Shown one piece after another: positions 1 to 64,000 of a stretch of DNA of 64,000 nt (within the stretch, counting starts at the first letter, position 1; each line of letters begins with the position of its first letter). The notes beneath the pieces are model-generated. The model did not search any database, had not been told where the DNA came from, and was given only the letters and a program-made list of their open reading frames with translations. The position numbers and the translations under genes are program-made. Source of the DNA: an uncultured Eubacteriales bacterium (GTDB lineage Bacteria; Bacillota; Clostridia; Christensenellales; CAG-917); contig URIX01000002.1 in NCBI GenBank assembly GCA_900547975.1, positions 17,879 through 81,878 of the forward strand, read 5' to 3'.

Positions 1-32
1 GCCGGCTTGATTTTATCGAGTTTTTCAAACAT
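1..32 (-). CDS. N-terminal tip of an unidentified CDS that runs off the window
   Basis: ATG at 32-30 on the minus strand with AAGGAG 7 nt upstream. Only MFEKLDKIKPA is visible. Confidence 0.3.
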   Translation of the reverse strand, partial: MFEKLDKIKP

Positions 33-217
33 AATACATCTCCTTCATAGAATCCGACAGCGCCGCGTTACCGTCCGCCGCGCCGTCTTTATATCTATCG
101 ATTTACTGCATAACATTATCCGTCCAAACAGTATATTTGTCAAGTTATGAGCCGTATCGCTCGCAACTTTTAATGAAGCAAATCGAACGAAATCAAATAA
201 GATATTTTCAAAACGAG

Positions 218-245
218 TTGATTTTTGCATAATATGTGCTATAAT
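218..245 (+). promoter_or_regulatory. candidate sigma-A promoter of ssrA
   Basis: TTGATT (218-223), 16-nt spacer, extended -10 TGcTATAAT (237-245), about 35 nt upstream of the mature tmRNA 5' end. Confidence 0.45.
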
Positions 246-280
246 CATTGCACCAAAGCGGTTTTTGATTGTCCGCTTTC

Positions 281-645
281 GGGGGTGTTCTGGATTCGAC
301 ATTCGGTCTGATGCGGGATAAGCACGTCGTAGGCTCGGCTACGTTAAAACGGAACGTTAAAATTAAACGCAAAAAACAATCAAAAGAGCTCCTCTATGGA
401 GTTCGCTCTTGCTGCATAATTTAAGTCGGCACGTCGACACGGGGTTTTCTGTTCCCTCGTCAATCGGCGTCAGAAAAACAGACAACGCAATCTGATTTCT
501 CGGTAGGGTTGTTGTCAATACGAGATTATCGAGGCAAGGTTTGTAGGTGAACCGAACTTAGAAAAATTTTAATCACCAACTAAACGTGTAGAAAGTGCCG
601 AGTACGGTCGGGTGGACCGGGGTTCAAATCCCCGCACTTCCACCA
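281..645 (+). ncRNA. ssrA: tmRNA (transfer-messenger RNA)
   Basis: 5' GGGGGTGTTCTGGATTCGAC and 3' GGACCGGGGTTCAAATCCCCGCACTTCCACCA form the tRNA-like domain. Internal tag frame 369-419 (GCA AAA ... GCT GCA TAA) encodes AKNNQKSSSMEFALAA. Confidence 0.93.
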
Positions 646-652
646 GAAATGC

Positions 653-680
653 AAAAACCGCGTATCTAACGCGGTTTTTT
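653..680 (+). terminator. rho-independent terminator of ssrA, repeated at 823-851 and 995-1022
   Basis: AAAAACCGCG-tatctaa-CGCGGTTTTTT hairpin followed by a T-run. Confidence 0.8.
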
Positions 681-698
681 CATTTAGTGGGAATGTGT

Positions 699-751
699 GG
701 GGATTATGCGATTTTGGCAAAATCGCATCACGGCAATGCCGTGTGAACCCC
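699..751 (+). other. split inverted T-arm module, unit 1
   Basis: GGGGATT, then hairpin ATGCGATTTT/ggc/AAAATCGCAT (706-728), then hairpin CACGGC/aat/GCCGTG (729-743), then TGAACCCC. With the hairpins removed the flanks rejoin to the exact reverse complement of the ssrA T-arm (619-633). Confidence 0.7.
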
Positions 752-869
752 TTTCGGCTGCACGCGATTGACCTATGGTAGCAATCGCTGTTGGGCAAAT
801 CCCGTACTTCCACCAGAAATGCAAAAAACCGCGTATCTAACGCGGTTTTTTCATTTGGTAGGAATGTGT

Positions 870-922
870 GGGGATTATGCGATTTTGGCAAAATCGCATC
901 ACGGCAATGCCGTGTGAACCCC
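870..922 (+). other. split inverted T-arm module, unit 2
   Basis: Same sequence and layout as 699-751, one repeat period downstream. Confidence 0.7.
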
Positions 923-1041
923 TCTCGGCTGCACGCGATTGACCTTTGGTAGCAATCGCTGTTGGACAAAACCCCGCACTTCCACCAGAAATGCAAAAAC
1001 CGAGTATCTAACGCGGTTTTTTCATTTAGTGGGAATGTGTG

Positions 1042-1088
1042 CGGGGATTGCACGATTTCATCGTGCCGTTGCGATGCAACCTGAACCG
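1042..1088 (+). other. split inverted T-arm module, unit 3 (diverged)
   Basis: CGGGGATT, then GCACGAT/ttc/ATCGTGC (1050-1066), then GTTGC/gat/GCAAC (1068-1080), then CTGAACCG. The layout matches units 1-2 but both stems have different sequences. Confidence 0.6.
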
Positions 1089-1113
1089 TGTTTGGCCAGA
1101 TTTTCTAATAAGT

Positions 1114-1141
1114 AAAAACCGCATTAGATGTGCGGTTTTTT
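1114..1141. terminator. bidirectional terminator closing the ssrA repeat array and sdaA
   Basis: AAAAACCGCA-ttagatg-TGCGGTTTTTT, A-run on one side and T-run on the other, between convergent transcription units. Confidence 0.7.
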
Positions 1142-1161
1142 GCTCGAAAACAGGTTGTTTG

Positions 1162-2397
1162 TTATTTCTTTTTGTAATGCTTTGCGTGGCGCAGACGGGA
1201 ATGTCCGTAACTCTTGGCAAGTCCGCCGCCGGATGTTTCGCGATAGCGTACGTTGATGTCTTTGCCCGTTTGGTACATTGTTTCGACAACCGCGTCAAAG
1301 GATATTTGACGGGAAGTGGTGAGAAAACTCGCAAGCGACACGGCGTTTATCGCACGCATTGCCGCAACTGCGTTTCTCTCTATACACGGGATTTGCACAA
1401 GTCCCGCAACGGGGTCGCAAGTCAAGCCCAGATGATGTTCCATTGCAACTTCTGCGGAATACTCGATTTGGTCGAAGTCCATTCCGAAAAGTTCCGCAAG
1501 AGCCGCAGCCGCCATAGAACACGCCGTTCCGCATTCCGCTTGGCAACCGCATTCCGCGCCGCTTATCGATGCGTTCGTTTTGACGATATTGCCGATTATT
1601 CCCGCCGTGCAGAGTGCGTTTATAATCGTATCGTCCGAGTATTTGTGCACGTCTTGCTCGTATTTGAGGACGGCGGGAAGAATACCGCACGCGCCGCAGG
1701 TGGGGGCGGTTGCGATAACTTCGCCCGAAGCGTTCTGCTCGCTGACGGCAAAAGCGTATGCGCAAACGAGGCGATTTTCCTTCGTTTGCGGCGTTTCGTC
1801 TATGTGGCGTTGCTGATAAAGTATCTTTGCTCTGCGTTCGGTGTTGAGACCGCCGGGAAGCACGCCGCTCGCTTTCAAGCCTTGCTTGATTGCGTTTTTC
1901 ATGGTTTCCCAAATAGTTGCGAGATAGCCGCGAATTTGCGCGCCCTCGAAGCGTTCGACGTACTGGGGAATGCTTATTTCGTTTTCGTCGCAATACGCTC
2001 TTATTTGCTCGAACGTATGGTGGGGGTAGACTTCGGGCGGGTCTATCGAACTTTCGCCCTCGACCTCGATTGCGCCGCCGCCCACGCTGTATACGCGCCA
2101 CGAATCCGTAATCTTTCCGTTTAGGTCAATGGCGAACAAATCCATAGTATTCGGGTGGGGCAGATGTTCGTTTTCATAGTCGAAAACGACGTCTACGGGT
2201 TTCGTAAAAGTTTTTTTAAGAACGACGTCCGTGCCGTGTCCTTTTCCCGTTTTTGCCAGCGAGCCGTAGAGGATAACCTTGAACGAATACGCGCTCTTGT
2301 TGCGTTCCATAAACAGTTTTGCGGCTTTTTCGGGACCCATAGTGTGCGAACTCGACGGTCCGCGTCCGATTTTGTACAGTTCTGTCAAACTTTTCAT
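1162..2397 (-). CDS. sdaA: L-serine dehydratase, iron-sulfur dependent, single-chain form
   Basis: N-terminus MKSLTELYKIGRGPSSSHTMGP is typical of L-serine ammonia-lyase, and Cys-rich C..CGxxG segments lie in the C-terminal half. Start chosen at the ATG with AAGGA upstream; the ORF track starts at 2418 on a GTG. Confidence 0.85.
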   Translation of the reverse strand: MKSLTELYKIGRGPSSSHTMGPEKAAKLFMERNKSAYSFKVILYGSLAKTGKGHGTDVVLKKTFTKPVDVVFDYENEHLPHPNTMDLFAIDLNGKITDSWRVYSVGGGAIEVEGESSIDPPEVYPHHTFEQIRAYCDENEISIPQYVERFEGAQIRGYLATIWETMKNAIKQGLKASGVLPGGLNTERRAKILYQQRHIDETPQTKENRLVCAYAFAVSEQNASGEVIATAPTCGACGILPAVLKYEQDVHKYSDDTIINALCTAGIIGNIVKTNASISGAECGCQAECGTACSMAAAALAELFGMDFDQIEYSAEVAMEHHLGLTCDPVAGLVQIPCIERNAVAAMRAINAVSLASFLTTSRQISFDAVVETMYQTGKDINVRYRETSGGGLAKSYGHSRLRHAKHYKKK

Positions 2398-2692
2398 ATG
2401 TGATTTATCCTTGTGCACACATTATAACACAAATAAACTTCGGCGCAACGCTTTGAGAGGTATTGAAAACGAGAAAATTCAATGAAACGAGTTATATTTT
2501 TTTCGATTTTCTTTCGCAACGATTTGCCAAGCGTATAAAAAGTGTGCTAATATATCAAAGTTTTATATAGTAACACACGATTTTGCGTGCGGAAAAGCGA
2601 TTCAAAAGGCGCAAAAAACGCTCTAAAATACGCTCAAAACACGCCAAACGACGCACAATATGCGCCGAAACGTAGGAAAAAGAAGGCTCAAT

Positions 2693-4519
2693 ATGGTCAG
2701 AAACGATTTGAGAAACATCGCAATCATCGCCCACGTCGACCACGGCAAAACCACGCTCGTGGACGGTATGCTCAAACAATCGGGTACTTTCAGAGAAAAT
2801 CAACAGGTTGCAACCTGCGTTATGGACTCAGGCGACCTCGAAAGAGAAAGAGGTATCACGATTCTTGCAAAAAATACGTCAATCCACTACAACGGCACGA
2901 AAATCAACATCATCGACACACCCGGACACGCCGATTTTTCGGGTGAGGTCGAACGTGTTTTGAAGATGGTCAACGGCGTCGTGCTTTTGGTCGACGCGCA
3001 AGAAGGTCCTATGCCTCAAACGCGTTTCGTCGTCGAAAAAGCACTCGCTTTGGGACTTAAAATAATCATCGTAGTCAACAAAATCGACAAACCCGACGCA
3101 AGACTTTCCGAAGTCGGCGACGAGGTGCTCGAACTCTTGCTCGACCTCGACGCGAGCGACGAGCAACTTCAAAGCCCCATTTTGTATTGCAGCGGCAAAC
3201 AAGCCACCGCAACTCGCGATTACCACGTTCCCGGCAAAGACCTCAAACCGCTTTTCGACACCATTATCGATTATATCCCCGCACCCGAAGGCGACGAGAA
3301 CGGCGAATTGCAACTTCTCGTGTCCGCAATCGACTACAACGATTACGTCGGTCGTATCGGCATAGGCAGAATCGAAAGAGGCAAGGTGGATATGGCAAAG
3401 GAAGTCGTGGTTTGCGACTATCACAGCGGCATTTCTCCGTACAAGAGCAAAATCGTCAACCTTTTCCAAATCGAAGGACTCAAACGCGTTCCCGTCGAAA
3501 ACGCTATGGTGGGCGACATCGTTTGTTTCAGCGGTATAGAAAACATCACAATCGGCAACACCATTTGCTCGCCTGCAAAAATCGAACCCGTGCCGTTCGT
3601 CAAAATCGGCGAACCCACTATCGAAATGAATTTCTGCGTCAACGACAGTCCGTTCGCGGGCAAGGAAGGCAAGTTTGTCACATCTCGTCACTTGCGCGAA
3701 AGATTGTTCAAGGAACTCTTGAAAGACGTTTCGTTGAGAGTGTACCAAACCGAAACCCCCGATACGTTCAAGGTTTGCGGCAGAGGCGAAATGCACCTTT
3801 CCATTCTCATCGAAACTATGCGCAGAGAAGGGTATGAGTTCGGCGTAAGCACCCCGAAGGTCATCTTCAAGGACATCGACGGCGTAAAGTGCGAGCCTAT
3901 GGAACAACTCTTTATCGACGTGCCGTCCGATTGCGTCGGTTCGGTTATGGAACGTATGGGTGTAAGAAAGGGCGAACTCGTCACGATGAATCCGCAAGGC
4001 AGCCGTATCCGTATGGAATTCAAAGTGCCTGCGCGCGGATTGTTCGGATTCAAAAACGAGTTTTTGACGGACACCAAAGGCGAGGGCGTTATGAACCAAC
4101 TCTTTGCAGGCTATGCGCCCTACAAAGGACCCATTCCTCGCAGATTCACAGGCTCGCTCGTCGCATACGAAACGGGTGAAGCCGCAACTTACGGACTTTT
4201 CAACGCGCAAGAAAGAGGCATTTTGTTCATCGACCCGCAAACTCCCGTTTACGAGGGTATGGTCGTCGGCATGTCGCCCAAGAACGAGGACATTCGCGTC
4301 AACGTCTGCAAGCGTAAACACGTCACCAATATGCGTGCCGCAGGTTCCGACGAAGCACTTCGCCTCAACACGCCTCGCAAATTCAGCCTCGAAGAAGCCA
4401 TCGAGTTCCTCAACGACGACGAAATGCTCGAAGTCACCCCCAAGAATATTCGCATAAGGAAGATTATTTTGTCGGGGGCCGAACGTCTTAAACTCGCCTA
4501 CGGCGGCAAAAACGCCTGA
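2693..4519 (+). CDS. typA: translational GTPase TypA/BipA
   Basis: [20 protein letters not shown]1 motif, [15 protein letters not shown]-like domain order, ~608 aa. Confidence 0.92.
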
Positions 4520-4625
4520 TTGAGCGAATAACTGCGTCAGGCACGGCTTGCCTCAAAATCGTGTACGCTTATGTACACTGGGTTTTGATTCAAGCCGTGC
4601 ATTTCTTGTTCTTCATCTCAATCAG
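4516..4625. other. three-tier long hairpin beginning at the typA stop codon; probable terminator or 3' UTR structure
   Basis: CTGATTGAG (4516-4524) pairs with CTCAATCAG (4617-4625), GCACGGCTTG (4541-4550) with CAAGCCGTGC (4591-4600), and the tip is GTGTAC/GTACAC (4561-4578). Confidence 0.55.
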
Positions 4626-4773
4626 ACGTTTTTGCAAGTAAAAAAATAAATTTCAAAACAAATATCACCCCAAACATTCTTCTATATAAATTTTTTTAAC
4701 AATCCTATCTTTTTTTTCTAAACAACCAACTTATACTTATTGTTTAATCTATTCACTAATAAAAACATATTCA

Positions 4774-4825
4774 ATATGAAACATTTTTCATATTTTCTTG
4801 ACAATTCGCTGTTCGGTGCTATACT
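4774..4825 (+). promoter_or_regulatory. candidate promoter with an upstream palindrome for the metal-binding protein gene
   Basis: TTGACA (4798-4803), 16-nt spacer, TGcTATACT (4817-4825). Palindrome ATATGAAA-catt-TTTCATAT at 4774-4793. Confidence 0.4.
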
Positions 4826-4864
4826 TTTGGTGAAATCAAAATCTCATTTACTTCGGAGGTCGAT

Positions 4865-5125
4865 ATGAAAGAGATTACACTCAAAGTAGAAGGTATGCAA
4901 TGCGGTATGTGCGAAAGTCACGTCAACGACACGGTGCGCAAAGCGGCAAACGTCAAAAAGGTTACGTCTTCGCACGTCGAGGGCAAAACCGTCGTGATTT
5001 GCGAGGATAACGTAGACGTCGACGTCATCAAAAACGCAATTCAAAAGGACGGCTACAACGTCGGTGAAGTGGACGTCAAACCGTATGAAAAGAAAGGCTT
5101 GTTTTCGTTCTTCAAAAAGAAATAA
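4865..5125 (+). CDS. heavy-metal-associated (HMA) domain protein, CopZ-like
   Basis: GMQCGMC metal-binding motif near the N-terminus, 86 aa, GGAGG RBS. Confidence 0.75.
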   Translation: MKEITLKVEGMQCGMCESHVNDTVRKAANVKKVTSSHVEGKTVVICEDNVDVDVIKNAIQKDGYNVGEVDVKPYEKKGLFSFFKKK

Positions 5126-5162
5126 GTGTAAGAACGCCGATTTTTAATGTGCTCAAAAAGCA

Positions 5163-5189
5163 GAAACGCCACCGATTCGGTGGCGTTTC
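5163..5189. terminator. bidirectional terminator between the HMA gene and glyQS
   Basis: GAAACGCCACC-gattc-GGTGGCGTTTC between convergent genes. Confidence 0.75.
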
Positions 5190-5210
5190 GTATTGCGTTT
5201 TATACTTCTA

Positions 5211-6596
5211 TTAATATTTGAACTGTTCGGTGAAGTAGTCAACGAGGCTGTCGATGGGCAAGCGAACTTGCGCCATAGTGTCGCGTTCGCGCACGGTTAC
5301 GCAACCGTCTTCGAGAGTGTCGAAGTCAACGGTGACGCAGTAGGGCGTGCCGATTTCGTCTTGACGGCGGTATCTCTTGCCGATTGAAGCGGACGTGTCG
5401 TAGTCGCAGGCAAAGTGCTTGGAAAGTTCGATATAGAGTTCTTCCGCTTTCTCGTTGAGTTGTTTTTGCAAGGGAAGCACGGCAACTTTGACGGGTGCGA
5501 GCGCGTGGTGCAAGTGAAGCACGACTCTCGTGTCGTTTTCGCCGACTTGTTCTTCGTCGTATGCGTCGCAGAGAAACGCAAGGAACACGCGGTCTGCGCC
5601 GAGGGACGGCTCGACGACGTAAGGAACGTATTTTTCGTTGGTTACGGGGTCGATATAACTCAAATCCTTGCCCGACGTTTTCATATGTTGATTGAGGTCG
5701 TAGTCGGTGCGGTCCGCAACGCCCCAGAGTTCGCCCCAACCGAACGGGAATTTGTATTCGAAGTCGGTGGTCGCTTTGGAATAGAAGCAGAGTTCCTCTT
5801 TTTCGTGGTCGCGAAGTTTGAGGTTTTCGTCCTTCATACCGAGGTCGAGCAACCATTGATGGCAGAAGTTCTTCCAGTAGTTGAACCAGTCGAGGTCCGT
5901 TCCGGGTTTGCAGAAGAATTCAAGTTCCATTTGCTCGAATTCGCGGATACGGAAGATGAAGTTGCCCGGGGTGATTTCGTTGCGGAAACTCTTGCCGATT
6001 TGACCGATTCCGAACGGGATTTTCTTGCGGGTGGTGCGTTGCACGTTCTTGAAGTTTACAAATATGCCTTGCGCCGTTTCGGGACGAAGATATACGGTTG
6101 ACGTGGAATCTTCGGTGACGCCGATGAAGGTTTTGAACATAAGGTTGAATTTTCTGACGCCTGTGAAATTGCTGTTTCCGCAAACGGGGCAGGGGATTTT
6201 ATGTTCGATGATGTATTGTTCCATCTGCTCGTTTGTCCAACCGGAAATATTTTCTTCGATGCCGTGCTTTTGGTTGTATTCTTCGATGAGGTCGTCGGCG
6301 CGGTGACGAGATTTGCAAGATTTGCAGTCCATCAAGGGGTCGGAAAAACCGCCGATATGACCGCTGGCTTGCCACGTTGTCGGGTTCATAATTATTGCGC
6401 TGTCAAGTCCGACGTTGTAGGGATTTTCAACCACGAATTTCTTCCACCAAGCCTGCTTGATGTTGTTTTTGAGTTGAACGCCGAGAGGGCCGTAGTCCCA
6501 AGAGTTGGAAAGACCGCCGTAGATTTCACTTCCGGGATAGACGAATCCGCGGTTTTTTGCGAGGGCAACAAGTTTGTCCATAGTCAGTTGTGCCAT
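5211..6596 (-). CDS. glyQS: glycine--tRNA ligase, single-chain class II
   Basis: [44 protein letters not shown] lies 8 nt upstream of the ATG at 6596. Confidence 0.92.
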
Positions 6597-6766
6597 AAAG
6601 TTATCTCCTTTCGCACTCATCCGGATGATGAGCCGATAAATATTGTGTATAAATAATAGAATAACGGCGCAAAAAAGTCAAAGATAATCGTTATATAACA
6701 TAAATTAGGATATATTTACAAACCGTTCAAGCGGAAAGCGGATTGAAACGAAAAGCCATATTCGTC

Positions 6767-6805
6767 GAAAGCGGACAACGAAAGCGTACAACGAGAGCGG
6801 ACAAC
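6767..6805. repeat. 3 x 13-bp tandem repeat
   Basis: GAAAGCGGACAAC GAAAGCGTACAAC GAGAGCGGACAAC, between the Cys-rich gene and the glyQS promoter region. Confidence 0.8.
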
Positions 6806-6963
6806 GTAAACGAACGTAAGCGAGTCAAAACGGAACGTGCTTGTAAATCGGCAAGCGGAGCAAATCAAACGCGCCACCTCGTTTGAGATGACGCGTTTGC
6901 GACGTAGATACAAAAACATAACTTCGGGCAATTCGTGCTCACGTTATGCCCGCGCGACGTTTG

Positions 6964-7161
6964 TTATTTGCAGCAACCGCAGCCGCCCGTGCCGCCACCG
7001 CAAATGCAGGAAAGGATGAGAATCAGCCATACGATGTCGCAAGAATTGCATCCGCCCATCGTGCCGCCGCAACCGCAGTTGTTCAAGAGCATCAAGAGCA
7101 AAATAATGTCGCAACAATTACAGCCGCATCCGTTTGCACCGTTTGTAAAGAATCCGTTCAT
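6964..7161 (-). CDS. Cys/Gly-rich micro-protein (65 aa) with two hydrophobic cores, possibly YjcZ-like
   Basis: GAAGGAGG RBS 7 nt before the ATG. Sequence is GCGCNCCDIILLLMLLNNCGCGG then GGCNSCDIVWLILILSCICGGGTGGCGCC, an internal duplication. Confidence 0.6.
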   Translation of the reverse strand: MNGFFTNGANGCGCNCCDIILLLMLLNNCGCGGTMGGCNSCDIVWLILILSCICGGGTGGCGCCK

Positions 7162-7268
7162 TTTATGTACCTCCTTCTATATTCGGATTGCTCCTACATT
7201 ACCTTACGCAACCTTTGAAATTTGTGTTACAAAGGCATTGAACGGATTTGAGATAAATATATTTTTGT

Positions 7269-7733
7269 GTGGATCAATTAAAGCGAATGATAGGAATAGT
7301 TGCGGGATTGCTGCTTACGCTCGTAGTGTCGGGGTTATGCTCGCTTTGCTTCAACATCGACTTAAAATGGTGGATTGCGCTCGATAAACCTGCGTTTGTG
7401 TTGCCAAACGTGTGGTTCAGCGTGTTCGTATGCGCAAGTTATTTGTCGTCGGTGCTTGCAATATCGAGGCTTGTCGAGTACAAACATATTTTTCCGTCGA
7501 TGCTTTATTTTTTTGTTTTGGGAATATTTTGCGTGCTGTTCGTGTTTTCGTTTTTCACGCTTAAAAATTTGCTCGTTGCATTCATATCGATGACGATAGT
7601 GCTTGCAACGTCCTATGCGCTCTTTATCCGCTTCCTCACGAAAGAAGTGAAAATAGCCCTTGAATTTCTGCCTACTTTTCTATTCAACGTCTACGGCTTT
7701 TTGTGCGTTCTCTGCATTTTTATGAACAATTAG
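7269..7733 (+). CDS. TspO/MBR-like five-TM membrane protein
   Basis: WWIALDKPAFVLPNVWFSVFV resembles the TspO W..L.KP...PP..F..VW motif. About 150 aa and hydrophobic throughout. Start uncertain (GTG at 7269 or ATG at 7287). Confidence 0.5.
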   Translation: MDQLKRMIGIVAGLLLTLVVSGLCSLCFNIDLKWWIALDKPAFVLPNVWFSVFVCASYLSSVLAISRLVEYKHIFPSMLYFFVLGIFCVLFVFSFFTLKNLLVAFISMTIVLATSYALFIRFLTKEVKIALEFLPTFLFNVYGFLCVLCIFMNN

Positions 7734-7860
7734 ATGCTCGGCAAATGACAATATATTATGTTTGATTTCTTCAATAGCATATGAAAAAATAAGTTTATAT
7801 TTAGAATTGCAGTATGAAATTCAAATCTAAGTTATAAATAATAAACAATCAAAGGTATCA

Positions 7861-7887
7861 AAAAAAGACGAACGAAGTCGTCTTTTG
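7861..7887. terminator. hairpin terminator, one of three copies of the same hairpin
   Basis: AAAAAGACGAACGAAGTCGTCTTTT. The same hairpin occurs at 9040-9066 and, inverted, at 10417-10443. Confidence 0.6.
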
Positions 7888-7997
7888 TTGTATGCAAATA
7901 CCTATTTCGATACAATTTGCGTACACCCCATAAAAAGTGCGTACACCTTGTCAAAATTTGCGTACAGTTAAACGCACCGATAAATTGGAATTTGACG

Positions 7998-8480
7998 TTA
8001 TAATTTCAGTACTGCAATCAATTCTTTCCCATCCATATCTCCTGTTTCCTCAAATCCGAAAGAATGGTACAGGTGTTTGGCAATATCATTTTCGGGTTCA
8101 TATGACAGCCAACAGTACTCTGCTTTACCACAAGGCGATGAGTTTATGAAATCTAACGCCAAACTAAGTGCTTCTTTTCCATATCCCATGTTTTGGAATT
8201 TTCTGTCTATCATAAATCGCCAAAGATTATAATTACCAGAGGCTATTTGGGGGGCATCTTCCCAATAATCGTCTTTGTCAAAACCTATCATCAAAAAACC
8301 AATGGGAGTATCATCCTCATATATTCCAAAGGGATAGGCATAGCCATTTCCTGTTATTGCTGTATATGCTTCAATAATACTTACATCATTACTTGCAACA
8401 AAACCTTCTTGTTCTTTCGCTACTTTTAATTCGAGAATATCCCACACATTCTTTCCGTTAATTCTCTCTAATCGTAACAT
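7998..8480 (-). CDS. GNAT family N-acetyltransferase (diamine/spermidine acetyltransferase-like)
   Basis: The RFMIDRKFQNMGYGKEAL acetyl-CoA binding motif (Q/RxxGxG/A) sits in a 160-aa protein. Confidence 0.8.
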   Translation of the reverse strand: MLRLERINGKNVWDILELKVAKEQEGFVASNDVSIIEAYTAITGNGYAYPFGIYEDDTPIGFLMIGFDKDDYWEDAPQIASGNYNLWRFMIDRKFQNMGYGKEALSLALDFINSSPCGKAEYCWLSYEPENDIAKHLYHSFGFEETGDMDGKELIAVLKL

Positions 8481-8576
8481 ACTTTGCTCCTCACAAAATT
8501 CTTATTTATCGTTGAGTCTATTATAGCACAAATTTCGCATTTTTTCAATACATTCGCCTACCGTATAACGAAAAAA

Positions 8577-8630
8577 CTTTCGTTCCGTAGCAATATCTAT
8601 CGTTCCGTTGATAGACCTTTCGTTCCGTAG
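8577..8630. promoter_or_regulatory. three direct repeats TCGTTCCGT at an exact 20-bp period upstream of the GNAT gene
   Basis: cttTCGTTCCGTag at 8577, ctaTCGTTCCGTtg at 8597, cttTCGTTCCGTag at 8617. Confidence 0.45.
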
Positions 8631-8697
8631 TTGTTTGCTGTAAAAAACAGAACCCTGCAAAAGTGCGGTTAAACATTCCGGCAAGTCATACAAAATT

Positions 8698-8845
8698 TAA
8701 TGAAATCCTGCTTTGCAGGATGAAATCTTAGGTGTGCAACCTCAGATGAAATCAAATCCGCCTCAATTAACCCCGTGTTAGAGGGATTTCATCACAAGGT
8801 GATTTCATCCACGAAGTGGATTTATTCCGACGAAGGCGGATTTAG
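8698..8845. repeat. array of GATGAAATC / GATTTCATC 9-mers interleaved with mini-hairpins
   Basis: (A/G)ATGAAATC occurs 3 times (8699-8753), then GATTTCATC 2 times (8785-8810) plus degenerate GATTTAT and GATTTAG. AAATCCGCC (8753-8761) pairs with GGCGGATTT (8835-8843). Confidence 0.7.
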
Positions 8846-8847
8846 TT

Positions 8848-8889
8848 AAAAAAGACTGCAATTTTGTATCAAAATTGCAGTCTTTTTTT
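8848..8889. terminator. bidirectional terminator
   Basis: AAAAAAGACTGCAATTTT-gtatc-AAAATTGCAGTCTTTTTTT. Confidence 0.75.
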
Positions 8890-9072
8890 GGTGCGGATGA
8901 CAGGACTTGTAGCGAGAGAAACGAGCGTAATAGCGATTGTTGCGCAGTATGCGCCAATCGTGTCAGCTGCACAAGTGCAGGTTGCAAACATTGTTTGCCG
9001 ACAATTGAAAAATTGTCGCAAGTCCGTTGCCGTAACAAAAAAAAGACGAACGAAGTCGTCTTTTGTTGCGTG
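8889..9072 (-). repeat. stand-alone inverted copy of the element that follows tRNA-Leu
   Basis: Reverse complement matches 10414-10590 with only a few substitutions. It ends in CAAGTCCTGTCATCCGCACCA (8909-8889), a tRNA-Leu 3' end copy with one mismatch. Confidence 0.9.
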
Positions 9073-9184
9073 TGTACGGCAAAATCTCGTTTTTCGGGCG
9101 ATTTTCGAGAGTGTGTTGGACGATAAGTACTTTTTTGCGATTGTTATGAAGAGTGTGGTGGATGATAAGCATTGGTTGCTCTGA

Positions 9185-9652
9185 TTAATTTACAAATTCC
9201 AAAACGGTTTCATCTTCATTTATGCGGTACACAAACGGAGAATAGGCTTTTGCTATCTTTGTCCAAAGTTTTTTTGCTCCTACATTTTTCTCGTTGTATT
9301 TTATTTCCCATTTGCCATGATAGATTGATAAAATCAAATTAACTGCATCGATTGCATAATGATTTCTTCGGTAGGAAGGAAAAATCGTAAACTCTGCTAT
9401 CGTATAATCCGGATGATGTCCGATAGCGGAGTATGTATTCAACATAACAAAACCGACCATAATTTCATCATCGTAAATGAAAAAGGCTTTTCTCTCCGCA
9501 TCGGTAAAATACGCATCAAAATATTCGTAATGATAATTTCCTTGTTCGTCCATGTTGTCAGGATAGTACTTTGTCATCTCATACAAATATTTTTGATTTA
9601 TATTCCATAAAAGTTTGCGTTCTTCCGCTTTAACTTCTTGTAATCTGATCAT
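9185..9652 (-). CDS. GNAT family acetyltransferase
   Basis: 155 aa. FTIFPSYRRNHYAIDAV lies at the acetyl-CoA pocket position, and the overall length and pattern fit small GNAT proteins. Confidence 0.65.
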   Translation of the reverse strand: MIRLQEVKAEERKLLWNINQKYLYEMTKYYPDNMDEQGNYHYEYFDAYFTDAERKAFFIYDDEIMVGFVMLNTYSAIGHHPDYTIAEFTIFPSYRRNHYAIDAVNLILSIYHGKWEIKYNEKNVGAKKLWTKIAKAYSPFVYRINEDETVLEFVN

Positions 9653-9735
9653 CTTTATTCCATCGCGTTATTCAAATTTGTCTTTGGTATAATTTTAGCA
9701 TATTATGCGGTGCTTTTCAATCAAACGCATAGGTA

Positions 9736-9776
9736 TAAAAATATCGGTCTGTAAGAAAAGACTTACAGACCGATGC
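9736..9776 (-). terminator. terminator of the tRNA-Gly/tRNA-Lys unit
   Basis: ATCGGTCTGTAAG-tctttt-CTTACAGACCGAT followed by ATTTTT on the minus strand. Confidence 0.75.
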
Positions 9777-9779
9777 GTT

Positions 9780-9855
9780 TGGTGCATCCTCAGGGACTCG
9801 AACCCTGGACCCACTGATTAAGAGTCAGTTGCTCTACCAACTGAGCTAAGGATGC
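9780..9855 (-). tRNA. tRNA-Lys (anticodon CUU)
   Basis: Cloverleaf GCATCCT...AGGATGC-A-CCA, anticodon loop CT-CTT-AA, T-loop GGTTCGAGTCC. Confidence 0.93.
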
Positions 9856-9946
9856 ATATCTCGGCGACAATTACGCTTTATGCGGTCGTTGTCGCTCCCT
9901 AGATATTTTGAACGACCATTGCTGATCGTTCAATTCCGCTTGCGCG

Positions 9947-10104
9947 TGGAGCGGGAGACGGTGTGGTCGCTTTCGCGACAACCTTCGGTGCGAACCCTTG
10001 CGGGTCTGCGATTGCATCGCACTTCACTGTGTGAAGCCGAATCCCGTCAACCGATTGCTCGATTTTCAAAGATTCTTTTTCACTCACACTATCGTTGCTT
10101 CCGT
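9947..10104 (-). repeat. 158-bp insert downstream of tRNA-Gly(GCC), ending in a direct copy of the tRNA's last 15 nt
   Basis: TGGAGCGGGAGACGG at 9947-9961 repeats 10105-10119. Split inverted T-arm module at 10046-10001 (minus strand): CGGGATTCGG, CTTCAC/aca/GTGAAG, TGCGAT/gca/ATCGCA, GACCCG. Confidence 0.85.
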
Positions 10105-10179
10105 TGGAGCGGGAGACGGGATTCGGACCCGCGACTTTCACCTTGGCAAGGTGACACTCTACCACTGAGTCACTCCCGC
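10105..10179 (-). tRNA. tRNA-Gly (anticodon GCC)
   Basis: GCGGGAG...CTCCCGC-T-CCA, anticodon loop TT-GCC-AA. Confidence 0.93.
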
Positions 10180-10328
10180 AAGCACAAATTACTATATCAA
10201 ATCAATTTGCAAAAAGCAACAATTTTTTGCCATAAAGTTAAAAATATTTTATAAAATCAGCATATAACACTCTTAATTTTGTTTTTGCTTTACAGAAACC
10301 GAAATTATGCTATAATAATGATGTTTTT

Positions 10329-10413
10329 GCGGATGTGGTGAAATTGGCAGACACGCAAGATTTAGGTTCTTGTACTATATAGTGTGCAGGTTCAAGTCCT
10401 GTCATCCGTACCA
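10329..10413 (+). tRNA. tRNA-Leu (anticodon UAG), class II with long variable arm
   Basis: GCGGATG...CATCCGT-A-CCA, anticodon loop TT-TAG-GT, 85 nt. Confidence 0.92.
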
Positions 10414-10590
10414 ACAAAAGACGACTTCGTTCGTCTTTTTTTTGTTACGGCAACGGACTTGCGACAATTTTTCAATTGTCGGCAAACAATGTTTGCAACC
10501 TGCACTTGTGCAGCTGATGCGATTGGCACATACTGCGCAACAATCGCTATTACGCTCGTTTCTCTCGCTACAAGTCCAGTCATCCGTACC
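10414..10590 (+). repeat. 177-bp element downstream of tRNA-Leu, ending in a copy of the tRNA 3' end
   Basis: Terminator AAAAGACGACTTCGTTCGTCTTTTTTTT. Module GGACTT, CGACAATT/tttc/AATTGTCG, GCAAAC/aat/GTTTGC, AACCTG (10455-10502). CAAGTCCAGTCATCCGTACC (10571-10590) matches tRNA 10393-10412 at 19 of 20 positions. Confidence 0.88.
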
Positions 10591-10750
10591 CAAAAAGCCT
10601 CTAAGCAGTAGATGTTTAGCGGCTTTTTCATTTTTCGCTAAGAAAAACTGTTTATCTTTTGCCACAAAACAATAAAATCATTGATATTTTGAGCAAAAAA
10701 TTCCAAGAAAATAAAAAGCCAAACCGCCACCGGTGCGGATTGGTAAAGTG

Positions 10751-10924
10751 TGGTGGAGATAAGGGGATTCGTAGGAAGCGACCTGGACGCTTCCGTAATA
10801 GCGTCAGCGTCAGCCCGTAGTGGTTCGCACGGTGAAACCGTGGTGCGATTTTTGAAAAAATCGCGCAATCCACTTATTCCCCACAAAAAAAACAAGCCGA
10901 ACAGAGTTCGACTTGTGTTCTTTT
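10751..10924 (-). repeat. 174-bp insert downstream of tRNA-Ala, ending in a perfect 21-nt copy of the tRNA 3' end
   Basis: TGGTGGAGATAAGGGGATTCG at 10751-10771 equals 10925-10945. Terminator at about 10886-10920. Split inverted T-arm module at 10874-10819 (minus strand): AGTGGATT, two hairpins, CGAACCACT. Confidence 0.88.
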
Positions 10925-11000
10925 TGGTGGAGATAAGGGGATTCGAACCCCTGGCCTTCGCATTGCGAACGCGACGCTCTACCAACTGAGCCATATCCCC
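10925..11000 (-). tRNA. tRNA-Ala (anticodon CGC)
   Basis: GGGGATA...TATCTCC-A-CCA with the G3:U70 alanine identity pair, anticodon loop TT-CGC-AA. Confidence 0.92.
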
Positions 11001-11183
11001 ACATTCGCTTTTAGAAACATTCGATTTGTTCCTTGCTGTGTTATTATATCACATTATTTGATTTTGACAATTAATTTTTAACCTTTTTTTTGATATATTC
11101 TAAAAGGATTCGTGTGCTAACACATATAATACGGCTTCAAATGGATTTTGTTTGAATTTTTTTGGGAAAAATATAAAAAAGTA

Positions 11184-11240
11184 TTGACAATAGAATCCCG
11201 ATAGTGTAAATTATAACTAACGAGAATCATTATCGATAAT
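11184..11240 (+). promoter_or_regulatory. candidate promoter plus Fur/PerR-type box of the regulator-rubrerythrin operon
   Basis: TTGACA (11184-11189), 17-nt spacer, TAAATT (11207-11212). GAGAATCATTATCGATAAT (11222-11240) contains AATCATTATC, the half-site of the Fur-family 19-bp consensus. Confidence 0.45.
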
Positions 11241-11276
11241 AAATACAAATTAAATAACGATTCGAAGAAGGGTAAA

Positions 11277-11663
11277 GTGACAAAGAGAAACACGATACAA
11301 AAAGAAGTGGTTGCGAGGATTGTGAAAGAGGCTTGCAATCATCCGACGGCGGATATGGTCCTTGTCGAGGCGAAGAAAGAGTTGCCGAATCTCAGTTTAG
11401 GCACGGTGTATCGCATTCTCAAAGATATGGCAAACGAGGGCGAGATAAGGGAAGTGGCATGCAAAGACGCGCCGTCGAGATTCGATAAAACCACTATGAA
11501 CCACGGGCATTTCCGGTGCGTGAAGTGCGGAAAAGTCGAAGATGTATTCTTCAATCTTGACAAAATCGACAAGAGTATCGTGGATTTCGGCGACAATCTC
11601 GTGCTTGAAAGCCAACTGTTTTTCAGAGGAATATGCAAGGATTGCAGAGAAAAATCGGAGTAA
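11277..11663 (+). CDS. Fur family transcriptional regulator (PerR-like)
   Basis: Winged-helix LGTVYRIL, HGHFRCVKCGKV and C-terminal CKDC zinc motifs. 128 aa, GTG start. Confidence 0.8.
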   Translation: MTKRNTIQKEVVARIVKEACNHPTADMVLVEAKKELPNLSLGTVYRILKDMANEGEIREVACKDAPSRFDKTTMNHGHFRCVKCGKVEDVFFNLDKIDKSIVDFGDNLVLESQLFFRGICKDCREKSE

Positions 11664-11722
11664 AAAACGCAATATAATTGCGAAAATAATAAAAAACAAC
11701 AAGAATTTAAGGAGAAAGAACT

Positions 11723-12268
11723 ATGGCAAAATTTATATGTCCTGTATGCGGATACGTACACGAAGGCGACAGCGCACCCGAAAAATGCCCGCAATGCGGT
11801 TGCCCCGGCAGCAAATTCATCAAGGATGACGGCGCAAAAAAGGTTTGGGCGGCAGAACACGTCATTGGCGTCGGACAAGGCGTTCCACAAGACATCTACG
11901 AAGGTTTGAAAGCCAACTTCGAAGGCGAATGCACCGAAGTCGGTATGTACCTTGCAATGGCAAGAGCGGCACACCGCGAAGGCTATCCCGAAATCGGTCT
12001 TTACTGGGAAAAAGCGGCATTTGAAGAAGCCGAACACGCCGCAAAATTCTGCGAAATGCTCGGTGAACTCGTAAGCCCATCCACGAAAGTCAATCTTGAA
12101 AAGCGCGTCGAAGCGGAAAACGGCGCAACGAGCGGCAAATTTGAACTCGCCAAACGTGCCAAAGAAGAAGGACTCGACGCAATCCACGACACCGTGCATG
12201 AAATGGCTCGTGACGAGGCACGCCACGGTAGGGCATTTGAAGGTCTTCTCAACCGCTACTTCAAATAA
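11723..12268 (+). CDS. rbr: reverse rubrerythrin (N-terminal rubredoxin-like CxxC...CxxC plus ferritin-like diiron domain)
   Basis: [26 protein letters not shown], then the EGECTE...EEAEHA...ARDEARH diiron ligand motifs. Confidence 0.88.
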
Positions 12269-12392
12269 GACTTCGCTAAATCGCGACTAACTTTGTCAGA
12301 GGCACTCGTCCGACAACTCATTTACGATTAGTAAATTAGGGTTGCCATCCGAGGGCCTCTTTCGCGTTATTCATCGATTTAGCAAAGTCTTA
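12266..12392. other. long two-tier hairpin beginning at the rbr stop codon
   Basis: TAAGACTTCGCTAAATCG (12266-12283) pairs with CGATTTAGCAAAGTCTTA (12375-12392), 17 of 18. AGAGGCACTCG (12298-12308) pairs with CGAGGGCCTCT (12350-12360), 10 of 11. Confidence 0.6.
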
Positions 12393-12774
12393 AAGAAAAA
12401 ATAATAATATGGCGAATAACCGTGCCATTTGTACGTTAGCATTGCGCATTAAAATTTGAAAAATAAAATAGTTTGTGCTATAAAAACACAGTATTATCCA
12501 AGTTTATATTTGATGTTTGTTATATTTTTTACTCGAGGAGCAACCGTCGAATGCCGAAAAACAAGCTTTCGGGTTCTATCTTACAAATTGAACCATCCAA
12601 AAACAAAAAAATTTAATAACCCCGTTGACAAACGGAACAGGTGCAGATTTATAATATAAATATAAAGGTTTTCGTTCAGGGACGATATTTTTTTATAAAC
12701 AAAAACAATCGTGGACTGTTTGATAACAAATCGCGTATTTTCGCGATATCGTTTCGGGAAAGGCAAGGGGCATT

Positions 12775-13563
12775 ATGTACAAAGAAAGCAAACTCGCAAA
12801 AAACAAGGCGGTCGGAATCATTCTGATGATTCTCGGAGTGTTCGGTTTTTTGATTATCATACACAGGCTTTGCTGCTACAAATTCGAATATGACGAAAAA
12901 TTCAGCCCCGTAGATTACGGGAAATTTAATATTCTGTCTTTCTTCACAATTCAATCCAACGTGTTTGTATACGTGTATCTTATTTGTGCGGGGCTTGCGT
13001 CCCTTGGCGTCGAGGGGGCAAAGAAGGTCGCGTACAATCCGCTTGTCGGCGCAATGGCAACGACGTACATTCTTGTTACAGGGCTCGTATACACCGCGGG
13101 CATTCCCATGGGCTTTACTCCGCCGTTCAAGTGGGGCGATTCCTACCACGCGATGAGCAGTTTTATTCAGGTATACTTCCATATGATTATACCGCCGATT
13201 ATGCTGATATTGTGGTTTTTCCCGTTCACGGACAGGCGCACGAATCATAAGACGGTATGGGCATTTGCGATATATCCGTTCGTGTATTCGATCTTTTCCA
13301 TAATCCGGGGCGCGGTTGGAAAAATGCACTTTTATCCTTATCCGTTTTATCGTCCCGAATTTATATGGTCGATATTCTCAAAAGGCGATATCAATTATCC
13401 GCTTGCGTATTTTTTGATGTTCATCGTGCTTATGGCGGGAATGTTGCTGTTTGTCGGCATAGGCAGACTTATGATGTTCATAAACGATACAATGATAAGC
13501 AAAACGTTTTGCCATAGCAACGAGTGCATGGTGAGCGGACAAAGCGACGCAGACGTCGGGTAA
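12775..13563 (+). CDS. Pr6Pr-family-like integral membrane protein
   Basis: Multi-TM protein with the SFFTIQSN motif I associate with the Pr6Pr / FAR-17a-AIG1 family. Confidence 0.5.
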   Translation: MYKESKLAKNKAVGIILMILGVFGFLIIIHRLCCYKFEYDEKFSPVDYGKFNILSFFTIQSNVFVYVYLICAGLASLGVEGAKKVAYNPLVGAMATTYILVTGLVYTAGIPMGFTPPFKWGDSYHAMSSFIQVYFHMIIPPIMLILWFFPFTDRRTNHKTVWAFAIYPFVYSIFSIIRGAVGKMHFYPYPFYRPEFIWSIFSKGDINYPLAYFLMFIVLMAGMLLFVGIGRLMMFINDTMISKTFCHSNECMVSGQSDADVG

Positions 13564-13634
13564 GTCTTTCGGTATTCTGTTGTTGACTTTGGGGCGAAAG
13601 GGTGATATTCTATCGTCGCAAAAAAGGAGTAGAA

Positions 13635-14600
13635 ATGAAAGCGGCAATCATCGGACTGGGCGTTATCGGAAAGGTACATTACAACATTTTGAACAAGCAA
13701 GGTGTTGAAGTCGTTGCAATCTGCGACACGGACGACGGCGTGCTTGAAAAATACGACGGCGTAAAAAAATACACCGATTATAAAACGATGCTCGACAATG
13801 AAGATATCGATGTCGTGCATATTTGCACGCCGCACTATCTGCATGCAGATATGACGATATACGCGCTTGAAAGAAACGTGAACGTGCTGTGCGAAAAACC
13901 GCTGTGCATAAGAAAAGAAGACATCGCGCGGATTATCGACGCGGAAAATAAATCCGAGGCGATGCTCGGCGTATGCCTGCAAAACAGATATAATAAATCC
14001 AGTCAATTTGTCAAAAGATATTTTCAAAACAAAAAAATCGATTTTGCCTTTGGCAACGTGTTGTGGCATCGCGACAAGGCGTATTATGCGTCGGGAGAAT
14101 GGCGGGGCAAAAAAGAAACCGAAGGCGGCGGAGTGCTTATCAATCAGGCAATACATACGCTTGATTTGATGCAATGGATTTGTGGTGAGCCAAAGAGCGT
14201 TTGCGCAAACGTGTACAATTATTCGCTTAAAGACGTCATCGAGGTGGAAGACACCGCAGTCGCGCTGTTCAAAGGTGACACGGATTTCGAGTTTTTTGCC
14301 ACCAATACCGCAAAAACCGATTTGCCGGTCGAAATTCGTTTTATTACTGGCGGAGATACTGTTACGCTTTATCCCGACAAGGTGCTTATCAACGGCGAGG
14401 TCGCAGACATCGAAAACGAAATCGCATGGAACGGTAAGCGCGCCTACGGCAACGGACACGAGAAACTTATCGGTCATTTTTATGATTGCGTCGCAAAAAA
14501 AGAAAAATTCCGGATTGACGGCAGCGAAGCGGCAAAAAGCGTGAAGGAAGTTCTGTCTGCTTATGAAAGCGACGGAAAACTCGTTGAAATATTAATTTAA
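13635..14600 (+). CDS. Gfo/Idh/MocA family oxidoreductase
   Basis: MKAAIIGLGVIGKVH Rossmann N-terminus and the EKP motif (CEKPLC). GGAG RBS before the ATG at 13635. Confidence 0.8.
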   Translation: MKAAIIGLGVIGKVHYNILNKQGVEVVAICDTDDGVLEKYDGVKKYTDYKTMLDNEDIDVVHICTPHYLHADMTIYALERNVNVLCEKPLCIRKEDIARIIDAENKSEAMLGVCLQNRYNKSSQFVKRYFQNKKIDFAFGNVLWHRDKAYYASGEWRGKKETEGGGVLINQAIHTLDLMQWICGEPKSVCANVYNYSLKDVIEVEDTAVALFKGDTDFEFFATNTAKTDLPVEIRFITGGDTVTLYPDKVLINGEVADIENEIAWNGKRAYGNGHEKLIGHFYDCVAKKEKFRIDGSEAAKSVKEVLSAYESDGKLVEILI

Positions 14601-14621
14601 TCGTAATAAAACCGAAACCGT

Positions 14622-14649
14622 AAAAACAGCCCGAGCGGGCTGTTTTTTT
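14622..14649. terminator. bidirectional terminator
   Basis: AAAAACAGCCC-gagc-GGGCTGTTTTTTT between convergent genes. Confidence 0.8.
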
Positions 14650-14663
14650 GTAAAATTTGGCAA

Positions 14664-15521
14664 TTAAGTTTGTAAATTTATCGAGATGTAAAACTGTTTG
14701 GGCGTTATGCCGAACTCGTTTTTGAATGCGCGGAAAAAGTGGGTATAATCCGAGAAACCGCACTTTGCAAACACTTCGGTTATAGGGAAGCCTTCTTCGA
14801 TAAACTGTTTTGACAAGACCAGCCGTTTTTTTAGGATATATCGGTGAGGGGAAGTGTTGGTGTATTCCTTGAAAATGTGCGCGAAGTAGTATTTGTCTAC
14901 AAACAACGCAGACGCGATTGCATCAAGGGAAAGATCTTGCGATATATGTTCGGAAATATAATCGATTGCTTTCGTCACGCAGGGATTTGCTTTTCCTAAT
15001 ATAGTGAAGTCGTCGCGGCTTTGCAAAAAATATTGTCCCAGCAACACAAGCAACGCTTTTATTCGATCCTCATTTTCGATATCTGCGCCGAAGTCGCCGG
15101 TTTGCGAAACGGAAAAGCCGTCCAGAATATGGCGTATTTTGTCCGAAACCGAGCTGTTGCGGATAAGAAAAGCATTGTGTTCGTGCGCCTGCAAAAAACA
15201 GGTGTTCAGGTCGGTTTTCGCGGTTGAGATGCGCTTCAAATATCGTTGATTGAGCCACACGACAAAGCGTTCGTACGTCATGGCAGAGTCTTTGATGTCA
15301 AGTTGATGAAGTTTGTTGGGCGGTATCAAAAGCACGTCGCCGGGGTGCAGGGAATACTTGCAATCTTCCACGATGTACGACGCAGAACCCTGCAAAAAGA
15401 AATAGATCTCCGAAAAATCGTGAGAATGCAATTCCACCGTCTTGAAATCCTTGTCTTTTTTGTGATGCACCTCGAAAGTCGAATTGCTCATTTGTTGATT
15501 TTCGTATTTTGTTCCGTTCAT
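14664..15521 (-). CDS. AraC family transcriptional regulator (cupin sensor plus HTH)
   Basis: N-terminal cupin (HSHDFSEIYFFLQG) and C-terminal AraC HTH (FSDYTHFFRAFKNEFGITP). Divergent from the uronate operon. Confidence 0.85.
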   Translation of the reverse strand: MNGTKYENQQMSNSTFEVHHKKDKDFKTVELHSHDFSEIYFFLQGSASYIVEDCKYSLHPGDVLLIPPNKLHQLDIKDSAMTYERFVVWLNQRYLKRISTAKTDLNTCFLQAHEHNAFLIRNSSVSDKIRHILDGFSVSQTGDFGADIENEDRIKALLVLLGQYFLQSRDDFTILGKANPCVTKAIDYISEHISQDLSLDAIASALFVDKYYFAHIFKEYTNTSPHRYILKKRLVLSKQFIEEGFPITEVFAKCGFSDYTHFFRAFKNEFGITPKQFYISINLQT

Positions 15522-15630
15522 ATCTTAACAATACTTCAAAATCGCAAGATATACAAGTAAAAAAGCAAAAAATAAAATTTACTATGCAAAAGTTGTGTGA
15601 TAAAATTATAATCAATAAGGAGTGTGAAAG

Positions 15631-16824
15631 ATGAGTTTTTTTGACGATAACCTTTTACTTTCGGGGGATACGGCGCGCAAAATTTACAGCGAAATCGCGC
15701 GTCTTCCCATAATCGACTATCACTGCCATCTCAACGAAGTTGATATTAAAAACGACAAGAAGTTTTCCGACATAGGTGAACTGTGGCTTTCGGGCGACCA
15801 TTACAAATGGCGTGCAATGCGTCTTTGCGGCGTTGACGAAAGTTATATTACGGGCGACTGCTCTTACGAAGAAAAGTTTTTGAAATACGCCGAGATTATG
15901 CCCAAACTTATAGGCAATCCGCTTTACTATTGGACGCATATGGAACTCGTGCAAATTTTTGGCATAAACGAGCCTCTAAGCAAAGACAGCGCAAAGAGAA
16001 TTTATGAAAAAGCAAACGCTGTTTTGAAAGGGCTCAGCGTGCAAAAACTGCTTGAAAAATTCAGGGTGGAATATATCGCAACCACCGACGATCCGTTTTC
16101 CGATTTATCTTGCCACGGCGATATAAACGGGGTGAAGGTGCGCCCGACGTTCCGTCCCGACAGATGCTTTTCGGAAGGCATCGACAAGGTTCAACTTGAA
16201 AAGAGATTGGACTATTTTGTTTCCAAAGGTTGCAAAATCGCAGACCACGGGTTTGACGATTTTTCCGACACGCAAAACATCGAATGGCTGATTGAAAAAT
16301 GCTTTGAAAATGGAGTTGTTTTGCAACTGCACTTCGGCACTTTCCGGAACGTCAATACCACGGCGTTTAACAAAATCGGGAAGGACAGCGGTTTTGACGT
16401 TTTCAGGACAAACGTTGATACGGACGCTCTTGCACGACTTCTTGACAAAATGCACACAAAACTCGGGAATTTGCCCAAAATCATACTTTATCCGCTCAAT
16501 GACGAATGTTTAAGGGCTGTTTGTGCGATTTCCGGCGCATTTCCCAACGTCATTGTCGGCGCGGCGTGGTGGTTTAACGACACAGTATCGGGCATAAAAA
16601 GACAGCTCGAAACCGTGTCGGAATATGCGGCTCTCGGCACGAATCTCGGCATGCTTACGGACAGCAGATCGTTCAGTTCGTATGTGCGGTTCGACTTTTA
16701 CAGAAGGATACTTGCAAGTTTTATTGCAAACAAAGTCGATAAGGGAGAATACGACCAAAACAGCGCAATCGCGCTTGCAAAAGACATTGCATACAACAAC
16801 GTAAAGGAGGTTTTGGGACTGTGA
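15631..16824 (+). CDS. uxaC: glucuronate isomerase
   Basis: LPIIDYHCHLN...LWLSGDHYKWRAMRLCGV are hallmark UxaC motifs. At 397 aa it is shorter than the roughly 470 aa I recall for E. coli UxaC. Confidence 0.85.
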   Translation: MSFFDDNLLLSGDTARKIYSEIARLPIIDYHCHLNEVDIKNDKKFSDIGELWLSGDHYKWRAMRLCGVDESYITGDCSYEEKFLKYAEIMPKLIGNPLYYWTHMELVQIFGINEPLSKDSAKRIYEKANAVLKGLSVQKLLEKFRVEYIATTDDPFSDLSCHGDINGVKVRPTFRPDRCFSEGIDKVQLEKRLDYFVSKGCKIADHGFDDFSDTQNIEWLIEKCFENGVVLQLHFGTFRNVNTTAFNKIGKDSGFDVFRTNVDTDALARLLDKMHTKLGNLPKIILYPLNDECLRAVCAISGAFPNVIVGAAWWFNDTVSGIKRQLETVSEYAALGTNLGMLTDSRSFSSYVRFDFYRRILASFIANKVDKGEYDQNSAIALAKDIAYNNVKEVLGL

Positions 16825-17867
16825 AAATGACCTTCCGCTGGTATGGCGAAAACGATTGCATACCGCTAAATTACATAAAACAAATACAGGGAATGAGCGG
16901 GGTTGTGACCGCCGTTTACGACACGCCCGTCGGAGAAGTCTGGAAAGAAGAAAAACTTGAAAGGCTCAAAACCCTTGCAAACGACGCGGGGCTTAATATG
17001 GAAGTTATCGAGTCCGTCCCCGTACACGAAGACATAAAACTCGGAAAACCTACGAGAGACAAGTATATCGAAGCGTACAAGCAAAATATCGTCAACTGCG
17101 GAAAAGTCGGCGTCAGGTGCATTTGTTATAATTTTATGCCCGTGTTCGACTGGCTAAGGACAGACCTTTATTTCAAGCATAAAGACGGCGCGACGTCGCT
17201 TGCTTACGATCACGAGAAACTGCTTTCGTTAGATCCCAAAAATCTGCATTTGCCGGGCTGGGACGAAAGTTATTCGACGGAAGAACTCAACAAACTTCTT
17301 GAAGAATACAAGGGAATCGCGCACGAGAAACTGTTTGAAAACCTTGTGTATTTTCTGAATGCGATTATGCCTGCCTGCGACGAATCGGGCATCGACATGG
17401 CGATACATCCCGACGATCCGCCGTGGGATATGTTCGGTTTGCCCAGAATTATTTGCAAAGAAGACGACTACGATAAGTTGTTTAATGCGGTGCCGAATAA
17501 GCACAACGGAATAACGTTCTGCACGGGAAGTTTGGGTGCGGGCAGGTTCAACGACTTGCCGAAGATGGCGGAAAAATATGCAAGCAGGATTTATTTTGCG
17601 CATCTTCGTCAGCTGAGATATGACGGGGAAATAAATTTTTACGAAAACGGACATCAGACCGACTGCGGAAACGTCGATGTGTACGCGATAGTCAAGGCAC
17701 TTGTCGAAAACGGGTTTGACGGTTACGTTCGTCCCGACCACGGCAGAAACGTGTGGGGCGAAGACGCAAAACCCGGATACGGACTGTTTGACAGAGCTAT
17801 GGGTGCGTGTTATCTCACAGGACTGTTCGAGGCGGTTGAAAAGGATATTAAAGGAGAGAAAAAATGA
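16821..17867 (+). CDS. uxuA: mannonate dehydratase
   Basis: MTFRWYGENDCIPLNYIKQIQGMSGVVTA matches the UxuA N-terminus. The true start may be the ATG at 16827. Confidence 0.9.
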   Translation: MKMTFRWYGENDCIPLNYIKQIQGMSGVVTAVYDTPVGEVWKEEKLERLKTLANDAGLNMEVIESVPVHEDIKLGKPTRDKYIEAYKQNIVNCGKVGVRCICYNFMPVFDWLRTDLYFKHKDGATSLAYDHEKLLSLDPKNLHLPGWDESYSTEELNKLLEEYKGIAHEKLFENLVYFLNAIMPACDESGIDMAIHPDDPPWDMFGLPRIICKEDDYDKLFNAVPNKHNGITFCTGSLGAGRFNDLPKMAEKYASRIYFAHLRQLRYDGEINFYENGHQTDCGNVDVYAIVKALVENGFDGYVRPDHGRNVWGEDAKPGYGLFDRAMGACYLTGLFEAVEKDIKGEKK

Positions 17868-18694
17868 GCGTTCCTTTCAAAGTCGATTTAACAGACAAAA
17901 TTGTTGCGATTACGGGTGCGGGTGGTGTGATTTGCTCGGAATTTGCCCGTGCGCTTGCGGAGTGCGGCGCAAAAGTCGCGCTTCTCGATATAAACTATGA
18001 CGCGGCAAAGAAATTTGCGGACGAGATTGGCAAAAACGCGCTTGCCGTGCAGTGCAACTGCCTTGACAAAGCGGACATTCAAAGAGCAAAAGACGAAATA
18101 AACGCCAAGTTGGGGAAAGTGAATTTTCTTATCAACGGCGCAGGCGGAAACAATCCCAAGGCGACCACAGACAACGAGGTTATGACGGCGGATCTCGAAG
18201 GAGCGAAAGACTTTTTTGCCCTTGAAGAAAGCGGACTGAAATTCGTGTTCGATCTAAATATAACATCGGCGTTTTTGGTGACGCAGGTTTTTGCAAAAGA
18301 CATGGTCAAAACAGGCGGAAACATCATCAATATTTCGTCGATGAACGCGTTTAGACCTCTCACCAAAATCCCTGCATACAGTGCGGCGAAAGCGGGCGTA
18401 TCCAATTTCACCGAGTGGCTTGCGGTGCATTTTGCGCCGTGTAATATTCGTTGCAACGCAATCGCGCCGGGATTTTTCGTGACAAATCAGAACAGGACGC
18501 TTTTGTTCAATGCCGACGGCACGCCGACGGCAAGAACAGGCAAGATTCTGAATGCAACGCCGATGAAAAAATTCGGAGAGATAAGCGATCTTATCGGGTG
18601 CCTGTTGTGGCTCGCCGACGACAAAGCAAGCGGATTCGTAACGGGAACGGTTATACCCGTTGACGGCGGATTTTCGGCATACAGCGGAGTGTAA
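17864..18694 (+). CDS. SDR family oxidoreductase, probable D-mannonate/fructuronate oxidoreductase
   Basis: TGAGGVICSEF cofactor motif, YSAAKAG catalytic motif, and its position between uxuA and eda. Confidence 0.65.
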   Translation: MSVPFKVDLTDKIVAITGAGGVICSEFARALAECGAKVALLDINYDAAKKFADEIGKNALAVQCNCLDKADIQRAKDEINAKLGKVNFLINGAGGNNPKATTDNEVMTADLEGAKDFFALEESGLKFVFDLNITSAFLVTQVFAKDMVKTGGNIINISSMNAFRPLTKIPAYSAAKAGVSNFTEWLAVHFAPCNIRCNAIAPGFFVTNQNRTLLFNADGTPTARTGKILNATPMKKFGEISDLIGCLLWLADDKASGFVTGTVIPVDGGFSAYSGV

Positions 18695-18695
18695 T

Positions 18696-19271
18696 ATGAA
18701 ACAAGTAATTCCCGTAGTTGTCATAAACGACGAAAAAGAAACGATAGAAATTCTCTCGAAATTGAGAGAAGGCGGCATAAACTGCGCGGAAATCACATTC
18801 CGTACGGCGTGCGCAAAAGAGGCGATTGCAATCGGTACGAAAGCCTTTGAAGATATGAATATCGGCGCGGGCACGGTTATCAATGCCGAGCAGGCAAAAA
18901 GCGCAGTACAGGCGGGTGCAAAGTTTATCGTGTCCCCGGGGTTTTCCGACGAGGTGGCTTGCTATTGCATAGACGAGAATATTCCGTATTATCCGGGGTG
19001 TGTGACACCCACCGAGATTATGCGCGCGCTCTCGTACGGATTGAACGTCGTCAAGTTTTTCCCTGCGGGCGTATACGGCGGACTGAAAGCGATGAAAGCA
19101 TTGTCGGCACCGTTTCCGCAAATCAGATTTATCCCGACGGGCGGTGTGGATTTGATCAACCTGAAAGAATACCTTGATTTCGACAAGGTGTATGCCGTGG
19201 GCGGCTCTTTTATGATGAAAGGCGATATCGTAAAAAACTGCAAGGAGATTGTAAAGATATGCGAGTTGTGA
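18696..19271 (+). CDS. eda: 2-dehydro-3-deoxyphosphogluconate (KDPG) / 4-hydroxy-2-oxoglutarate aldolase
   Basis: VIPVVVI...GGINCAEITFRT...GAGTV...FIVSPG...KFFPA...FIPTGG are typical Eda blocks. Confidence 0.88.
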   Translation: MKQVIPVVVINDEKETIEILSKLREGGINCAEITFRTACAKEAIAIGTKAFEDMNIGAGTVINAEQAKSAVQAGAKFIVSPGFSDEVACYCIDENIPYYPGCVTPTEIMRALSYGLNVVKFFPAGVYGGLKAMKALSAPFPQIRFIPTGGVDLINLKEYLDFDKVYAVGGSFMMKGDIVKNCKEIVKICEL

Positions 19272-20278
19272 CTTTTGGAGAAATAATGCTTCGTCTGGCA
19301 CCCGAAAACTATTTGCGGTTCGTACAGGCGGACAGGCTTGAAGCGACTTTTGGCGGTGCGGAAGCAAACGTTGCCGTGTCGCTTGCAAATTTTGGCGAAG
19401 ACGTGGCTTTTGTGAGCAAACTTCCGTCACACGAGATAGGACAAAGCGCGATAAATTCCCTTCGCAAATTCGGCGTCGATACGTCGTTTGTCGCAAGGGG
19501 CGGCGAGCGAGTCGGCATTTATTATTGCGAAAAGGGCGCGAGCCAACGCCCTAGTAAAGTTATATACGACAGGGCCGGCAGTGCAATCGCAACCGCAACC
19601 GGCGACGACTTCGATTGGGACAAAATCTTTGACGGAGCAAAATGGTTTCACTTTACGGGCATAACGCCTGCCCTTAGCGATACGTTGGCAAGCATAGTTT
19701 TGCAAGCTGTCAAGAGCGCAAAGGAAAAAGGAATAACCGTGTCGTGTGACCTGAATTTCCGCAAAAAACTTTGGAGCAAGGAAAAGGCGAAAGAAGTTAT
19801 GAGCGAAATATGCAAGTACGTCGACGTGTGCATAGCAAACGAAGAAGACGCAAAAGACGTGTTCGGAATCGAGGCGGAAAACACCGATATCGAAAGCGGA
19901 AAACTTAATGAACAAGGTTACGTTTCGGTTGCCAAACAACTTGTCGATAAGTTTGGTTTTAAGGCGGTTGCAATCACGTTAAGAGAAAGCATAAGCGCAA
20001 ACGACAATAATTGGTCGGGAATGTTGTACACGGACGGTAAGGCGGTTTTCAGCAAGAAATACGCAATGCATATCGTGGACAGAGTCGGCGGCGGAGACAG
20101 CTTCGGCGCAGGACTTATTCATTCGTTGCTCGCGGGTAAAAATGCAAGTGAAGCGATTGAATTTGCAGTTGCGGCAAGTTGTTTGAAACACTCGATCGAG
20201 GGCGATTACAATATGGTGAGCAAAGAAGAAGTAGAAGCGCTCGCAAACGGAAATGCAAGCGGAAGAGTGCAAAGATAA
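19259..20278 (+). CDS. kdgK: 2-dehydro-3-deoxygluconokinase (PfkB family)
   Basis: VVTFGEIMLRL N-terminus and the DRVGGGDSFGAG PfkB signature. Confidence 0.85.
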   Translation: MRVVTFGEIMLRLAPENYLRFVQADRLEATFGGAEANVAVSLANFGEDVAFVSKLPSHEIGQSAINSLRKFGVDTSFVARGGERVGIYYCEKGASQRPSKVIYDRAGSAIATATGDDFDWDKIFDGAKWFHFTGITPALSDTLASIVLQAVKSAKEKGITVSCDLNFRKKLWSKEKAKEVMSEICKYVDVCIANEEDAKDVFGIEAENTDIESGKLNEQGYVSVAKQLVDKFGFKAVAITLRESISANDNNWSGMLYTDGKAVFSKKYAMHIVDRVGGGDSFGAGLIHSLLAGKNASEAIEFAVAASCLKHSIEGDYNMVSKEEVEALANGNASGRVQR

Positions 20279-20291
20279 AAAGGATACTACT

Positions 20292-21212
20292 ATGAACAAA
20301 ATTACAATATCAGGGTTTTATGATGAAATAAGCAGCAAATTAAGTGCCCAAATCGGTGTATTGCATCAACTCGGAGAGCATTATATGTGCCCGAGAAACG
20401 TAGACGGCAAAAACATAGCCGATTATTCTTTCGAAGAATTCAAAGAGAAGATTTATCCTATTCTTAAAAAGGAAGATATACACTTTTCTTCAATCGGTTC
20501 ACCGATAGGAAAGGTGGGTATCGACGACGACGAAGGCTTTGAAAAGCAAAAGAAACAGCTTGCGGAGCTCGTGAAAATCGCAAAACTTACGGAGTGCGAA
20601 TACATCAGGGTGTTCTCCTTCTTTTACGGCGACAAAAATCCGAAAGATTGCACGGAAAAAGTTATTGCCCGCCTCAAAGAAATGCTTGCCATCGTCAAAG
20701 GAAGCGGCGTAAAACTTTTGCACGAGAACGAAAAGAAAATTTACGGAGACGTGCCTTCAAGAGTGCTTGAAATTTACAACGCGATAAACGACGAGGATTT
20801 CGTGCTTTGTTTTGACGCAAGCAACTACATCCAATGCGACGTAAATCCCAAAGACGCTTTCGATATGCTCAAAGACCTCGTCGTGTATTATCACATCAAG
20901 GATTGCTCGACCTATAAGGTTGAAGTTCCCGTGGGAACGGGCGAAGGACATTACGATTACATCATCGGCGAACTGACAAAGCGCGGATACGAAGGATTTA
21001 TGACGCTTGAACCGCATACGTTCAAGTACGCCGTTATGAAACCGCTCGTATACTTCGTGCCGTTCGTCAAATTCGCAATGAAGGACTATTTCAAAGCGTT
21101 TCGCCTCATCGACAAAAAGATGGGCAGAAATTACTTTGCGTGCGCTTCGAGGAAAACGGTTTTCCTCTGGCAATATAACAACCTTAAAAAATTGATTTCG
21201 GAGGCAAAATAA
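20292..21212 (+). CDS. sugar phosphate isomerase/epimerase (xylose-isomerase-like TIM barrel)
   Basis: Pattern HENE...HIKD...LEPH typical of the AP-endonuclease-2/TIM family. Start taken at MNKITISG. Confidence 0.6.
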   Translation: MNKITISGFYDEISSKLSAQIGVLHQLGEHYMCPRNVDGKNIADYSFEEFKEKIYPILKKEDIHFSSIGSPIGKVGIDDDEGFEKQKKQLAELVKIAKLTECEYIRVFSFFYGDKNPKDCTEKVIARLKEMLAIVKGSGVKLLHENEKKIYGDVPSRVLEIYNAINDEDFVLCFDASNYIQCDVNPKDAFDMLKDLVVYYHIKDCSTYKVEVPVGTGEGHYDYIIGELTKRGYEGFMTLEPHTFKYAVMKPLVYFVPFVKFAMKDYFKAFRLIDKKMGRNYFACASRKTVFLWQYNNLKKLISEAK

Positions 21213-22369
21213 TGGATAAAAAAGAAGTCAGATACGGCATTGTAGGAATCGGTAAACAAGGCACATTTTACACCAAGATATTCACGAAGTTAAAAGGTCT
21301 TGTAAAAGGCGCAAAACTCACCGCAGTGTGCGACATTTTGCCTGAACGTCGCAAGTACGCCGAAGAAAACCTCAAAGGCGTTAAAGTGTTCGACAACTAT
21401 CAAGATATGTTCAAATCGGGGCTTATCGACGTCGTTATGGTGGAAACTCCGCACTATTTCCACTCGCAAATCGCAATCGACGCAATGAAAGCAGGGCTGA
21501 ACGTGCTCTGCGACAAGCCTGCGGGCGTTTTCACAAAACAAGTGCGCGAAATGAACGAAGAAGCGAAAAGGCATCCCGATTTGTTGTTCGGAATGATGTT
21601 CAATCAGCGCACGAATCCGCTATATATAAAGGCAAAAGAGATTATCGACAGCGGTCGTCTCGGAAAACTCACGCGTATCGTATGGATAATCACAAACTGG
21701 TATCGTCCGCGCGCGTATTATGCACAAGGCGGCTGGCGCGGCACGTGGTGGGGTGAAGGCGGCGGCGTTCTTCTCAACCAATGCCCCCACCAACTCGATT
21801 TGTTTACTTGGCTTGCGGGGCTTCCCGTCAGCGTAACGGCAACGGCGTCAACCGTCGGGCGTGATATCAGCGTTGAGAACGACGTGACGGCTTATTGCAA
21901 GTTCGCAAACGGCGCAACCGGTGTGTTTATCACCTCAACGCACGACGCTCCAGGTACTAACCGTCTCGAAATCACCGGAGAGGGTGGAAAAATCGTCATC
22001 GAGAAAGGCAAACTCACCTTTACGGAAAATAAGGAGCTTGAACCCGTATTCTCCGAGCACAACACCGTGTTTATGGGTAAACCAAAGACTAAAAAATACA
22101 CATATCGCGGAATCGGGCATTATCTTGCCCTCACGAAATATCCGCCGCAACATATCGGCATAATCAAGAATTATACCGATTATCTTCTCAAAAAGACGGA
22201 CAAATTCACTGCACCCGGCGAACAAGGCATCATCGGACTTACGTTCTCCAACGCAATCCATCTTGCAAGCTGGACGCACAAGGAAGTTCAAATCCCGTTT
22301 GATGAAAATTTGTTTATCGGCGAGCTTGAAAAACGCAAGGAAGCCGAAAAAGAAAACGGCAAAAAATAA
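21212..22369 (+). CDS. Gfo/Idh/MocA family oxidoreductase
   Basis: VRYGIVGIGKQG Rossmann N-terminus, CDKPAG (EKP-type) motif, GGGVLLNQCPHQLD. Confidence 0.8.
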   Translation: MDKKEVRYGIVGIGKQGTFYTKIFTKLKGLVKGAKLTAVCDILPERRKYAEENLKGVKVFDNYQDMFKSGLIDVVMVETPHYFHSQIAIDAMKAGLNVLCDKPAGVFTKQVREMNEEAKRHPDLLFGMMFNQRTNPLYIKAKEIIDSGRLGKLTRIVWIITNWYRPRAYYAQGGWRGTWWGEGGGVLLNQCPHQLDLFTWLAGLPVSVTATASTVGRDISVENDVTAYCKFANGATGVFITSTHDAPGTNRLEITGEGGKIVIEKGKLTFTENKELEPVFSEHNTVFMGKPKTKKYTYRGIGHYLALTKYPPQHIGIIKNYTDYLLKKTDKFTAPGEQGIIGLTFSNAIHLASWTHKEVQIPFDENLFIGELEKRKEAEKENGKK

Positions 22370-22398
22370 TCGAAAATACACAAAAAAAGGGAGTTATT

Positions 22399-23976
22399 AT
22401 GAGCGATATTTCAAACGTCGCACAGGCGACGGAACAAAGTTTCATTTCGCGGACAAGCGGACTCAAAACCAAGGATTATATCGGCTACGCGATGGGCGAT
22501 ACTGCGTGCTGTCTTGTTTTCGGTCTGGTCACGTCGTTTTTGCAAAAGTTTTACACCGACATTTTCAGTTTAAGTCCGCTGTTCATCATGCTTATGTTCA
22601 TCGGCGCGAGAATTTGGGATGCAATCAACGATCCGCTTATGGGCAGAATTTGCGATACGGTTAAGTTGTCAAAGTGGGGCAGATACCGTCCGTGGTTTTT
22701 GTGGGCGGCAGGACCGCTCTTTGTCTCGTCCGTGCTTATGTTCATCAAATGGCCGGGACTTACGGGCGAAGAAAACTATGTCGGCACTTGCATTTACGCA
22801 ACCGTTACATACATTGCGTTCGGCATGAGTTATACAATGTTGCAAATCCCTTACGGCGGTCTCGCATCCGTTGTCACTACCGATGAAAAAGAGCGCACAA
22901 AACTTTCCGTTTTTCGTTCTATCGGCGCGGGCGTGGGCAGCGTTCCCGCCGTGCTTATCGCGTCGTTCTGCTATAAGAAAGTCGGTGTAAATCCGGAAAC
23001 GGGCAGAGAAATCTCCGAAATGCAATATTTGCCGATAATCATCGGCGTAGTAGTCATCTCGCTCGTTGCTCTTGTTATGCTCGTTCTTGCGTTTGTATTC
23101 AACAAGGAAAGAGTCATCGCACAGCCCAAAGCAAGAGTTAAAGGCGAGAGTAAAGAAATCGTCAAAGCGCTTTTCAAAAACAGATCGTTCATAGCAGTCA
23201 GCGTTGCAAGTATGCTTTTGCTGGCAGGACAAATGTTTACGCAAAGTTTTTATCTGTACCTGTTCGATGATTATTTCGGAAAGCCGTGGATGAATCTCGT
23301 TTCTACTGCTTGCACGTACGCACCTATGGTCATATTCATGTTATTCACGCCGAAACTCGTCAGAAAGTTCGGCAAAAAAGAACTTTGCGGAGTGGGTATG
23401 ATAATTGCTGCGGTTGCAAATCTCGGCATGTTCGCACTTCGTTCGGTCAATCCCGACATTCTCGCATATCTATTCCTTGTGCTGTGCTTTGCGAGCGGTA
23501 TAGGTCTTACGTTCATTATATTGCAAGTGTGGTCTATGGCAACCGACGCAATAGACGAAATCGAAGTCAAGACAGGCAGGCGCGATGACGGAACGGCATA
23601 CGCATTCTTTATGTTCTTCAGAAAACTCGGTCAGGTCATTGCCGCAATCGCTGTCAACGGTGCGCTTCTTGGTATGCATTACGACTATACGAAAGGCGCG
23701 ATTCAAACCTCAAAAAACCTTGAAATAATGTACGATATGGCGACCATTATCCCGGCGGTGCTTTTTGGAATTATGGCTGTCGTGTTGCTTGTATGGTATC
23801 CGCTTTCCAAGAAGAAAGTTGCAGAACTGCAAGTGATGAAAGAAGAACATCTCAAAAACGCATTCGAAAGCAACGCGATTGCAATCGACAACACAAGCGG
23901 CATAGAAAAACTTGGCGAGTCGTGCGCGCAACTTGAAGAAGATGCCGAAGAAGCGACTGATAAAAAATTGGATTAA
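22399..23976 (+). CDS. glycoside-pentoside-hexuronide (GPH):cation symporter family transporter
   Basis: About 12 TM. GARIWDAINDPLMGRICD...WGRYRPW is the GPH/MelB-type signature. Confidence 0.85.
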   Translation: MSDISNVAQATEQSFISRTSGLKTKDYIGYAMGDTACCLVFGLVTSFLQKFYTDIFSLSPLFIMLMFIGARIWDAINDPLMGRICDTVKLSKWGRYRPWFLWAAGPLFVSSVLMFIKWPGLTGEENYVGTCIYATVTYIAFGMSYTMLQIPYGGLASVVTTDEKERTKLSVFRSIGAGVGSVPAVLIASFCYKKVGVNPETGREISEMQYLPIIIGVVVISLVALVMLVLAFVFNKERVIAQPKARVKGESKEIVKALFKNRSFIAVSVASMLLLAGQMFTQSFYLYLFDDYFGKPWMNLVSTACTYAPMVIFMLFTPKLVRKFGKKELCGVGMIIAAVANLGMFALRSVNPDILAYLFLVLCFASGIGLTFIILQVWSMATDAIDEIEVKTGRRDDGTAYAFFMFFRKLGQVIAAIAVNGALLGMHYDYTKGAIQTSKNLEIMYDMATIIPAVLFGIMAVVLLVWYPLSKKKVAELQVMKEEHLKNAFESNAIAIDNTSGIEKLGESCAQLEEDAEEATDKKLD

Positions 23977-24021
23977 AGTGCGCGAAACGACATTTATAAT
24001 GAAAATAACGAGGGATAAAGT

Positions 24022-24768
24022 ATGAAATACGGTGTACAATTGTTTTCTTTAAGAAAGTATCTGAAAGATGAAAAAGGATATGAACAAGTGTTTAAGCGCA
24101 CAAAAGAAATGGGGGCGCAAGTGGTGCAACTGTCCGGAGGAAAGCCCGTTAAGGCGGAGTTTATCAAGTCGCTCGTAGACAGATACGATTTGCCCGTTTG
24201 CATAACTCACGATAAATTCGACAGGCTTGAAAATGACCTTGACGCGCTTATCGCCGAACATAAGATTTACGGTTGCAACAATATGGGTATCGGAATGATG
24301 CCAAAGCAATTCCGCACGGGGAAAATCGAGGATTTGGACAAATTCGTTGACTTTTTGAATACGACTTGCGAGAAACTTGCCAAAGAGGATATGACGATTG
24401 CTTATCACAATCACTGGTTCGAATTCGACGAAATCGACGGCAAGGTTATATACGACTATATGATCGAACATACTGATCCGAGAGTGCAGTTTATTCCCGA
24501 CACGTATTGGATCAGATTTACCGGAAACGACATCGAGAAGTATCTTGAAAAGCTTGCGGGAAGAGTTAATACTTTGCACCTTAAAGACTACAAAAACAAA
24601 ATTTTCAGAGCGGTGGGAAAGGGTACGCTCGATTTTAAGAGCATACTTGAATCAGCCGAAAAATGCGGAGTTAAGAACGCCGTCGCGGAACTTGATTTTT
24701 CGCCGAATCCGTATAAGAGCGTCGAGTTTTCGATGAAGACGTTAAAGAAGATTGCAAATGGAAACTAA
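24022..24768 (+). CDS. sugar phosphate isomerase/epimerase (TIM barrel)
   Basis: YHNH...LHLKD...ELD pattern, 248 aa. Confidence 0.6.
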   Translation: MKYGVQLFSLRKYLKDEKGYEQVFKRTKEMGAQVVQLSGGKPVKAEFIKSLVDRYDLPVCITHDKFDRLENDLDALIAEHKIYGCNNMGIGMMPKQFRTGKIEDLDKFVDFLNTTCEKLAKEDMTIAYHNHWFEFDEIDGKVIYDYMIEHTDPRVQFIPDTYWIRFTGNDIEKYLEKLAGRVNTLHLKDYKNKIFRAVGKGTLDFKSILESAEKCGVKNAVAELDFSPNPYKSVEFSMKTLKKIANGN

Positions 24769-25975
24769 AACGATTTCAACGCCTTGCGGCAACGTTATCG
24801 GCGAAGTTACGCCGTACGGATTGCGGTTCAGGGGTATAAAATACGCAGCAGCCGGACGTTTTGAAATGCCCGTCGAAGTCAGGTCTTTCGGCGGTGATTT
24901 CGACGCGACAAAACAAGGCGTATGCTGTCCGCAAATGCGTGCATTCTGGAACGAAGAACACAGATTTTATTATCAGGAGTTCCGCAAAGGAAAAGATTTT
25001 ACTTACAGTGAAGATTGCCTTATCCTTGACGTTCATGCGCCCGACAACGCCAAAAACTGTCCCGTGATAGTTTTTATTCACGGCGGAAGTTTCACGGGCG
25101 GCAGCATAAACGAGATGCAGTTCAACGGCTCGGCGTACACGAAGCGTGACGTGATTTTCATTGCGATAAACTATCGTCTCAACGTATTCGGTTTTTTTGC
25201 CGACGGTGTGCATTGCAAAGGCAATCTCGGATTATACGACCAATACACCGCGATCGAGTGGATCAGACACAACGTCAGCTCTTTCGGAGGCGATCCCGAC
25301 AACATAACTCTTATGGGGCAAAGCGCGGGCGCAATGAGCATACAAACGTTGATTTGCTCGGACTATCTCAAAGGCAAAGTCAAGGGCGCAATCATGCTGT
25401 CCGGTGGAGGAAAACGAGGCGCGATATTGCCTTTGTCAAAGCCGAACACGAGATATTGGAAAAAACTCGTAAAAGTAACGGGAGCGAATTCGTTTGAAGA
25501 ATACAAAGCCATGCCGACGGACAAGGTATGGACTGCGTGGAAAACAAAATATTCGCTTGGAAAAGCACTTTGTACAAAACCCGTGATCGACAACGAATTG
25601 GTAAAAAACGCAAAGTATGACACAGACATCCCGATAATCTTCGGAACGGTCAAAAAAGACTTGTTGCCGCCCGTGCTCAATCATATGGCAAGAGCGTTTG
25701 CAAGAAAACAAAAAAGAAAAAATACACCGTGTTACGTGTTTTCGCTCACGCGACTGTTGCCACCCGATAACGCGTCTTTCCATTCCTGCGACCTTTGGTA
25801 TGCGCTCGGCTCGCTCGGGGATTCCTTACGACCTTTTACGCAAGACGATTACGACTTGTCCGATGAAATGGTTGACAGATTTTCAGCTTTTGCAAAATCG
25901 CAAAATCCCAACGCCGACGGCAAACCGCAATGGAATGTCTATTCATCAAAATCCGACATCAAAGTTTTCAAATAA
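24752..25975 (+). CDS. carboxylesterase (type B family)
   Basis: PVIVFIHGGSFTGGS oxyanion region and the GQSAGA nucleophile elbow. Confidence 0.78.
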   Translation: MQMETKTISTPCGNVIGEVTPYGLRFRGIKYAAAGRFEMPVEVRSFGGDFDATKQGVCCPQMRAFWNEEHRFYYQEFRKGKDFTYSEDCLILDVHAPDNAKNCPVIVFIHGGSFTGGSINEMQFNGSAYTKRDVIFIAINYRLNVFGFFADGVHCKGNLGLYDQYTAIEWIRHNVSSFGGDPDNITLMGQSAGAMSIQTLICSDYLKGKVKGAIMLSGGGKRGAILPLSKPNTRYWKKLVKVTGANSFEEYKAMPTDKVWTAWKTKYSLGKALCTKPVIDNELVKNAKYDTDIPIIFGTVKKDLLPPVLNHMARAFARKQKRKNTPCYVFSLTRLLPPDNASFHSCDLWYALGSLGDSLRPFTQDDYDLSDEMVDRFSAFAKSQNPNADGKPQWNVYSSKSDIKVFK

Positions 25976-25995
25976 ATTTATATAAGCAATTCAAG

Positions 25996-26023
25996 TGCGA
26001 ACGCCTGCCGCGTTCGCATTTTA
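25996..26023 (+). terminator. terminator of the esterase gene
   Basis: TGCGAACGC-ctgcc-GCGTTCGCA followed by TTTT. Confidence 0.7.
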
Positions 26024-26072
26024 AGTTGTAGCCTTTAGCGACAAAAAACCACCACTTGAAGTGGTGAAATAG

Positions 26073-26261
26073 AGGTTGCGCACAAAATTTGTGCGTAAGC
26101 AGATGTATAGATAAATAGGGTGGCGTTCTAATTGCACAAAATCCGCAATATGAGATTTTTATAAATTTAAAGAATTTATAGGCGTAGTTTTGTAGCAAAA
26201 AATTCTCGAAGAAAAATAATACGAACCCATTATCTGAGTTCGTATTATTGTCATTTGGTGA
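26073..26261. repeat. 190-bp dispersed direct repeat, copy 1
   Basis: AGGTTGCGCACAAAATTTGTGCGTAAGCAGATGTATAGAT...AATAATACGAAC-ccattatctga-GTTCGTATTATTGTCATTTGGTGA recurs at 47734-47923, by eye about 12 mismatches and 1-2 single-base indels. Confidence 0.9.
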
Positions 26262-26335
26262 GCAAAATAATGCATCAATTGATTGAGTTTACATTAGTTT
26301 GTTTAGCGGTTTAGATTACAAGAACAGCACAAAAA

Positions 26336-26749
26336 CTAATGATTGTTTTTATGAGTGTGTTGCCATTCTTGGAATTCATCGTATGAACGGATGTAGTCGT
26401 CTTCGGAATACTTTTCGGATGCAAGAACAAGCAGGACGCCGTCGTGAGAAAAGTCAAAGATTTCACGCCACACGTTGTGACCTATGTATAGCCCTTTTGC
26501 CGGGTCGTCAAGGGTTACGACTTGTTTTTCTTCGCCGTTTGTCAGCATAACTTTGCAACTGCCGTGAATTGCGATATAGATTTGTTGTAAATTCTTGTGC
26601 GAATGGAATCCTCGACTGGTATGTTCGCCGACGCCGTAAATGTAATAAACGCGTTTTACGGTGAAGGGAATTTCTTTTTCGTATTCTGCGACTACGAGCA
26701 TTCCTCTCGAATCGCCGTGTTTTTGGAAGTCTATTTGTTTGATGTCCAT
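26336..26749 (-). CDS. fdtA: dTDP-4-dehydro-6-deoxyglucose 3,4-ketoisomerase (FdtA/WxcM-like cupin)
   Basis: FQKHGDSRGMLVVAEYEKEIPFTVKRVYYIYGV...RGFHSHK. Start taken at MDIKQ with AAGGA upstream. Confidence 0.75.
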   Translation of the reverse strand: MDIKQIDFQKHGDSRGMLVVAEYEKEIPFTVKRVYYIYGVGEHTSRGFHSHKNLQQIYIAIHGSCKVMLTNGEEKQVVTLDDPAKGLYIGHNVWREIFDFSHDGVLLVLASEKYSEDDYIRSYDEFQEWQHTHKNNH

Positions 26750-27684
26750 AGTTTTGTCCTTATGAAACGTTTTATTGAAATAACCGGGTGTTTGATTGCC
26801 ATAAAGCAAATATATTTAAGACGTTTGCAAGCGGTGCTTTTTTCGTTATGCGCGGATTCAAACGCTTTTTTTTCGCGCAACCATATTGCTTCGTTTTTCC
26901 ACGCCTTGTAATCGGATTTTGCTGCCGATGGATTCTGACAGTAGGGAAGTACCTCGTTTTTGAAAATACTATCCGATACTTCCAGATACTTTTCGCTTAA
27001 TCCGCCTTGACTGCTGATGCCGCCACTTCGATATTTTATAACGATTCTATCCCAAAATGTGATAGGTATGCCCATTCGTGATAATTTCAAATTTGACGGA
27101 TAGTCTTCGACAAGAGGGTAGCGTTCATCGTAACCGCCCATAAGTTCAAAACTCGTTTTCGTTCTTGCCGTGCAACAACCGAAAATCAGGTTGAAACCTC
27201 GCATTTTCTCGAACAATTCTTGCGGCGTTGAATTTTCTATCGCGATGATTTCCGCCGACGTTGGCGCGTCATATAAGTGCGTTTCGAGATTCTCGTCGTA
27301 AACGGCTCGTTTTGCGGTTATAACGTCGGCATTCGTACTTTCGAATCGTTCGACCCATTGCGTCAGCACGGATTCGTCAAAAAACTCGTCGTCAGCCGCG
27401 ACGTTGAACAGATACTTGCCGTTCGCTTTCGATAAAGCGCGGTTTAGATTCTTGGTTATGCCGAGATTGCTATCGTTTCGTGTAACAATCAAATCGACTA
27501 TATTTCCCGTGTTATTTGCGCGGATATATTCGATTATTGCCTCGCCGTCGAAGTCGCTCGACGCGTCGTCGCAAACGATATATTGAATATTCGGATACGA
27601 CTGCATAAGCACGGAATCGATTGCGCCGAATATTGTTTTTGAATTGTTGTATGAAGGCGTGACGACGGTTACAAGGGGATTCAT
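26731..27684 (-). CDS. family 2 glycosyltransferase
   Basis: VTVVTPSYNNSKTI...VCDDASSD...ADDE (GT-A DxD). Its ATG overlaps the rfbB stop (TAATG). Confidence 0.8.
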   Translation of the reverse strand: MNPLVTVVTPSYNNSKTIFGAIDSVLMQSYPNIQYIVCDDASSDFDGEAIIEYIRANNTGNIVDLIVTRNDSNLGITKNLNRALSKANGKYLFNVAADDEFFDESVLTQWVERFESTNADVITAKRAVYDENLETHLYDAPTSAEIIAIENSTPQELFEKMRGFNLIFGCCTARTKTSFELMGGYDERYPLVEDYPSNLKLSRMGIPITFWDRIVIKYRSGGISSQGGLSEKYLEVSDSIFKNEVLPYCQNPSAAKSDYKAWKNEAIWLREKKAFESAHNEKSTACKRLKYICFMAIKHPVISIKRFIRTKLWTSNK

Positions 27685-28697
27685 TATCTGCCCTCGTACA
27701 TTTTGGCGTAATAATTTTGATATTCGCCGCTGATTATTCTTTCCCACCATTCCTTATGCGTGAGATACCAGTCGATTGTGCGACGGATTCCGTCTTCAAA
27801 CGTAGTTTGAGGCAACCAACCGAGTTCACGGTGAATTTTTGTCGGGTCTATTGCGTATCTACGGTCATGTCCGGCTCTATCGGTGACAAATTTGATTTCG
27901 CCTTTGCCGAGGGTGTTGATGATTGTTTGCACGACTTCCAAATTGTTTTTTTCGTTGTGGCCGCCGATATTGTAGACTTCGCCGACTCTGCCGTTGTGGA
28001 TAATAAGATCAATGGCAGAGCAGTGATCCTCGACGTAAATCCAGTCGCGAACGTTTTTGCCGTCGCCGTATACGGGAAGCGGTTTGTCGTTGAGAACATT
28101 TGCAATCATCAAGGGGATCAGTTTTTCGGGAAAGTGGTACGGCCCGTAGTTGTTTGAACAACGAGATATGGTGACGGGCAAACCATAGGTGCGATGATAT
28201 GCCAAAACGAGCAAGTCCGCCGATGCTTTTGATGCAGAGTAGGGACTCGATGTATGAATAGGAGTTTCTTCCGTGAAGAACAAATCGGGTCTATCAAGTG
28301 GCAAATCGCCATACACTTCGTCGGTAGAAACCTGATGGTATCTTGTGATTCCGTATTTTCTGCACGCGTCCATAAGCACTTGCGTGCCCAGAATGTTTGT
28401 TTTTAAGAAAATTTCGGGATTGACAATGGATCTATCAACGTGGCTTTCCGCTGCAAAGTTGACAACGATATCGGGCTTTTCGGATTCAAAAAGTTTGAAG
28501 ATATTCTCTCTATCGGTTATGTCGATTTTGACGAATTTGAACTTCGGGTTCTTCAATGCATCTTCAAGCGTTTCCATATTGCCGGCATAGGTAAGGCTGT
28601 CAAGACAAACGATTTGATAATTCGGATGTTTGTCCAGCATATGATATATAAAGTTGCTACCGATAAATCCGGCGCCGCCGGTGACAAAAATTTTCAT
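27684..28697 (-). CDS. rfbB: dTDP-glucose 4,6-dehydratase
   Basis: [22 protein letters not shown] catalytic motif, 337 aa. Confidence 0.92.
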
Positions 28698-29572
28698 AGT
28701 CTATTTTCAGTGTTTGCCAATCTTAAAAGATATTGACCGTATTCTGTTTGCGCAAGGTTTTCACCCAACTGTCTTAGGTGCTCTGTTGTGATATAGCCGT
28801 TGCGCCATGCAATTTCTTCCAAACAAGAAATATATAAACCTTGTCTGTTTTGTACAACTTCAACGTATGTTGCTGCTTGCATCATTCCGCTAGGGCTGCC
28901 TGTATCGAGCCACACCGTGCCTCGTCCCAGCAAAATGACTTTCAACTGTTTGCGGCTTAAATATTCATTGTTTATAGATGTTATTTCAATTTCGCCTCTC
29001 GCAGAAGGCTTGACGTTTTTTGCAATTTCCACAACGCTGTTGTCATAGAAATAAAGTCCCGGAACAGCATACGACGATTTGGGCTTTTCAGGCTTTTCTT
29101 CAATGGAAATAACGTTGAAGTCTTTGTCAAATTCAACTACGCCGAATTCCCGTGGGTGTTTGACAGGATAACCGAATACGGTTGCGCCATTATTGTCGGA
29201 TATCGCTTGTTTGAGTGTCAGAGCCAAGTTTTGTCCGTAAAAAACGTTGTCGCCCAAAATCAAGCAAACGTCATCGTTGCCAATAAAGTCCTCGCCGATA
29301 ATAAAAGCGTCTGCAAGTCCGCGCGGCTTATCTTGTACAGCGTACGAAAACCGAACGCCCAAAGACGAGCCATCTTTTAACAGCGATTTGTATTGTTCGA
29401 TAGCCTCAGGCGACGAAATAATCAAAATATCTCTTATGCCTGCAAGCATCAAAATTGACAAAGGATAATAGATGAGCGGTTTGTCATAAATAGGCAAAAG
29501 CTGCTTTGATACAGCGATTGTCAACGGATATAAGCGTGTGCCTTTTCCGCCTGCTAAAATTATGCCTTTCAT
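28694..29572 (-). CDS. rfbA: glucose-1-phosphate thymidylyltransferase
   Basis: [18 protein letters not shown]...[17 protein letters not shown]. Confidence 0.92.
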
Positions 29573-29725
29573 CGTGGATTTCCCCTTTTTAGGTTAGTTA
29601 AAAATTTGATATACCTAAATATACCACCAAAAGAGTTGAGATGTCAACATTGACAAAAAATATGTAAAAATATAGTGACAAAAGGAGTAATAGATTCTCG
29701 TTGCCAATACTTTTATCGAAAATTG

Positions 29726-29753
29726 TTGATATATCGTGAAATTATGTTATAAT
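29726..29753 (+). promoter_or_regulatory. candidate promoter of the plus-strand glycan operon
   Basis: TTGATA (29726-29731), 16-nt spacer, extended -10 TGtTATAAT (29745-29753). Confidence 0.45.
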
Positions 29754-29819
29754 AAACAAAGAATGGCCTCAATCAATCTGTGGTTGTTCAATATTTGTTA
29801 GGGTAGGAATAGGCAGTTA

Positions 29820-30923
29820 ATGAAAATACCGTATTTGGATTTGAGTGTAATGCACAACGAGTTGAACGATCGACTTATTGCGGCGTTCAATAGAGTTTTG
29901 AGTGCAAATAGTTTTATTCTCGACAAAGAAGTCGAGAATTTCGAAGCACATTTTGCTCAATACTGCGGCGCAAAATATGCAATCGGATGCGGAAACGGAC
30001 TCGATGCGTTATATTTGACTCTCAAAGCGATGGTCGTGACTTACGGCGACGAAGTTATCGTTCCGTCAAACACTTATATCGCGACGGCACTCGCGGTTTC
30101 TTACGTCGGTGCTACGCCGGTATTTGTCGAGCCGACGCTCGATACTTTCAATATCGATCCCGAAAGAATAGAAGAAGCGATCACGGACAAAACAAAAGCC
30201 ATAATCGCAGTCAACCTCTATGGCAGAATGGCAGATTTGGACAAGATTAAAGCAATCGCGGACAAATATTCGTTAAAACTTATAGAGGATTCGGCGCAAG
30301 CGCACGGTGCGGAATACAAAGGACATAAATCGGCATATTACAGCGATGCGGCGGGATTTAGTTTCTATCCCGGCAAAAACTTGGGAGCACTCGGCGACGC
30401 CGGCATAATCGTGACGAACGATGCCGACCTTGCGGACAAACTTCGTTGCTTGAGAAACTATGGCTCAAAAATCAAGTATGAGCACATTGTCAAGGGAACA
30501 AATTCGCGTCTTGACGAAATGCAAGCGGCTTTTTTGGATGCAAAACTTCCAGAACTTGACAAATGGAATGCTCGCAGACAAGAAATAGCGCAAAGACTGA
30601 TAAATGAGGTGCACAATCCGCTTATCGTTATGCCCAAACCTTGCGACGAAGACCACTTCAACGTATGGCACATTTTTGCAGTGCTTTGCAAAGAACGCGC
30701 TGCTCTTGAGAAATATCTTAACGACAACGGAATAGGGACGAACAAGCACTATCCAAAGTCGATGCACTTGCAAGGCGCATATCGAGATCTCGGATTCAAG
30801 AAGGGCGATTATCCTATTGCCGAAACGATTTCCGAATGTGAATTGTCCATACCCGTTTATTATGGTATGACCGACGAGCAAGTCGATTATTTGATCGAAA
30901 AATTGAATTGTTTCGAGGCGTAA
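29820..30923 (+). CDS. fdtB: DegT/DnrJ/EryC1 aminotransferase (FdtB-like dTDP-3-keto-6-deoxyhexose 3-aminotransferase)
   Basis: PLP-lysine context [10 protein letters not shown] and an ED.AQAHGA-type block. Adjacent to the fdtC-like gene. Confidence 0.8.
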
Positions 30924-30924
30924 T

Positions 30925-31356
30925 ATGATTCATCCGCTTTCCGACGTTCAAAGCACGAATATAGGTGACAACACCAACGTATGGCAATTTGTCGTTATAC
31001 TTCGTGGCGCAAAAATCGGCTCGAATTGCAATATATGCGCCAACTGTTTCATTGAAAACGACGTCGTTGTGGGCGATAACGTGACCGTCAAATGCGGCGT
31101 ACAGTTGTGGGACGGTTTAAGAGTCGAAGACAACGTTTTTATAGGCCCGAATGCAACTTTTTGCAACGATAAATTTCCAAAGTCGCACAACAAAGACTTT
31201 GCGTTGTTGCAAACAACCGTGAAAAAAGGTGCATCTATCGGGGCGAATGCTACAATTTTGCCGGGGATAACCATCGGCGAAAACGCAATGATAGGCGCAG
31301 GGGCGTTGGTGACGAAAGACGTTCCTACAGGCGCAATAATCAAAGGGAAATATTGA
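30925..31356 (+). CDS. fdtC: hexapeptide-repeat acetyltransferase (FdtC-like sugar 3-N-acetyltransferase)
   Basis: Left-handed beta-helix repeats ([38 protein letters not shown]), 143 aa. Confidence 0.75.
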
Positions 31357-31357
31357 T

Positions 31358-32650
31358 ATGGAAAAACAAAAGCAAAAAATTGTTTTCTATTTCAGAAAAA
31401 ACGTTTTGGCAAAAGGCGATTTTGCTCTTTATTATTGCGTTGCGAACGAGATTGCGGAAAACTTCGACATCGACGTTTTTTGCGTAAACAACTCATACAA
31501 AGAGATTCAACAAGAGTATTTAGATTCAAAAATAAACTTCTGTGATTTGAACGAAAGCAACCTCAAAGACTTTGAAGGGGCATATTTCGTTACGGCTTAC
31601 AACCAGTTGTTTTTCTTGCTCGAAGAAATCGAGAGCATCAAATCCGCAAAAATACTTTTATTGTTTTTGCATCCACAAATCACAAATTGGATGAACAATC
31701 AGTTGCCGAAAAATGCGAATGTTAAAAGCATATATAAATTGTTGCGTGAAAAAAACGCTTACGGATTTATGGATTGCGCAAATTTGTTCGCACTCGAAAA
31801 GCGAACCAATATATGTTTTGAAAAACGTTATTTCCCAGTAGTCTTCGACGATAAACACGTTTCACAACACGTCGACGCTTGCGATGTCGTGTCCGATGAC
31901 GAAATAAATATCGGTTGGTTCGGACGGCTCGACGCGGACAAGATTTATTCTTTGCTCAACGTGCTGGACAATTTGCTTGAAGAAGGCATTTGTAACGTCA
32001 ACTTCCATTTGATCGGTGACGGAAACGCGAAAAAACTTATCAACGTAAACAAATACGCTCCCAATATAAAGATCGTGTTCAATTCGTTTATGTTCGGCGA
32101 GGAAAGGGATTCGTATTTAAGAAGCAACGTAGATATGGTAGTCGCAATGGGAATTTCCGCTTTGGACGTGGCGTTGTTGTCCATTCCGACCGTTATTCCG
32201 ATCGTATCTTCTCAAAGAATCAGAGATGATAAATTGGCGTATATTTTCGATGCGAACGATTATTGTTTGGGTTGGAACGTGACCGACGTTGACGCCGCAA
32301 CGAAGAAAACTTACGGCATTAAACAAATCATAGGCGATTTGCAATGCGGACGCAAGAAGGAATTGGGTGAAAAGTGCTACGATTATGTACAATCAACATT
32401 TAACGTTAAGGAACATTCGCTCGATTTGGTAAAGTTGATTACGTCAACGAATCTTACCGTTGTCGATTGCTTGGCAAACGCAACGATTGCAAATCAACTG
32501 CGCAAATTCCGCTTGTACAAACGTTTGCGCGGTGCAAACAGAGGTTACAACGATTATTTGTCTTTCCGTGTAAAATTGGCACGGTTCAAAGAAATGAAAT
32601 TCGCGAGCCAAGTGAAATTTGCATTGAATAAACTATTGAAAAAAGGATAA
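31358..32650 (+). CDS. hypothetical protein, paralogue of the N-terminal half of the next gene (possible GT-B-like glycosyltransferase)
   Basis: Shares the order KIVFY/FF...INIG.FG...H.IG...AMGISALD/AYGENAISAAKFG.P.VIP with residues 1-400 of 32655..35129. Confidence 0.5.
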   Translation: MEKQKQKIVFYFRKNVLAKGDFALYYCVANEIAENFDIDVFCVNNSYKEIQQEYLDSKINFCDLNESNLKDFEGAYFVTAYNQLFFLLEEIESIKSAKILLLFLHPQITNWMNNQLPKNANVKSIYKLLREKNAYGFMDCANLFALEKRTNICFEKRYFPVVFDDKHVSQHVDACDVVSDDEINIGWFGRLDADKIYSLLNVLDNLLEEGICNVNFHLIGDGNAKKLINVNKYAPNIKIVFNSFMFGEERDSYLRSNVDMVVAMGISALDVALLSIPTVIPIVSSQRIRDDKLAYIFDANDYCLGWNVTDVDAATKKTYGIKQIIGDLQCGRKKELGEKCYDYVQSTFNVKEHSLDLVKLITSTNLTVVDCLANATIANQLRKFRLYKRLRGANRGYNDYLSFRVKLARFKEMKFASQVKFALNKLLKKG

Positions 32651-32654
32651 CGAA

Positions 32655-35129
32655 ATGAGTAAAATAGTCTTTTTTATTGAAACTAACGCCCCGATAACAG
32701 ACGCGCAGCGAGTTATTCTTAACCTTGCCGTTTCGGCGTATAAAGACGGTCAGGACATTGTGTTTTTGAACAATTATCAGTTGGAAGAAGCTGATTTGTC
32801 CGAAGACGCAAAACAAATATTCGAATTGACGAGCGAGGTCGATTTTTCGAAATATGAAGGGGCTGTCTTCTTTACGCCGTGCAACTATATGTTGCATTTA
32901 CTTGCTCATATTTCGTGCCTTAATGACGCGAAAATTTGCTTGTATTCTTACGATAAACGATCTATCGACTGGCTTATCAGTCACTTTGCGGACGGTAGAT
33001 GCGTAACGAACATAAAAAATTTGCTGATAAATACAAACGCCCTTTCTTTCAGAGGCGGAAACTGCGTGTTTGCAAATTACGATTCTGATGGCAGAGAAGT
33101 GCTTTATATTCCGCCGTTTATTGACGAGAGCATTGAGTTCCAACCCCAAAGCGTCGTAAACGAAAACGTAATAAATATAGGCGTTTTCGGTCCGTTCGGC
33201 GCGGCTGTGGCGAATATGCTCACAAACCTTATTCGCAACATGCGAGTGCAAAAAATCGATAAACTGGTGAAAATCCATATCATTGGCAAAACGAGCGAAA
33301 TGTTCAACGGAAAGTTTTCCGATTGCTCGACAAACTATACGAATATGATATACACCGGCGAGATGGCCGAAGAAGACTATGCGCAGTATATAAAGAAAAA
33401 CGTAGATATTATACTTGCATATGGCGAAAATGCGATATCTGCGGCAAAGTTCGGCGTGCCCGTCGTTATTCCCGTAATCGATGCAAAACCGTTCGAGGGC
33501 AACAGATACGTTTATTTGTTCAATGCGGAAAATCACGTTTTCGGTTGGAATTTTGCCGAGTCAGTCAAACTTGACGACGATTGCGTGACGTTCAAAACCG
33601 TTCTTAACGACATTTACGAAAAAGGGCTCAAACAAGAGCGTGCAAAACAATGCTTCGAGTTTGTCGTTGCCAACGCATCAAAAGCATATGCACTCGATTC
33701 TTTGTATAAGCAGATTGAACAAAGCCAACTTACATTGTCTGATTGCTTGGACAACGTTTATATTACCAAAAGACTCAAACAGTATTTTGCAAGTACGGCA
33801 AAAAGTTTCGGCGAGTTTATAGCCGTCAAAGCAAAGCCCGTTGAAAATGCGAAAACACCGAAGAAATCCGTCAAAAAGGCTATTTTGGACAATGCTCGCG
33901 TTTTCATCAAAAAACGCAAATTTTTTGAACTCCAAGCTGGATACGTCAAAAAAGTTTCGCAGATCATTGCAAAAAAGGATAAAAACGGAAAGATAAAGGT
34001 TGCATTTATCGTCGTTTTCAAGAGCGTTTTCCCAACGCGTCCGATATTTGAAAAAATGTGCGCAGATCCTAATTTCGATCCGTATATTGTGGTTGCGCCG
34101 AACGTTGGAAGAACGATGAAATATCAGCGCGATCTTTATAACGATACGTTCGAAGGACTCAAAGAGGAATACGGAGATAGAGTTATCGGGGGATATGATA
34201 TTGCAAACGATAAGTATTATGAACTAAAAGACGAATATAGCGTCATTTTCTTCTGCAATCCGTACAAGCATTTGGTGCATCCTTATCACGAAATCGAGTA
34301 TTTCCTCGACAAACCCGTTTTGCCGATTTATTCGAGTTACGGATTCGCCGCGTTGAGTTTTTGGGACGAAGTCATCGCAACGGATTTCTATAACTATTTG
34401 TGGAAAGCGTGCGTAGAAACGCCGTCAAATCTCAAACATTTGCAACAAGTTCAAACCATAAAGGGTAAGAACGGCGTTGTTACGGGATATATCAAGGCGG
34501 ACGGACTTGCGAATGTCGTACCAACGCCGAGAGATAGAAAACGTATTTTGATTTGCCCGCATCATACGGTATGGGGGTGGAAAACTCTCAATATTTCCAA
34601 TTTCCTGACATATTGCGATTTGTTTGTCGAATTGCCGAAGATGTATCCCGATATCGATTTCGTGTTTAGGCCGCATCCGCTTTTGATGGATAATCTGAAA
34701 GCACACAAAGTTTGGACTCAACAGCAAATAGACGACTATCTCGCAAGAATGCTTGAAAGTCCGAATATTACCTACGACACGTCGGGTGACTATTATCAAC
34801 AATTTGTCGATAGCGACGCAATGATTCACGATTGCGGTTCGTTTATTGGCGAGTATCTCTATACGGAAAAGCCATGTTGCTATATGATCAAGTCGGAAGA
34901 AGAAACTTATAAAGGGCTTGTTCCGCTCGGTCAGCAATGTATGGATCAGTACTATCACGCTAAGTCGAAAGAAGATATAATCAACTTCATAGAGAACGTC
35001 GTTATAAAAGGCAACGATCCGATGAAAGCGCAAAGAGAGGCGTTTGTGAAAAACGAACTTAAAGCAAATTATCCTCACGCGGCCGATACGATGATAAATA
35101 TGATTAAAAAGGAACTTAAAATAAAATGA
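32655..35129 (+). CDS. two-domain protein: uncharacterised N-terminal domain plus CDP-glycerol/ribitol glycerophosphotransferase (TagB/TagF family) C-terminal domain
   Basis: The C-terminal half carries FVFRPHPL...IHDCGSFIGEYLYTEKPCCYM, typical of the TagF family. 824 aa. Confidence 0.75.
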   Translation: MSKIVFFIETNAPITDAQRVILNLAVSAYKDGQDIVFLNNYQLEEADLSEDAKQIFELTSEVDFSKYEGAVFFTPCNYMLHLLAHISCLNDAKICLYSYDKRSIDWLISHFADGRCVTNIKNLLINTNALSFRGGNCVFANYDSDGREVLYIPPFIDESIEFQPQSVVNENVINIGVFGPFGAAVANMLTNLIRNMRVQKIDKLVKIHIIGKTSEMFNGKFSDCSTNYTNMIYTGEMAEEDYAQYIKKNVDIILAYGENAISAAKFGVPVVIPVIDAKPFEGNRYVYLFNAENHVFGWNFAESVKLDDDCVTFKTVLNDIYEKGLKQERAKQCFEFVVANASKAYALDSLYKQIEQSQLTLSDCLDNVYITKRLKQYFASTAKSFGEFIAVKAKPVENAKTPKKSVKKAILDNARVFIKKRKFFELQAGYVKKVSQIIAKKDKNGKIKVAFIVVFKSVFPTRPIFEKMCADPNFDPYIVVAPNVGRTMKYQRDLYNDTFEGLKEEYGDRVIGGYDIANDKYYELKDEYSVIFFCNPYKHLVHPYHEIEYFLDKPVLPIYSSYGFAALSFWDEVIATDFYNYLWKACVETPSNLKHLQQVQTIKGKNGVVTGYIKADGLANVVPTPRDRKRILICPHHTVWGWKTLNISNFLTYCDLFVELPKMYPDIDFVFRPHPLLMDNLKAHKVWTQQQIDDYLARMLESPNITYDTSGDYYQQFVDSDAMIHDCGSFIGEYLYTEKPCCYMIKSEEETYKGLVPLGQQCMDQYYHAKSKEDIINFIENVVIKGNDPMKAQREAFVKNELKANYPHAADTMINMIKKELKIK

Positions 35130-35773
35130 ACGTCGGAATAGTGTTGGCAGGCGGCGTCGGGAGACGTTTCGGCGGAAACGTGCCAAAACAGTATCAAACC
35201 ATAAACGGAAAAGAAGTGATTTACTACTCGATAAACGCGCTTACAAACAGTTCAAGCGTTGACAAAATCATTGTCGTTGCGCAAAACGAGTATGCAAACG
35301 GTATAAAAGAAATCAATCCGAACGTCGAAATCGTTGAGGGCGGCGATACGAGAAACAAATCGCTCTACAACGCTTTGCGTTTCATAAAAGACAATTATAC
35401 TTGCGAAAAGGTGATAATTCTCGAAGCGGCTCGACCGATGATAACGTCGAAAATTGTTGACGATTATCTCGAAAGACTCGATCGCGCAGACGCCGTGATA
35501 ACTGGTCAAAAAATAGTGGCAAGTCTCGGATGCTATCATATGCACACGGTAAACAGGGAAGACTATTATCTCATCGAAGCACCCGAAGCGTTCCGATTCG
35601 ATTTGCTTTTCGACAACTTCGATAAGGATTCCAAAACGATAACGGCAACCAATCAGCATTTGCCGGCAGACAGCAAACTCGATATAAACTTCGATTTTGC
35701 AAACAATCTGAAAATAACGTATTTCCCCGATTTGAAATACTGCGAAAACTTGATGAACGAAAATGAGCTATAA
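35126..35773 (+). CDS. IspD/TarI-family cytidylyltransferase
   Basis: MNVGIVLAGGVGRRFGGNVPKQYQ...GGDTRNKS. Confidence 0.8.
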   Translation: MNVGIVLAGGVGRRFGGNVPKQYQTINGKEVIYYSINALTNSSSVDKIIVVAQNEYANGIKEINPNVEIVEGGDTRNKSLYNALRFIKDNYTCEKVIILEAARPMITSKIVDDYLERLDRADAVITGQKIVASLGCYHMHTVNREDYYLIEAPEAFRFDLLFDNFDKDSKTITATNQHLPADSKLDINFDFANNLKITYFPDLKYCENLMNENEL

Positions 35774-36476
35774 ACTGATTGCAATGGATTTGGACGGAAC
35801 GCTCACACAGCACAAGTCCAAACTCGAACAACAAAATACGGATTTGCTCTATCAACTGAAAAGCAAGTATTCTCTCGTTATGCTCGGCGCAGGCGGTTGC
35901 CAAAGAATATACGAGCAAATGAATTGCTTTCCGATAGATATAGTCGGCAATTACGGGATACAAGAATCAACCGTCGAGAACGGCAATTTCAAGATTATCA
36001 GAAACGACGTGTATTCCGTCGATAAATCGTTTTTTGAAAATACCGTCACCCAAATCCGAAAAGAAACGGGATATACGAATTACGTCGGACAAAACGTCGA
36101 GTTCCACCAGTCGGGGTTGGTTACGTTCCCTTTGCTCGGAACGGGTGCAAAACTCGAAGATAAGTTGGCATTCGATCCGGACGGAAAGAAACGCACTGAA
36201 ATTTACGATCTTGTCGCATCGTCATTTTCCGATTATAATTGTTTTATAGGCGGTACGTCGTCTTTCGATATATCCGCAAAGCAATATAACAAGTACAATG
36301 CGCTTGTGAAGTACATAGCGGAAAAAGGCATATCCAAAGAAAGCGTGTTGTTCATCGGCGACGACTTCAAAAAAGGCGGAAACGACGAGCATGTTATGCT
36401 CGGTGGCGTTGATTGCATAAGCATCGATAATTACAAAAATACGGCAAATATTCTTAAACAAAAAGGAATAATTTGA
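35763..36476 (+). CDS. HAD-IIB (Cof-type) hydrolase/phosphatase
   Basis: IAMDLDGTL motif I, GDDFKKGGNDEHV motif IV region. Confidence 0.7.
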   Translation: MSYKLIAMDLDGTLTQHKSKLEQQNTDLLYQLKSKYSLVMLGAGGCQRIYEQMNCFPIDIVGNYGIQESTVENGNFKIIRNDVYSVDKSFFENTVTQIRKETGYTNYVGQNVEFHQSGLVTFPLLGTGAKLEDKLAFDPDGKKRTEIYDLVASSFSDYNCFIGGTSSFDISAKQYNKYNALVKYIAEKGISKESVLFIGDDFKKGGNDEHVMLGGVDCISIDNYKNTANILKQKGII

Positions 36477-36488
36477 ACGGGTGGAAAA

Positions 36489-37775
36489 ATGAATGTAGGT
36501 GTAATTTTGGCGGCGGGACTTAGCGAAAGATTCAAAAGCAAAGTCCATAAGCAATATCTCAAACTAAACGGAAAAGAAGTGATTTATTATTCCATTATCG
36601 GAATGAAAGAGAGCGGTTGCTTCGACATAATTATTGCTGTCGTTGACGGAGACGAATACGAGAGCGGCTATATTGCAAACAAATATAATGTTGTGTGTGT
36701 CAAAGGCGGCGATAAACGAAACAAATCCATAAAAGCCGCAATCGATTTTGTGACAAACAATTATTCCAATGTCGACAAAATAGTATTTCAGGATTGTTCG
36801 CGTCCTTTCGTCAAGAAAGAAATATATCTTGATTTCATCGACAAACTCGACGATTATTCCGCCGTCGTTATGTCGTCTGATATAAACGATACGCTTTCGA
36901 CAAACGAAGGGATTTTCGTTAACAGAAAAGAGTATTGCCTCATTCAAACTCCTGAAGCGTTCCATTTCAACGATATAAAAAACTGGTTTTCGGCAAATAG
37001 TTCTTATACTGCAATAGTAAATCAGATGCCGGATAAAACGGCGGCTTTATTATATAAACCTAATTCTTTTAATATCAAAATCACGTATCCCGAAGACTTG
37101 TTCCTTGCAGAACAGTTTATGAATATTGACTATTTGAGCCTTTCTACTGCAAAAAACGAGTATGCGAAAATAAAGGGGAAGGTGTTGCTTCTCGGCGGAA
37201 GCGGCGGCGTCGGACAATGCATCGTGCAAGCACTGCAAGCCGACGGCGTCGAATACTTTGCGCCTTCTCATAGAGAACTCGATTTGCAAGGACTGACGAT
37301 TGAAAGCATAAAACGCGCTTGTCCGTTCGAGCCTGACGTAATTATAAACGTCGCGGCTGCATATGCCGACGATTCGGTAAATATCGTTGAATCTTACGAC
37401 AAGATATTCGATGTCAATTTGCGTTCTAACCTAGTTTTGATAGAATACGCAAAAACTCTCGGCAAACGAGTCAATCTTGTATTTATGAGTTCTTCGTCAT
37501 CGACGAGAGGAAGAGAAAATTTGACAAATTATTCTGCGGCAAAAGCCGCGCTAAACAGCGTTGTCGAAAGTCAGGGCGAAACCTTGCATAAGAGCGATAT
37601 TTATGTAAATGCGTTGATTCCTGAGAAGATCAATACACCGTTGATAGCCAAATTGCATAAGCGCGAAATCAATCCACGAGAGTTGCTTGATGCGCACGAG
37701 GTTATTAATGCCGTTATGTATTATTCCACAACCGACGAATACGGCAAATTAATCCATATTCGCAAAGGCCTGTAG
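36489..37775 (+). CDS. bifunctional cytidylyltransferase-SDR reductase (Bcs1/TarIJ-like CDP-ribitol synthase)
   Basis: N-terminal GVILAAGLSERF...GGDKRNKS (IspD fold). C-terminal LLLGGSGGVGQ and YSAAKAAL (SDR). Confidence 0.72.
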   Translation: MNVGVILAAGLSERFKSKVHKQYLKLNGKEVIYYSIIGMKESGCFDIIIAVVDGDEYESGYIANKYNVVCVKGGDKRNKSIKAAIDFVTNNYSNVDKIVFQDCSRPFVKKEIYLDFIDKLDDYSAVVMSSDINDTLSTNEGIFVNRKEYCLIQTPEAFHFNDIKNWFSANSSYTAIVNQMPDKTAALLYKPNSFNIKITYPEDLFLAEQFMNIDYLSLSTAKNEYAKIKGKVLLLGGSGGVGQCIVQALQADGVEYFAPSHRELDLQGLTIESIKRACPFEPDVIINVAAAYADDSVNIVESYDKIFDVNLRSNLVLIEYAKTLGKRVNLVFMSSSSSTRGRENLTNYSAAKAALNSVVESQGETLHKSDIYVNALIPEKINTPLIAKLHKREINPRELLDAHEVINAVMYYSTTDEYGKLIHIRKGL

Positions 37776-37931
37776 ATTTGAGTTGTGTATATAAAATTTG
37801 CGGAAAGATGAATGCATCTATCTTATGCGTTTTTGCCAAAATTGTAGATTTTTTATAGCCGTCACTGGTAAGAGAATTACTGCTTTTTGAAACGAAATTT
37901 ACATAAATAATAGTCTAATTTTGTCAACTGT

Positions 37932-37977
37932 CATATGGTGTATGCTTGTTTTTAAAAAGACAAGAATACGCCATATG
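37932..37977. other. 46-bp imperfect palindrome at the left edge of the mobile island
   Basis: CATATGGTGTATGCTTGT-ttttaaaaag-ACAAGAATACGCCATATG. The core GTATGCTTGT is shared with the palindrome at 39415-39476. Confidence 0.6.
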
Positions 37978-38099
37978 CAAAATAAAATTAATTCATCGCA
38001 ACTTTATTAAATCTCATTGTAAATCACAATTAAATTGTTTTGTAAAAAATAGAAAGTTTAGGGCTAAAAACGACCTAATTTCACCCTGATTTTTTCAAT

Positions 38100-38245
38100 T
38101 TGTCTGTTAGACTTGCCATACTCAAAGGCTTCAACCAATACTTCTCGGAAGAGTTGGCGCAGAAAGTGAAAATGGGCATGAGAGAAACAAGCCTTAAATG
38201 CTTGTATCAAGGCGGTGGTTTGCCGTACGGATATAACGAGGTCTT
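38100..38245 (+). pseudogene. large serine recombinase fragment (internal piece only)
   Basis: LAILKGFNQYFSEELAQKVKMGMRETSLK..GGGLPYGY parallels ILEGFNQYFSEELTQKVNRGLRESWLK of the opposite-strand pseudogene that it abuts. Confidence 0.6.
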
Positions 38246-39075
38246 CTATAAATTGCTTTTGTATCGGTTTTTTTGTTGCAGGCTATATTCTTTCGTGTTC
38301 TGGACAGGCAGGAATAGTAGTAGTGTATATCGCCTGTCATAGTCGTTCCGCTTATTCCGACCATTTTGTGCTTACAATCTCCGCAAATAAGTTTGCCGGA
38401 TAGGATGTAATCGTAAATCTCTTTCTTGCGACTAGGCGCACGCTTATTCTCTTTATGTACGGCGCAGACCTTTGCCCATAACTCGTCCGATATGAGTTTC
38501 GGAAATATGTTATCGTATTTCGTACCTTGACGTTCCACGACTCCGTTGTATTTTGTATTGCGCAAAACGTGATATATCAACGATACTCGTATTGGTTGTC
38601 CGTCACGATTTCTATATCCGCATTCTTTGAAATGCTTTTCTATTGCGTTTGCGGTATAGCCTTGTGCGCACTTGGTGAACATCTCGACGACGAGCGGCGC
38701 TTCTATGGGGTGGGGAACGTATTTTTTATCTATAATATCGTATCCGAAAACGCTGTGTCCGCCCGTTGCGTTGCCTTTGAGCCAACTTTCCCGAAGTCCG
38801 CGATTCACCTTTTGTGTGAGTTCTTCCGAGAAGTATTGGTTGAATCCTTCGAGTATCGTTTCCATCATTCGTCCTTCGGGTGTATCCGTAATGCGTTCCA
38901 TTGCGGACAAAAGTGCAACTCCGTTGTCTTGCAACGTCTTTTTATTGATAACGGATTCAACTTTATTTCTCACAAATCTGTCCAACTTGTAAACGATGAC
39001 GTAAACGTGAGCGAATAAACAAACAAGAACATCGTTGTGCGCACTTTGGACAAGTGTGAAATCGTGAGCGAACAC
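38194..39075 (-). pseudogene. large serine recombinase lacking the N-terminal catalytic Ser region and the C-terminus
   Basis: Starts inside the resolvase domain (VYKLDRFVRN), continues through the recombinase domain and zinc ribbon (LICGDCKHKM...YYYSCLSR...IACNKK), then degenerates. Confidence 0.7.
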
Positions 39076-39414
39076 AGTTCAAACCCTGTTGTGATATAAA
39101 CTACCGACAGCGTAGCATATATCCGTTTTAAAGCGTGAATGGGTCAAAAGATAGTTTGCGTGGTAAAAATATGTTTTTAATGGGTAAAAAGGTGTTGTGG
39201 ATGAGAGGGGGATGGGGTGTGTACGCCGAAAAGACAAAAGCAGATTTCGCAACTTGATATAAAAAAAGATAAAAATCTGCCTATGAAAAAGAGGACAAAA
39301 AATCGCATTGCCGATATGCGAGAAAAACGGGCCCGATTCGCCAAGCGGTTTAGCGCGAACGGCCCGTTCCGCACGGCTGCGATTTTGCCTTTTTAGGCGG
39401 TTTGTTTTTATACA

Positions 39415-39476
39415 AGGCGTATGCTTGTCTCGGCGAGGCGCAGCCGAGCCGACTTGTTCAAGACAAGCATACGCCT
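39415..39476. other. perfect 16-bp-stem palindrome with a nested hairpin
   Basis: AGGCGTATGCTTGTCT (39415-39430) pairs with AGACAAGCATACGCCT (39461-39476). The loop contains CTCGGC/GCCGAG. Confidence 0.7.
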
Positions 39477-39694
39477 AAGTGCCCGAAAACATTGTTTTCT
39501 TTCGTCTTACGCTGCAAATATTGACTATTCGGGACAATGATGCTAAAATATATTAGACATAATGAAAATATTCTAGTATTTAGAGATTGTTTCAAATATC
39601 ACAACAAAATTTGTAGTATTTAGAAAACAATCTTGCATCCGAACGCAAGGTAAAAGTGTTTGGCAATAAAAAGAGCAATTGCGTGTTATAGATA

Positions 39695-40126
39695 ATGACT
39701 AAAACCCAAGAAGAAATTACGCGAAACATGCGTAGCAATAAATGCAGAGATACAAAACCGGAGTTATTGTTGCGCAGCGAACTATGGAAACGCGGATTAC
39801 GATATAGGAAAAACTATAAAAAATTAGTCGGAAAACCCGATATCGTATTTGTAGGAAAGAAAATCGCGATTTTCGTAGACGGAAAAATGTGGCACGGATA
39901 CGACTGGGAAAATCAGAAAAACGATTTCAAATCGCATCGAGATTTTTGGATTCCGAAAATAGAACGCAACATCGCTCGTGACAAGTTCGTAAATCAACAA
40001 TTGGAAAACGACGGGTGGACTGTGCTGAGATTTTGGGATTTCGAAATAAAAAAACACCTTTCGGATTGTGCAGATAAAATAGAAAACATATACAACGAAA
40101 AAAAGATCATCGGAACGGAGATATAA
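39695..40126 (+). CDS. vsr: very short patch repair endonuclease (Vsr)
   Basis: TKPELLLRSELWKRGLRYRKN...GKPDIVFVGKKIAIFVDGKMWHG...WTVLRFWDFEI. Confidence 0.88.
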   Translation: MTKTQEEITRNMRSNKCRDTKPELLLRSELWKRGLRYRKNYKKLVGKPDIVFVGKKIAIFVDGKMWHGYDWENQKNDFKSHRDFWIPKIERNIARDKFVNQQLENDGWTVLRFWDFEIKKHLSDCADKIENIYNEKKIIGTEI

Positions 40127-40127
40127 G

Positions 40128-41135
40128 ATGTTAAAAAGTATTGATTTATTCGCAGGTATCGGCGGCATTCGGCTCGGGTTCGAAAATGCCTTCGGCGACG
40201 AATTGAAAACGGTATTCGTCAGCGAATGGGACGAATACGCTCAAAAAACTTATAAGGCGAATTTCCACGACGATTTCGAAATCGCCGGCGATATAACGAA
40301 GATAAAGGAAACGGATATTCCCGACTTCGATATATGTCTTGCGGGATTCCCTTGTCAGGCATTCAGTTTGGCAGGACAGCGCAAGGGCTTTAAAGACGAT
40401 TATAAAGGAATGTCTCGCGGCACGTTATTTTTCGACGTGGCGAGAATTTGCGCCGAGAAAAAACCGAAAGTAATTTTCTGCGAAAACGTAAAAGGTTTGA
40501 CGATACACGACAAAGGAAGAACATTCGAAATTATTACCGAAACACTCAAAGAAATCGGTTATACTCCGTTCGAACAAATATTAAACAGCCGTAATTTCGG
40601 CGTTCCGCAAAACAGAGAACGCATTTATATCGTTGCATTCAGAAACGATATAGCCCCGAAAGAATTTATCTTCCCCGCGAAAACCGACGATACGAAACGT
40701 ATTCGCGATATTATGGAAGAAAATCCCGTTCCCGCGAAATATTATCTCAGCACCTGCTATATGGACACTCTTATCAGACATAAAGAACGTCACGCGGCGA
40801 AAGGACACGGTTTCGGATATGAAATTCGAGATCTCGACGACGTTTCGGGCGCAATTGTATGCGGCGGTATGGGCAGAGAAAGAAATTTGATTATAGATAA
40901 AAGACAGACGAATTTAACGCCTACTACCCACATTAAGGGTGAAATCAATAAAGACGGCATTCGCAAAATGACTCCGAGAGAATGGGCAAGACTGCAAGGG
41001 TTTCCGGACGATTACAAATTCGTTTTGGCGGACGTTCATCTTTACAAGCAATTCGGAAACAGCGTAACCGTTCCCGTAATACAAGCAATAGCGGAAAAAA
41101 TCAAAGAGGTACTCGATAAAAATGGCAGAGATTAA
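40128..41135 (+). CDS. DNA (cytosine-5)-methyltransferase, copy 1
   Basis: Motif I DLFAGIGG, IV GFPCQAFS, VI ENVKGL, X QFGNSVTVPV. Confidence 0.92.
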   Translation: MLKSIDLFAGIGGIRLGFENAFGDELKTVFVSEWDEYAQKTYKANFHDDFEIAGDITKIKETDIPDFDICLAGFPCQAFSLAGQRKGFKDDYKGMSRGTLFFDVARICAEKKPKVIFCENVKGLTIHDKGRTFEIITETLKEIGYTPFEQILNSRNFGVPQNRERIYIVAFRNDIAPKEFIFPAKTDDTKRIRDIMEENPVPAKYYLSTCYMDTLIRHKERHAAKGHGFGYEIRDLDDVSGAIVCGGMGRERNLIIDKRQTNLTPTTHIKGEINKDGIRKMTPREWARLQGFPDDYKFVLADVHLYKQFGNSVTVPVIQAIAEKIKEVLDKNGRD

Positions 41136-42288
41136 AGGGAAAAATAAGGGCGAATGGTCCGAAATGTACATTTTCTTCAAATTAATGTCCGATAGAAAAG
41201 TTTACGTCGCGGACAAAGATATGAATAAACTGAAAGACGTATTCTTAAATATCGTCAGTATTATTCGTGAAGAAGTTGCGGGTAAAGAATATCGTTATTT
41301 TACGGGCGATAAAGTGGTTATCACGCTTAACGGCGAAACCGTAATGACTTTGGATTCTTCATTGTTTACGGAAAAAGCCGCACGCGTTTGGAAAATGATA
41401 ACCGAAAATAAGGGCAATACTACTTTTACCGACGACGAAATCAGAGAATTTCTCGAGTCGATTTTCATTCACAATATATCGGCTCCCGCACAAAAGAAAA
41501 ACGATTATTTCGGCGGCACGAAAGATATCGTTCTCGATACGATAGATTATCGCTCCGGCGTAAGTCAAATAATGGGCTTTTCCTGTAAATCGGATATCGA
41601 TGCCGCATCGACGCTATTCAATGCAAGCGGAGATAATACTAATTTCGAGTACGAACTGGTCGGAAATATAAACGACGATGTAATGAACGAATTTAATTCG
41701 TTATTTAACGAAGTGATCCGGAAAGGCGTAGTTTGTCACGACGTGGCAACCGGCAGCCGTATGAATTATTTGAAGTCCTGTGGCATCGATGTAAAATTCG
41801 TAAATCCCGTAAAGGAAACCGCAAGACAAAATTTGATACGTTGCGGCGGTTTGGAAACTCCTGCCATTGTTGCGGAGATGTTGAAATATTACTACTACGA
41901 CAAATCGGGAGCGGATACATCTCTCGATGAAGCGATTAAACATCTTGCCGAATCCGATCCCGCAGGGTATTCTTTCGGCGAGTTATACGATACATATCAT
42001 CTGAAAATAGCAAATCTTTTGTATTCCATGTTCACGGGCTTGCGTTTTTCAAAACCGTGGAACGGCAAATCCGATGTGAGCGGCGGATATATCGTTGTTA
42101 AACGCGACGGCGACGTCGTTGCTTTCCACTCCTGCATTGCCGACGAATTCAAGGATTTTCTTGTGGACAAATTAAAGTTCGAAGCACCGTCTTGCAGTCG
42201 TCACGATTATATGTCGATTTATAAAAAAGACGACGGCAAATACTATCTGAAATTTGCCCTGCAATTCAGATTTAAATTGAAAAAATAA
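41122..42288 (+). CDS. type II restriction endonuclease, HpaII-family-like (tentative)
   Basis: N-terminus KGKNKGEWSEMYIFFKLMSDRKVYV resembles what I recall of HpaII-family enzymes. It overlaps the upstream methyltransferase by 14 nt and sits in a vsr-M-R arrangement. Confidence 0.55.
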   Translation: MAEIKGKNKGEWSEMYIFFKLMSDRKVYVADKDMNKLKDVFLNIVSIIREEVAGKEYRYFTGDKVVITLNGETVMTLDSSLFTEKAARVWKMITENKGNTTFTDDEIREFLESIFIHNISAPAQKKNDYFGGTKDIVLDTIDYRSGVSQIMGFSCKSDIDAASTLFNASGDNTNFEYELVGNINDDVMNEFNSLFNEVIRKGVVCHDVATGSRMNYLKSCGIDVKFVNPVKETARQNLIRCGGLETPAIVAEMLKYYYYDKSGADTSLDEAIKHLAESDPAGYSFGELYDTYHLKIANLLYSMFTGLRFSKPWNGKSDVSGGYIVVKRDGDVVAFHSCIADEFKDFLVDKLKFEAPSCSRHDYMSIYKKDDGKYYLKFALQFRFKLKK

Positions 42289-43223
42289 TGAGAGTATGCA
42301 GTTTGTTTTGCGGAATCGGCGGAATAGACCTTGCCTTTACGCAAGCCGGGCATGAAATCGTATGGGCTAACGATATCGATAAATATGCCTGCATGACCTA
42401 TCGGCACAATTTCCCCGAGTCGGTTTTGATCGAAGGCGATATTCGCGCGATCGATAAACACGATATCCCCGATTTCGATATACTTGCGGCAGGGTTTCCT
42501 TGCCAACCGTTTTCGGTTTGCGGAAAACAAAAAGGCTTTTCGGACGAACGCGGAAATTTATTCTTCGAAATCGGAAAAGTAATCGATGCGAAACATCCGT
42601 CTATCGTGTTTTTAGAGAATGTGGCAAATCTTATCGAACACGACCACGGTAAAACGTTCAACGTTATTCATAACGAACTTGCGTGGCGCGGATATTTTAT
42701 TCGCTACCTGATTGCAGATGCTTGCGATTACGGCATTCCGCAACACAGAATGAGAACCTATATCGTCGCATTTTCGGACAGAACCGCCTGCGAAAATTTT
42801 ACGTTTCCGGAAAAAGTTCTGCTCGAAAAACGAATAACAGATATTATCGACGTAACCGTAAAAGCTGACGACAAATATTACTATTCACCCGTTTCTGCAA
42901 AGTATCAACGTTTAAGTCGATATATTACCGACGAAAAGCAGTTGTATCGATTTGCGGATTACGGTGTCCAATCGGGCAAAGACGGCATATCGTTTACGCT
43001 CAAAGCGAATATGGGAACGTATTACGACCGAGTGCCGATTATAAAGGATAATTTCGGCATACGAAATATCACGTTGACGGAATGCCTTGCTTTACAAGGT
43101 TTCCCGAAAAGCTTCTCTTTTCCTCTTGCCGTTCCAGAGAGAGAACAATACAAACAAACTGGAAATACTGTGTGCGTAGGAATAATAGAAAAAATAATTA
43201 GGTGTATTACAAAAGATGAATAA
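42288..43223 (+). CDS. DNA (cytosine-5)-methyltransferase, copy 2
   Basis: SLFCGIGG, GFPCQPFS, ENVANL, QTGNTVCV. The start overlaps the upstream stop (TAATG). Confidence 0.9.
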   Translation: MRVCSLFCGIGGIDLAFTQAGHEIVWANDIDKYACMTYRHNFPESVLIEGDIRAIDKHDIPDFDILAAGFPCQPFSVCGKQKGFSDERGNLFFEIGKVIDAKHPSIVFLENVANLIEHDHGKTFNVIHNELAWRGYFIRYLIADACDYGIPQHRMRTYIVAFSDRTACENFTFPEKVLLEKRITDIIDVTVKADDKYYYSPVSAKYQRLSRYITDEKQLYRFADYGVQSGKDGISFTLKANMGTYYDRVPIIKDNFGIRNITLTECLALQGFPKSFSFPLAVPEREQYKQTGNTVCVGIIEKIIRCITKDE

Positions 43224-43788
43224 AATATTTAAATTGCCGACAAAATCCGACTTAAAGAGTCGTACATCTACTATCAGTAATGCTTTTGCAATAGCTATTA
43301 CTCCGTATATTTATCCTTCATTAAATGAAATTGAACACTTTTTAAAGGAATTACATCTTGAACAAGGACAATGTGCATATTGTTTAGGCAAAGCAAACGC
43401 AATGGATCATGTAAAACCTTTAGTTACAGGTGGACTACCAACCGGATATATTACTGAAATTCGAAATTTAGTTCCTTGCTGTTCAGCTTGTAACAGTGCA
43501 AAAGGTGCACAGGATTTTAGAGCTTGGTACAAAAGCGAAAAAAATATTAAGCGATTGCACTCTGAGGGATTAACTGATACTGAAATTAATGAGCGTTTTG
43601 ATATCGTTTCACGATATATTGATAAAATTCCTGCGCCAATTGATTACAAAACAATACTTGGCGATAACTTGTGGAATGAATTTCTACATAGAAAAGAAGA
43701 AATGGTGCGTCTTCTAAAAGAAGATCAATTGTTTTGCGATGAATTAAGTGCTATAATTAAAAACAAAATCGATTCGGAGAATAATTGA
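43216..43788 (+). CDS. HNH endonuclease (candidate restriction partner of methyltransferase 2)
   Basis: CAYCLGKANAMDHVKPLVTGG...NLVPCCSACNSAKG. 8-nt overlap with the upstream gene. Confidence 0.8.
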   Translation: MNKIFKLPTKSDLKSRTSTISNAFAIAITPYIYPSLNEIEHFLKELHLEQGQCAYCLGKANAMDHVKPLVTGGLPTGYITEIRNLVPCCSACNSAKGAQDFRAWYKSEKNIKRLHSEGLTDTEINERFDIVSRYIDKIPAPIDYKTILGDNLWNEFLHRKEEMVRLLKEDQLFCDELSAIIKNKIDSENN

Positions 43789-43789
43789 T

Positions 43790-44851
43790 ATGCCTTTTGA
43801 AGTAATAGATTTGTTTTGCGGAGTCGGAGGGCTTACATGCGGAATGCGACAGGCAGGCTTTCGTGTTGTAGCCGGATTCGACAATGATCAAACATGTGAA
43901 TATACATATAGCCACAATAATCATACGGAATTCCATTGTAGAAATATCAAAGAAGTAACAGGAGCGGAAATAAACGGTTGTTATTCGTCCGGTGCTCAGA
44001 AAATCCTTGTAGGTTGCGCGCCATGTCAACCGTTCTCGACAATGAGCTATAAGCGTTTTATTGCATCACCAAGAGAAAATGATATGAAATATGATTTATT
44101 ATCGGAATTCGGAAGACTAATAAAGGACGTTCAGCCTGTCATTGTTGCTATGGAAAACGTGCCCGAGTTAAGGAATACAGGTGTTTTTCAAAGCTTTTTA
44201 GAAACTTTGAGAGATAACGGATATTTTACCGACGGCGGTCGTGTTGTATATTGCCCCGATTATGGCATTCCGCAAAACAGGCACAGATTTATTCTATTAG
44301 CATCAAGAATCGGAGAGATTACACTTCTCCCTCCTACTCACAAGCGAAAAGAAGTAACGGTTCGTCCGTTTATTGAAAAATTACCTCCCATTGCAGCCGG
44401 AGAAATGTATGAATTCGATAAACTCCACCGCACGGCAAGTCTTTCCGAAATAAATCTAAAACGTATTAAAGCGTCTGTTCCCGGTGGAACTTGGAAAGAT
44501 TGGCCCGAAGAATTAAGATGCGCTTGTCACAAAAAAGATTCGGGACAAACATATACGTCTGTTTACGGTAGGATGTCTTGGGATAAAATCGGACCGACTA
44601 TGACAACACAGTTTTTCTGTTACGGCACAGGACGATACGGTCATCCGGAACAAGATAGAGCTCTATCCTTACGCGAAGGAGCTTTGTTGCAAACGTTTCC
44701 CCGAGATTACGAATTCTTCCCGCCAGACGTCACTGATTATTGCATGAGAGACGTGGCACGGCACATAGGGAATGCTGTTCCTGTTCGCTTGGGCGAAATC
44801 ATAGGATGCTCAATAAATAAACATTTAGAAAAATATACGGAGGTGCACTAA
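43790..44851 (+). CDS. DNA (cytosine-5)-methyltransferase, copy 3
   Basis: DLFCGVGG, GCAPCQPFS, MENVPEL, HIGNAVPV. Confidence 0.9.
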   Translation: MPFEVIDLFCGVGGLTCGMRQAGFRVVAGFDNDQTCEYTYSHNNHTEFHCRNIKEVTGAEINGCYSSGAQKILVGCAPCQPFSTMSYKRFIASPRENDMKYDLLSEFGRLIKDVQPVIVAMENVPELRNTGVFQSFLETLRDNGYFTDGGRVVYCPDYGIPQNRHRFILLASRIGEITLLPPTHKRKEVTVRPFIEKLPPIAAGEMYEFDKLHRTASLSEINLKRIKASVPGGTWKDWPEELRCACHKKDSGQTYTSVYGRMSWDKIGPTMTTQFFCYGTGRYGHPEQDRALSLREGALLQTFPRDYEFFPPDVTDYCMRDVARHIGNAVPVRLGEIIGCSINKHLEKYTEVH

Positions 44852-46737
44852 TGCCAATAGACTTTAAATTAAAAGTTAGTCCGAGAATGCTTGAATTGCT
44901 CAGTAAAGATTTGTATACAAATATGTATTTCGTATTGGCTGAGTTAATCGCCAATTCATATGATGCAGATGCTGAAAATGTATATGTGTATATTGATGAT
45001 GATGAAATACGGGTAGAAGATGATGGTAACGGTATGAGCCCGGACAATCTAAACGATAAGTATTTATTGGTTGGCGGGGAATCCAGAAATTCCGAAGATA
45101 ATGCACGCACATCTAGGAAGAATCGTTTAAAAATGGGAAGGAAAGGAGTTGGTAAATTGTCGGCGCTTTCTATTTCAAACGGTTTTAAACTAGTTACTGT
45201 TTGTGATGGATATACCATTGGATTGTTTATTCCGAATCGTATAGAACATGATGATGAATCGTTAAGAGTTTTGAGCCAAAACGAGTTTTCATTAAAAAGA
45301 ATTACGAATCATGGAACGGCTGTTATAATGGAGTCGCCGAAGGTGGCAATTCCGAAGCTACAAGATACTGTATTAAAGAATCTTGCAAAAATATTTCCAA
45401 ATGATATAGAAGATTTTAAAATACATGTTGTGTTTAAAGGCGAAGAGAAGATTTTGATTCCCGATGAGAAAGACGTGATTATGCGGTTGGCTTCGTTTAT
45501 TTCTATAGGGGACGAAAAAAGATATTTGGCTGAATCGTTGCCAACAAATGAGAAAAATTTACAAAAGGATCATTTGGATGCTTATGAAGAAACTATAGAA
45601 ATGTATGATAGTAACAATGTGCTTAAAGAAATTACGGTGCGCATATATGGCTGGATTGGTACTTACAAAACTACTCGCGGGATGAAGAGGGAAATTAATG
45701 AGTTTTCAGACAACTATTTGGCAATTTTCGCACACAATAAAATGGGATTGCGAAATATATTACCAATAATCGGAAAAAACCGTGTTTATGAGAGTTATAT
45801 TGTTGGGAATTTGTATATAGATGCCTTTGAAGCTGCTAATTTCCCAGACATGGCAGGAACAAACCGTCAAGGTTATAATGAAAACGATCCCAGGTGGATT
45901 ACAGCATTAAAATATATAAGAGAAATAACGGATAGAATTGTAAAACTGCATGAACAGTTTGCCATTGCCGAGAAAATTGAAAAAGACACGGAAAAAGAAG
46001 CGAAAAAAGAAGCCGATGAGTTAGCTTTGAAAGAACGTCTTGACCGCGCTACCAAAAATATAACAGAAAATATAGCGCGTAAAATAAATGATAATACGTC
46101 TCCTGAACAGATCAAGCAAGCGGTTTCATCGGAAATTGAAGCCATGAAACCCATTCTCGGATTTAAGTCTATAGTGGATGCGAATAAAAAGAAAATAATG
46201 ATAAGCCAAACATGGAAAGATAAAATTGTATCCGATGTAATTTATCAAATGCTTCTATTTAATGGCGTACCCAAAGAGGACATCATATATTCAAATGGAC
46301 CCGATCCGGAAACGAACTTACCTGAACGAGATATTTATGGTTATCTACAGAAATTCTTTATTCACAGTGCATCCACCGAAATGATATATGTGCTGTTTGT
46401 AACAAGTAAGAATGTTTTGAATGTTGAAGAAGATAACCCTTCTGCGAGTTGGGGCGTTTTAATGGAAATAGGTGCGGCATGGGTTACGAAAAAAGATCAC
46501 TGGATTTTTAATATAGACAATTTCAAGCCCGAGCAGCCGCTTAATATTGAAGATAAATGGGTCGCAATTTATACGATAGATGATGAAGCTGGAAACAAAA
46601 TTTTATCTCTAACAGAGGCTATGGCAAATAGCTTTTGCAATAAAATAATTGCAACCTGTTCCGCATGCGGATATACCGCAAAAGCTTTTGAGAATAATAA
46701 AAAGTATTTGGTAGATAACTTTGTAGCGATTTGTTAA
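44851..46737 (+). CDS. GHKL (HATPase_c_3 / MORC-like) ATPase with coiled-coil linker and TIR-like C-terminal domain
   Basis: Bergerat-fold motifs ELIANSYDA, DDGNGM, GRKGVGKLS. Lys/Glu-rich helix at about residues 370-420. C-terminus has KIMISQTWKDK...IIYSN...VLFVTSKN...SASWGVLMEIGAAW. The start overlaps the methyltransferase 3 stop (TAATG). Confidence 0.75.
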   Translation: MPIDFKLKVSPRMLELLSKDLYTNMYFVLAELIANSYDADAENVYVYIDDDEIRVEDDGNGMSPDNLNDKYLLVGGESRNSEDNARTSRKNRLKMGRKGVGKLSALSISNGFKLVTVCDGYTIGLFIPNRIEHDDESLRVLSQNEFSLKRITNHGTAVIMESPKVAIPKLQDTVLKNLAKIFPNDIEDFKIHVVFKGEEKILIPDEKDVIMRLASFISIGDEKRYLAESLPTNEKNLQKDHLDAYEETIEMYDSNNVLKEITVRIYGWIGTYKTTRGMKREINEFSDNYLAIFAHNKMGLRNILPIIGKNRVYESYIVGNLYIDAFEAANFPDMAGTNRQGYNENDPRWITALKYIREITDRIVKLHEQFAIAEKIEKDTEKEAKKEADELALKERLDRATKNITENIARKINDNTSPEQIKQAVSSEIEAMKPILGFKSIVDANKKKIMISQTWKDKIVSDVIYQMLLFNGVPKEDIIYSNGPDPETNLPERDIYGYLQKFFIHSASTEMIYVLFVTSKNVLNVEEDNPSASWGVLMEIGAAWVTKKDHWIFNIDNFKPEQPLNIEDKWVAIYTIDDEAGNKILSLTEAMANSFCNKIIATCSACGYTAKAFENNKKYLVDNFVAIC

Positions 46738-46820
46738 AAACGACAAAGTGTAAAAAATAGGAATGGCATTTTGATCTATGCAATTTTTTGGCATTTGGCT
46801 GCAACAGTATAGCACAAAAA

Positions 46821-47495
46821 TCATTCATAAATTGCGGCATATCGTTGTCGCATTTTGATGAAGTATTCAAACACGGTGGATTGCGCTCGCTCGAGTATGG
46901 CGGCGATTTCGGGATAACTCAGTCCGTTTTGCCTACATTCGAGCGCAATTCTCATATTGTCCGTCAAATTGAGGCTGTCAACGATTGAATCATAGACGGT
47001 ATAGTCTTTGACAACATCTTCTTCAATCTCGCAAGACGGTTCACTTACGGGTGTTAAAGCGTCAAGGCTCACGGAGCGGTAGTAATCGCTTGTTTTTCGT
47101 GTGATAAGTTTAGACATTGATCTAATGCACGCAATCTTGACCGTTATTGCCTTGCCCTTTTTATCGTATGCCAAAACGTCGTTTAATTGCTTTCCGTAAT
47201 GATTACAAAGGAATAGCGCGCCTTCTTGCACTAAATCATAACTGTCGCTGAAAGTGTGGTTAATATCTTTTTTACGTTTTATATCAACGCATAGGTCTGC
47301 ATATATCTTTTGCATTTTGGCTCCCATATATCCGATGAGGAATCGTGTTTCATACATCGCCAACTGTTCTGCCATTGCAAGAACGTTGTTATGAGAGATT
47401 GTTTCTTTGAAAACGTCATAATTTTCAATATGTTTTTTCATTTTGGAATGCGCTCCGAGTTTTATTTGCCTTTCGGCAACAAGACGGCGCAGCAT
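46821..47495 (-). CDS. sigma-70 region-4-type HTH protein (mobile-element sigma/regulator-like)
   Basis: C-terminal LTDNMRIALECRQNGLSYPEIAAILERAQSTVFEYFIKMRQR is a sigma region-4 / LuxR-type HTH. 224 aa. Confidence 0.5.
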   Translation of the reverse strand: MLRRLVAERQIKLGAHSKMKKHIENYDVFKETISHNNVLAMAEQLAMYETRFLIGYMGAKMQKIYADLCVDIKRKKDINHTFSDSYDLVQEGALFLCNHYGKQLNDVLAYDKKGKAITVKIACIRSMSKLITRKTSDYYRSVSLDALTPVSEPSCEIEEDVVKDYTVYDSIVDSLNLTDNMRIALECRQNGLSYPEIAAILERAQSTVFEYFIKMRQRYAAIYE

Positions 47496-47670
47496 CGAGA
47501 AAACTCAAAAACATATCACTTAAAATCACAAGATGCCTATGTCAACGACCAGCGTAAATTATTGCGTTTTCAACAAAAGAGCCTATGTCGAACAAGCAAT
47601 AATTTTGCCGTTGATATAGGCTTTTCTCTGTGCTAAACCGCCGTGCCGAAAGGCAAATAAAACTAGGAGC
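47452..47670. repeat. 27-bp inverted repeats flanking a 165-bp segment that contains the start codon of the sigma-like gene
   Basis: GCTCCGAGTTTTATTTGCCTTTCGGCA (47452-47478) against TGCCGAAAGGCAAATAAAACTAGGAGC (47644-47670), 26 of 27 complementary. Confidence 0.85.
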
Positions 47671-47733
47671 GGTTATTTTTTTATAATCTAATTGAATCGC
47701 TAACGGAATATGGCGCTTCAAGGAGTATAAAAA

Positions 47734-47923
47734 AGGTTGCGCACAAGATTTGTGCGTAAGCAGATGTATAGATAAAAAGGGTGGCGTTTTAATTGCACAA
47801 AATCAGCAATATGAGTTTTTTATAAATTCAAAGAATTTATAGGCATAGTTTAGTAGCAAAAAATTCTCGAAGAAAAAATAATACGAACCCATTATCTGAG
47901 TTCGTATCATTGTCATTTGGTGA
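47734..47923. repeat. 190-bp dispersed direct repeat, copy 2
   Basis: Same orientation and near-identical to 26073-26261, including the 12-bp-stem hairpin AATAATACGAAC/GTTCGTAT(C/T)ATT. Confidence 0.9.
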
Positions 47924-47983
47924 CCGAATCGACACTTTATCTATACAAAAAGATTATATAAAGTGACAAATATGTTGTCAAAT

Positions 47984-48019
47984 AAAAACAGTTTCGCTCT
48001 TTAGGCGAAAACTGTTTTT
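47984..48019. terminator. bidirectional terminator
   Basis: AAAAACAGTTTCGC-tctttag-GCGAAAACTGTTTTT. Confidence 0.75.
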
Positions 48020-48043
48020 GCCTGTTATAACAAACCCGACAAG

Positions 48044-48748
48044 TTATTTGTCGTCGTTTTTAGAAACGATATATTTGAACAAGCGTTTTACGTCTTTGCT
48101 TGACAAGAAGGGATAAAGCTCGTCCATATCTACGTCTTGAAGTTCGCCCTCAACATATTTGTCGACAAGTTTTGTAAGACACTCTTCCGACACAAACGGC
48201 GCAAGAGAAGTGAGGGAGTGTGTATATTTTTTATCGTTGTCGAGTGCGATTTTCAAGAACAATGCGTCACAATCGTTTTCGCTAAGAAACGGCATTATCG
48301 CGCAAAGGTTCAACCCGTCGTATTTGTCCGGATCGCTTAAGATGTCTTCCACGATTTCATGGATGTCATCGTCATCGAGGAAAGGAAGTATTTGTACGAG
48401 CTTATTCTTCTTGTCGGGCTTTTTGTCATCGCCGCCTAGAAAAATATTGCCCAAAGATGCGCCCACGCCATATCCCTTTTGTGCGATTTTTTCGGCTTTT
48501 TTCAATGCGCTTTTCACAAAATCCCACGACAATGCGGTTTTATCCGACGATTCGTTTTCTTCATCTTTTTTATCTTCGATTTCTTCTTCGAGATCATCGA
48601 GTTCTTCGAGAACATCCTCGAATTTGTCTTTTTCGTCCTCGTCCGTAAAAACAAAGTCGGATTTTTCCGCGCGTTGTTCTACGGCTTCTTCAATCGATAT
48701 AGGTTCGTATATCGTTTTTCCGTCTTGCAATTTCTTTTTGAGTATCAT
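48044..48748 (-). CDS. acidic hypothetical protein with four PF(L/V)S/D..D....L repeats
   Basis: Asp/Glu-rich linker (EDVLEELDDLEEEIEDKKDEENE) and repeats PFLDDDDIHEIV, PFLSENDCDALF, PFVSEECLTKLV, PFLSSKDVKRLF. Translationally coupled to the XRE gene. Confidence 0.55.
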   Translation of the reverse strand: MILKKKLQDGKTIYEPISIEEAVEQRAEKSDFVFTDEDEKDKFEDVLEELDDLEEEIEDKKDEENESSDKTALSWDFVKSALKKAEKIAQKGYGVGASLGNIFLGGDDKKPDKKNKLVQILPFLDDDDIHEIVEDILSDPDKYDGLNLCAIMPFLSENDCDALFLKIALDNDKKYTHSLTSLAPFVSEECLTKLVDKYVEGELQDVDMDELYPFLSSKDVKRLFKYIVSKNDDK

Positions 48749-49197
48749 TGTGTGACCTCCGTTCTCATAAATTTTTGTTCGGCGGGCGTAAGCCTCGGTT
48801 TCAGATTTTCCATATCGGTTGTCAGCATTCCGTCCTTTATCGCTTTGAGAATCATTATTCTTTCCGTTTGCGAAAAGAGGTAAAAGTTTGCCGGAATGTC
48901 GATTTTTATGTTACCGTCAACGATGTTCCTCACCACAAACAGCCGCTCGTGTCCCGCAAAAATGTCATCCGGATTGACATCGATTTTTTTGTCAAGACAT
49001 AATAGTTCTTCAATGGTGATGTGAAAGATCTCGGACATGTTCAACAAATCGTCGATGGAGGGAACACCCGTGCCGTTTTCCCATTTGGACACGAGCTGCC
49101 TTGTCACGAAAAGTTTGTTGGCAAGCTCCTCCTGTGTGAGATTTTGCCTTTTCCGCCTCGACGCTATATTGTTGCCGACAGCAATGAAATCGATCAT
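48745..49197 (-). CDS. XRE family helix-turn-helix regulator
   Basis: QNLTQEELANKLFVTRQLVSKWENGTGVPSIDDLLNMSEIFHITIEELL. AAGGAGG RBS before the ATG at 49197. Confidence 0.8.
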   Translation of the reverse strand: MIDFIAVGNNIASRRKRQNLTQEELANKLFVTRQLVSKWENGTGVPSIDDLLNMSEIFHITIEELLCLDKKIDVNPDDIFAGHERLFVVRNIVDGNIKIDIPANFYLFSQTERIMILKAIKDGMLTTDMENLKPRLTPAEQKFMRTEVTQ

Positions 49198-49424
49198 TCT
49201 GCGCCTCCTTACAATTGAATTATATATCGTGCGCCGAAATATGTCACGCAACCGTCCGTTGCATTTTTATGTCAAAATGGTTTTGATATAATTAAATTAG
49301 GAGCTTAAATTTACTAACTAATCGCTAATGCCATAAGCAAGAAACAATACGGAGATGATAAATTGCGGAGTATCGTAAATTCAGACTATGTAAAAACACT
49401 CTATCGAATAGGATTTAAACGTGT

Positions 49425-49590
49425 TTATTGTTTTTTTGTTTGGGAATAGTGTGTTGTGCTGCTGCTTTTGAATACTTGCGTGCGGCGCCTGCGTAATAGC
49501 TTGCCATAATTAATGTAGCATTTGCTGGTTCGGTAATGATGGCGTCCACACCGAATCTTTTGAAATAGTAAGTCGCTTGATTTATTGAAC
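49425..49590 (-). pseudogene. possible glycerophosphodiester phosphodiesterase C-terminal remnant
   Basis: The translation contains YYFKRFGVDAIITEPANATLI, resembling the GVDGIITD end of GDPD enzymes. There is no start codon or N-terminal part. Confidence 0.25.
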
Positions 49591-49609
49591 AATCAAAATA
49601 GTATATATT

Positions 49610-49787
49610 GCCCTCGATTTTTACAGATACCGGCGAAACAAACAGATATTATAAATGCGCCGGCAAAAAGAAATATCACAATGGTTGCACGAAAAGTCAA
49701 GTGCGCAAAGAGTATCTCGAAGATATTGTCGTCAACGCAATCATAGATGAGTTGAATCGCCTGGGAGCAATAGAGTACTACCGATGA
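49610..49787 (+). pseudogene. large serine recombinase C-terminal zinc-ribbon fragment
   Basis: The in-frame translation reads YYKCAGKKKYHNGCTKSQVRKEYLEDIVVNAIIDELNRL. It has no start and is fused directly to the integrase remnant. Confidence 0.6.
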
Positions 49788-50237
49788 TATACACCTTGAC
49801 GAAAGATACATTGTAATAAACAAGCAAATGCAAAACGGTGAAGTTGTCCCGCCCAAAACCGATAGCGGAAATAGAAACGTACCGATTATCGATGTTTTGT
49901 ATCCGTATTTGAAAGACATAGACTTTTCAAAGCACGAAAGATTGTTCCCGATAAAAGAACACGCATTGCGTGTGTATTTCAAAACGCATTGAAAGCAAGT
50001 GGCTTGGACGGTATGGGTTTTACAATTCATTGCTTGCGCCATACCTACGCAACGAGATGTGCTGAAAATAATGTAAATCGTGTTGTTGTTCAAAAATGGG
50101 TTGGACATTCAACGGCGGATATGACAGAAAACGTTTATACGCACATCAATAATGATTTCGAGAAAGACGAAATCGAAAAATTTAATAAGGGGGTAAACGA
50201 TACATATAATCAAGAAAAAAAGACTATTCGGAAATAA
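49786..50237 (+). pseudogene. tyrosine recombinase/integrase catalytic domain, N-terminally truncated and frameshifted
   Basis: PPKTDSGNRNVPII...LFPIKEHALRVYFKT, stop at about 49990, then in another frame GFTIHCLRHTYATRCAENNVNRVVVQKWVGHSTADMTENVYTHI (the R..HxxR..Y catalytic signature). Confidence 0.8.
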
Positions 50238-50275
50238 AAAAATTAGACTATATACTGAGTATATAGTCTAAAAAA
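50238..50275 (-). terminator. terminator of the five-tRNA operon
   Basis: TTAGACTATATAC-tcag-GTATATAGTCTAA followed by TTTTTTT on the minus strand. Confidence 0.75.
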
Positions 50276-50351
50276 TGGTGACCCACCGGAGATTCGAACT
50301 CCGGACCATCGCATTAAAAGTGCGGTGCTCTACCGGCTGAGCTAGTGAGTC
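50276..50351 (-). tRNA. tRNA-Lys (anticodon UUU)
   Basis: GACTCAC...GTGGGTC-A-CCA, anticodon loop CT-TTT-AA. Confidence 0.92.
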
Positions 50352-50353
50352 AT

Positions 50354-50428
50354 TGGCAGGGGTAGCTGGATTTGAACCAACGAATGCCAGAATCAAAATC
50401 TGGTGCCTTACCGCTTGGCGATACCCCT
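50354..50428 (-). tRNA. tRNA-Gln (anticodon UUG)
   Basis: AGGGGTA...TACCCCT-G-CCA, anticodon loop TT-TTG-AT. Confidence 0.9.
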
Positions 50429-50536
50429 ACAACGCAGTCTATCTTATCACCAAAACAAAGTTTTTGCAACAAATATACTGCACTTTTTTGCCGAATGTAA
50501 ATAATTTTTGTTTCGGCTGTGACAGATTATCAAAAC

Positions 50537-51073
50537 GTTTGATTTTCTGCCCGTTCGAATCCGATGAAGTTATCATTGAACTCGAACTTATATCGACTCT
50601 ATTTAGAGTGATGTTTCAAAAGTGGGGTGAATAGTGGGATTCGCGCCGTTTGACCTATGCCGAGCGACTCGCGCTACACAGGCACGCATCTTTATGCGTT
50701 TCCGTACGACTTTTCGAAGGTCTGCACTATCACGCCGGGGCAGTCAAACAATTCACAGGATTGTTTGATTTTCTGCCCGTTCGAATCCGATGAAGTTATC
50801 ATTGAACTCGAACTTATATCGACTCTATTTAGAGTGATGTTTCAAAAGTGGGGTGAATAGTGGGATTCGCGCCGTTTGACCTATGCCGAGCGACTCGCGC
50901 TACACAGGCACGCATCTTTATGCGTTTCCGTACGACTTTTCGAAGGTCTGCACTATCACGCCGGGGCAGTCAAACAATTCACAGGATTGTTTGATTTTCT
51001 GCCCGTTCGAATCCAATGAAGTTATCATCGAACTCAAACTATATTGACTCTTTTCAGAGTAATTTATCAAAAG
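50537..51073 (-). repeat. tandem array (about 2.4 units of 225-226 bp) downstream of tRNA-His, each unit ending in the tRNA's last 21 nt
   Basis: TGGGGTGAATAGTGGGATTCG at 50623-50643 and 50849-50869 equals tRNA-His 51074-51094. Units 1-2 are near identical; the unit next to the tRNA is slightly diverged. Confidence 0.9.
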
Positions 51074-51151
51074 TGGGGTGAATAGTGGGATTCGAACCCA
51101 CGACCTCCAGGGCCACAACCTGGCACGCTAACCAACTGCGCTATATCCACC
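51074..51151 (-). tRNA. tRNA-His (anticodon GUG) with encoded G-1
   Basis: G-GTGGATA...TATTCAC-C-CCA, anticodon loop TT-GTG-GC. Confidence 0.92.
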
Positions 51152-51155
51152 ATAA

Positions 51156-51232
51156 TGGCGAGCCTGAAGAGATTCGAACTCCCGACACACGGCTTAGAAG
51201 GCCGTTGCTCTATCCTGCTGAGCTACAGGCTC
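51156..51232 (-). tRNA. tRNA-Arg (anticodon UCU)
   Basis: GAGCCTG...CAGGCTC-G-CCA, anticodon loop CT-TCT-AA. Confidence 0.92.
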
Positions 51233-51267
51233 ATTGCATTAGACGCTCAAAGATTGTTTGAGTTCTT

Positions 51268-51412
51268 GTAATGGAGCGGGTATTTGGAATGCCGCACTTT
51301 TGCATGCAACATATTCCACTAAACCGCAAGCCGTTTTGGACAGGTTTTGTACGATGCGGCAATCTCGCTTTTCGCTCGATGCGGACCGTCCAATTCCCGT
51401 CAAAGACGGTAA
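51268..51412 (-). repeat. 141-bp insert downstream of tRNA-Gly(UCC), ending in a 14-nt copy spanning the tRNA 3' terminus
   Basis: GTAATGGAGCGGGT at 51268-51281 repeats 51409-51422. On the minus strand GACGGGAATTGGAC just after the tRNA resembles the inverted T-arm GATGGGAATCGGAC. Confidence 0.7.
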
Positions 51413-51486
51413 TGGAGCGGGTGATGGGAATCGGACCCACGCAATCAGCTTGGAAGGCTGACATTCTACCATTAAACTACACCCGC
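51413..51486 (-). tRNA. tRNA-Gly (anticodon UCC)
   Basis: GCGGGTG...CACCCGC-T-CCA, anticodon loop CT-TCC-AA. Confidence 0.92.
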
Positions 51487-51572
51487 ACGGACTCAAATCG
51501 CACTTTTTTAGAGCAATCTATAATTCAATGCTTGACAATATTACCACATCGGCGTATTTATGTCAACAAAAT

Positions 51573-52037
51573 TTAGATTAGATTTACGATTTTGACCGTA
51601 AATTTTCCGTCGTGAACGACGGCGTAGGCGTATGACGGCGCGCCCGAAAGCGGCGAACATATCGAGCCGGGACATACGAACGTAATTCCTGTGCTTTCGT
51701 CGATTTGCGCAAAGTGCGTATGCCCGTAAAAAACGAGTGTGCAACCGAGTTCGCGCGCTCTCAAATCGAGTTCCAAAAGACCGCGCTTGACGTGGTATTT
51801 ATCGCCGTGAGTGAGTAAAATGCGCACGCCGTCTGTTTCGACGACTTCTTCGTCGCAAAACTCGTATCGGTCGCAGTTGCCCTTTACGCCGTGAAAGCCT
51901 TTGTGGCACATCAAATCGCCGAGAGAGCCTAATCCGTCGCCGAGGAAGAAAACGTATCTGCTTTCGTTTGCGACGTCCGTAAGGCGGCTTGGAAGCGGCA
52001 TATTGTGGCTGTCCGAAAATGCGACGATAGTGTTCAT
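51573..52037 (-). CDS. YfcE/MJ0936-family metallophosphoesterase
   Basis: AFSDSHN, FLGDG, GNCD, LTHGD, GHTH metal-ligand blocks. 154 aa. Confidence 0.82.
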   Translation of the reverse strand: MNTIVAFSDSHNMPLPSRLTDVANESRYVFFLGDGLGSLGDLMCHKGFHGVKGNCDRYEFCDEEVVETDGVRILLTHGDKYHVKRGLLELDLRARELGCTLVFYGHTHFAQIDESTGITFVCPGSICSPLSGAPSYAYAVVHDGKFTVKIVNLI

Positions 52038-52041
52038 AATT

Positions 52042-52626
52042 TTAGTTGCGCTCGTTCAGTTTTTCGAGCATAGCGTGCAGGGCTCTGCCTCTGTGGCTGA
52101 CTGAATTTTTTTCGGCTTGCGACGCTTCGGCAAACGTTTTTTGCAGTTCGTCGCTATAAAAGAGCGAGTCGTATCCGAATCCTTCGCTTCCGCGTTCTTC
52201 GGTCAGAATCGAGCCTTCAACGCGACCTTTTGCGGTGATAAACTCGCCGTTCGGATAACAAATGGTGATTACGGTTGCAAAATGCGCGCGTCTGTTTTCC
52301 ACGCCGTCGAGGTTTTTGAGAAGCAACCGACGATTCGCCTTGTCGTCGTGTGCTTCGCCCGCGTAGCGAGCGGAATAAACGCCCGGTGCGCCGTTTAAGG
52401 CGTCCACCATAAGCCCCGTGTCGTCGGCAAGAGTCGGCATATTGCAAACGTCACAAATTGTGCGCGCTTTGAGGTACGAGTTTTCTTCGAGCGTAGTCCC
52501 CGTTTCCTCGACGTCTATGTCGATTCCGAGTTCTTTGAGAGAAAGCAATTCGTCAAACGAGTTGCCGAGAATCGCTTTGATTTCACTGAGTTTGTGGGCG
52601 TTGTTGGTGGCTATTGCGAGTTTCAT
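52042..52626 (-). CDS. rdgB: XTP/dITP diphosphatase (RdgB/HAM1)
   Basis: ATNNAHKLSEIKAIL...ETGTTLEENSYLKA...ADDTGL...GAPGVYSARY...GFGYDSLF. Confidence 0.9.
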   Translation of the reverse strand: MKLAIATNNAHKLSEIKAILGNSFDELLSLKELGIDIDVEETGTTLEENSYLKARTICDVCNMPTLADDTGLMVDALNGAPGVYSARYAGEAHDDKANRRLLLKNLDGVENRRAHFATVITICYPNGEFITAKGRVEGSILTEERGSEGFGYDSLFYSDELQKTFAEASQAEKNSVSHRGRALHAMLEKLNERN

Positions 52627-52635
52627 AATAAGTCC

Positions 52636-54333
52636 TTATGCCTTGCGATTTATGGATTTTGCAACGTTGATAAAGTGGTCTGCGACACGCTCGGAATCGG
52701 AAGCGAGCGAGAGGTATTGCGCGCCGACGTCTGGCGTGCAGTCGCCCGATCTGAGTCTTGCGATATGGTTTGCGCCCATTGCTTCGGTGAGGTCGTCGAT
52801 GTTGTCCTCGATTTTGTTTGCATCTTCAAGCGATGACGAATCGCAGTTGACGTACGCTTTCATAACCTTTTGGAACAAATCGCCTATGCGGCTTTGAAGG
52901 TGGCGAACCTCTTGAATCGCGATATCCGAGAATGTTTGATTGGATTCTTTGAGTTTGTCGGCGTATTCGACGATGTTTTCCGCATAGTCGCCGACGCGTT
53001 CGAGGTCGGTTATGGTGTGGAACGTGGTTGCAAGATAGTTGTGGTCGGCGTCGTTCATTTCGAGTTTGGAAAGATTGACGACGAATCTTGCGATTTCCTT
53101 GTTAAGGAAGTTAAGTTCGTTTTCGTTCTTGCGGAATTGCTCTATATCCGAATAATCGAGCGTGCAGATTATGTTGCAGGCGATGTCGTAGTTGTGAAGC
53201 GCGATTTCCGCCATGTTGACGATTTCGTTTTTGGTTTGTTGAACGGCGATAGGCGGCGTTTTGAGCATATGCTCGTCGATGTAGAACATATGTTCTTCGG
53301 GTTGTTCGTGCGCTTTGTTCTTGTCGGGCAGAATCTTGCAAACGAGTTTAACCGATAAGTTTGTGAGCGGCAACATAATTATGACCGTAATGACGTTGAA
53401 TATCGTGTGGAACATAGCGAGTTGCGTTTGCGGAACGCCGGGGAACATCTTTTCAAACAGATATCCGAACGTAATGACTTTTGCGGGATTGACCGCTTTC
53501 GAGATTTCGCGCATCATCATTGCGACGATCATAAAGATGACAACGCCGGATACGTTGAACAAAAGGTGAATGAGCGCGGTGCGTTTTGCGTTGGTGCTCG
53601 AAGTGAGACCTGCGATGATTGCCACGACGCACGAGCCGATGTTCGAACCCATCGTGAGGTAGATACCTTGGTCGAGGTTGATGAGCCCCGTAAATGTCAT
53701 AGTGATTGCAACGGACGTCATAACCGACGAACTTTGAATTATGGCGGTGAGAATCGTGCCTATCAAAACGAGAAGAATGGGATTCGATATGGAAGCGAGA
53801 AAGTTTTTGACGGAATCGAGAGCGGCAAAGACTTTCATAGAAGCACTCATCATATCCAGACCCACGAACAGCATACCGAAGCCGGCGAGGATACCGCCGA
53901 TTTTCTTTGCGATGTCTTTTTTGGCGAACGCCATAGTAAACGCGCCGATACCTGCAAAGGTTGCAAACACGACGCCGGTGGAAATTGAGTTTTCGAACAT
54001 ACCGAGCGCGGTGATTTGACCCGTGATTGTCGTACCGATGTTTGCGCCGTAAATTACGGTTGCGGCTTGCATAAGCGACATAATGCCCGCATTGACAAAA
54101 CCGATGACCATAACGGTGGTTGCGCCCGACGATTGAATCGCCGCCGTTGCGACCGTGCCAATGCCGACGCCGACGAGTTTGCTCTTGGACGTTCTTGCAA
54201 AGAGATGTTTTAGTTTGTTTGAACTGACGGATTCGAGGTTGGTACTCATCATAGTGCAGGCGATGAGAAAAACGCCTATACCTGCTATGAGAGATAAAAC
54301 TGCCGTTGCGATTTGGACGGGTGTCATAAACAA
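52636..54333 (-). CDS. Na/Pi cotransporter family protein with C-terminal PhoU-like repeats
   Basis: IQSSGATTVMVIGFVNAG and IQSSSVMTSVAITM duplicated NptA motifs, plus a C-terminal PhoU-type helical domain (ERVGDYAENI / ERVADHFINV). Confidence 0.88.
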   Translation of the reverse strand: MFMTPVQIATAVLSLIAGIGVFLIACTMMSTNLESVSSNKLKHLFARTSKSKLVGVGIGTVATAAIQSSGATTVMVIGFVNAGIMSLMQAATVIYGANIGTTITGQITALGMFENSISTGVVFATFAGIGAFTMAFAKKDIAKKIGGILAGFGMLFVGLDMMSASMKVFAALDSVKNFLASISNPILLVLIGTILTAIIQSSSVMTSVAITMTFTGLINLDQGIYLTMGSNIGSCVVAIIAGLTSSTNAKRTALIHLLFNVSGVVIFMIVAMMMREISKAVNPAKVITFGYLFEKMFPGVPQTQLAMFHTIFNVITVIIMLPLTNLSVKLVCKILPDKNKAHEQPEEHMFYIDEHMLKTPPIAVQQTKNEIVNMAEIALHNYDIACNIICTLDYSDIEQFRKNENELNFLNKEIARFVVNLSKLEMNDADHNYLATTFHTITDLERVGDYAENIVEYADKLKESNQTFSDIAIQEVRHLQSRIGDLFQKVMKAYVNCDSSSLEDANKIEDNIDDLTEAMGANHIARLRSGDCTPDVGAQYLSLASDSERVADHFINVAKSINRKA

Positions 54334-54495
54334 ATTGTTTTTGCACGCCTGTGCGTGCGTGTGGGGTTTGCCCGTACGGCTTTTGCCGCGTCTTCTTACA
54401 ATCCAATTATTGTCTTTGTTAATTATAAATAAAAATCCGATGATTGTAAAACGGAATGCTCAACTTGCTCCATAATTCGACAAAATGCGTAAAAA

Positions 54496-54618
54496 ACACG
54501 ATATGTGTTATACATATATGCAACACGATTCGTGTATATGCATATCGAAATCGAGGCAAAAATTGCGGATTTGAGGTAAATTTGAGGTAAAAGCGCAAAA
54601 ATAAAACACGATTCGTGT
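54496..54618. promoter_or_regulatory. repeated 13-bp palindrome ACACGATTCGTGT in the region upstream of the Na/Pi transporter
   Basis: Exact copies at 54523-54535 and 54606-54618 (83 bp apart), degenerate ACACGATATGTGT at 54496-54508, and tandem ATTTGAGGTAAA twice at 54569-54592. Confidence 0.45.
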
Positions 54619-54680
54619 AATGAATCGTGCAGAGAATAAGGTATTTTTTCAAAATTTGTATACAATAAAAAAATACCGAC

Positions 54681-55976
54681 TCAGGTTGTTTTTGATTGGT
54701 GGAAAGGTCTGAAATCGTCGTCCTCGTGCAAATTGCCCGTCAGGTCGTTTTCGAGCAAAATGCCGCGCTGAACAGAGTGATAACCGTATTTGGCTCTAAT
54801 TTCGTCGAGGGTTTGTTCCAGTTTGTCCGCCTTATCGCTTTGTTCGTCGAACAAACTCATTTGCATGCCGTCTTTGCTTTCGAGCCTTATTGCCGAAACC
54901 GTGATTGCGCGAAGCGGCTCGCCGAAGTTGTGTATTTTTTCAAGCAAGCCTATCGCGGCTTTTGCGATTGCGCCCGAATTTGCCGAAGCGGGCGAAAGCG
55001 GAATTTGTTTGGACGTCCATTGCAACGCGGGATTTTTTATCGAAAGACCGACGCCGTTTGCCACGAGGTCGAAACTTCTGAGGCGCAACGCAACCATATC
55101 CGAAAGCGCGTATATCACGATTTTCGCTTCTTGCAGGTTTTTTATGTCGCGGGGCGTGGTCGTGCCGTTTGAAACGCTTTTGGGAACGTGAACGTCGTAG
55201 TAGTGTTTGACTTCTTCCGTTTCGATTCCTTGCGCGGCGTTTATCATATTGTCGGCGACGATTCCGAAAATGTGACGCAAAGCGTCACGGTCTGCGTTTG
55301 CGAGTTGCCGTATGGTGCGAATGTTGAGTTTTGTGAGTTTTTCGGACGTCTGACGACCTATCATAATCATCTCGGACGGAGACATATCGCCTATGACTTC
55401 CATATAATGCTCTTTGTCGAGAACGGTGGTCGCGTCGGGCTTTTTGAGGTCGCTTCCGAGTTTTGCGAGAGTTTTGGTAAAGGATACGCCGACGGAAATG
55501 GTGAGTCCCGTCTTTTCTTTCACGAGTTGACGCAATTTGTTTGCAATGGTTACGCCGTCGCCGAAAAGTTTTTCCGAGCCGGTCACGTCAAGCCAGCACT
55601 CGTCTATGCCGAATCTTTCCACTCGGTCGGTGAATTGCGTGTAGATTTCAAAAACTTGTTTGGAATATTTGACGTATTCGTCAAAGTGCGGAAGAACGAA
55701 CACTATATCGGGGCATTTTTGCCTTGCGGACCATAGCGTTTCGCCCGTTTGAACGCCCGCTTTTTTTGCGAGTTGGTTTTTTGCAAGCACTATGCCGTGT
55801 CTTGCTTCGGGATTTCCGCAAACGGCAAGTGGCATCCCGTCGTATTCGGGATGCAGTTTTTGTTCCACCGAAGCGTAGAAGTTGTTTAGGTCGCAATGCA
55901 GTATTGTTTTTCCCACAATTCGATTATACACATTTTTGCCTTGCAAAACAAGCGGTTCTAGTTTATAATAATTCAT
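54681..55976 (-). CDS. dinB: DNA polymerase IV (Y-family)
   Basis: ILHCDLNNFYASVE...SIDEcW-like GIDECWLDVTG...LPV-type little-finger region. 431 aa. Confidence 0.9.
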   Translation of the reverse strand: MNYYKLEPLVLQGKNVYNRIVGKTILHCDLNNFYASVEQKLHPEYDGMPLAVCGNPEARHGIVLAKNQLAKKAGVQTGETLWSARQKCPDIVFVLPHFDEYVKYSKQVFEIYTQFTDRVERFGIDECWLDVTGSEKLFGDGVTIANKLRQLVKEKTGLTISVGVSFTKTLAKLGSDLKKPDATTVLDKEHYMEVIGDMSPSEMIMIGRQTSEKLTKLNIRTIRQLANADRDALRHIFGIVADNMINAAQGIETEEVKHYYDVHVPKSVSNGTTTPRDIKNLQEAKIVIYALSDMVALRLRSFDLVANGVGLSIKNPALQWTSKQIPLSPASANSGAIAKAAIGLLEKIHNFGEPLRAITVSAIRLESKDGMQMSLFDEQSDKADKLEQTLDEIRAKYGYHSVQRGILLENDLTGNLHEDDDFRPFHQSKTT

Positions 55977-56016
55977 AGATAAATTTTTTAGCGCGGTAGC
56001 GCGCGAGGAGAGATAT

Positions 56017-57003
56017 ATGATTTTGGTTACGGGCGGAGCAGGTTACATCGGCTCGCATTGCGTAAGAGAACTCAAAGAAAGAAATATGGACGTCGTGGTT
56101 TACGACAATCTCGTCACGGGACACATCGAGTCCGTGCCTTCGGACGTACCTTTCGTCAAAGGCGACATCTTTGATGTCGAACTGTTGCGTTCGACGTTCA
56201 GAAAGTACGGCGTGGATTCCGTCATTCACTTTGCGGCGTATTCGCTCGTGGGCGAAAGTATGAAGAATCCCGCAAAGTACTATCACAACAACGTTGCTGG
56301 CACTCTCGCGCTTTTGGACGCTATGATTGCCGAAAACGTCAAGTATCTCGTGTTTTCGTCGTCTGCGGCAACCTACGGCGATTGCGGCGACGGTTTGATA
56401 ACCGAAGACAGTCCGCAACATCCCACCAGCGTGTACGGTCAAACCAAACTTATGATGGAACAGTTTATGCAGGACTACGACAAGGCGTACGGTCTTAAAT
56501 ACGTCGCGCTTCGTTACTTCAACGCGGCAGGCGCGCACAGAAGCGGCGAAATAGGCGAGGCTCACAACCCGGAATCGCACCTCATCCCCATCATTTTGCA
56601 AGTTGCAAACGGCACGAGAGACCACATCGGCATTTTCGGCGACGATTATCCCACGCCCGACGGCACTTGCGTGAGAGATTACATTCACATCACCGACCTT
56701 GCCGACGCGCATATCCGAGCCCTCGATTACCTCAAAAACGGCGGAAAATCCACCTATTACAACCTCGGCAACGGCAACGGATTCAGCGTCAAAGAGGTCA
56801 TCGACGTCACCGAGCAAGTGACGGGACGTCATATCGAAAGGACTATCGAAGCGCGCAGACCCGGCGACCCCGCAACTTTGGTTGCGTCGAGCGAAAAGAT
56901 AAAGAGAGAACTCGGTTGGAAGCCTCAATACGACAGCCTCGAAAGTATAGTTTCGTCGGCTTGGAAGTGGCATTCCACTCATCCGCACGGCTACGAGAAA
57001 TAA
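56017..57003 (+). CDS. galE: UDP-glucose 4-epimerase
   Basis: MILVTGGAGYIGSH...SSSAATYG...YGQTKLM (YxxxK). Confidence 0.92.
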   Translation: MILVTGGAGYIGSHCVRELKERNMDVVVYDNLVTGHIESVPSDVPFVKGDIFDVELLRSTFRKYGVDSVIHFAAYSLVGESMKNPAKYYHNNVAGTLALLDAMIAENVKYLVFSSSAATYGDCGDGLITEDSPQHPTSVYGQTKLMMEQFMQDYDKAYGLKYVALRYFNAAGAHRSGEIGEAHNPESHLIPIILQVANGTRDHIGIFGDDYPTPDGTCVRDYIHITDLADAHIRALDYLKNGGKSTYYNLGNGNGFSVKEVIDVTEQVTGRHIERTIEARRPGDPATLVASSEKIKRELGWKPQYDSLESIVSSAWKWHSTHPHGYEK

Positions 57004-57188
57004 GTTTTCCTTGATTTGAAAGGATTTTTGACAAAGCGAGGCGAAAAAACACATCGTCGCGCTTTGATTCAAATACAATTATAATGCATACAATGCGGCG
57101 TTTTCGTCGCATCGCAACGTCGAATTTCGTTATGAGCAAAATGCAAAATATTTTTCGACAAAAGAATATTCGACGATAGGGGGTTGAT

Positions 57189-58055
57189 ATGAAAGTAAGA
57201 AAAGCGATTATACCTTGCGCGGGATTCGGCACGAGGTTTTTGCCGGTGACGAAAGTGTTGCCCAAAGAACTGTTGCCTATCGTAGATACGCCTGCGCTTT
57301 GCTATATCGTCGACGAGGCGGTGAAGAGCGGTATCGAGGAAATCGCGATTGTTATTTCGCCTCAAAAAGAGAGCGTAAAACGTCTTTTCGAGCCTAATGC
57401 CGCACTCAACGAGCAGTTGATGACGAGCGGTAAAAAGGAAGAGTTTGCGCTTGCAAACAAGGATTACGGCGCAAAAATCACGTTTGTGGTGCAAAAGACT
57501 ATGAATGGCAACGCAAACGCCGTCAAACTCTGCGAGGATTTTGCAAACGGTGAGCCCGTAGCGGTGCTGTTCGGCGACGATTTGATGTACGTCGGCGAGG
57601 GCGAAAAACCCGTCACGAAGCAACTTATAGACGCTTATTACGCAACGGGCGGCGCTACTATCGTAGGATGTCAGCGCACGAGCGAAGAAGTGGCAAGACG
57701 TTGCGGCGTTATGATAACAAACAAGGCTATCGACGAAAAAACCACCTTGCTCGACGGTATAATCGAAAAGCCGAAGGACGAGTTGCCAAGCGAACTCGTA
57801 TCTCTGGGAAGATTCGTGCTTGCGCCGTCCATATTCGAGGCAATCGAGCGCACGCCGTACACCAACGGCGAAGTGTATTTGTCGGAAGCGATAAGCATTC
57901 TCGCAAAAGAAAAAGCGGTTTGCGCATACGAATTTTCTGCACGTCGCTACGACGTCGGCAACAAGGAAGGTTATCTCGAAGCGACGGTGGAATACGCTTT
58001 GAGAAACAAGAATCTCAAAGACGAGTTTTTGCAATATATAAAACGCGAATTTTGA
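57189..58055 (+). CDS. galU: UTP--glucose-1-phosphate uridylyltransferase
   Basis: KAIIPCAGFGTRFLPVTKVLPKELLPIVDTP. Confidence 0.92.
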   Translation: MKVRKAIIPCAGFGTRFLPVTKVLPKELLPIVDTPALCYIVDEAVKSGIEEIAIVISPQKESVKRLFEPNAALNEQLMTSGKKEEFALANKDYGAKITFVVQKTMNGNANAVKLCEDFANGEPVAVLFGDDLMYVGEGEKPVTKQLIDAYYATGGATIVGCQRTSEEVARRCGVMITNKAIDEKTTLLDGIIEKPKDELPSELVSLGRFVLAPSIFEAIERTPYTNGEVYLSEAISILAKEKAVCAYEFSARRYDVGNKEGYLEATVEYALRNKNLKDEFLQYIKREF

Positions 58056-58256
58056 GAATCGGATTCCGAAAATAATCGGGCTTCGGGAAACGACTCAACC
58101 GAAGCAGAAAATAATCGAATTTAGAAACGAAAATGACGAATTTTGAAAATAAGCGGTTAGAATATCGATTTCCCCGCGTATTTTCAAAGTTTGCCGAGTG
58201 AAGAAAAGGCAAAAACACAGGAAAACCGATGTTTTGAAAGGAACGAAATAAAGAGT

Positions 58257-59744
58257 ATGCAAAGGACTTGCGACATCTGCGGCGATAGAGAGGCGACTCT
58301 TTTTGAAAGCGTGATTATAGACAATAATCCCGTCGAGTACGGCTATTGTCGCGAGTGCTACGAAAATGCTTTGAAATGCGGCAAAAATCCGCATGAAGAA
58401 GCAAATTACAGGCTTTCTCGCCGAGATAAAGAATGCAAAATTTGCGGATATACGGTTGAAGATTTTGAAAAAAACTTCCTTTTCGGTTGTGCGAATTGCT
58501 ATTCTCAAATGCGGAAAATCGCGCTCGACGCGGCAAGCAAAGCGCAAGGTGTAAACGCCGAGTTTTTGCACGCTCACGCACCCGAAAATACCGTTTCGAC
58601 CATACTCGATTTGAAGGGCGCGCACGGCGCGTACGGTGTCAGAAACAATCTAAACGGCAATTTCGAGCGTTTTGACGTAAGCGACTCACTGCCGCGCCCA
58701 AGCCTTTTGAAGTCGGCAAAGTACTGCACGATAAACGAACTTGTCAAAAATAACGTCGTTTCCTCTCGCATACGTCTTGCAAGAAACGTTGCGGGGCTTG
58801 AATTTCCTCGCAATATCAAGACGACCGACCAACGAGTGGTCGATTTGATGAACGGCGCGTACGCGGCGGCGCAAGGGGTGTTCGAGGCAAGACTTTTGCC
58901 TATGAACAAACTCAAAAAAGAGCAGAAAAAAGCACTTATAGAGCGGCATTTAATTTCTCTTGCTCTTGCAAACAACACGCAAAACGGCGCGGTAATCGTC
59001 GAGGGCGACAAAAAATTCGGTATATCCGTGATGATAAACGAGGAAGACCACATAAGGGAGCAGTGCGTCGAAGAAGGATTCAACCTTAAACGCGCATACG
59101 AAAGACTGCGTGTTTACGACGAAAGGCTCTTGCACACGTTGCCTATCGCGTACGATTCGCAACTCGGCTTTCTGACGGCGTGTCCGACCAATCTCGGCAC
59201 GGGTATGAGGGCTTCTTGTATGCTGTTTTTGCCTGCGTTGAAGCGTGCGGGCGCAATCGAGGACGCGCTCAAAACGTTCAAGAGCGAGTTCGGATTGACG
59301 GTAAGAGGAGTATACGGCGAGGGTAGCGAAGCGGCTTACGATATGTATCAAATATCCAACTCTCGAACGCTCGGCGTAAGCGAGGACGAGATTATTTCGC
59401 AAGTCGAACAAGCGGTTGCGAGAATGTGCTATTGCGAAAGGGTCGCGCTCGAAAAACTCGTCAAGGAAAGACAGACCGAACTTTTGGACGGAATATCGAG
59501 AAGTTACGCCGTGCTTAAAGGCGCGTACGCGCTCACGGCGCAAGAACTTATGAAACTTCTCGTCGACGTAAAAATCGGCGTTATACTGGGCATTTTGCCC
59601 ATAAAATCCACTGCGATAACGGACGAAATGATATGGGCGTGTTCCGCCTCGTCCTTGCAGATTTTGACAAACGGAAGTTCGAAGGAAGAGAGCGACAAAA
59701 TGCGCGCTCGCATAGTTAGAGAACTTCTGGCGGAGGAAAAATGA
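58257..59744 (+). CDS. mcsB: fused McsA-like zinc-finger/UVR module and protein arginine kinase McsB
   Basis: N-terminal CDICG...CRECY...CKICG...CANCY (McsA-type Cys4 pairs). The remainder has SSRIRLARNVAGLEFP and CPTNLGTGMRAS (ATP:guanido phosphotransferase signature). The ORF could start at 58191. Confidence 0.8.
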   Translation: MQRTCDICGDREATLFESVIIDNNPVEYGYCRECYENALKCGKNPHEEANYRLSRRDKECKICGYTVEDFEKNFLFGCANCYSQMRKIALDAASKAQGVNAEFLHAHAPENTVSTILDLKGAHGAYGVRNNLNGNFERFDVSDSLPRPSLLKSAKYCTINELVKNNVVSSRIRLARNVAGLEFPRNIKTTDQRVVDLMNGAYAAAQGVFEARLLPMNKLKKEQKKALIERHLISLALANNTQNGAVIVEGDKKFGISVMINEEDHIREQCVEEGFNLKRAYERLRVYDERLLHTLPIAYDSQLGFLTACPTNLGTGMRASCMLFLPALKRAGAIEDALKTFKSEFGLTVRGVYGEGSEAAYDMYQISNSRTLGVSEDEIISQVEQAVARMCYCERVALEKLVKERQTELLDGISRSYAVLKGAYALTAQELMKLLVDVKIGVILGILPIKSTAITDEMIWACSASSLQILTNGSSKEESDKMRARIVRELLAEEK

Positions 59745-62332
59745 TAACCTACTCTGACAACGCGCGACTCGTGCTTCAAAGGGCAAGCGAACTTGCCGTA
59801 CGCACGGGCGGACTTGTTTGCACCGAACATATTTTGTTCGGACTTTTGGACGTTGACGGCTCTGCGGCGCAGAGATTGCTCAATCAATGCGGCGTGTACG
59901 AGGACGACGTAATCCGCGTGTTTTCGCCTATGCCTATTCGCCCCAATGTCGAGATGTCGACGAGGGCGGCAAGAGCGGTGCAAAGCGCAAAAGACGTCGC
60001 AACGAGGCTCGGCTCGCAAGTTGTGGGAACAGAACATATTTTGTACACCGTTCTCGACGAAACGTCGTCGGTTGCAAGCGAGATACTGCGAGCAAAGGGA
60101 ATTGACCCCGAATATCTGCAACGACTCACTTACAGCTCAATCGTGTCGAGCGGCGGCGGCAGGGCGGCGATGTGCCTTGCAAACGGAAACGAAGAAAACA
60201 TAAACGACATTTTGAGCGGTTACATATCCGATTTCTTCGGTGAAAGCGAAAATAAAGGATTGAATCGCCAAGGACAGAGCGGCGGCGAAAACGCTTTGCG
60301 AAACGGCTTTGCAAGCAATGAAAACGCGTTCGGAAAAGCCGATAATTTTTATGAAAATACACGCAAAAACGACGAAAATTCCGATTTCGATTTGTCAAAA
60401 TTCGGCACTGATTTGACGGCGAAAGCGCGCGACGGAAAACTCGACCCCGTCATAGGCAGAGGCAAGGAAACCGAGCGCGTGATACAGGTGCTTTGCCGCA
60501 GAACGAAAAACAATCCCGTGCTTATAGGCGAACCGGGGGTCGGAAAAAGCGCGGTTATCGACGGACTTGCCCAGCGCATAGTTTCGGGGGACGTTCCCGA
60601 CGCGTTGAGGGGCAAAATCGTGTTTTCGCTCGACCTTACTTCGCTCGTTGCGGGCACGAGGTACAGGGGCGATTTCGAGGAAAGACTCAAAGCAACGCTC
60701 AACGGCATAAAACAAAGAGGCAACGTACTGCTTTTTATCGACGAAATTCACACCATACTCAAAGCGGGTTCGAGCGAGGGCGGACTTGACATTGCCAACA
60801 TTCTGAAGCCTATGCTCGCAAGGGGCGAACTGCAAACGATAGGCGCGACCACGCTTGAAGAATATCGCAAACAATTTGAGCAAGACAGTGCGTTAGAACG
60901 CCGTTTTCAACCAGTTTTGGTGGAAGAACCGAGCGTGTCGGACACCATAGAAATTTTGCAGGGATTGAAACCGAAATACGAGGCTCATCACGGCGTAACC
61001 ATAACCGACGAAGCAATATCTTCGGCGGCGATTTTGTCGGACAGATACGTTGCGGACAGATTCCTTCCCGACAAGGCAATCGACCTTATCGACGAGGCGG
61101 CTTCGAGAAAGAAAATTTTTTCCTTTACCACGCCGAGCGAAATCCGCGATTTGGAAAACAAAATCAAGCAAGCCGACCTCGATTTGTGCGAAGCAAAACG
61201 CAGGGATAATTTTGAACTTTGCGCAAAGTATAAGGCACTTCGCGACGACTATATAGAGCAGAAAGAAAAAGCCGAAATCGACTGGAAAGAGAAGTGCGCA
61301 AGCACGAGTTTGTCCATAGGCGAGGACGAAATCGCCGAAGTCGTGGGCAACTGGACGGGAATCCCCGTAAAGCGTATCACCGAGGGCGAAAGCGAAAAAC
61401 TCGTCAATCTCGAAAAGACCTTGCAATCGAGGGTCATCGGACAAGACGAGGCTTGCGCGGCGGTTGCAAAGGCGGTAAAACGCGCAAGAGCGGGACTTAA
61501 AGACCCCAAACGCCCCATAGGCTCGTTTATTTTCTTAGGTCCGACGGGCGTTGGTAAAACCGAACTTGCAAAGGCACTCGCAAGCGCGCTTTTCGGCGAC
61601 GAAGATTTGCTTATTCGAGTGGATATGAGCGAGTATATGGAAAAGGACAGCGTGTCGAGGCTCATAGGCTCTGCGCCGGGACTCGTGGGATTCGAGGAAG
61701 GCGGACAACTCACCGAAAAGGTGCGCAGAAAACCGTATTCCGTCGTGCTTTTCGACGAAATCGAAAAAGGACACCCCGACATATTCAATATTTTGCTTCA
61801 AATCCTCGAAGACGGCATACTCACGGACAGTCACGGCCGCACGGTAAGTTTCAAAAACACGGTGATAATTTTGACGTCCAACATCGGTGCGAAAGAAGCC
61901 GCAACGCCGCAAAGAACGCTTGGTTTTGCAAGCGAGAAAAGCGTTGAAAGCGAGGGTGAAAAAGTGCGCCAAAGCCACATTCAAGCATTGAAAGGCGCAA
62001 TGAAACCCGAAATTATCAACCGTATCGACGAAATCGTCGTGTTCAAGAAACTCGACAAAGAAAACTTGTTCAAGATTGCGGATTTGATGTTCGCCTCGCT
62101 TGAAAAACGCCTCGAATCGAGAGATATAACGGCGCATATCACGCAGAGTGCGAAAGAGTATATCGTAAGCGAGGGCTACGACGCCGAATACGGCGCAAGA
62201 CCGCTTCGCCGCACCCTTCAAAGGCTCGTCGAGGACAAGTTGAGCGAAAAACTTATTCGTTCGGAAATTGCGGCAGGCGACAAGGTTACTATTGATTACA
62301 AAGACGGCGCACTCGTGTTTGAAAAACTTTGA
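59741..62332 (+). CDS. clpC: ATP-dependent Clp protease ATP-binding subunit ClpC
   Basis: Clp-N repeats, two AAA+ modules ([18 protein letters not shown]), UVR-type middle domain. Carries an extra ~90-aa low-complexity linker after the N-domain. Confidence 0.92.
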
Positions 62333-62366
62333 GAAGATGAATTAATATAAATTATTAATTTATCTC

Positions 62367-62395
62367 TTGAAATCAAATATAAAATTTGCTATAAT
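62367..62395 (+). promoter_or_regulatory. candidate sigma-A promoter of hpf
   Basis: TTGAAA (62367-62372), 17-nt spacer, extended -10 TGcTATAAT (62387-62395). Confidence 0.5.
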
Positions 62396-62424
62396 GTAAA
62401 TATAAAGAACTTGGAGGTTACTTT

Positions 62425-62766
62425 ATGAGAATCGAAATATTCGGCAAGAATTACAATCCCAGTGATTCACTCAGAGCAATCACCGAAAAAAAGTGCGCAA
62501 AACTCGAAAGACGTTTTGAGGACGAAAATGCGGAAGTTAAGTTCACCGTGACCTACGAAAACGGCGATTACACCACGGATATGGTTGTCACAAGCAAGGG
62601 CATATCCTATCGTGCAAGCGCGCTGAGCGGCTCTCCGTTTGACAATCTCGACGAGGTTATTCCCAAACTGCTCGGACAGATGAGAAAGCAAAAAGACATT
62701 TGGGGCAAGGACAAAAAAGGAACGCCCAACGTCTACGAAGAAGAAGTAGAGGGCGAAGAAGAATAA
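62425..62766 (+). CDS. hpf: ribosome hibernation/ribosome-associated inhibitor protein (short HPF/RaiA family)
   Basis: MRIEIFGKNYNPSDSLRAITEKKCAKLERRF fits the sigma-54 modulation/S30EA family fold pattern. 113 aa, GGAGG RBS. Confidence 0.8.
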   Translation: MRIEIFGKNYNPSDSLRAITEKKCAKLERRFEDENAEVKFTVTYENGDYTTDMVVTSKGISYRASALSGSPFDNLDEVIPKLLGQMRKQKDIWGKDKKGTPNVYEEEVEGEEE

Positions 62767-63546
62767 ATGAAAGTCGGCATATCGACGGCAACGTTTTTCA
62801 CAAAAGTTTTGACCGAGGATTCGTTCTCGGTCATTAAACGTTTAGGGGCGGACACTTGCGAGGTGTTCCTGACCACATTTTACGAGTACAAAGACGCCTT
62901 TGCGCAACTTCTTAAAGAACGCAAAGGCGATTTTGACGTTTATTCGGTGCACTCGCTAAACACTCAGTTCGAACCGCAACTGTTCAACAAAGCACCCAGA
63001 ACGTACAACGACGCGGAAGAAATATTCCGCTCTGTGCTGTCGGCGGGAAGAACGCTCGGCGCAAAAGCGTACACTTTTCACGCGCAGGCGAGATTGAAAC
63101 AAAGCGTGTATATCGACCCGAAGTTCGTGGGCGAGCGTATGACAAAACTCGGAGCAATCGCAAACGAGTACGGCATAAAACTCTGTCTTGAAAACGTGCA
63201 TTGGGCAACTTTCGATTCGCCCGAATTTTACAGGCAAATGAAGCCGTATGCGAGCGGTATCGGCACGGTTTTGGACATCAAGCAGGCAAGACAGTCGGGT
63301 TACGACTGGCGAGAGTATCTCGCCGTTATGGGCAAGGACCTTACGAACGTTCACGTCAGCGACGTAAAAGACGGTCAAATCGCGATGGTGGGCAAGGGCG
63401 AATTTCCGTTCAAAGAACTCGTGGTAAGGCTCAAAGATGTCGGCTACGACGGACCGCTTATCATCGAGCAGTATGCGGGGAATTACGATTCCGTGGACGA
63501 AATTGCGGAATCCGTGCAATATCTTAAAAATATTTTGGAGGCATAA
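62767..63546 (+). CDS. sugar phosphate isomerase/epimerase (TIM barrel)
   Basis: FHAQ...LENVH...HVSD...IIEQY pattern, 259 aa. Confidence 0.6.
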   Translation: MKVGISTATFFTKVLTEDSFSVIKRLGADTCEVFLTTFYEYKDAFAQLLKERKGDFDVYSVHSLNTQFEPQLFNKAPRTYNDAEEIFRSVLSAGRTLGAKAYTFHAQARLKQSVYIDPKFVGERMTKLGAIANEYGIKLCLENVHWATFDSPEFYRQMKPYASGIGTVLDIKQARQSGYDWREYLAVMGKDLTNVHVSDVKDGQIAMVGKGEFPFKELVVRLKDVGYDGPLIIEQYAGNYDSVDEIAESVQYLKNILEA

Positions 63547-63551
63547 ACGCT

Positions 63552-64000
63552 ATGCAAATCAAGTTTGATTTCAACAATATGATGGAATCGTCCATCGGCG
63601 AGCAAGGCATCACCGAGAAAGAAATAGAGTCCGTTCTCGACAAGGCGCAGGACAGTTACGCATATTTCGAGAAGAACCGCGGCACAGGCTGGATGGGTTG
63701 GGCGGAACTTCCGTACAATCAAGAGGACGTCGTAAGAGATATTATCTACACGGCGGCGGAAGTCAGAGCGCATTACGAGAACTTTGTGGTTTTGGGTATC
63801 GGCGGAAGCGCGCTCGGTCCTATGGCGGTGTTCAACGCGCTTTGCCATTTCAGATACAACGAACTCGACCCCAAAAAGCGCGGCGTGAAATTCTACGTCG
63901 AGGACAACGTAGACCCCGAACGTATGCTTGCGCTTTTGGACGTTATCGACGTTGAAAAGACGATGTTCAACGTCATCACAAAGAGCGGCGCGACGAGCGA
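63552..64000 (+). CDS. pgi: glucose-6-phosphate isomerase, 5' part (runs off the window)
   Basis: Not in the ORF track because no stop is reached. The translation MQIKFDFNNMM...NRGTGWMGWAELPY...VVLGIGGSALGP...NVITKSGATS matches the Firmicute-type PGI N-terminus. Confidence 0.85.
   Translation, partial: MQIKFDFNNMMESSIGEQGITEKEIESVLDKAQDSYAYFEKNRGTGWMGWAELPYNQEDVVRDIIYTAAEVRAHYENFVVLGIGGSALGPMAVFNALCHFRYNELDPKKRGVKFYVEDNVDPERMLALLDVIDVEKTMFNVITKSGATS

Follow-up and report, generated by a model that had tools for sequence, protein, structure and literature searches.

The window, by which we mean the whole 64-kb stretch of DNA analysed here, carries on its minus strand a tRNA-Ala(CGC) gene whose last 21 nucleotides recur downstream of it. 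On the plus strand, 10751-10771 and 10925-10945 both read TGGTGGAGATAAGGGGATTCG, a 21/21 match between copies 174 nt apart that, with ~400 possible offsets, would be expected by chance at about 1e-10 (~400 x 4^-21). On the tRNA strand the copied stretch runs from C56 in the T-loop through CCA, and the exact copy claimed in the initial annotation is thereby borne out. The sequence from just past the CCA of the gene to the end of this copy, described here as the tail, forms a 174-nt unit that is recognized both by the repeat and by HMM matches (left HMM, 10809-10919, E=2e-13; right HMM, 10751-10806, E=9e-7). The unit holds no open reading frame, and ORFs called across units (e.g. 10638-10994) were rejected as spurious. 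From the gene outwards, the locus comprises:

10925-11000, minus strand: tRNA-Ala(CGC), the host gene (ARAGORN; Rfam, 72.5 bits)
10751-10924, minus strand: the 174-nt unit
10882-10924, minus strand: spacer and intrinsic terminator hairpin (stem 10892-10916) with a T-run
10867-10884, minus strand: 'anti' GTGGGGAATAAGTGGATT, an imperfect inverted copy of the T-loop, T-stem 3' strand and acceptor 3' strand
10843-10866, minus strand: hairpin H1 GCGCGATTTTTTCAAAAATCGCAC
10828-10842, minus strand: hairpin H2 CACGGTTTCACCGTG
10814-10827, minus strand: H3 region CGAACCACTACGGG, made of the inverted T-stem 5' strand plus TTCG (CGAACC..), a loop and a direct GGG
10794-10814, minus strand: the Ala copy of the family-wide motif, GCTGACGCTGACGCTATTACG (CTGAYGC ... 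GCTATTACG)
10772-10794, minus strand: hairpin H5 GGAAGCGTCCAGGTCGCTTCC and the conserved CTA abutting the junction
10751-10771, minus strand: tail, the direct 21-nt copy of C56 through CCA
10707-10750, minus strand: ancestral downstream flank and terminator (CACTTTACCAATCCGCACCGGTGGCGGTTTGG CTTTTT)

The terminator of the unit is predicted to end transcription of tRNA-Ala. The anti, which retains the G3.U70-type wobble of the gene, can pair either with the real 3' end across this terminator or with the tail.

The initial annotation had also proposed, by eye, that the body of this insert is homologous to a repeat unit behind the tmRNA gene, and formal alignment upholds this homology. The Ala and tmRNA units align over ~110 nt with a Smith-Waterman score of 53 (z = 15.5), far above the 16.1 +/- 2.4 (maximum 30) obtained from 1000 dinucleotide shuffles, and a repeat search links them over 49 nt at 71% complementarity. 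Within the window, 6/10 tRNA/tmRNA genes are followed by such units, with a copy of their own 3' end 140-230 nt downstream, which supports the claim that a single family sits behind unrelated RNA genes and that every copy bears the 3' end of its own host. CCA is genomically encoded in all ten tRNA-type genes of the window. The features at the other loci are:

281-645, plus strand: tmRNA gene, the second host (ARAGORN, Rfam)
646-987, plus strand: two tmRNA units, 646-815 and 816-987 (~171 nt)
988-1145, plus strand: tmRNA basal partial unit, comprising a terminator, anti, H1, H2, CTGAACC.. and a second terminator
8889-9066, minus strand: second Leu-type unit, inverted and 97% identical to the first, with no tRNA-Leu directly before it
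9947-10104, minus strand: tRNA-Gly(GCC) unit (gene 10105-10179), alike in plan, with a different conserved core
10414-10591, plus strand: tRNA-Leu(TAG) unit (gene 10329-10413; tail 10571-10591)
about 50540-50622, minus strand: partial third tRNA-His unit
50623-51073, minus strand: two 225/226-nt units of tRNA-His(GTG) (gene 51074-51150)
51272-51412, minus strand: tRNA-Gly(TCC) unit (gene 51413-51486), with a decayed tail (3 mismatches in 18)

The four further hosts in this window (Leu(TAG), Gly(GCC), His(GTG) and Gly(TCC)), the inverted copies of the target within the units, and the wide occurrence of the family outside the window go beyond what had previously been described for this DNA.

Across the family, units span 120-230 bp and follow a single order on the tRNA strand. 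The left part comprises a spacer, intrinsic terminator, anti, H1, H2, an inverted copy of the T-stem 5' side and a short loop; the right part comprises a direct copy of the T-stem 5' side, CTGAYGC, an optional hairpin H4, GCTATTACG, H5, CTA and the tail from C56 to CCA. Each unit therefore contains four target-derived segments (anti, inverted and direct T-stem 5' sides, and direct tail), together with two or three hairpins beyond the anti; among units, H1 to H3 keep a constant form and vary in sequence. The inverted T-stem 5'-side copies read CGAACC.. in the Ala unit, TGAACCCCG in tmRNA, AACCTGCAC in Leu and AACTTGTGAC in Val, and the direct copy matches 7/7 nt in the Leu, Val and Lys(ctt) units. 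The arrangement GCTATTACG-hairpin-CTA lies right before the repeat in 116 matches, and the repeat starts at C56.

These segments correspond to the unit's own host. The inverted T-stem-side copy scores 7.18/10 against its cognate gene and 5.91/10 against non-cognate genes, and the direct copy 4.60/7 versus 2.37/7, with scores of >=6 in 40% versus 3% of comparisons; the direct copy moreover tracks allele differences (CATGCAG, CGTGCAG, TGTGCAG). For the anti, an ungapped search is too crude and duplex energies were scored instead: the anti-to-tail duplex reaches -18.2 kcal/mol with the cognate and -13.7 with non-cognate partners. Folded as DNA, the hairpins formed by 3' end, terminator and anti have z = -5.9 (Ala, 81 nt) and z = -9.3 (tmRNA, 83 nt). 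For whole units the mean folding z is about -3.4, whichever strand is taken. Pairing in H4 and H5 is maintained by compensatory changes in 9/10 pairs. The MAFFT/RNAalifold consensus contains helices of the right half only, since left-half sequences cannot be aligned. A second pairing is also predicted, of the anti with the tail and of the inverted with the direct T-stem copy; this fold would restore the final ~33 bp of the tRNA gene in double-stranded form, with a break precisely at the T-loop, where H1/H2 intervene on one side and the conserved core on the other. The antisense strand had appeared to be the better folder (26/30), a preference we rejected since its shuffles also fold better (-41.6 versus -35.8 kcal/mol). 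Because z-scores (-3.30 antisense to the tRNA versus -3.48) and the counts of isolated mismatches within helices (5 G.T versus 5 A.C) are equal, the structure is not assignable to one strand.

To catalogue the family, we scanned metagenomes with the motif CTGAYGC-N-GCTATTACG-N-CTACRARTC, which returned 105 stretches where ~5 are expected by chance. The 80 contig names listed among these matches all look like gut-metagenome assemblies. In almost every match the bases past the CTA equal the 3' end of an upstream gene, situated 120-380 nt away, and the hosts comprise Leu(cag, tag, caa, gag), Ala(cgc, ggc), Arg(ccg), Lys(ttt, ctt), Val, Ser and tmRNA. A downstream 3'-end copy is found in 52/87 distinct tRNA/tmRNA contexts and an upstream copy in 0/87, in a sample that combines the window with motif-selected loci and is biased by the selecting motif. 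The window itself belongs to an uncultured Clostridia member of the human gut, whose nearest GTDB relatives are Christensenella sp. UBA7571/UBA7588 (BipA 97% identical); in relatives with BipA identities of 87-90%, units follow tRNA-Pro and tRNA-Ser, and one Ser locus holds three identical 166-nt units in tandem. No such units were seen in more distant Oscillospiraceae loci, among the few tRNAs sampled there. The family is specific to a clade of uncultured human-gut Clostridia. Rfam 15 has no family for the unit on either strand, with only the tRNA and tmRNA reaching gathering scores and nothing credible at E <= 5 over 8700-11100. The Ala unit has no blastn match in phage and plasmid collections. 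A phage origin of the core was considered and rejected, GGGCTGACGCT..GCTATTACG yielding in IMG/VR one chance match, in a coding region. The literature searched offers no described equivalent, only general work on islands.

Close strains differ in the number of units they carry. At the tmRNA locus, full units number zero (L001, L005), one (L006, L003, L004), two (the window) or at least three (L002), in strains whose neighboring proteins are identical; both tmRNA units at 646-987 are missing from L001 and L005, and the basal partial unit is present even there. Two unit types are combined in these arrays, as mosaics. Between L001 and L005, which lack full units, the T-loop sequence also differs, and the T-loop and terminator variants of L001 recur at the most distal tmRNA copy of the window. 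These zero-copy alleles are not assembly collapse; differences between one and two copies (His, Ala) could partly be so. In two tRNA-Arg(CCG) loci (L181, L196), the functional 3' end CGAATCCGTTTGGGTGCGCCA is perfectly complementary to the anti of the unit, GCACCCAAACGGATTC, and the distal tail represents the other allele, CAAGTCCGCCTGGGTGTACCA, so that these tRNA-Arg genes are chimeric. Among units whose two copies differ by >=3 nt, the anti fits the proximal end in 14/19, the distal in 3/19 and both equally in 2/19, L188 being one of the distal cases; the repeat that belongs to the unit is accordingly not always the same one. Other rearrangements include a homologous inversion between inverted units (L011) and a tail abutting its own reverse complement (L165). 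Overall, the strain polymorphism and the chimeras at tRNA-Arg indicate a site-specific insertion in which a new 3' end arrives and the old one is displaced.

The Ala locus itself is less variable. Its unit is present in 4/4 strain contigs that span tRNA-Ala (L007-L009, L011), with neither an empty site nor a difference in copy number found among them. Because the unit is fixed in these contigs, we infer its mobility from sister loci; its two 21-nt copies are identical and hence carry no allele signal as to which end came with the unit. The flank past the tail is unlike the flank past the tRNA at Ala, as it is at Leu and Gly. Moreover, the distal Ala flank, CAC[T/A]TTTACCAATCCGCACCGG, also lies directly past the tail in L133, L158 and L176, where a 5-9 kb island plus a unit sits between tRNA-Ala and the tail. 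No circular or excised form of a unit was observed.

No recombinase is encoded in, or consistently beside, the small units, and a crude motif scan of their flanks revealed no tyrosine recombinase. Large serine recombinases of about 510 aa (Resolvase + Recombinase + Zn_ribbon_recom) occur, however, in 12 of the ~105 loci. In 8/12 of these the recombinase gene stops immediately ahead of the final 7-8 nt of a tRNA, which are followed by the unit's own spacer and terminator. We had considered these genes as parts of the adjacent units, a view rejected by these junctions, which therefore mark islands in their own right, integrated at the very 3' terminus of a tRNA or tail copy. Their cargo includes restriction-modification (defence-type) and other accessory genes; two small cargo proteins (97 aa, 146 aa) have no Pfam match. 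A remnant recombinase gene lies in the window at 38194-39075, and Phage_integrase fragments occur in L097 and L103. We also collected 7879 independent homologues of the recombinase (E <= 1e-30), sampled at four identity levels. In all integrated homologues that were examined, a prophage-like element ends with the recombinase gene, which abuts tRNA-Thr, tRNA-Ser(tga or gct), tRNA-Leu(cag) or tmRNA. Two of the sampled recombinase loci (L216, L219) have no tRNA gene nearby; the attP of L216, a phage-type context, carries 23 nt, from CCA to T-loop, of the tmRNA at which its twin L213 sits integrated, and contains no unit-like modules. Unit modules were likewise absent from 80 IMG/VR recombinase loci, in which the tRNA-end regex also matched nothing, so that this absence is uninformative. 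A homology between the unit terminator and the one supplied by serine-recombinase prophages (L221) was considered and set aside as too weak (score 21 versus 12.2 +/- 2.1, shuffle maximum 23). A double-stranded serine-integrase attP would show dyad symmetry, and none exists between the sequence left of the junction (H5 + CTA) and the right half. A parent element with matching ends was not found in the 105 loci, IMG/VR, phages or plasmids. Large serine recombinases are nevertheless the leading suspects for building these arrays, and putative candidates for moving the small units.

These data are best accommodated by the insertion of a miniature, non-autonomous module through site-specific recombination at the T-loop, a reading to which we assign a probability of roughly 55%. 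A gene-less module would insert between T55 and C56 of the tRNA-Ala T-loop, bringing a replacement 3' end (C56 to CCA) together with its own terminator, anti and core; the tRNA would stay intact because the module supplies both 3' end and terminator. The last 21 nt of tRNA-Ala (10925-10945) would thus derive from the insert, and the original 3' end and terminator would have been displaced 174 nt downstream, where the former survives as the tail (10751-10771). Since integration would regenerate an intact target, insertions could repeat and tandem arrays build up, and tails and tRNA ends could then double as landing sites for kilobase-scale islands with large serine recombinases. The small units would be moved by a recombinase acting in trans, most likely a large serine recombinase, and the self-complementary, target-mimicking fold may matter for the recombination. 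The model predicts that an empty tRNA-Ala site would read ...TCTCCACCA/CACTTTACC (also given as ...CCCCTTATCTCCACCA/CACTTTACCAATCC), and a circle or joined junction ...GCTTCCTA/CGAATCC...CCA/AAAAGAAC (also given as ...GGTCGCTTCCTA/CGAATCCCCTTATCTCCACCA/AAAAGAACACAAG). That such insertion explains the locus better than local slippage, as the initial annotation had argued, agrees with the differing flanks past the tail, the distal flank kept beside kilobase islands, and the strain-variable tmRNA arrays.

The co-varying target-mimic fold is left unexplained by an ordinary double-stranded attP, and suggests either a substrate that recombines in folded form, as attC and CTXphi attP do, or a separate RNA/DNA function. 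Integron attC and CTXphi attP(+) are folded single-stranded sites, bulged hairpins of ~80-130 nt whose stem rebuilds a duplex recombination site; crossover takes place at the base of an arm, a short core is repeated at array boundaries, and CTX and IMEX elements lack a recombinase of their own. A more specific and rather doubtful proposal along these lines is that units are self-contained, enzyme-less and retargetable recombination substrates that mimic their target. A single strand or cruciform would rebuild the last ~33 bp of the host gene, opened at the T-loop by the conserved hairpins, a host or trans-acting recombinase would treat the folded unit as the partner of the real gene, and a new tRNA host would need only the re-templating of the four short target-derived segments. 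The units resemble attC and CTXphi attP in this possible working only, and not in membership: their junction core is the T-loop (CRARTC), with no GTTRRRY or dif core, no IntI/Xer link and no strand bias.

The same structural evidence could instead reflect a unit that is itself a selected structured nucleic acid, either a small RNA from one or other strand or a cis-acting DNA structure, with the repeats as a by-product. In its small-RNA version, a closing stem resembling a tRNA minihelix would be combined with an anti-tRNA segment. The secondary structure is indeed strong, conserved and co-varying, and the anti keeps matching the functional 3' end while the tail decays (for Leu(gag), -30 to -33 versus -15 to -26 kcal/mol); the wobble retained in the Ala anti and a weak promoter-like site, TTGCCA-18-GATATT, facing the unit from downstream point the same way. 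A strong terminator nevertheless stands between the tRNA and the remainder of the unit, the search for a good promoter was negative, neither strand matches Rfam or is preferred, and presence and copy number vary among close strains, which would be odd for a needed RNA. We consider this reading unlikely. Random deletion could alternatively have reduced large prophages or islands, integrated by tyrosine or serine integrases, to their attachment arms. A target gene with a displaced fragment is the classic mark of an island (PMC4383910), large islands occupy the same sites in other strains, and remnant recombinase genes are present. Random deletions would not, however, yield one 120-230-nt plan with the same core and co-varying hairpins across genes and strains, and the related phage attP of L216 lacks these modules, just as the Ala unit finds no counterpart in phage and plasmid collections; we regard such an origin as distinctly unlikely.

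Enzyme-free replication template switching at hairpins, of the tandem-inversion-duplication type, followed by unequal crossing-over between the 21-nt repeats, would account for a real 3' end followed first by an inverted and then by a direct copy, the palindromes being centred on the loops of the terminator and of H3. The L165 tail abutting its own reverse complement, the identical tandem copies (Ser x3) and the homologous inversion of L011 would also follow. This scheme is at odds with the CTGAYGC..GCTATTACG..CTA core and hairpin plan recurring behind >12 different genes, each time with the gene's own target copies; the shared core must therefore have spread between loci, and does not reflect independent local accidents. 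The chimeric Arg 3' ends, and flanks past the tail that differ from those past the tRNA (Ala, Leu, Gly), are likewise contrary to simple triplication, and we hold the scheme to be improbable. The templated copying from the host RNA 3' end that the initial annotation had offered as an alternative finds no support. Under such a reverse-transcription or RNA-templated origin, the tRNA 3' end would prime or template the copying and the product would be inserted; copies stop exactly at CCA, and the anti resembles a primer-binding site for the tRNA 3' end. Yet CCA is encoded in all ten genes, so that its presence in the copy is uninformative on RNA. DNA left of the T-loop, including variable-region bases, is copied in both orientations, the anti contains bulges and is thus not a perfect copy, and about 1 Mb of flanking sequence showed no reverse transcriptase. 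This origin is scarcely credible.

If site-specific insertion at the T-loop is correct, the kind of system is a known one, namely tRNA-gene-targeting integrative elements, with the serine-recombinase ssrA islands and gene-less, cis-mobilizable members as its closest forms. The ssrA islands of Dehalococcoides are 10-30 kb, gene-bearing and confined to tmRNA; they involve the large serine recombinase DsiB and a 20-bp repeat from the mid T-loop, and form tandem arrays in which some members lack an integration module (McMurdie et al. 2011, PMC3146451). The gut units share with them a ~20-nt repeat from the mid T-loop, a conserved short motif just upstream of each repeat, downstream tandem arrays, array members without an integration module, and serine recombinases of ~510-540 aa set against a regenerated 3' end (here in the separate elements L213, L217 and L221). 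Unlike those islands, the units are 120-230 bp, gene-free, found at >12 tRNA species plus tmRNA, and built from inverted target copies and a multi-hairpin core; the recombinases lie not within units but in separate elements of the same arrays and at other tRNAs. More broadly, an intact gene with a displaced 3' fragment is the signature by which Islander recognizes islands in tRNA and tmRNA genes (PMC4383910), and it is present here as a downstream 3' fragment in direct orientation, 21/21 nt. As in tRNA-gene islands (Williams 2002; PMC4383910), including tycheposons (bioRxiv 10.1101/2020.12.28.424599), the split gene would be restored by the 3' fragment of the element, the displaced fragment would mark the far end and newcomers would push older elements outward, and remnants and partial tRNAs accumulate. 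Such islands are by definition kilobase-sized and carry an integrase of their own, usually a tyrosine recombinase; the units lack both features.

Gene-less elements have precedents of other kinds. The CIMEs of streptococcal ICEs, as far as the work cited in PMC3146451 describes them, are several kb long and recognisable as deletion derivatives of a known ICE; on that account the units are like them in having attachment-site-type repeats on both sides, no recombination or transfer genes, and tandem placement with autonomous elements (accretion), and differ in that no parent element with matching ends was found. The units also recall MITEs and REP, Correia and RPE elements, being small, non-coding, hairpin-rich and multi-copy with terminal inverted sequences. 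In contrast to MITEs, however, their inverted segments copy the target and so change from locus to locus, no transposase duplication accounts for the 21-nt repeat (the L181 copies are different alleles), and insertion is restricted to one position of tRNA-type genes. Tandem inversion duplication fits the order of the target copies. The flank beyond the third copy is a different one, and the units contain a foreign conserved core. Relative to the literature searched, what is new is the combination of 120-230 bp size, absence of genes, many tRNA species, and copies of the element's own target in both orientations around a core.

In gut metagenome bins, these units have the practical effect of breaking assemblies, causing inversions (L011), leaving pseudo-tRNA fragments and producing spurious ORF calls across the repeats. 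For an architecture that copies its target in both orientations and is predicted to fold into a target mimic, we found no described counterpart; it offers a handle on how such elements change target; if the target-mimic idea were true, they would represent a class of mini-elements able to seed integration hot spots at any tRNA gene. If mobile, the modules could also provide serine-integrase engineering with compact attachment sites addressed to tRNA genes. Prophages and islands classically land in tRNA and tmRNA genes, and in these Clostridia such sites are occupied by gene-free structured modules that would regenerate their target. Together with serine recombinases that target tRNA ends, the modules would build arrays that gather restriction-modification and accessory genes and, if mobile, they would be the smallest known members of the tRNA-gene-targeting integrative class.

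Between the two inverted Leu-type units of the window, the stretch has opposite orientations in the window and in L011, one of the loci compared with it. The flipped stretch holds tRNA-Lys, tRNA-Gly and tRNA-Leu together with a GNAT gene, and the difference is an inversion polymorphism. The two copies, 97% identical to each other, lie as follows in the window:

8884-9068, minus strand: Leu-type unit copy, 185 nt, inverted partner of 10412-10596
10412-10596, plus strand: Leu-type unit copy, 185 nt, inverted partner of 8884-9068

The 31-nt terminator of the Leu unit is found again, standing alone, at 7860-7890, and the GNAT gene (7998-8480) therefore lies between two direct terminator copies. 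A further conserved sequence, ACACTCTCGAAAATCGCCCGAAAAACGAGATTTTGCCGTACACACG, contains an internal hairpin and occurs at 9069-9120 (minus strand), in L151 and in L153; in units at the far end of cargo, it comes ahead of the terminator. On the upstream side of the GNAT gene, three direct repeats of 20-21 nt resembling GAAAAAACTTTCGTTCCGTAG occupy 8570-8630. Another three repeats, resembling CGAAAGCGGACAA and with a 13-nt spacing, lie at 6766-6815. Two weak matches to the Rfam Gut-1 RNA (29.6 and 31.7 bits, against a gathering score of 50), mutually inverted, were also detected just past the inverted Leu unit:

8700-8757, plus strand: weak Gut-1 RNA match
8781-8848, minus strand: weak Gut-1 RNA match

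At least 11 units, behind different tRNAs, share a conserved sequence of ~75 nt after GCTGAC, with the pattern CGCAAGCGAAGAGAGA.GCAAGCGC...GCATTTGCGGA.ATCGAGCGCAGCGGACATAGC.AAC (L003, L004, L117, L122, L123, L129, L132, L151, L154 and L182). Small cargo genes come next, and in L117 the cargo is flanked on both sides by direct repeats of GCTGTGCAGCTGAC. The arrangement resembles an additional insertion site or element nested within the units. In L165 (oriented ~4156-4190), two arrays meet head to head: a Leu(cag) tail, CAAGTCCTGTTGTCCGC, adjoins its own reverse complement to form a perfect palindrome of 34 nt.

Homologues of the large serine recombinase of L131 form a large family of ~510-aa proteins (7879 matches at E <= 1e-30). 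Among those sampled (L211-L221), the integrated copies lie against tRNA-Thr, tRNA-Ser(tga, gct), tRNA-Leu(cag) or tmRNA genes, at the 3' end of the gene. The enzyme P0053 is found at two different tRNA-Ser genes, which have only CTCCGCCA in common. The window itself carries a truncated large serine recombinase, within an island that further encodes three DNA methylases, RE_HpaII, Vsr, a HATPase_c_3 protein and HTH proteins:

38000-50275: genomic island adjoining tRNA-Lys(TTT)
38194-39075, minus strand: truncated large serine recombinase

In other strains, this tRNA-Lys(TTT) site features Phage_integrase fragments adjoining the tRNA, or wholly different content, e.g. a Cas9 locus in L098/L099.

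The 3' end of tRNA-Arg(CCG) occurs as two alleles, CGAATCCGTTTGGGTGCGCCA and CAAGTCCGCCTGGGTGTACCA (L181, L196, L125, L146), both joined to an identical 5' half; one allele produces two G.U pairs in the T-stem, the other G1.U72. These tRNA-Arg(CCG) genes look chimeric, with 3' ends apparently brought by the elements.

Follow-up and report, generated by a model that had tools for sequence, protein, structure and literature searches.

What does a protein that unites a GHKL ATPase with a TIR domain do behind a DNA methyltransferase, at a place where no nuclease gene follows? The question is raised by the final gene of a three-methylase restriction-modification (RM) island, in which a Vsr gene is also present, within a window of 64,000 nucleotides from an uncultured Eubacteriales bacterium, the whole stretch of DNA that was analysed. 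The encoded protein, referred to here as GHKL-TIR, carries only the name "ATP-binding protein", and its reading frame is as the initial annotation had given it. The features concerned, with their positions in the window, are the following.

43790–44851, + strand: M3, C5-cytosine DNA methyltransferase, cognate partner of the GHKL-TIR gene (Pfam DNA_methylase, E 2e-55; TIGR00675 dcm)
44839–44843, + strand: GGAGG ribosome-binding site, 7 nt 5' of the GHKL-TIR ATG and within the end of M3 (sequence reading)
44851–46737, + strand: GHKL-TIR ORF, ATG start, 628 aa plus stop (read from the sequence)
44923–45264, + strand: GHKL (Bergerat-fold) ATPase domain, residues 25–138 (Pfam HATPase_c_3)
45343–45888, + strand: transducer (S5-like) middle domain, approximately residues 165–346 (Foldseek, NF050001 profile, K297)
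45889–46146, + strand: long charged helix/coiled coil, residues 347–432 (predicted structure m0acfcf68700f)
46186–46734, + strand: SpbK-type TIR domain, residues 446–628 (PADLOC spbK, PDB searches, Foldseek)
46465–46467, + strand: codon of E539, predicted catalytic Glu of the TIR domain (alignment to SpbK E192)
46833–46852, + strand: weak terminator-like hairpin, from a consensus scan only, about 100 nt past the stop codon and within the convergent downstream gene

The M3 stop codon and the GHKL-TIR ATG share one base (TAATG at 44849–44853), an overlap pointed out from the start, which together with the GGAGG motif suggests translational coupling of the two genes. As had also been noted, no nuclease gene comes after GHKL-TIR; the next gene (46821–47495) lies on the opposite strand and gives weak HTH/sigma-r4 matches only. 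M3 is preceded by an HNH gene (43216–43788), which is assigned to a separate Vsr-M1-HpaII-M2-HNH block because of the arrangement in the relatives L006–L009. An identical GHKL-TIR protein is found in public assemblies, and full-length homologues in many phyla span 98% to about 40% identity, which, along with invariant catalytic positions, excludes a chance ORF.

The 628 residues are confirmed to comprise a complete GHKL ATPase with transducer domain, a helix of about 85 residues and a C-terminal TIR domain, and the motifs quoted in the initial annotation (LAELIANSYDA, VEDDGNGM, MGRKGVGKLS and KKIMISQTWKDK...MIYVLFVTSKN...SASWGVLMEIGAAW) are all present. The Bergerat ATP-binding fold is indeed complete, with a Pfam HATPase_c_3 match on residues 25–138 (E 2.3e-19; 70 bits, cutoff 25 bits) and conserved motifs I (E31/N35), II (D57-G59-G61), III (G96-G99-G101-K102) and IV (G155-T156), among which E31, N35, D57, G59, G61, G96, G99, G101 and G155 are kept in 57–58 of 59 homologues, the exceptions being gaps or single substitutions. 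The transducer domain contains a DMAGTNRQG motif, and its K297, probably the conserved basic finger residue of the transducer, is invariant (59/59); with all GHKL motifs and this lysine conserved, the ATPase is predicted to be competent. Residues 201–280 are the most variable stretch of the protein in the homologue variability profile. The charged coiled coil read from the sequence corresponds to helices 347–411 and 418–432 in model m0acfcf68700f, which join the ATPase module to the TIR domain and whose sequence is poorly conserved among homologues.

The term "MORC-like" applied to the N-terminus holds for the GHKL ATPase and fails for MORC in the strict sense. In Foldseek, residues ~1–440 of the full model align with GyrB 43K, MORC2/3 and Hsp90 N+M at TM scores of about 0.42–0.47 (target-normalised) over ~390–450 columns, with Hsp90, GyrB and MORC about level in the ranking, and a phmmer search of the PDB reaches MORC3/4 with E 0.39–0.5 only. 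Strict MORC identity was rejected on these weak phmmer E-values, the lack of a Foldseek preference and the best NCBIfam match, which is BbrUII/HgiDII; GHKL-TIR is a paraMORC-type GHKL protein.

Its N-terminal ~400 residues, GHKL plus transducer, belong to the core shared by restriction enzymes of the BbrUII/HgiDII family (NF050001; R.HgiDII, Orlowski and Bujnicki, 2008, PMC2441816). The NF050001 profile matches with E 8e-60 and 203 bits, positions 1–403 of 659 covering residues 5–417, a score below the 550-bit family cutoff that leaves GHKL-TIR outside the full-length family, while the bona fide BbrUII/HgiDII control L012 reaches 830 bits over positions 2–659. The gene is also placed as those of the restriction enzymes are, immediately behind an orthologous Dcm whose stop codon overlaps the start codon of the gene that follows. 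The difference lies in the C-terminus, where the D...ExK module of the family (positions 404–659) is absent and an unrelated TIR domain stands in its place. That the TIR might be a diverged BbrUII/HgiDII C-terminus was considered and rejected, as hmmsearch with the TIR profile gave no match in L012, L088, L087 or L011 and hhalign a probability of 0.3%. The BbrUII-type C-terminus itself reaches Pfam PDDEXK_2 with E 0.03 only, and a PDB profile search with it returned nothing meaningful; it is read as PD-(D/E)XK because of the invariant D194, E208 and K210 and of the paraMORC3 description by Iyer et al. Neither Pfam, NCBIfam, PADLOC, PDB nor Foldseek searches find a nuclease domain in the 628-residue protein. 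M3 is 46–53% identical to methylases that partner TIR-type, nuclease-type and third-type proteins alike (46–52% for those of nuclease-type BbrUII/HgiDII proteins), and by this measure is placed in the same methylase orthogroup as the partners of the nuclease-type enzymes.

The TIR-like nature of the C-terminus, initially a matter of motif reading, is confirmed as a flavodoxin-like TIR fold: an HMM, sequence and profile searches of the PDB and a comparison of structures all point to the NADase SpbK. The PADLOC spbK model matches with E 1.2e-13, SpbK (9phb) is the sole credible PDB sequence match (phmmer E 5.7e-7, profile E 4.2e-10), and Foldseek with the separate domain model m74c9adc22f65 (pTM 0.81) places the SpbK TIR first (E 7.6e-7, probability 1.0, TM 0.64), followed by TIR-STING and SPARTA TIRs as the only other high-probability matches; with the whole protein Foldseek returns GHKL proteins only, and the TIR was seen after the domain had been modelled separately. 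The predicted elements are betaA (448–452), betaC (512–518), helix alphaC (534–546) and additional C-terminal helices. Pfam, including its TIR models, gives no match on this domain even up to E 1; the TIR link runs through the SpbK subfamily only, and the Pfam miss is counted against the abortive-infection reading given below.

The Glu flagged in the initial annotation is E539, which sits in helix 534–546 of the predicted structure and aligns with SpbK E192, the residue that, from general knowledge of TIR domains, we take to be the catalytic glutamate. E539, G541 and W544 are invariant in 59 of 59 homologues, as are P491 (59/59) and D457, L499 is also conserved, and the position of E492, equivalent to D158 of SpbK, bears an acidic residue in 49 of 59. 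For SpbK, NADase activity is proven and requires TIR clustering, and the enzyme also makes N1-cADPR; E192 is one of the modelled residues of its NAD site, and N191, G194 and W197 make its strand–strand interface (PMC12847820). With G541 and W544 aligned to G194 and W197, the self-association surfaces for a composite active site (BB loop; alphaC Gly/Trp) appear to be kept, and the domain is predicted to be a NADase, even though two NAD-site positions of SpbK differ, S122 being replaced by a variable residue and Y188 by Gly.

The reading that we prefer, and to which we give about an even chance, is that M3 and GHKL-TIR make up a module of two genes descended from a Type II RM system of the BbrUII/HgiDII kind, in which the GHKL ATPase and transducer have been retained, the PD-(D/E)XK-like nuclease has been exchanged for an SpbK-type TIR domain and which acts by methylation-gated NADase abortive infection or addiction. 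From its domain composition and its constant linkage to a methylase, GHKL-TIR would probably kill infected cells instead of cutting foreign DNA. The opposite view, by which the TIR is itself a nuclease or DNA-processing domain and the pair an ordinary ATP-modulated Type II RM system, draws on the exact positional replacement of the D...ExK module, on the shared methylase orthogroup and on PADLOC Type II REase models, which match the N-terminal part; moreover, some plant TIR domains process nucleic acids. We consider it quite unlikely, since the nearest characterised relative is a NADase, the invariant residues are the NADase Glu and those of the TIR–TIR interface, a metal-binding nuclease motif is not evident, and no bacterial TIR nuclease is known to us.

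To call the protein undescribed, as was done at first, was an overstatement. Iyer, Abhiman and Aravind (2008, Biol Direct 3:8; PMC2292703) described GHKL+S5+TIR proteins from RM gene neighbourhoods that include cytosine methylases and Vsr, under the name "paraMORC4", called them infrequent and suggested a nuclease role, which speaks for the restriction-enzyme view, or a ligand-binding role, in a wholly computational account that preceded the knowledge of TIR NADase activity. GHKL-TIR shares with these proteins GHKL, S5 and a C-terminal TIR in an RM neighbourhood. The published signature of the betaA–alphaA loop, Hx[ST]xD, is only approximated by S452-[Q39/H20]-T454-x-x-D457 in the GHKL-TIR homologues, where the Asp is invariant, His is in the minority and the Ser/Thr comes one position earlier than in the paraMORC4 pattern. 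Compared by published description, the two families are likely identical. The BbrUII/HgiDII core, the shared methylase orthogroup and the DISARM embedding are absent from that paper (PMC2292703); new here are the BbrUII/HgiDII core with its TIR swap, the sharing of the M3 orthogroup, the strict methylase linkage and the lack of a third conserved gene. A search of the literature, mostly outside subscription journals, found no experimental study of a methylase with GHKL-TIR or TIR system, and no catalogue entry for a methylase and GHKL-TIR module was found.

The coupling to a C5-methyltransferase claimed for this locus extends to the family in part: a linked DNA methyltransferase is present in all 58 informative loci, and in 14 of them it is not a C5 enzyme but DrmMI of class 1 DISARM, an N6-adenine methylase of 1,450 aa unrelated to Dcm. 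The other 44 loci have orthologues of M3 (43–67% identity), which shares only 25–32% identity with M1 and M2, although these lie in its own window; the Dcm gene is directly upstream in 38, convergent in four and within 6 kb in two. Among 47 loci, Dcm is the sole conserved neighbour (44/47), the next commonest gene family occurring in six, and no third conserved gene, be it nuclease, effector or Vsr, is found within 5 kb. In the 14 DISARM loci, the gene of the homologue has DrmMI on one side and DrmA or DrmD on the other; it lies directly 3' of DrmMI in both gene orders, and in most of these loci its start overlaps the DrmMI stop. GHKL-TIR is not a described component of class 1 DISARM (DrmD, DrmMI, DrmA, DrmB, DrmC), and among the six genes of the Serratia class 1 system there is neither a GHKL nor a TIR gene; the window operon lacks DrmA, DrmB, DrmC, DrmD and DrmMI and does not belong to this class. 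GHKL-TIR proteins that are 79–83% identical have partner methylases that differ in chemistry and specificity, and a search among these proteins found no protein segment covarying with the methylase type, from which it follows that GHKL-TIR itself probably reads no specific methyl mark. Palindrome statistics in the window were nonspecific as a clue to the M3 target (GTCGAC, O/E 0.47, with many other palindromes depleted too).

The same linkage might be that of a guard, in which GHKL-TIR is latent on the methyltransferase, or on a DISARM/RM complex, until phage anti-restriction proteins or methylase inhibitors free the TIR NADase, methylation status being unread. A precedent is PrrC, an anticodon nuclease whose gene lies within the type I RM operon EcoprrI. 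Such a role would suit a protein that adjoins a methylase of either class, Dcm or DrmMI, that lies inside DISARM operons of two gene orders, that at about 80% identity changes partner without a divergent segment and that in the window ends a three-methylase island. We nevertheless think it unlikely, as the module of 44 loci consists of Dcm and GHKL-TIR alone, with no conserved restriction enzyme to guard, and the N-terminal core is common to real restriction enzymes using the same methylase orthogroup, which suggests an inherited DNA-directed activity; nor is equal binding to Dcm and the unrelated 1,450-aa DrmMI obviously easier than the alternative.

The family occurs in many bacterial phyla and some archaea; its distribution is patchy and marked by horizontal transfer, and the islands that carry it also hold recombinases and RM or DISARM genes. 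Among named relatives, MAGs of Oscillospiraceae, Ruminococcus and Pseudobutyrivibrio come nearest; the source samples are human-gut-type metagenomes. Phages rarely carry the gene: five IMG/VR contigs have it, the phages in GenBank yield no full-length copy, and a phage gene annotated ParaMORC3 has the GHKL core in common (27% over residues 4–349). We hold it very unlikely that the TIR, like ThsB of Thoeris, makes a cyclic ADPR-type messenger to activate an unlinked effector instead of depleting NAD+ itself. Thoeris TIR domains do act by messenger and SpbK yields N1-cADPR among its products, but the 47 loci have no conserved third gene within 5 kb, and horizontal mobility across phyla, archaea included, argues against dependence on an unlinked partner; PADLOC Ths matches are absent, which together with the missing third gene gives no sign of Thoeris here. 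A housekeeping role outside defence, exercised at 5mC sites in repair or epigenetic control after the manner of MutL and Vsr, with the TIR as an oligomerisation scaffold only, could appeal to MutL as a GHKL plus S5 protein and to the Vsr of the window's island. It is extremely unlikely, given that the family is spread patchily, by horizontal transfer, on islands where recombinases and RM or DISARM genes also lie, that E539 is invariant and that Vsr is not a conserved neighbour.

In the methylation-gated NADase module that we favour, foreign unmodified DNA would be detected and the GHKL module would dimerise and clamp in an ATP-dependent manner. Detection would most likely proceed through, or jointly with, the co-translated methyltransferase, because GHKL-TIR proteins about 80% identical work with Dcm (5mC) or with DrmMI (m6A). 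Clamping and clustering would gather the TIR domains, by the symmetric alphaC interface and then head to tail, into composite active sites which would hydrolyse NAD+ and bring the infected cell's growth to a halt; a cell that lost the module would likewise be penalised, and the linked methylase, by marking host DNA, would keep the system off. In this scheme, four things are what we infer: the NADase chemistry, the kind of trigger, the part played by methylation and the death of the cell. Several points count against it: as GHKL-TIR probably reads no methyl mark, methylation gating rests on an assumed protein–protein partnership; cell death at every encounter with unmodified DNA would be costly; and DISARM hosts may have an unlinked Dcm.

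Characterised systems offer partial parallels. SpbK (YddK; Bacillus subtilis ICEBs1; PDB 9phb), the closest TIR by sequence and structure, has in common the catalytic Glu, the alphaC interface Gly/Trp, an extra C-terminal helix and a helical region before the TIR, yet it works as a single gene: its product, 266 aa long, is triggered by YonE, a phage portal protein, has neither ATPase nor methylase partner, and is about 26–35% identical over the aligned region. In VcSduA (paraMORC3, Shedu type I-D) of Vibrio cholerae, an N-terminal GHKL ATPase also governs a C-terminal effector within a single polypeptide, and defence, which requires both ATPase and effector activities, has been shown experimentally; its effector, however, is a DUF4263 PD-(D/E)xK nuclease, it is standalone without a methylase, and the host is protected, not killed (PMC12137116). 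SPARTA (short pAgo) and TIR-STING (CBASS) resemble the proposed scheme in that a nucleic-acid or ligand sensor leads to TIR NADase oligomerisation and NAD+ depletion, but their sensors are Argonaute-APAZ and STING, with neither an ATPase engine nor a DNA methylation component.

On a wider and more tentative view, held with less than even confidence, the family would represent a module for immunity and addiction, derived from RM and widespread, that practises "restriction by suicide": methylation would set self and non-self, unmodified DNA would drive the ATP-dependent assembly of a TIR NADase, Dcm or DrmMI would serve interchangeably as self-marker and target-recognition partner, a single swap in the BbrUII/HgiDII scaffold would bridge RM and abortive infection, and some DISARM systems would contain a hidden layer. 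If so, one methylase and GHKL scaffold bears either a nuclease or a TIR NADase, a natural experiment in which the effector is swapped and the sensor kept, and methylation-gated abortive infection would join direct cleavage by RM and suicide by Abi, which are treated as separate strategies. Because the N-terminal part is matched by PADLOC models for Type II REases, M3/GHKL-TIR pairs run the risk of being taken for conventional Type II RM systems. In some operons of class 1 DISARM there is an unrecognised seventh gene, which could confound genetic dissection. In gut Clostridia, Bacteroidales and others, the barriers to transformation might, if the reading is true, include a lethal response, which would be relevant to methylation-mimicking protocols, and with the family spread over many bacterial phyla and some archaea, one experimental characterisation would annotate many genes.

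The GHKL-TIR gene closes a run of tightly spaced or overlapping same-strand genes (39695-46737), beside a truncated-looking serine recombinase gene, and shares with its methylase partner M3 a low-GC island flanked by polysaccharide-biosynthesis genes and housekeeping genes. The genes concerned are the following:

38194-39075, minus strand, serine recombinase, 293 aa, Resolvase match beginning at profile position 66
39695-40126, plus strand, Vsr
40128-41135, plus strand, Dcm M1
41122-42288, plus strand, HpaII-family restriction endonuclease
42288-43223, plus strand, Dcm M2
43216-43788, plus strand, HNH endonuclease, 190 aa
43790-44851, plus strand, M3, C5-cytosine methyltransferase (Pfam DNA_methylase, E 2e-55)
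44851-46737, plus strand, GHKL-TIR, ATG start, 628 aa, GHKL ATPase domain at residues 25-138 (Pfam HATPase_c_3, E 2.3e-19)

The initial annotation had placed the ATPase gene at exactly this position, and all motifs it quoted are present in the 628-aa translation; the overlap it described between the M3 stop and the ATPase start amounts to one common base of TAA and ATG (TAATG), with a GGAGG 7 nt 5' of the ATG. The gene 3' of GHKL-TIR is convergent and has weak HTH-like matches only. Directly upstream of M3, the genes at 39695-43788 (+) constitute two further restriction-modification (RM) units. At the position of the 190-aa HNH gene, loci L001-L004, which encode a 98% identical GHKL-TIR, carry an unrelated 308-aa ORF without Pfam match, and loci L006-L009 carry an HNH_2 protein, the entire block being inverted. 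In relatives the serine recombinase at the same island border has 526-557 aa; the window gene appears N-terminally truncated and may represent a decayed integrase which marks a fixed island. Two big ORFs of 430 aa and 824 aa (31358-35129, plus strand), for which Pfam gives no match, sit in a polysaccharide or teichoic-acid-like biosynthesis cluster with a DegT aminotransferase, two IspD/TarI-like cytidylyltransferases and a HAD phosphatase.

Pfam does not recognize the C-terminal domain of GHKL-TIR, which had been read as TIR-like by motif and is identified as such by three independent approaches, PADLOC, PDB sequences and Foldseek. The PADLOC spbK model matches residues 361-596 (E 1.2e-13), and SpbK, the TIR NADase of Bacillus subtilis ICEBs1 (PDB 9phb), is the sole credible match to the domain in all PDB sequences, both with the single sequence (E 5.7e-7) and with a 25-sequence profile, to which SpbK alone responded (E 4.2e-10). 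For a separate structure model of the domain (pTM 0.81), the best Foldseek match is again the SpbK TIR (E 7.6e-7, probability 1.0, TM 0.64), the other high-probability matches being only TIR domains of TIR-STING and SPARTA/TIR-APAZ. SpbK is by experiment an NADase with the products ADPR and N1-cADPR, which needs two-stranded head-to-tail TIR assemblies; its modelled NAD site includes E192, and the interface between strands is made by N191, G194 and W197 (PMC12847820). E192, G194 and W197 align with E539, G541 and W544 of GHKL-TIR, each present in all 59 homologues compared, which come from many phyla, and further conserved TIR positions in the same set are D457 and P491 (59/59 each), L499 (58/59) and W534 (57/59). 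The glutamate picked by eye as the TIR NADase residue is E539, and its alignment with SpbK E192 together with its complete conservation makes the choice correct.

The best NCBIfam match of GHKL-TIR is NF050001, "BbrUII/HgiDII family restriction enzyme" (E 8e-60), with a score of 203 bits versus a cutoff of 550 and with only profile positions 1-403 of 659 covered; PADLOC models of Type II restriction enzymes match in the same N-terminal-only pattern. Foldseek with the whole-protein model retrieves GyrB 43K, MORC2/3 and the N and M domains of Hsp90, which corresponds to GHKL plus transducer, and the ATP-binding motifs are all conserved, as is K297, a candidate transducer lysine. Of the former designation "MORC-like GHKL ATPase" the GHKL part stands, but the likeness to MORCs specifically is weak, so that paraMORC-type GHKL is the fitter label.

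A bona fide NF050001 member, encoded on a Rhizobium plasmid (locus L012), scores 830 bits across the full profile, and alignment of its C-terminal ~320 aa with six relatives shows invariant D194, E208 and K210 in a D...ExK pattern, to which Pfam PDDEXK_2 gives a weak match (E 0.03). The C-terminus of R.HgiDII had been left unassigned by Orlowski and Bujnicki (2008) (PMC2441816). A relationship between the TIR domain and the L012-type C-terminus was considered and rejected (hmmsearch negative, hhalign probability 0.3%). A third type occurs in Paracoccus tegillarcae:

L010:3983-5641, plasmid pBM153, GHKL core protein of 552 aa, after the same Dcm orthologue

No match to the TIR module, to the D...ExK module or to any Pfam family was obtained for the C-terminal ~200 aa of this protein, which makes it a third kind of effector on the shared Dcm and GHKL scaffold. 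With TIR, D...ExK and third C-termini on one core, the GHKL core bears interchangeable C-terminal modules. The GHKL-TIR protein is rare in viruses; a gene of Escherichia phage PhiR44_1 (8065-9063) annotated 'ParaMORC3', without TIR, has the GHKL/transducer core in common (27% identity across residues 4-349 of GHKL-TIR), and nuclease-type relatives thus occur on phages.

In the work of Iyer, Abhiman and Aravind (2008), paraMORC1-5 are GHKL+S5 families of RM neighbourhoods, among them paraMORC3 with a C-terminal RE-fold nuclease (E-D-ExK motif) and paraMORC4 with a C-terminal TIR and an Hx[ST]xD loop, for which a nuclease or ligand-binding role was proposed (PMC2292703). The GHKL-TIR family has the architecture of paraMORC4 and likely belongs to it, although its loop reads S-[Q/H]-T-x-x-D instead of Hx[ST]xD. 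In line with the suggestion of Iyer et al., the protein could be a genuine restriction enzyme whose TIR fold acts as the nuclease, a reading which the BbrUII/HgiDII core would accommodate and which, beside the residues aligned with the NAD site and interface of SpbK, we regard as improbable. The literature searched contained no experimental work on the family, and PADLOC v2, Pfam and NCBIfam hold no dedicated model. New here are the SpbK-type signature, which predicts an NADase, the BbrUII/HgiDII-core enzyme with swapped effector behind the same methylase orthogroup, the strictly two-gene nature of the module and its embedding in DISARM, the methylase partner being freely exchangeable.

Linkage was assessed in 77 loci fetched from species-representative genomes, 61 of them with full-length TIR architecture, of which three end at a contig edge and are uninformative, which gives a denominator of 58. 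An M3 orthologue (43-67% identity) lies directly upstream on the same strand in 38/61 loci, convergent just downstream in 4/61 and within 6 kb in 2/61, and a different methylase, DrmMI, lies upstream in 14/61; the METHYLTRANSFERASE link is strict, a methylase being linked in 58/58 informative loci. At loci whose GHKL-TIR shares 69% identity with that of the window, M3 and GHKL-TIR remain together although the orientation of the Vsr-M1-HpaII-M2-HNH block is reversed. Clustering of all neighbouring ORFs in 47 loci recovers Dcm as the sole conserved neighbour (44/47), the second most common family occurring in 6 loci, which agrees with the earlier view that no separate nuclease accompanies the ATPase and points to a two-gene module without separate nuclease or effector. 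The anatomy and conservation of the module are direct observations. That the TIR domain generates a signal for an unlinked effector is decidedly improbable.

M3 shares 46-53% identity with the methylases which precede TIR-type proteins (Listeria, Bacteroides, Gallionella), with those of nuclease-type partners (the Rhizobium bona fide member, loci L088-L090, Campylobacter) and with that of the third-type partner (Paracoccus), against only 25-32% for M1 and M2. One methylase orthogroup hence serves "R" partners with differing effector domains, which is the strongest evidence for a domain swap in a conserved RM scaffold. HgiDII and BbrUII recognise GTCGAC. Across the whole window, several short palindromes are strongly avoided (Markov O/E: GGCC 0.14, CTCGAG 0.14, CTAG 0.28, GATC 0.30, CATG 0.37, AGCT 0.43, CCGG 0.45, GTCGAC 0.47; GCGC and TCGA ~1.0), a pattern consistent with prolonged selection by several RM systems; the GTCGAC depletion is non-specific and the scan does not reveal the M3 target site.

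Full-length homologues range from 98% down to ~40% identity, are named in their sources only "ATP-binding protein", "hypothetical protein" or HATPase domain, and occur among others in Bacillota, Bacteroidota, Pseudomonadota, Planctomycetota, Spirochaetota, Verrucomicrobiota, Actinomycetota, Patescibacteria and archaea. A TIR profile search yields 321 clusters at 50% identity, 50 with E <= 1e-30; strong matches are GHKL fusions of ~615-650 aa or gene fragments, and short SpbK-like proteins are reached at weaker E-values only. Nine distant GHKL relatives (25-37% identity, 579-708 aa; loci L062, L067, L070, L073, L077, L080, L083, L085, L086), one from a Thermoplasmata archaeon, keep a diverged TIR-like domain (local hmmsearch E 3e-39 to 3e-5), so the TIR-bearing branch is wider than the 61 full-length matches. 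A housekeeping role has very little probability.

In 14 loci, mostly of Pseudomonadota, GHKL-TIR follows, in most cases with an overlap of stop and start codons, a methylase of ~1,230-1,470 aa with MmeI/Eco57I-type domains, which PADLOC identifies as DrmMI (~1,975 bits), the N6-adenine methylase of class 1 DISARM:

GHKL-TIR directly after drmMI: L018, L020, L021, L025, L029, L030, L032, L033, L045, L055, L065, L068, L074, L079 (and L005)

DrmA or DrmD comes after it (PADLOC E = 0), in the orders DrmD-DrmMI-X-DrmA and DrmMI-X-DrmD-DrmA (X, GHKL-TIR), with the methylase as constant neighbour. The top PADLOC match of M3 is the DrmMII model PDLC02651 (E 3e-90), and in a study of Serratia class 1 DISARM, DrmMII (5mC at MTCGAK) alone gives some phage protection. 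In a neighbour-joining tree DISARM copies are interleaved with Dcm-linked copies, and Dcm-linked L022 and DrmMI-linked L018 are 83% identical with a profile along the sequence like that of same-context pairs, so that the protein itself is probably no dedicated reader of a single methyl mark. The methylase may be a recognition or regulatory partner, or else the trigger may be other than methylation. The constant linkage would also suit a PrrC-like role in which the protein guards its methylase or an RM complex; this reading is rather unlikely.

That M3 and GHKL-TIR form an RM-derived abortive-infection or addiction module, the best-supported reading, is given about even chances. The GHKL/transducer engine, derived from BbrUII/HgiDII-type enzymes, would sense unmodified DNA jointly with the co-translated methylase, ATP-dependent dimerisation and clustering would assemble the TIR domains as active NADase arrays, and host DNA methylation would keep the module silent. 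The proposed chemistry, trigger and outcome draw on homology to SpbK and on the parallel with SPARTA and with VcSduA, a GHKL-nuclease fusion in which defence requires both activities (PMC12137116). A methylation-gated "restriction by suicide" is a more tentative proposal, held at somewhat below even chances. GHKL-TIR is absent from the published DISARM gene set, and where it sits in class 1 DISARM operons it could add an abortive layer of its own and complicate genetic studies of them.

Follow-up and report, generated by a model that had tools for sequence, protein, structure and literature searches.

A tandem tRNA-tail array behind tRNA-His and a family of RtT-like elements in a gut Clostridia lineage

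Results

The array between tRNA-His and tRNA-Gln

The window, by which we mean the whole stretch of 64,000 nucleotides analysed here, carries a tRNA operon on its minus strand, resolved by ARAGORN and Rfam as tRNA-Gly(tcc) (51486-51413), tRNA-Arg(tct) (51232-51156), tRNA-His(gtg) (51150-51074), tRNA-Gln(ttg) (50428-50354) and tRNA-Lys(ttt) (50351-50276). Tandem Repeats Finder places an array directly after tRNA-His, at 50537-51094 (period 226, 2.5 copies, 96% matches, score 1046). An exact 21-mer, CGAATCCCACTATTCACCCCA in the tRNA sense, occurs three times (51094-51074, 50869-50849 and 50643-50623) with spacings of 225 and 226; by our own arithmetic the chance expectation for three exact 21-mer copies in 64 kb is ~1e-7. 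This sequence, hereafter O, corresponds to the final 21 nt of tRNA-His, starting at T-loop residue C56 and ending with the CCA. The first-pass annotation had described an array with periods of 225 and 226 and three 21-nt tails, lying inside a tRNA operon and regenerating the tRNA tail in each unit. All of this is borne out by the repeat call and by the exact O copies at 50869-50849 and 50643-50623. The features of the operon that bear on the array are as follows.

51272..51412, minus strand: second element in the His operon, after tRNA-Gly(tcc); structured body of ~120 nt and a degenerate O (51291-51272)
51074..51150, minus strand: tRNA-His(gtg) (ARAGORN, Rfam, exact 21-mer); O copy 1 is 51094-51074
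50870..51073, minus strand: proximal full element body, a′ (51073-50989) and b (50988-50870)
51060-51047, minus strand: small hairpin of the proximal body, in a′
51014-51005, minus strand: inverted T-arm GGATTCGAAC of the proximal body, in a′
51004-50964, minus strand: hp1 of the proximal body
50962-50951, minus strand: anti-O GGCGTGATAGTG of the proximal body, in b
50925-50910, minus strand: hairpin ACGCAT/ATGCGT of the proximal body, in b
50908-50880, minus strand: helix CCTGTG../..CATAGG of the proximal body, in b
50849..50869, minus strand: O copy 2, the exact tRNA-His 3′ end including the CCA
50644..50848, minus strand: second full element body, a (50848-50763) and b (50762-50644), the latter equal to the proximal b
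50623..50643, minus strand: O copy 3, exact 21-mer
50537..50622, minus strand: truncated older copy, part a only, ending in the left half of hp1
50429..50536, minus strand: native spacer between the array and tRNA-Gln, outside the element; it has weak promoter-like matches

The layout is thus tRNA..O - a′(85) - b(119) - O - a(86) - b(119) - O - a(86) - 108 nt native spacer - tRNA-Gln. The 119-nt b parts of the two full units are 100% identical, and the two distal a parts are identical to each other. Part a′ differs from a at ~11 positions (~10 substitutions and one indel), all confined to the first 86 nt past the 21-mer, so that the tRNA-proximal unit is the most diverged, as had been noticed. 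Also present in both full units, as listed at the outset, are the inverted T-arm GGATTCGAAC, a bulged hairpin GGGCAG..CAAACAAT-CCTGTGA-ATTGTTTG..CTGCCC and the hairpin ACGCAT-AAAG-ATGCGT. The repeating entity is an element of ~225 bp, O+a+b, and the array comprises two complete copies and one truncated older copy. A 21-nt core with a 205-bp unit that stops at 2.5 copies does not describe it: the last half (50537-50643) is the truncated copy, which joins the native flank at a shared heptamer, ATCAAAC.

Several simpler identities were rejected. A CRISPR array, discounted from the start, is incompatible with 205-nt stretches between the 21-mers that are themselves repeated, with part b 100% identical. 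The units contain no conserved ORF, and the longest in the window's unit (67 aa, antisense) is not kept in the sister species, so coding potential was dismissed. ARAGORN calls nothing in the units and, read from the sequence, the T-arm-like stretch is unable to form a T-stem, which disposes of a tRNA-like fold. Rfam returned only tRNA and tmRNA at gathering scores and chance-level matches at permissive E-values, so a known RNA family was also rejected.

No terminator-like site was found inside the His array, and the only one in the operon follows tRNA-Lys. Together with a good promoter match upstream of tRNA-Gly(tcc), this makes co-transcription of the array with the operon plausible.

Copy number and decay at the His locus of relatives

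Loci from relatives were collected as contigs encoding the exact neighbouring YfcE-like protein, then homologues at 99%, 97% and 88% identity and more distant ones. This yielded the His-Gln interval from many independent assemblies of human and pig gut origin, most of them short-read metagenomes. Full units number zero in L002, L050 and L073, one in L001/3/4/5/6, L051-53/56, L057/60/61/62 and L072/75, and two in the window, L054 and L058/59. The copy-number variation among strains that the first-pass annotation had suggested looking for therefore exists, with 0, 1 or 2 full units in relatives and in two sister lineages. In L054 the two units differ by several SNPs, showing that the two-unit state is real and not the product of collapse or expansion during assembly.

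The sister species at 88% identity clarifies where the element ends. It carries the element, and part a has no similarity to its native flank, which begins CATTGATATCAAACC.. after the distal O; part a therefore belongs to the element. It follows that the zero-unit alleles L002 and L050, which retain O - a - native piece, are not virgin sites in the window's species and keep a truncated old copy. The fusion of that copy at ATCAAAC accounts for the 0.5 unit at 50537-50643. A third lineage (L072/L075 versus L073) presents the same situation with a different truncation point. L050, which has no full unit, carries a mosaic a′/a, the product expected from homologous recombination between two a copies.

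Neighbouring copies can be diverged, strongly so in the case of a4 and a5 of L072. Decay is found on the distal side, with the distal copy truncated in the window's lineage and in L072 and the distal O decayed in the L057 group. Some allele pairs differ by exactly the insert, namely L072/75 versus L073 and L001 versus L002 at the His site, and the window versus L072/73/75 at the Gly(tcc) site, where the window has a clean 141-bp insertion and the relatives a 41-nt spacer; gain and loss fit these pairs alike. Divergence of the His element between lineages roughly keeps pace with that of neutral flanking DNA, which suggests vertical inheritance and not recent mobility.

A family of elements in the window

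We searched for every tRNA and tmRNA tail, and its reverse complement, across the window and supplemented this by direct reading of the sequence. The same design was present at a minimum of seven sites: behind tmRNA, Gly-gcc, Leu-tag, Ala-cgc, Gly-tcc and His, and at one orphan locus. Six of the ten tRNA/tmRNA genes of the window are followed by an element. The first-pass annotation had drawn a parallel between the His array and an array at tmRNA; these are indeed one phenomenon, and five further sites of the kind came to light. In this design, the tRNA 3′ end (O) is followed by a spacer, an inverted partial copy of O (anti-O), GC-rich hairpins and a second O. Besides the two elements of the His operon, the sites are as follows.

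646..1041, plus strand: tmRNA-linked array; type-1 units 646-815 and 816-987, both terminated by a tmRNA 3′-end copy, then a truncated type-2 start
8890..9066, minus strand: orphan Leu-type element with no tRNA gene upstream; terminator, body and O-like CAAGTCCTGTCATCCGCACCA
9947..10104, minus strand: element of the Gly(gcc) type; anti-O GACGGGATTCG lies in the body, with four short hairpins, and the O copy is 15 nt long
10414..10591, plus strand: element of the Leu(tag) type, with a terminator of its own followed by anti-O, hp1-hp3 and motif GCTATTACG; its O copy is degenerate
10751..10924, minus strand: element of the Ala(cgc) type, with a terminator of its own followed by anti-O, hp1, hp2 and motif GCTATTACG; its O copy is exact over 21 nt

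Units range from 140 to 230 bp, with long forms of 300-410 bp, and the O copies reproduce the last 15-21 nt of the host gene including the CCA. Identity with the host gene begins exactly at C56 in the tmRNA, Ala, Leu and His types, and at position 61/62 in the Gly(gcc) unit. The spacer fits the site, with a rho-independent terminator at operon ends and none within the His-Gln operon. The tmRNA, Ala and Leu units are visibly related, sharing the order own terminator, anti-O, hp1, hp2, (G)AACC, hp3, CTGA, variable middle, 3′ motif and O; type-2 units and the Ala and Leu forms share the 3′ motif GCTATTACG..GCTA. The His and Gly units could not be aligned convincingly with the tmRNA and Ala units by direct comparison, and their membership in the family rests on architecture (O, anti-O, hairpins), not on sequence. 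Some types have a conserved TATTAC in a loop of the 3′ domain, which the His, Gly and tmRNA type-1 units lack. We take this motif to resemble HUH nick sites.

Folding and covariation

When each type was folded alone, anti-O paired with the downstream O as a closing helix around three or four short hairpins. Fold z-scores lay between -2.6 and -4.1 across types, with -1.6 for the His unit of the window. In that unit the anti-O GGCGTGATAGTG (50962-50951, and 50736-50725 in the second copy) pairs with CACTATTCACCCC, the acceptor part of the next O. This helix, and not the inverted T-arm, is the defining pairing; it closes the multi-hairpin domain, as its counterpart does in E. coli RtT.

Covariation was quantified on an alignment (A2) of 13 sequences from tmRNA, Ala and Leu units, in which 91% of cells are paired. 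The covariation score was 0.347, against 0.173 in shuffles (0/500 reach the observed value, a significance overstated by the shuffle control because the sequences are related) and at most 0.13 with slid partners. Double, compensatory changes are found in the closing helix and in hp2. The stronger argument comes from the slid control combined with the entirely different stem sequences of the Leu type. Since MAFFT left hp1 out of register for some types, covariation of hp1 is shown by the individual folds only. Beyond this alignment, whichever gene is targeted (tmRNA, Ala, Leu, Gly, His or Ser, and Tyr in E. coli), anti-O changes along with it. Templated correction of quasi-palindromes is an established mutational mechanism and could keep the anti-O and O arms matched without any function.

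We also attempted to assign the functional strand through G.U asymmetry or the relative stability of sense and antisense folds. This was abandoned as there was no difference: both strands fold with equal stability, and neither has many G.U pairs. Helices of equal stability on both strands, with few G.U pairs, make a DNA-level role at least as likely as an RNA one.

Relatives elsewhere

A degenerate pattern of the 5′ domain matched eight loci in GTDB genomes, including a long-read Christensenella sp. MAG and several uncultured Clostridiales, and gave eleven true gut matches in metagenomes; the remaining soil and water matches sit in unrelated sequence and look like chance. The units recovered with this pattern are linked to tmRNA and Ala in gut Clostridia genomes and metagenomes, and the design as a whole is found in relatives at tmRNA, Ala, His and Ser genes. 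At tmRNA the arrays are heterogeneous. In L016 a type-1-like unit precedes a type-2 unit whose terminator differs, all three units of L044 are different, and in L012 a long (322-nt) type 2 comes after two identical units; the short type 2 is an internal deletion of the long form. tRNA-Ala is followed by one unit in the window and L019 and by two in L022 and L025. In L077 the order is tRNA-Ser(gct) - 2.66-kb int-HTH-Rep element - O - long Ser-type unit - O - native flank.

The array had no blastn match among INPHARED phages, two exact His-unit patterns and the family pattern had none in the IMG/VR viral contigs, and PLSDB plasmids matched only the tRNA-His gene itself. A phage or plasmid origin was accordingly rejected. 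The suggestion that the unit might occur elsewhere thus holds for the family in the window and for gut Clostridia relatives, and fails for the phage, viral-contig and plasmid collections.

Similarity to the RtT repeats of E. coli

The classical precedent, which the first-pass annotation did not name, is the RtT repeat of E. coli (Rfam RF00391; rttR, tpr). At tyrT, a 178-bp sequence repeated 3.14 times downstream of tRNA-Tyr, each repeat with a tRNA-Tyr tail, has been known since the 1970s; the historical papers on the tyrT/tyrV repeats are reportedly those of Egan and Landy (1978), Rossi et al. (1981) and Boesl and Kersten (1991). In NC_000913.3 we found the array with a period of 178, 3.1 copies and 95% matches, overlapping the last 19 nt of tyrV, and Rfam reports four RtT copies at 133-138 bits. 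The units end in the tRNA-Tyr 3′ end ATCCTTCCCCCACCACCA, and an internal GGGGAAGGAT, the anti-O, pairs with that end to close a domain of short GC-rich hairpins. RtT is present in 4741/5426 complete E. coli genomes, at 1-14 places per genome, and is annotated as an sRNA in RefSeq. Its function is still described as unclear (bioRxiv 10.1101/2024.07.17.603846).

The likeness is one of architecture. Both kinds of repeat lie directly behind a tRNA gene, are often tandem, end each unit with a copy of the tRNA 3′ end including the CCA, and contain an internal segment complementary to that copy which closes a multi-hairpin domain. They differ in that the E. coli units start at A58 whereas most types in the window start at C56, in that the tmRNA, Ala and Leu types of the window carry their own terminator, and in their host, here a gut Clostridia lineage and not Enterobacteria. 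Moreover, within the 64 kb of the window the design follows six or more different tRNA/tmRNA genes, each of which has its own matching O and anti-O. The RtT covariance model has no match in the window at its gathering score (45 bits), none in 50429-51094 or 600-1150 at E ≤ 10 and none in 8800-11100 at E ≤ 1. The same architecture with no match to the model at the thresholds tried makes the elements an analogue or very distant relative of RtT, not a member of that family. They are a non-homologous variant of a known and unexplained type of tRNA-tail repeat, here with multiple targets and signs of mobility.

Integrase-bearing elements at tRNA 3′ ends

Genomic islands and prophages placed by tyrosine integrases in tRNA or tmRNA 3′ ends are flanked by attL and attR and can accumulate in tandem. 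Islands that target tRNA genes restore the gene and displace its 3′ fragment, as set out in PMC4383910 (Islander) and in PMC9897764. The units resemble such islands in their boundaries, with the regenerated tRNA gene intact on one side and its displaced 3′ end, in direct orientation, on the other, and apparently in having the newest insert proximal and older ones distal. In contrast to islands, they lack an integrase or any other conserved ORF and measure 140-230 bp (long forms 300-410 bp). Unlike classical attP arms, they also contain covarying hairpins and an inverted target copy.

Integrase remnants are close by, limited to fragments at 49777-50234 in the window, which adjoin tRNA-Lys(ttt) and are part of another element. 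In relatives we found a 2.66-kb int-HTH-Rep element bounded by copies of the tRNA-Lys(ttt) end, with related elements in two tRNA-Ser genes. On the tRNA side it carries a terminator of its own, and beside the displaced tRNA end it is hairpin-rich and non-coding; in L077 it lies proximal to the Ser-type mini-element. The 3′ ends of tRNA genes are live targets of integration in these genomes. As a parent of the mini-elements, int-HTH-Rep was rejected: the layout is alike, the arm sequences are unrelated, and its non-coding arm has no homology to the mini-element bodies.

The units can also be compared with CIMEs and MITEs, which they resemble in having att-like flanking repeats, no recombination genes, short forms that are internal deletions of longer ones, and tandem accumulation with other integrated elements (L077). 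They differ in that no autonomous parent with the same ends was found, int-HTH-Rep being the one autonomous family examined. Described CIMEs, the cis-mobilizable elements of streptococcal ICEs, are kb-sized, and the units here are far smaller.

Discussion

How the elements may arise and spread

We see an even chance that these are non-coding RtT-like elements which insert at the T-loop, regenerate the tRNA end and afterwards undergo unequal recombination. On this account the element would start exactly after T55 of the T-loop and bring a replacement O, and the displaced original 3′ end would follow it. New copies would enter on the tRNA-proximal side by conservative site-specific recombination in the T-loop (position 55/56), catalysed by a recombinase supplied in trans. 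Each insertion would regenerate the tRNA and push older copies outward, where they would decay. At tRNA-His the copy number could then drift between 0, 1 and 2 by unequal homologous recombination between direct repeats of 21-107 bp, and the folded domain may act as RNA or as single-stranded DNA.

Insertion at the T-loop is supported by the fixed C56 boundary in four element types, by regeneration of the gene together with a spacer that fits its context, by the divergence of neighbouring copies and the intact-proximal, decayed-distal polarity in three lineages and L077, by the clean 141-bp difference at Gly(tcc), and by tRNA-end integrase activity in these genomes. The mosaic a′/a alleles support the subsequent step of unequal recombination. 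Against insertion, no recombinase, circular form or autonomous parent was found for the elements, and a classical tyrosine integrase would act poorly on a circle of ~200 bp. One old two-copy array could, through homologous recombination alone, have given rise to every His copy-number state, and the His element looks vertically inherited. Furthermore, at least five target specificities in one family would require many integrases or a single enzyme that reads only the universal T-arm, and the phage, viral-contig and plasmid collections gave no match to the units.

The main rival, possible though less likely, is that the units are a functional RtT-like trailer RNA, co-transcribed with the tRNA and trimmed at the pseudo-CCA by the tRNA 3′-end machinery, and that the arrays are due solely to unequal crossing-over or slippage and perhaps kept for dosage. 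The uninterrupted stretch between tRNA-His and tRNA-Gln, free of a terminator and downstream of the operon promoter match at tRNA-Gly(tcc), would allow such an RNA to be made, and the conserved secondary structure with compensatory changes, together with GNRA- and UUCG-type loops on the tRNA-sense strand, is what one would look for in it. The similar architecture of E. coli RtT, an annotated sRNA with 1-14 copies per genome, and the apparent vertical inheritance of the His element point the same way; the mosaic a′/a allele is evidence of homologous recombination between repeats. However, a strong terminator heads the tmRNA, Ala and Leu units, whose bodies could be transcribed by read-through only, and equal folding of both strands with rare G.U pairs is unusual for a selected RNA. 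Nor does a trailer RNA explain how a single body family came to follow several tRNA genes, its O and anti-O suited to each, why it is always the distal copy that is truncated, or why the C56 boundary recurs in four types. The first-pass annotation had suggested looking for RNA processing at the pseudo-CCA ends; judging by the sequence, a DNA-level role would be at least as likely. If they are transcribed, the units would add hundreds of structured nucleotides to tRNA operon transcripts.

Improbable, in our view, is a guided or folded-strand scheme in which the element, as single-stranded DNA or RNA, presents anti-O:O as a mimic of the target to an enzyme that reads structure, in the manner of integron attC sites, CTXphi with XerCD, or HUH-like enzymes, and is inserted by it. 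A corollary is that a change of O and anti-O would retarget the element to another tRNA. The covariation of anti-O with its target in all types and the existence of several targets for one body family are in keeping with this, as are helices that are Watson-Crick on both strands, as DNA hairpins should be, and TATTAC in the 3′-domain loop, with its likeness to HUH nick sites. Purely by analogy, the units share with integron attC and CTXphi attP (XerCD) an inverted repeat that may rebuild the duplex of the chromosomal target, and also tandem arrays and compensatory changes in helices; no IntI- or Xer-type enzyme, attC R/L box or dif-like site was seen. On the other hand, no associated enzyme was found, we know of no single-stranded intermediate, and the His, Gly and tmRNA type-1 units are without TATTAC; templated quasi-palindrome correction could match anti-O to O with no function behind it.

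We regard as highly improbable that the units are decay scars, two att arms left by internal deletion of larger integrase-bearing islands. The integrase fragments at 49777-50234 by tRNA-Lys(ttt) and the intact 2.66-kb int-HTH-Rep element of relatives demonstrate that such islands occur here, the tRNA-side terminator and hairpin-rich non-coding region of int-HTH-Rep by the displaced tRNA end resemble the parts of a unit, and short type-2 units do derive from long ones by internal deletion. Yet random deletions are unlikely to leave 140-230 bp with the same order (anti-O, hp1, hp2, hp3, 3′ motif) at seven sites, no unit is homologous to the arms of the int-Rep element, and no intermediates with coding remnants were seen in ~60 relevant loci.

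Finally, it is next to impossible that faulty assembly made an array out of a single unit. The concern was raised from the outset; short-read assemblers can miscount tandem repeats, and most related contigs are short-read metagenomes. However, the proximal and second units differ at ~11 positions, which places reads unambiguously, two units are found in independent assemblies (L054, L058 and L059), diverged by SNPs in L054, and other genes and a long-read MAG show the design again.

Implications

The RtT-type architecture of an unrelated gut Clostridia lineage, which here follows most of the tRNA and tmRNA genes, opens to comparison what had been a curiosity of one locus, with target-matched inverted copies, polymorphism for the presence of units and a polarity from proximal-new to distal-old. 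Among the questions that can now be put are what gene accompanies the elements, whether they form circles or insert anew, and whether the fold plays its role as RNA or as DNA.

A wider and speculative proposal, to which we assign a small probability, is that RtT-like elements are widespread protein-less mobile DNA, retargeted by swapping O and anti-O, whose duplex in the folded single strand would mimic the T-arm and acceptor for a structure-reading recombinase or HUH enzyme. Were this so, the E. coli tyrT repeats, a 45-year-old puzzle, would be a fossil of the same retargeting process.

In practical terms, the units yield partial tRNA hits and false att sites that mislead tRNA annotation and island-finding software. 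We also record that, where units stand in tandem, a b-O-a junction looks no different from that of a circle, and that the hairpins, the fixed left boundary after GGTT and the TATTAC of some types are suggestive of a PATE of the IS200/IS605 type.

Repeat units behind the tmRNA gene

The tmRNA gene carries its own array of units, the non-coding, RtT-like repeats that follow tRNA and tmRNA genes and contain a copy of the host gene's 3′ end.

281–1110, plus strand: tmRNA gene and downstream array (units of type 1, type 1 and partial type 2)

The two type-1 units are 170–172 bp each, and the third comprises only the start of a type-2 unit, ending abruptly at ~1075. Every unit includes the tmRNA terminator. 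Among relatives, both the order and the types of unit at the tmRNA vary, with type 1, short type 2, long type 2 and hybrid forms observed.

Two contigs of the clade with tmRNA arrays (L012 and L010) come from MAGs whose records name Phascolarctobacterium succinatutens and Anaeroplasmataceae. The contigs are probably mis-binned, because their tmRNA tag peptides agree with the Clostridia group.

Orphan elements and rearrangement or deletion between repeats

A degenerate tail of the Ala type is found a short distance upstream of an orphan Leu-type element.

8890–9066, minus strand: orphan Leu-type element, upstream tRNA gene absent
9080–9190, minus strand: degenerate Ala-type tail, GCTTATCATCCACCACACTC

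The orphan is 98% identical to the element linked to tRNA-Leu(tag), and the region 8890–9190 looks like a graveyard of fragments from tRNA ends.

A displaced 3′ fragment of a different tRNA (GTTCAAATCCCCATGGACGCCTACCA) was also observed in the related contig L034 (5335–5366). It marks one end of an island with methylase and HATPase genes, and immediately upstream is its position relative to an Ala-type unit whose tRNA-Ala has been lost.

In another related contig, L025 (stretch 4476–8590), a gene for a 1188-amino-acid surface protein lies between tRNA-Ala and the Lys-Gly-Leu tRNA cluster, and the relative orientation of tRNA-Ala is opposite to that in the window. The window lacks this gene at the corresponding position (10592–10750); therefore, a rearrangement or deletion has taken place between tRNA-linked repeats.

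A conserved motif in the 3′ domain

The 3′ domain contains a motif conserved in Ala, Leu and tmRNA type-2 units and absent from His, Gly and tmRNA type-1 units. It occurs at many loci, in a loop or single-stranded stretch.

10807–10815, minus strand: GCTATTACG
10546–10554, plus strand: same motif
8934–8926, minus strand: same motif

The TATTAC within it resembles the sequences at which HUH Rep proteins nick DNA.

Mobile elements and a variable island near the tRNA genes

Integrase remnants adjoin tRNA-Lys(ttt).

49608–50237, plus strand: integrase fragments, C-terminal half of a 318-amino-acid protein

In two related contigs (L066 and L068) the same integrase is encoded by an integrative element that is still intact (2.66 kb; for example, L068 2203–4864). 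The element carries int, an HTH gene and an HUH rolling-circle Rep gene, and a copy of the tRNA-Lys end lies at each of its borders. This Rep has >1200 homologues, many from contigs of 2.5–3.1 kb. Relatives of the int-HTH-Rep element also occupy tRNA-Ser(gct) and tRNA-Ser(cga).

39695–47495: island on the left side of the tRNA cluster; encodes two DNA cytosine methylases plus an HNH and a HATPase_c_3 protein

Its gene content differs from strain to strain (L001 versus L002, both related contigs), and relatives' versions include a HpaII-type restriction enzyme. The region resembles an island for restriction-modification or defence.

Intergenic 20-bp tandem repeats near the tRNA cluster could be iteron-like or operator repeats.

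8580–8650: three copies, beginning ACGGAACGAAAG
7910–7966: 2.8 copies of ATAAAATTTGCGTACACCCC
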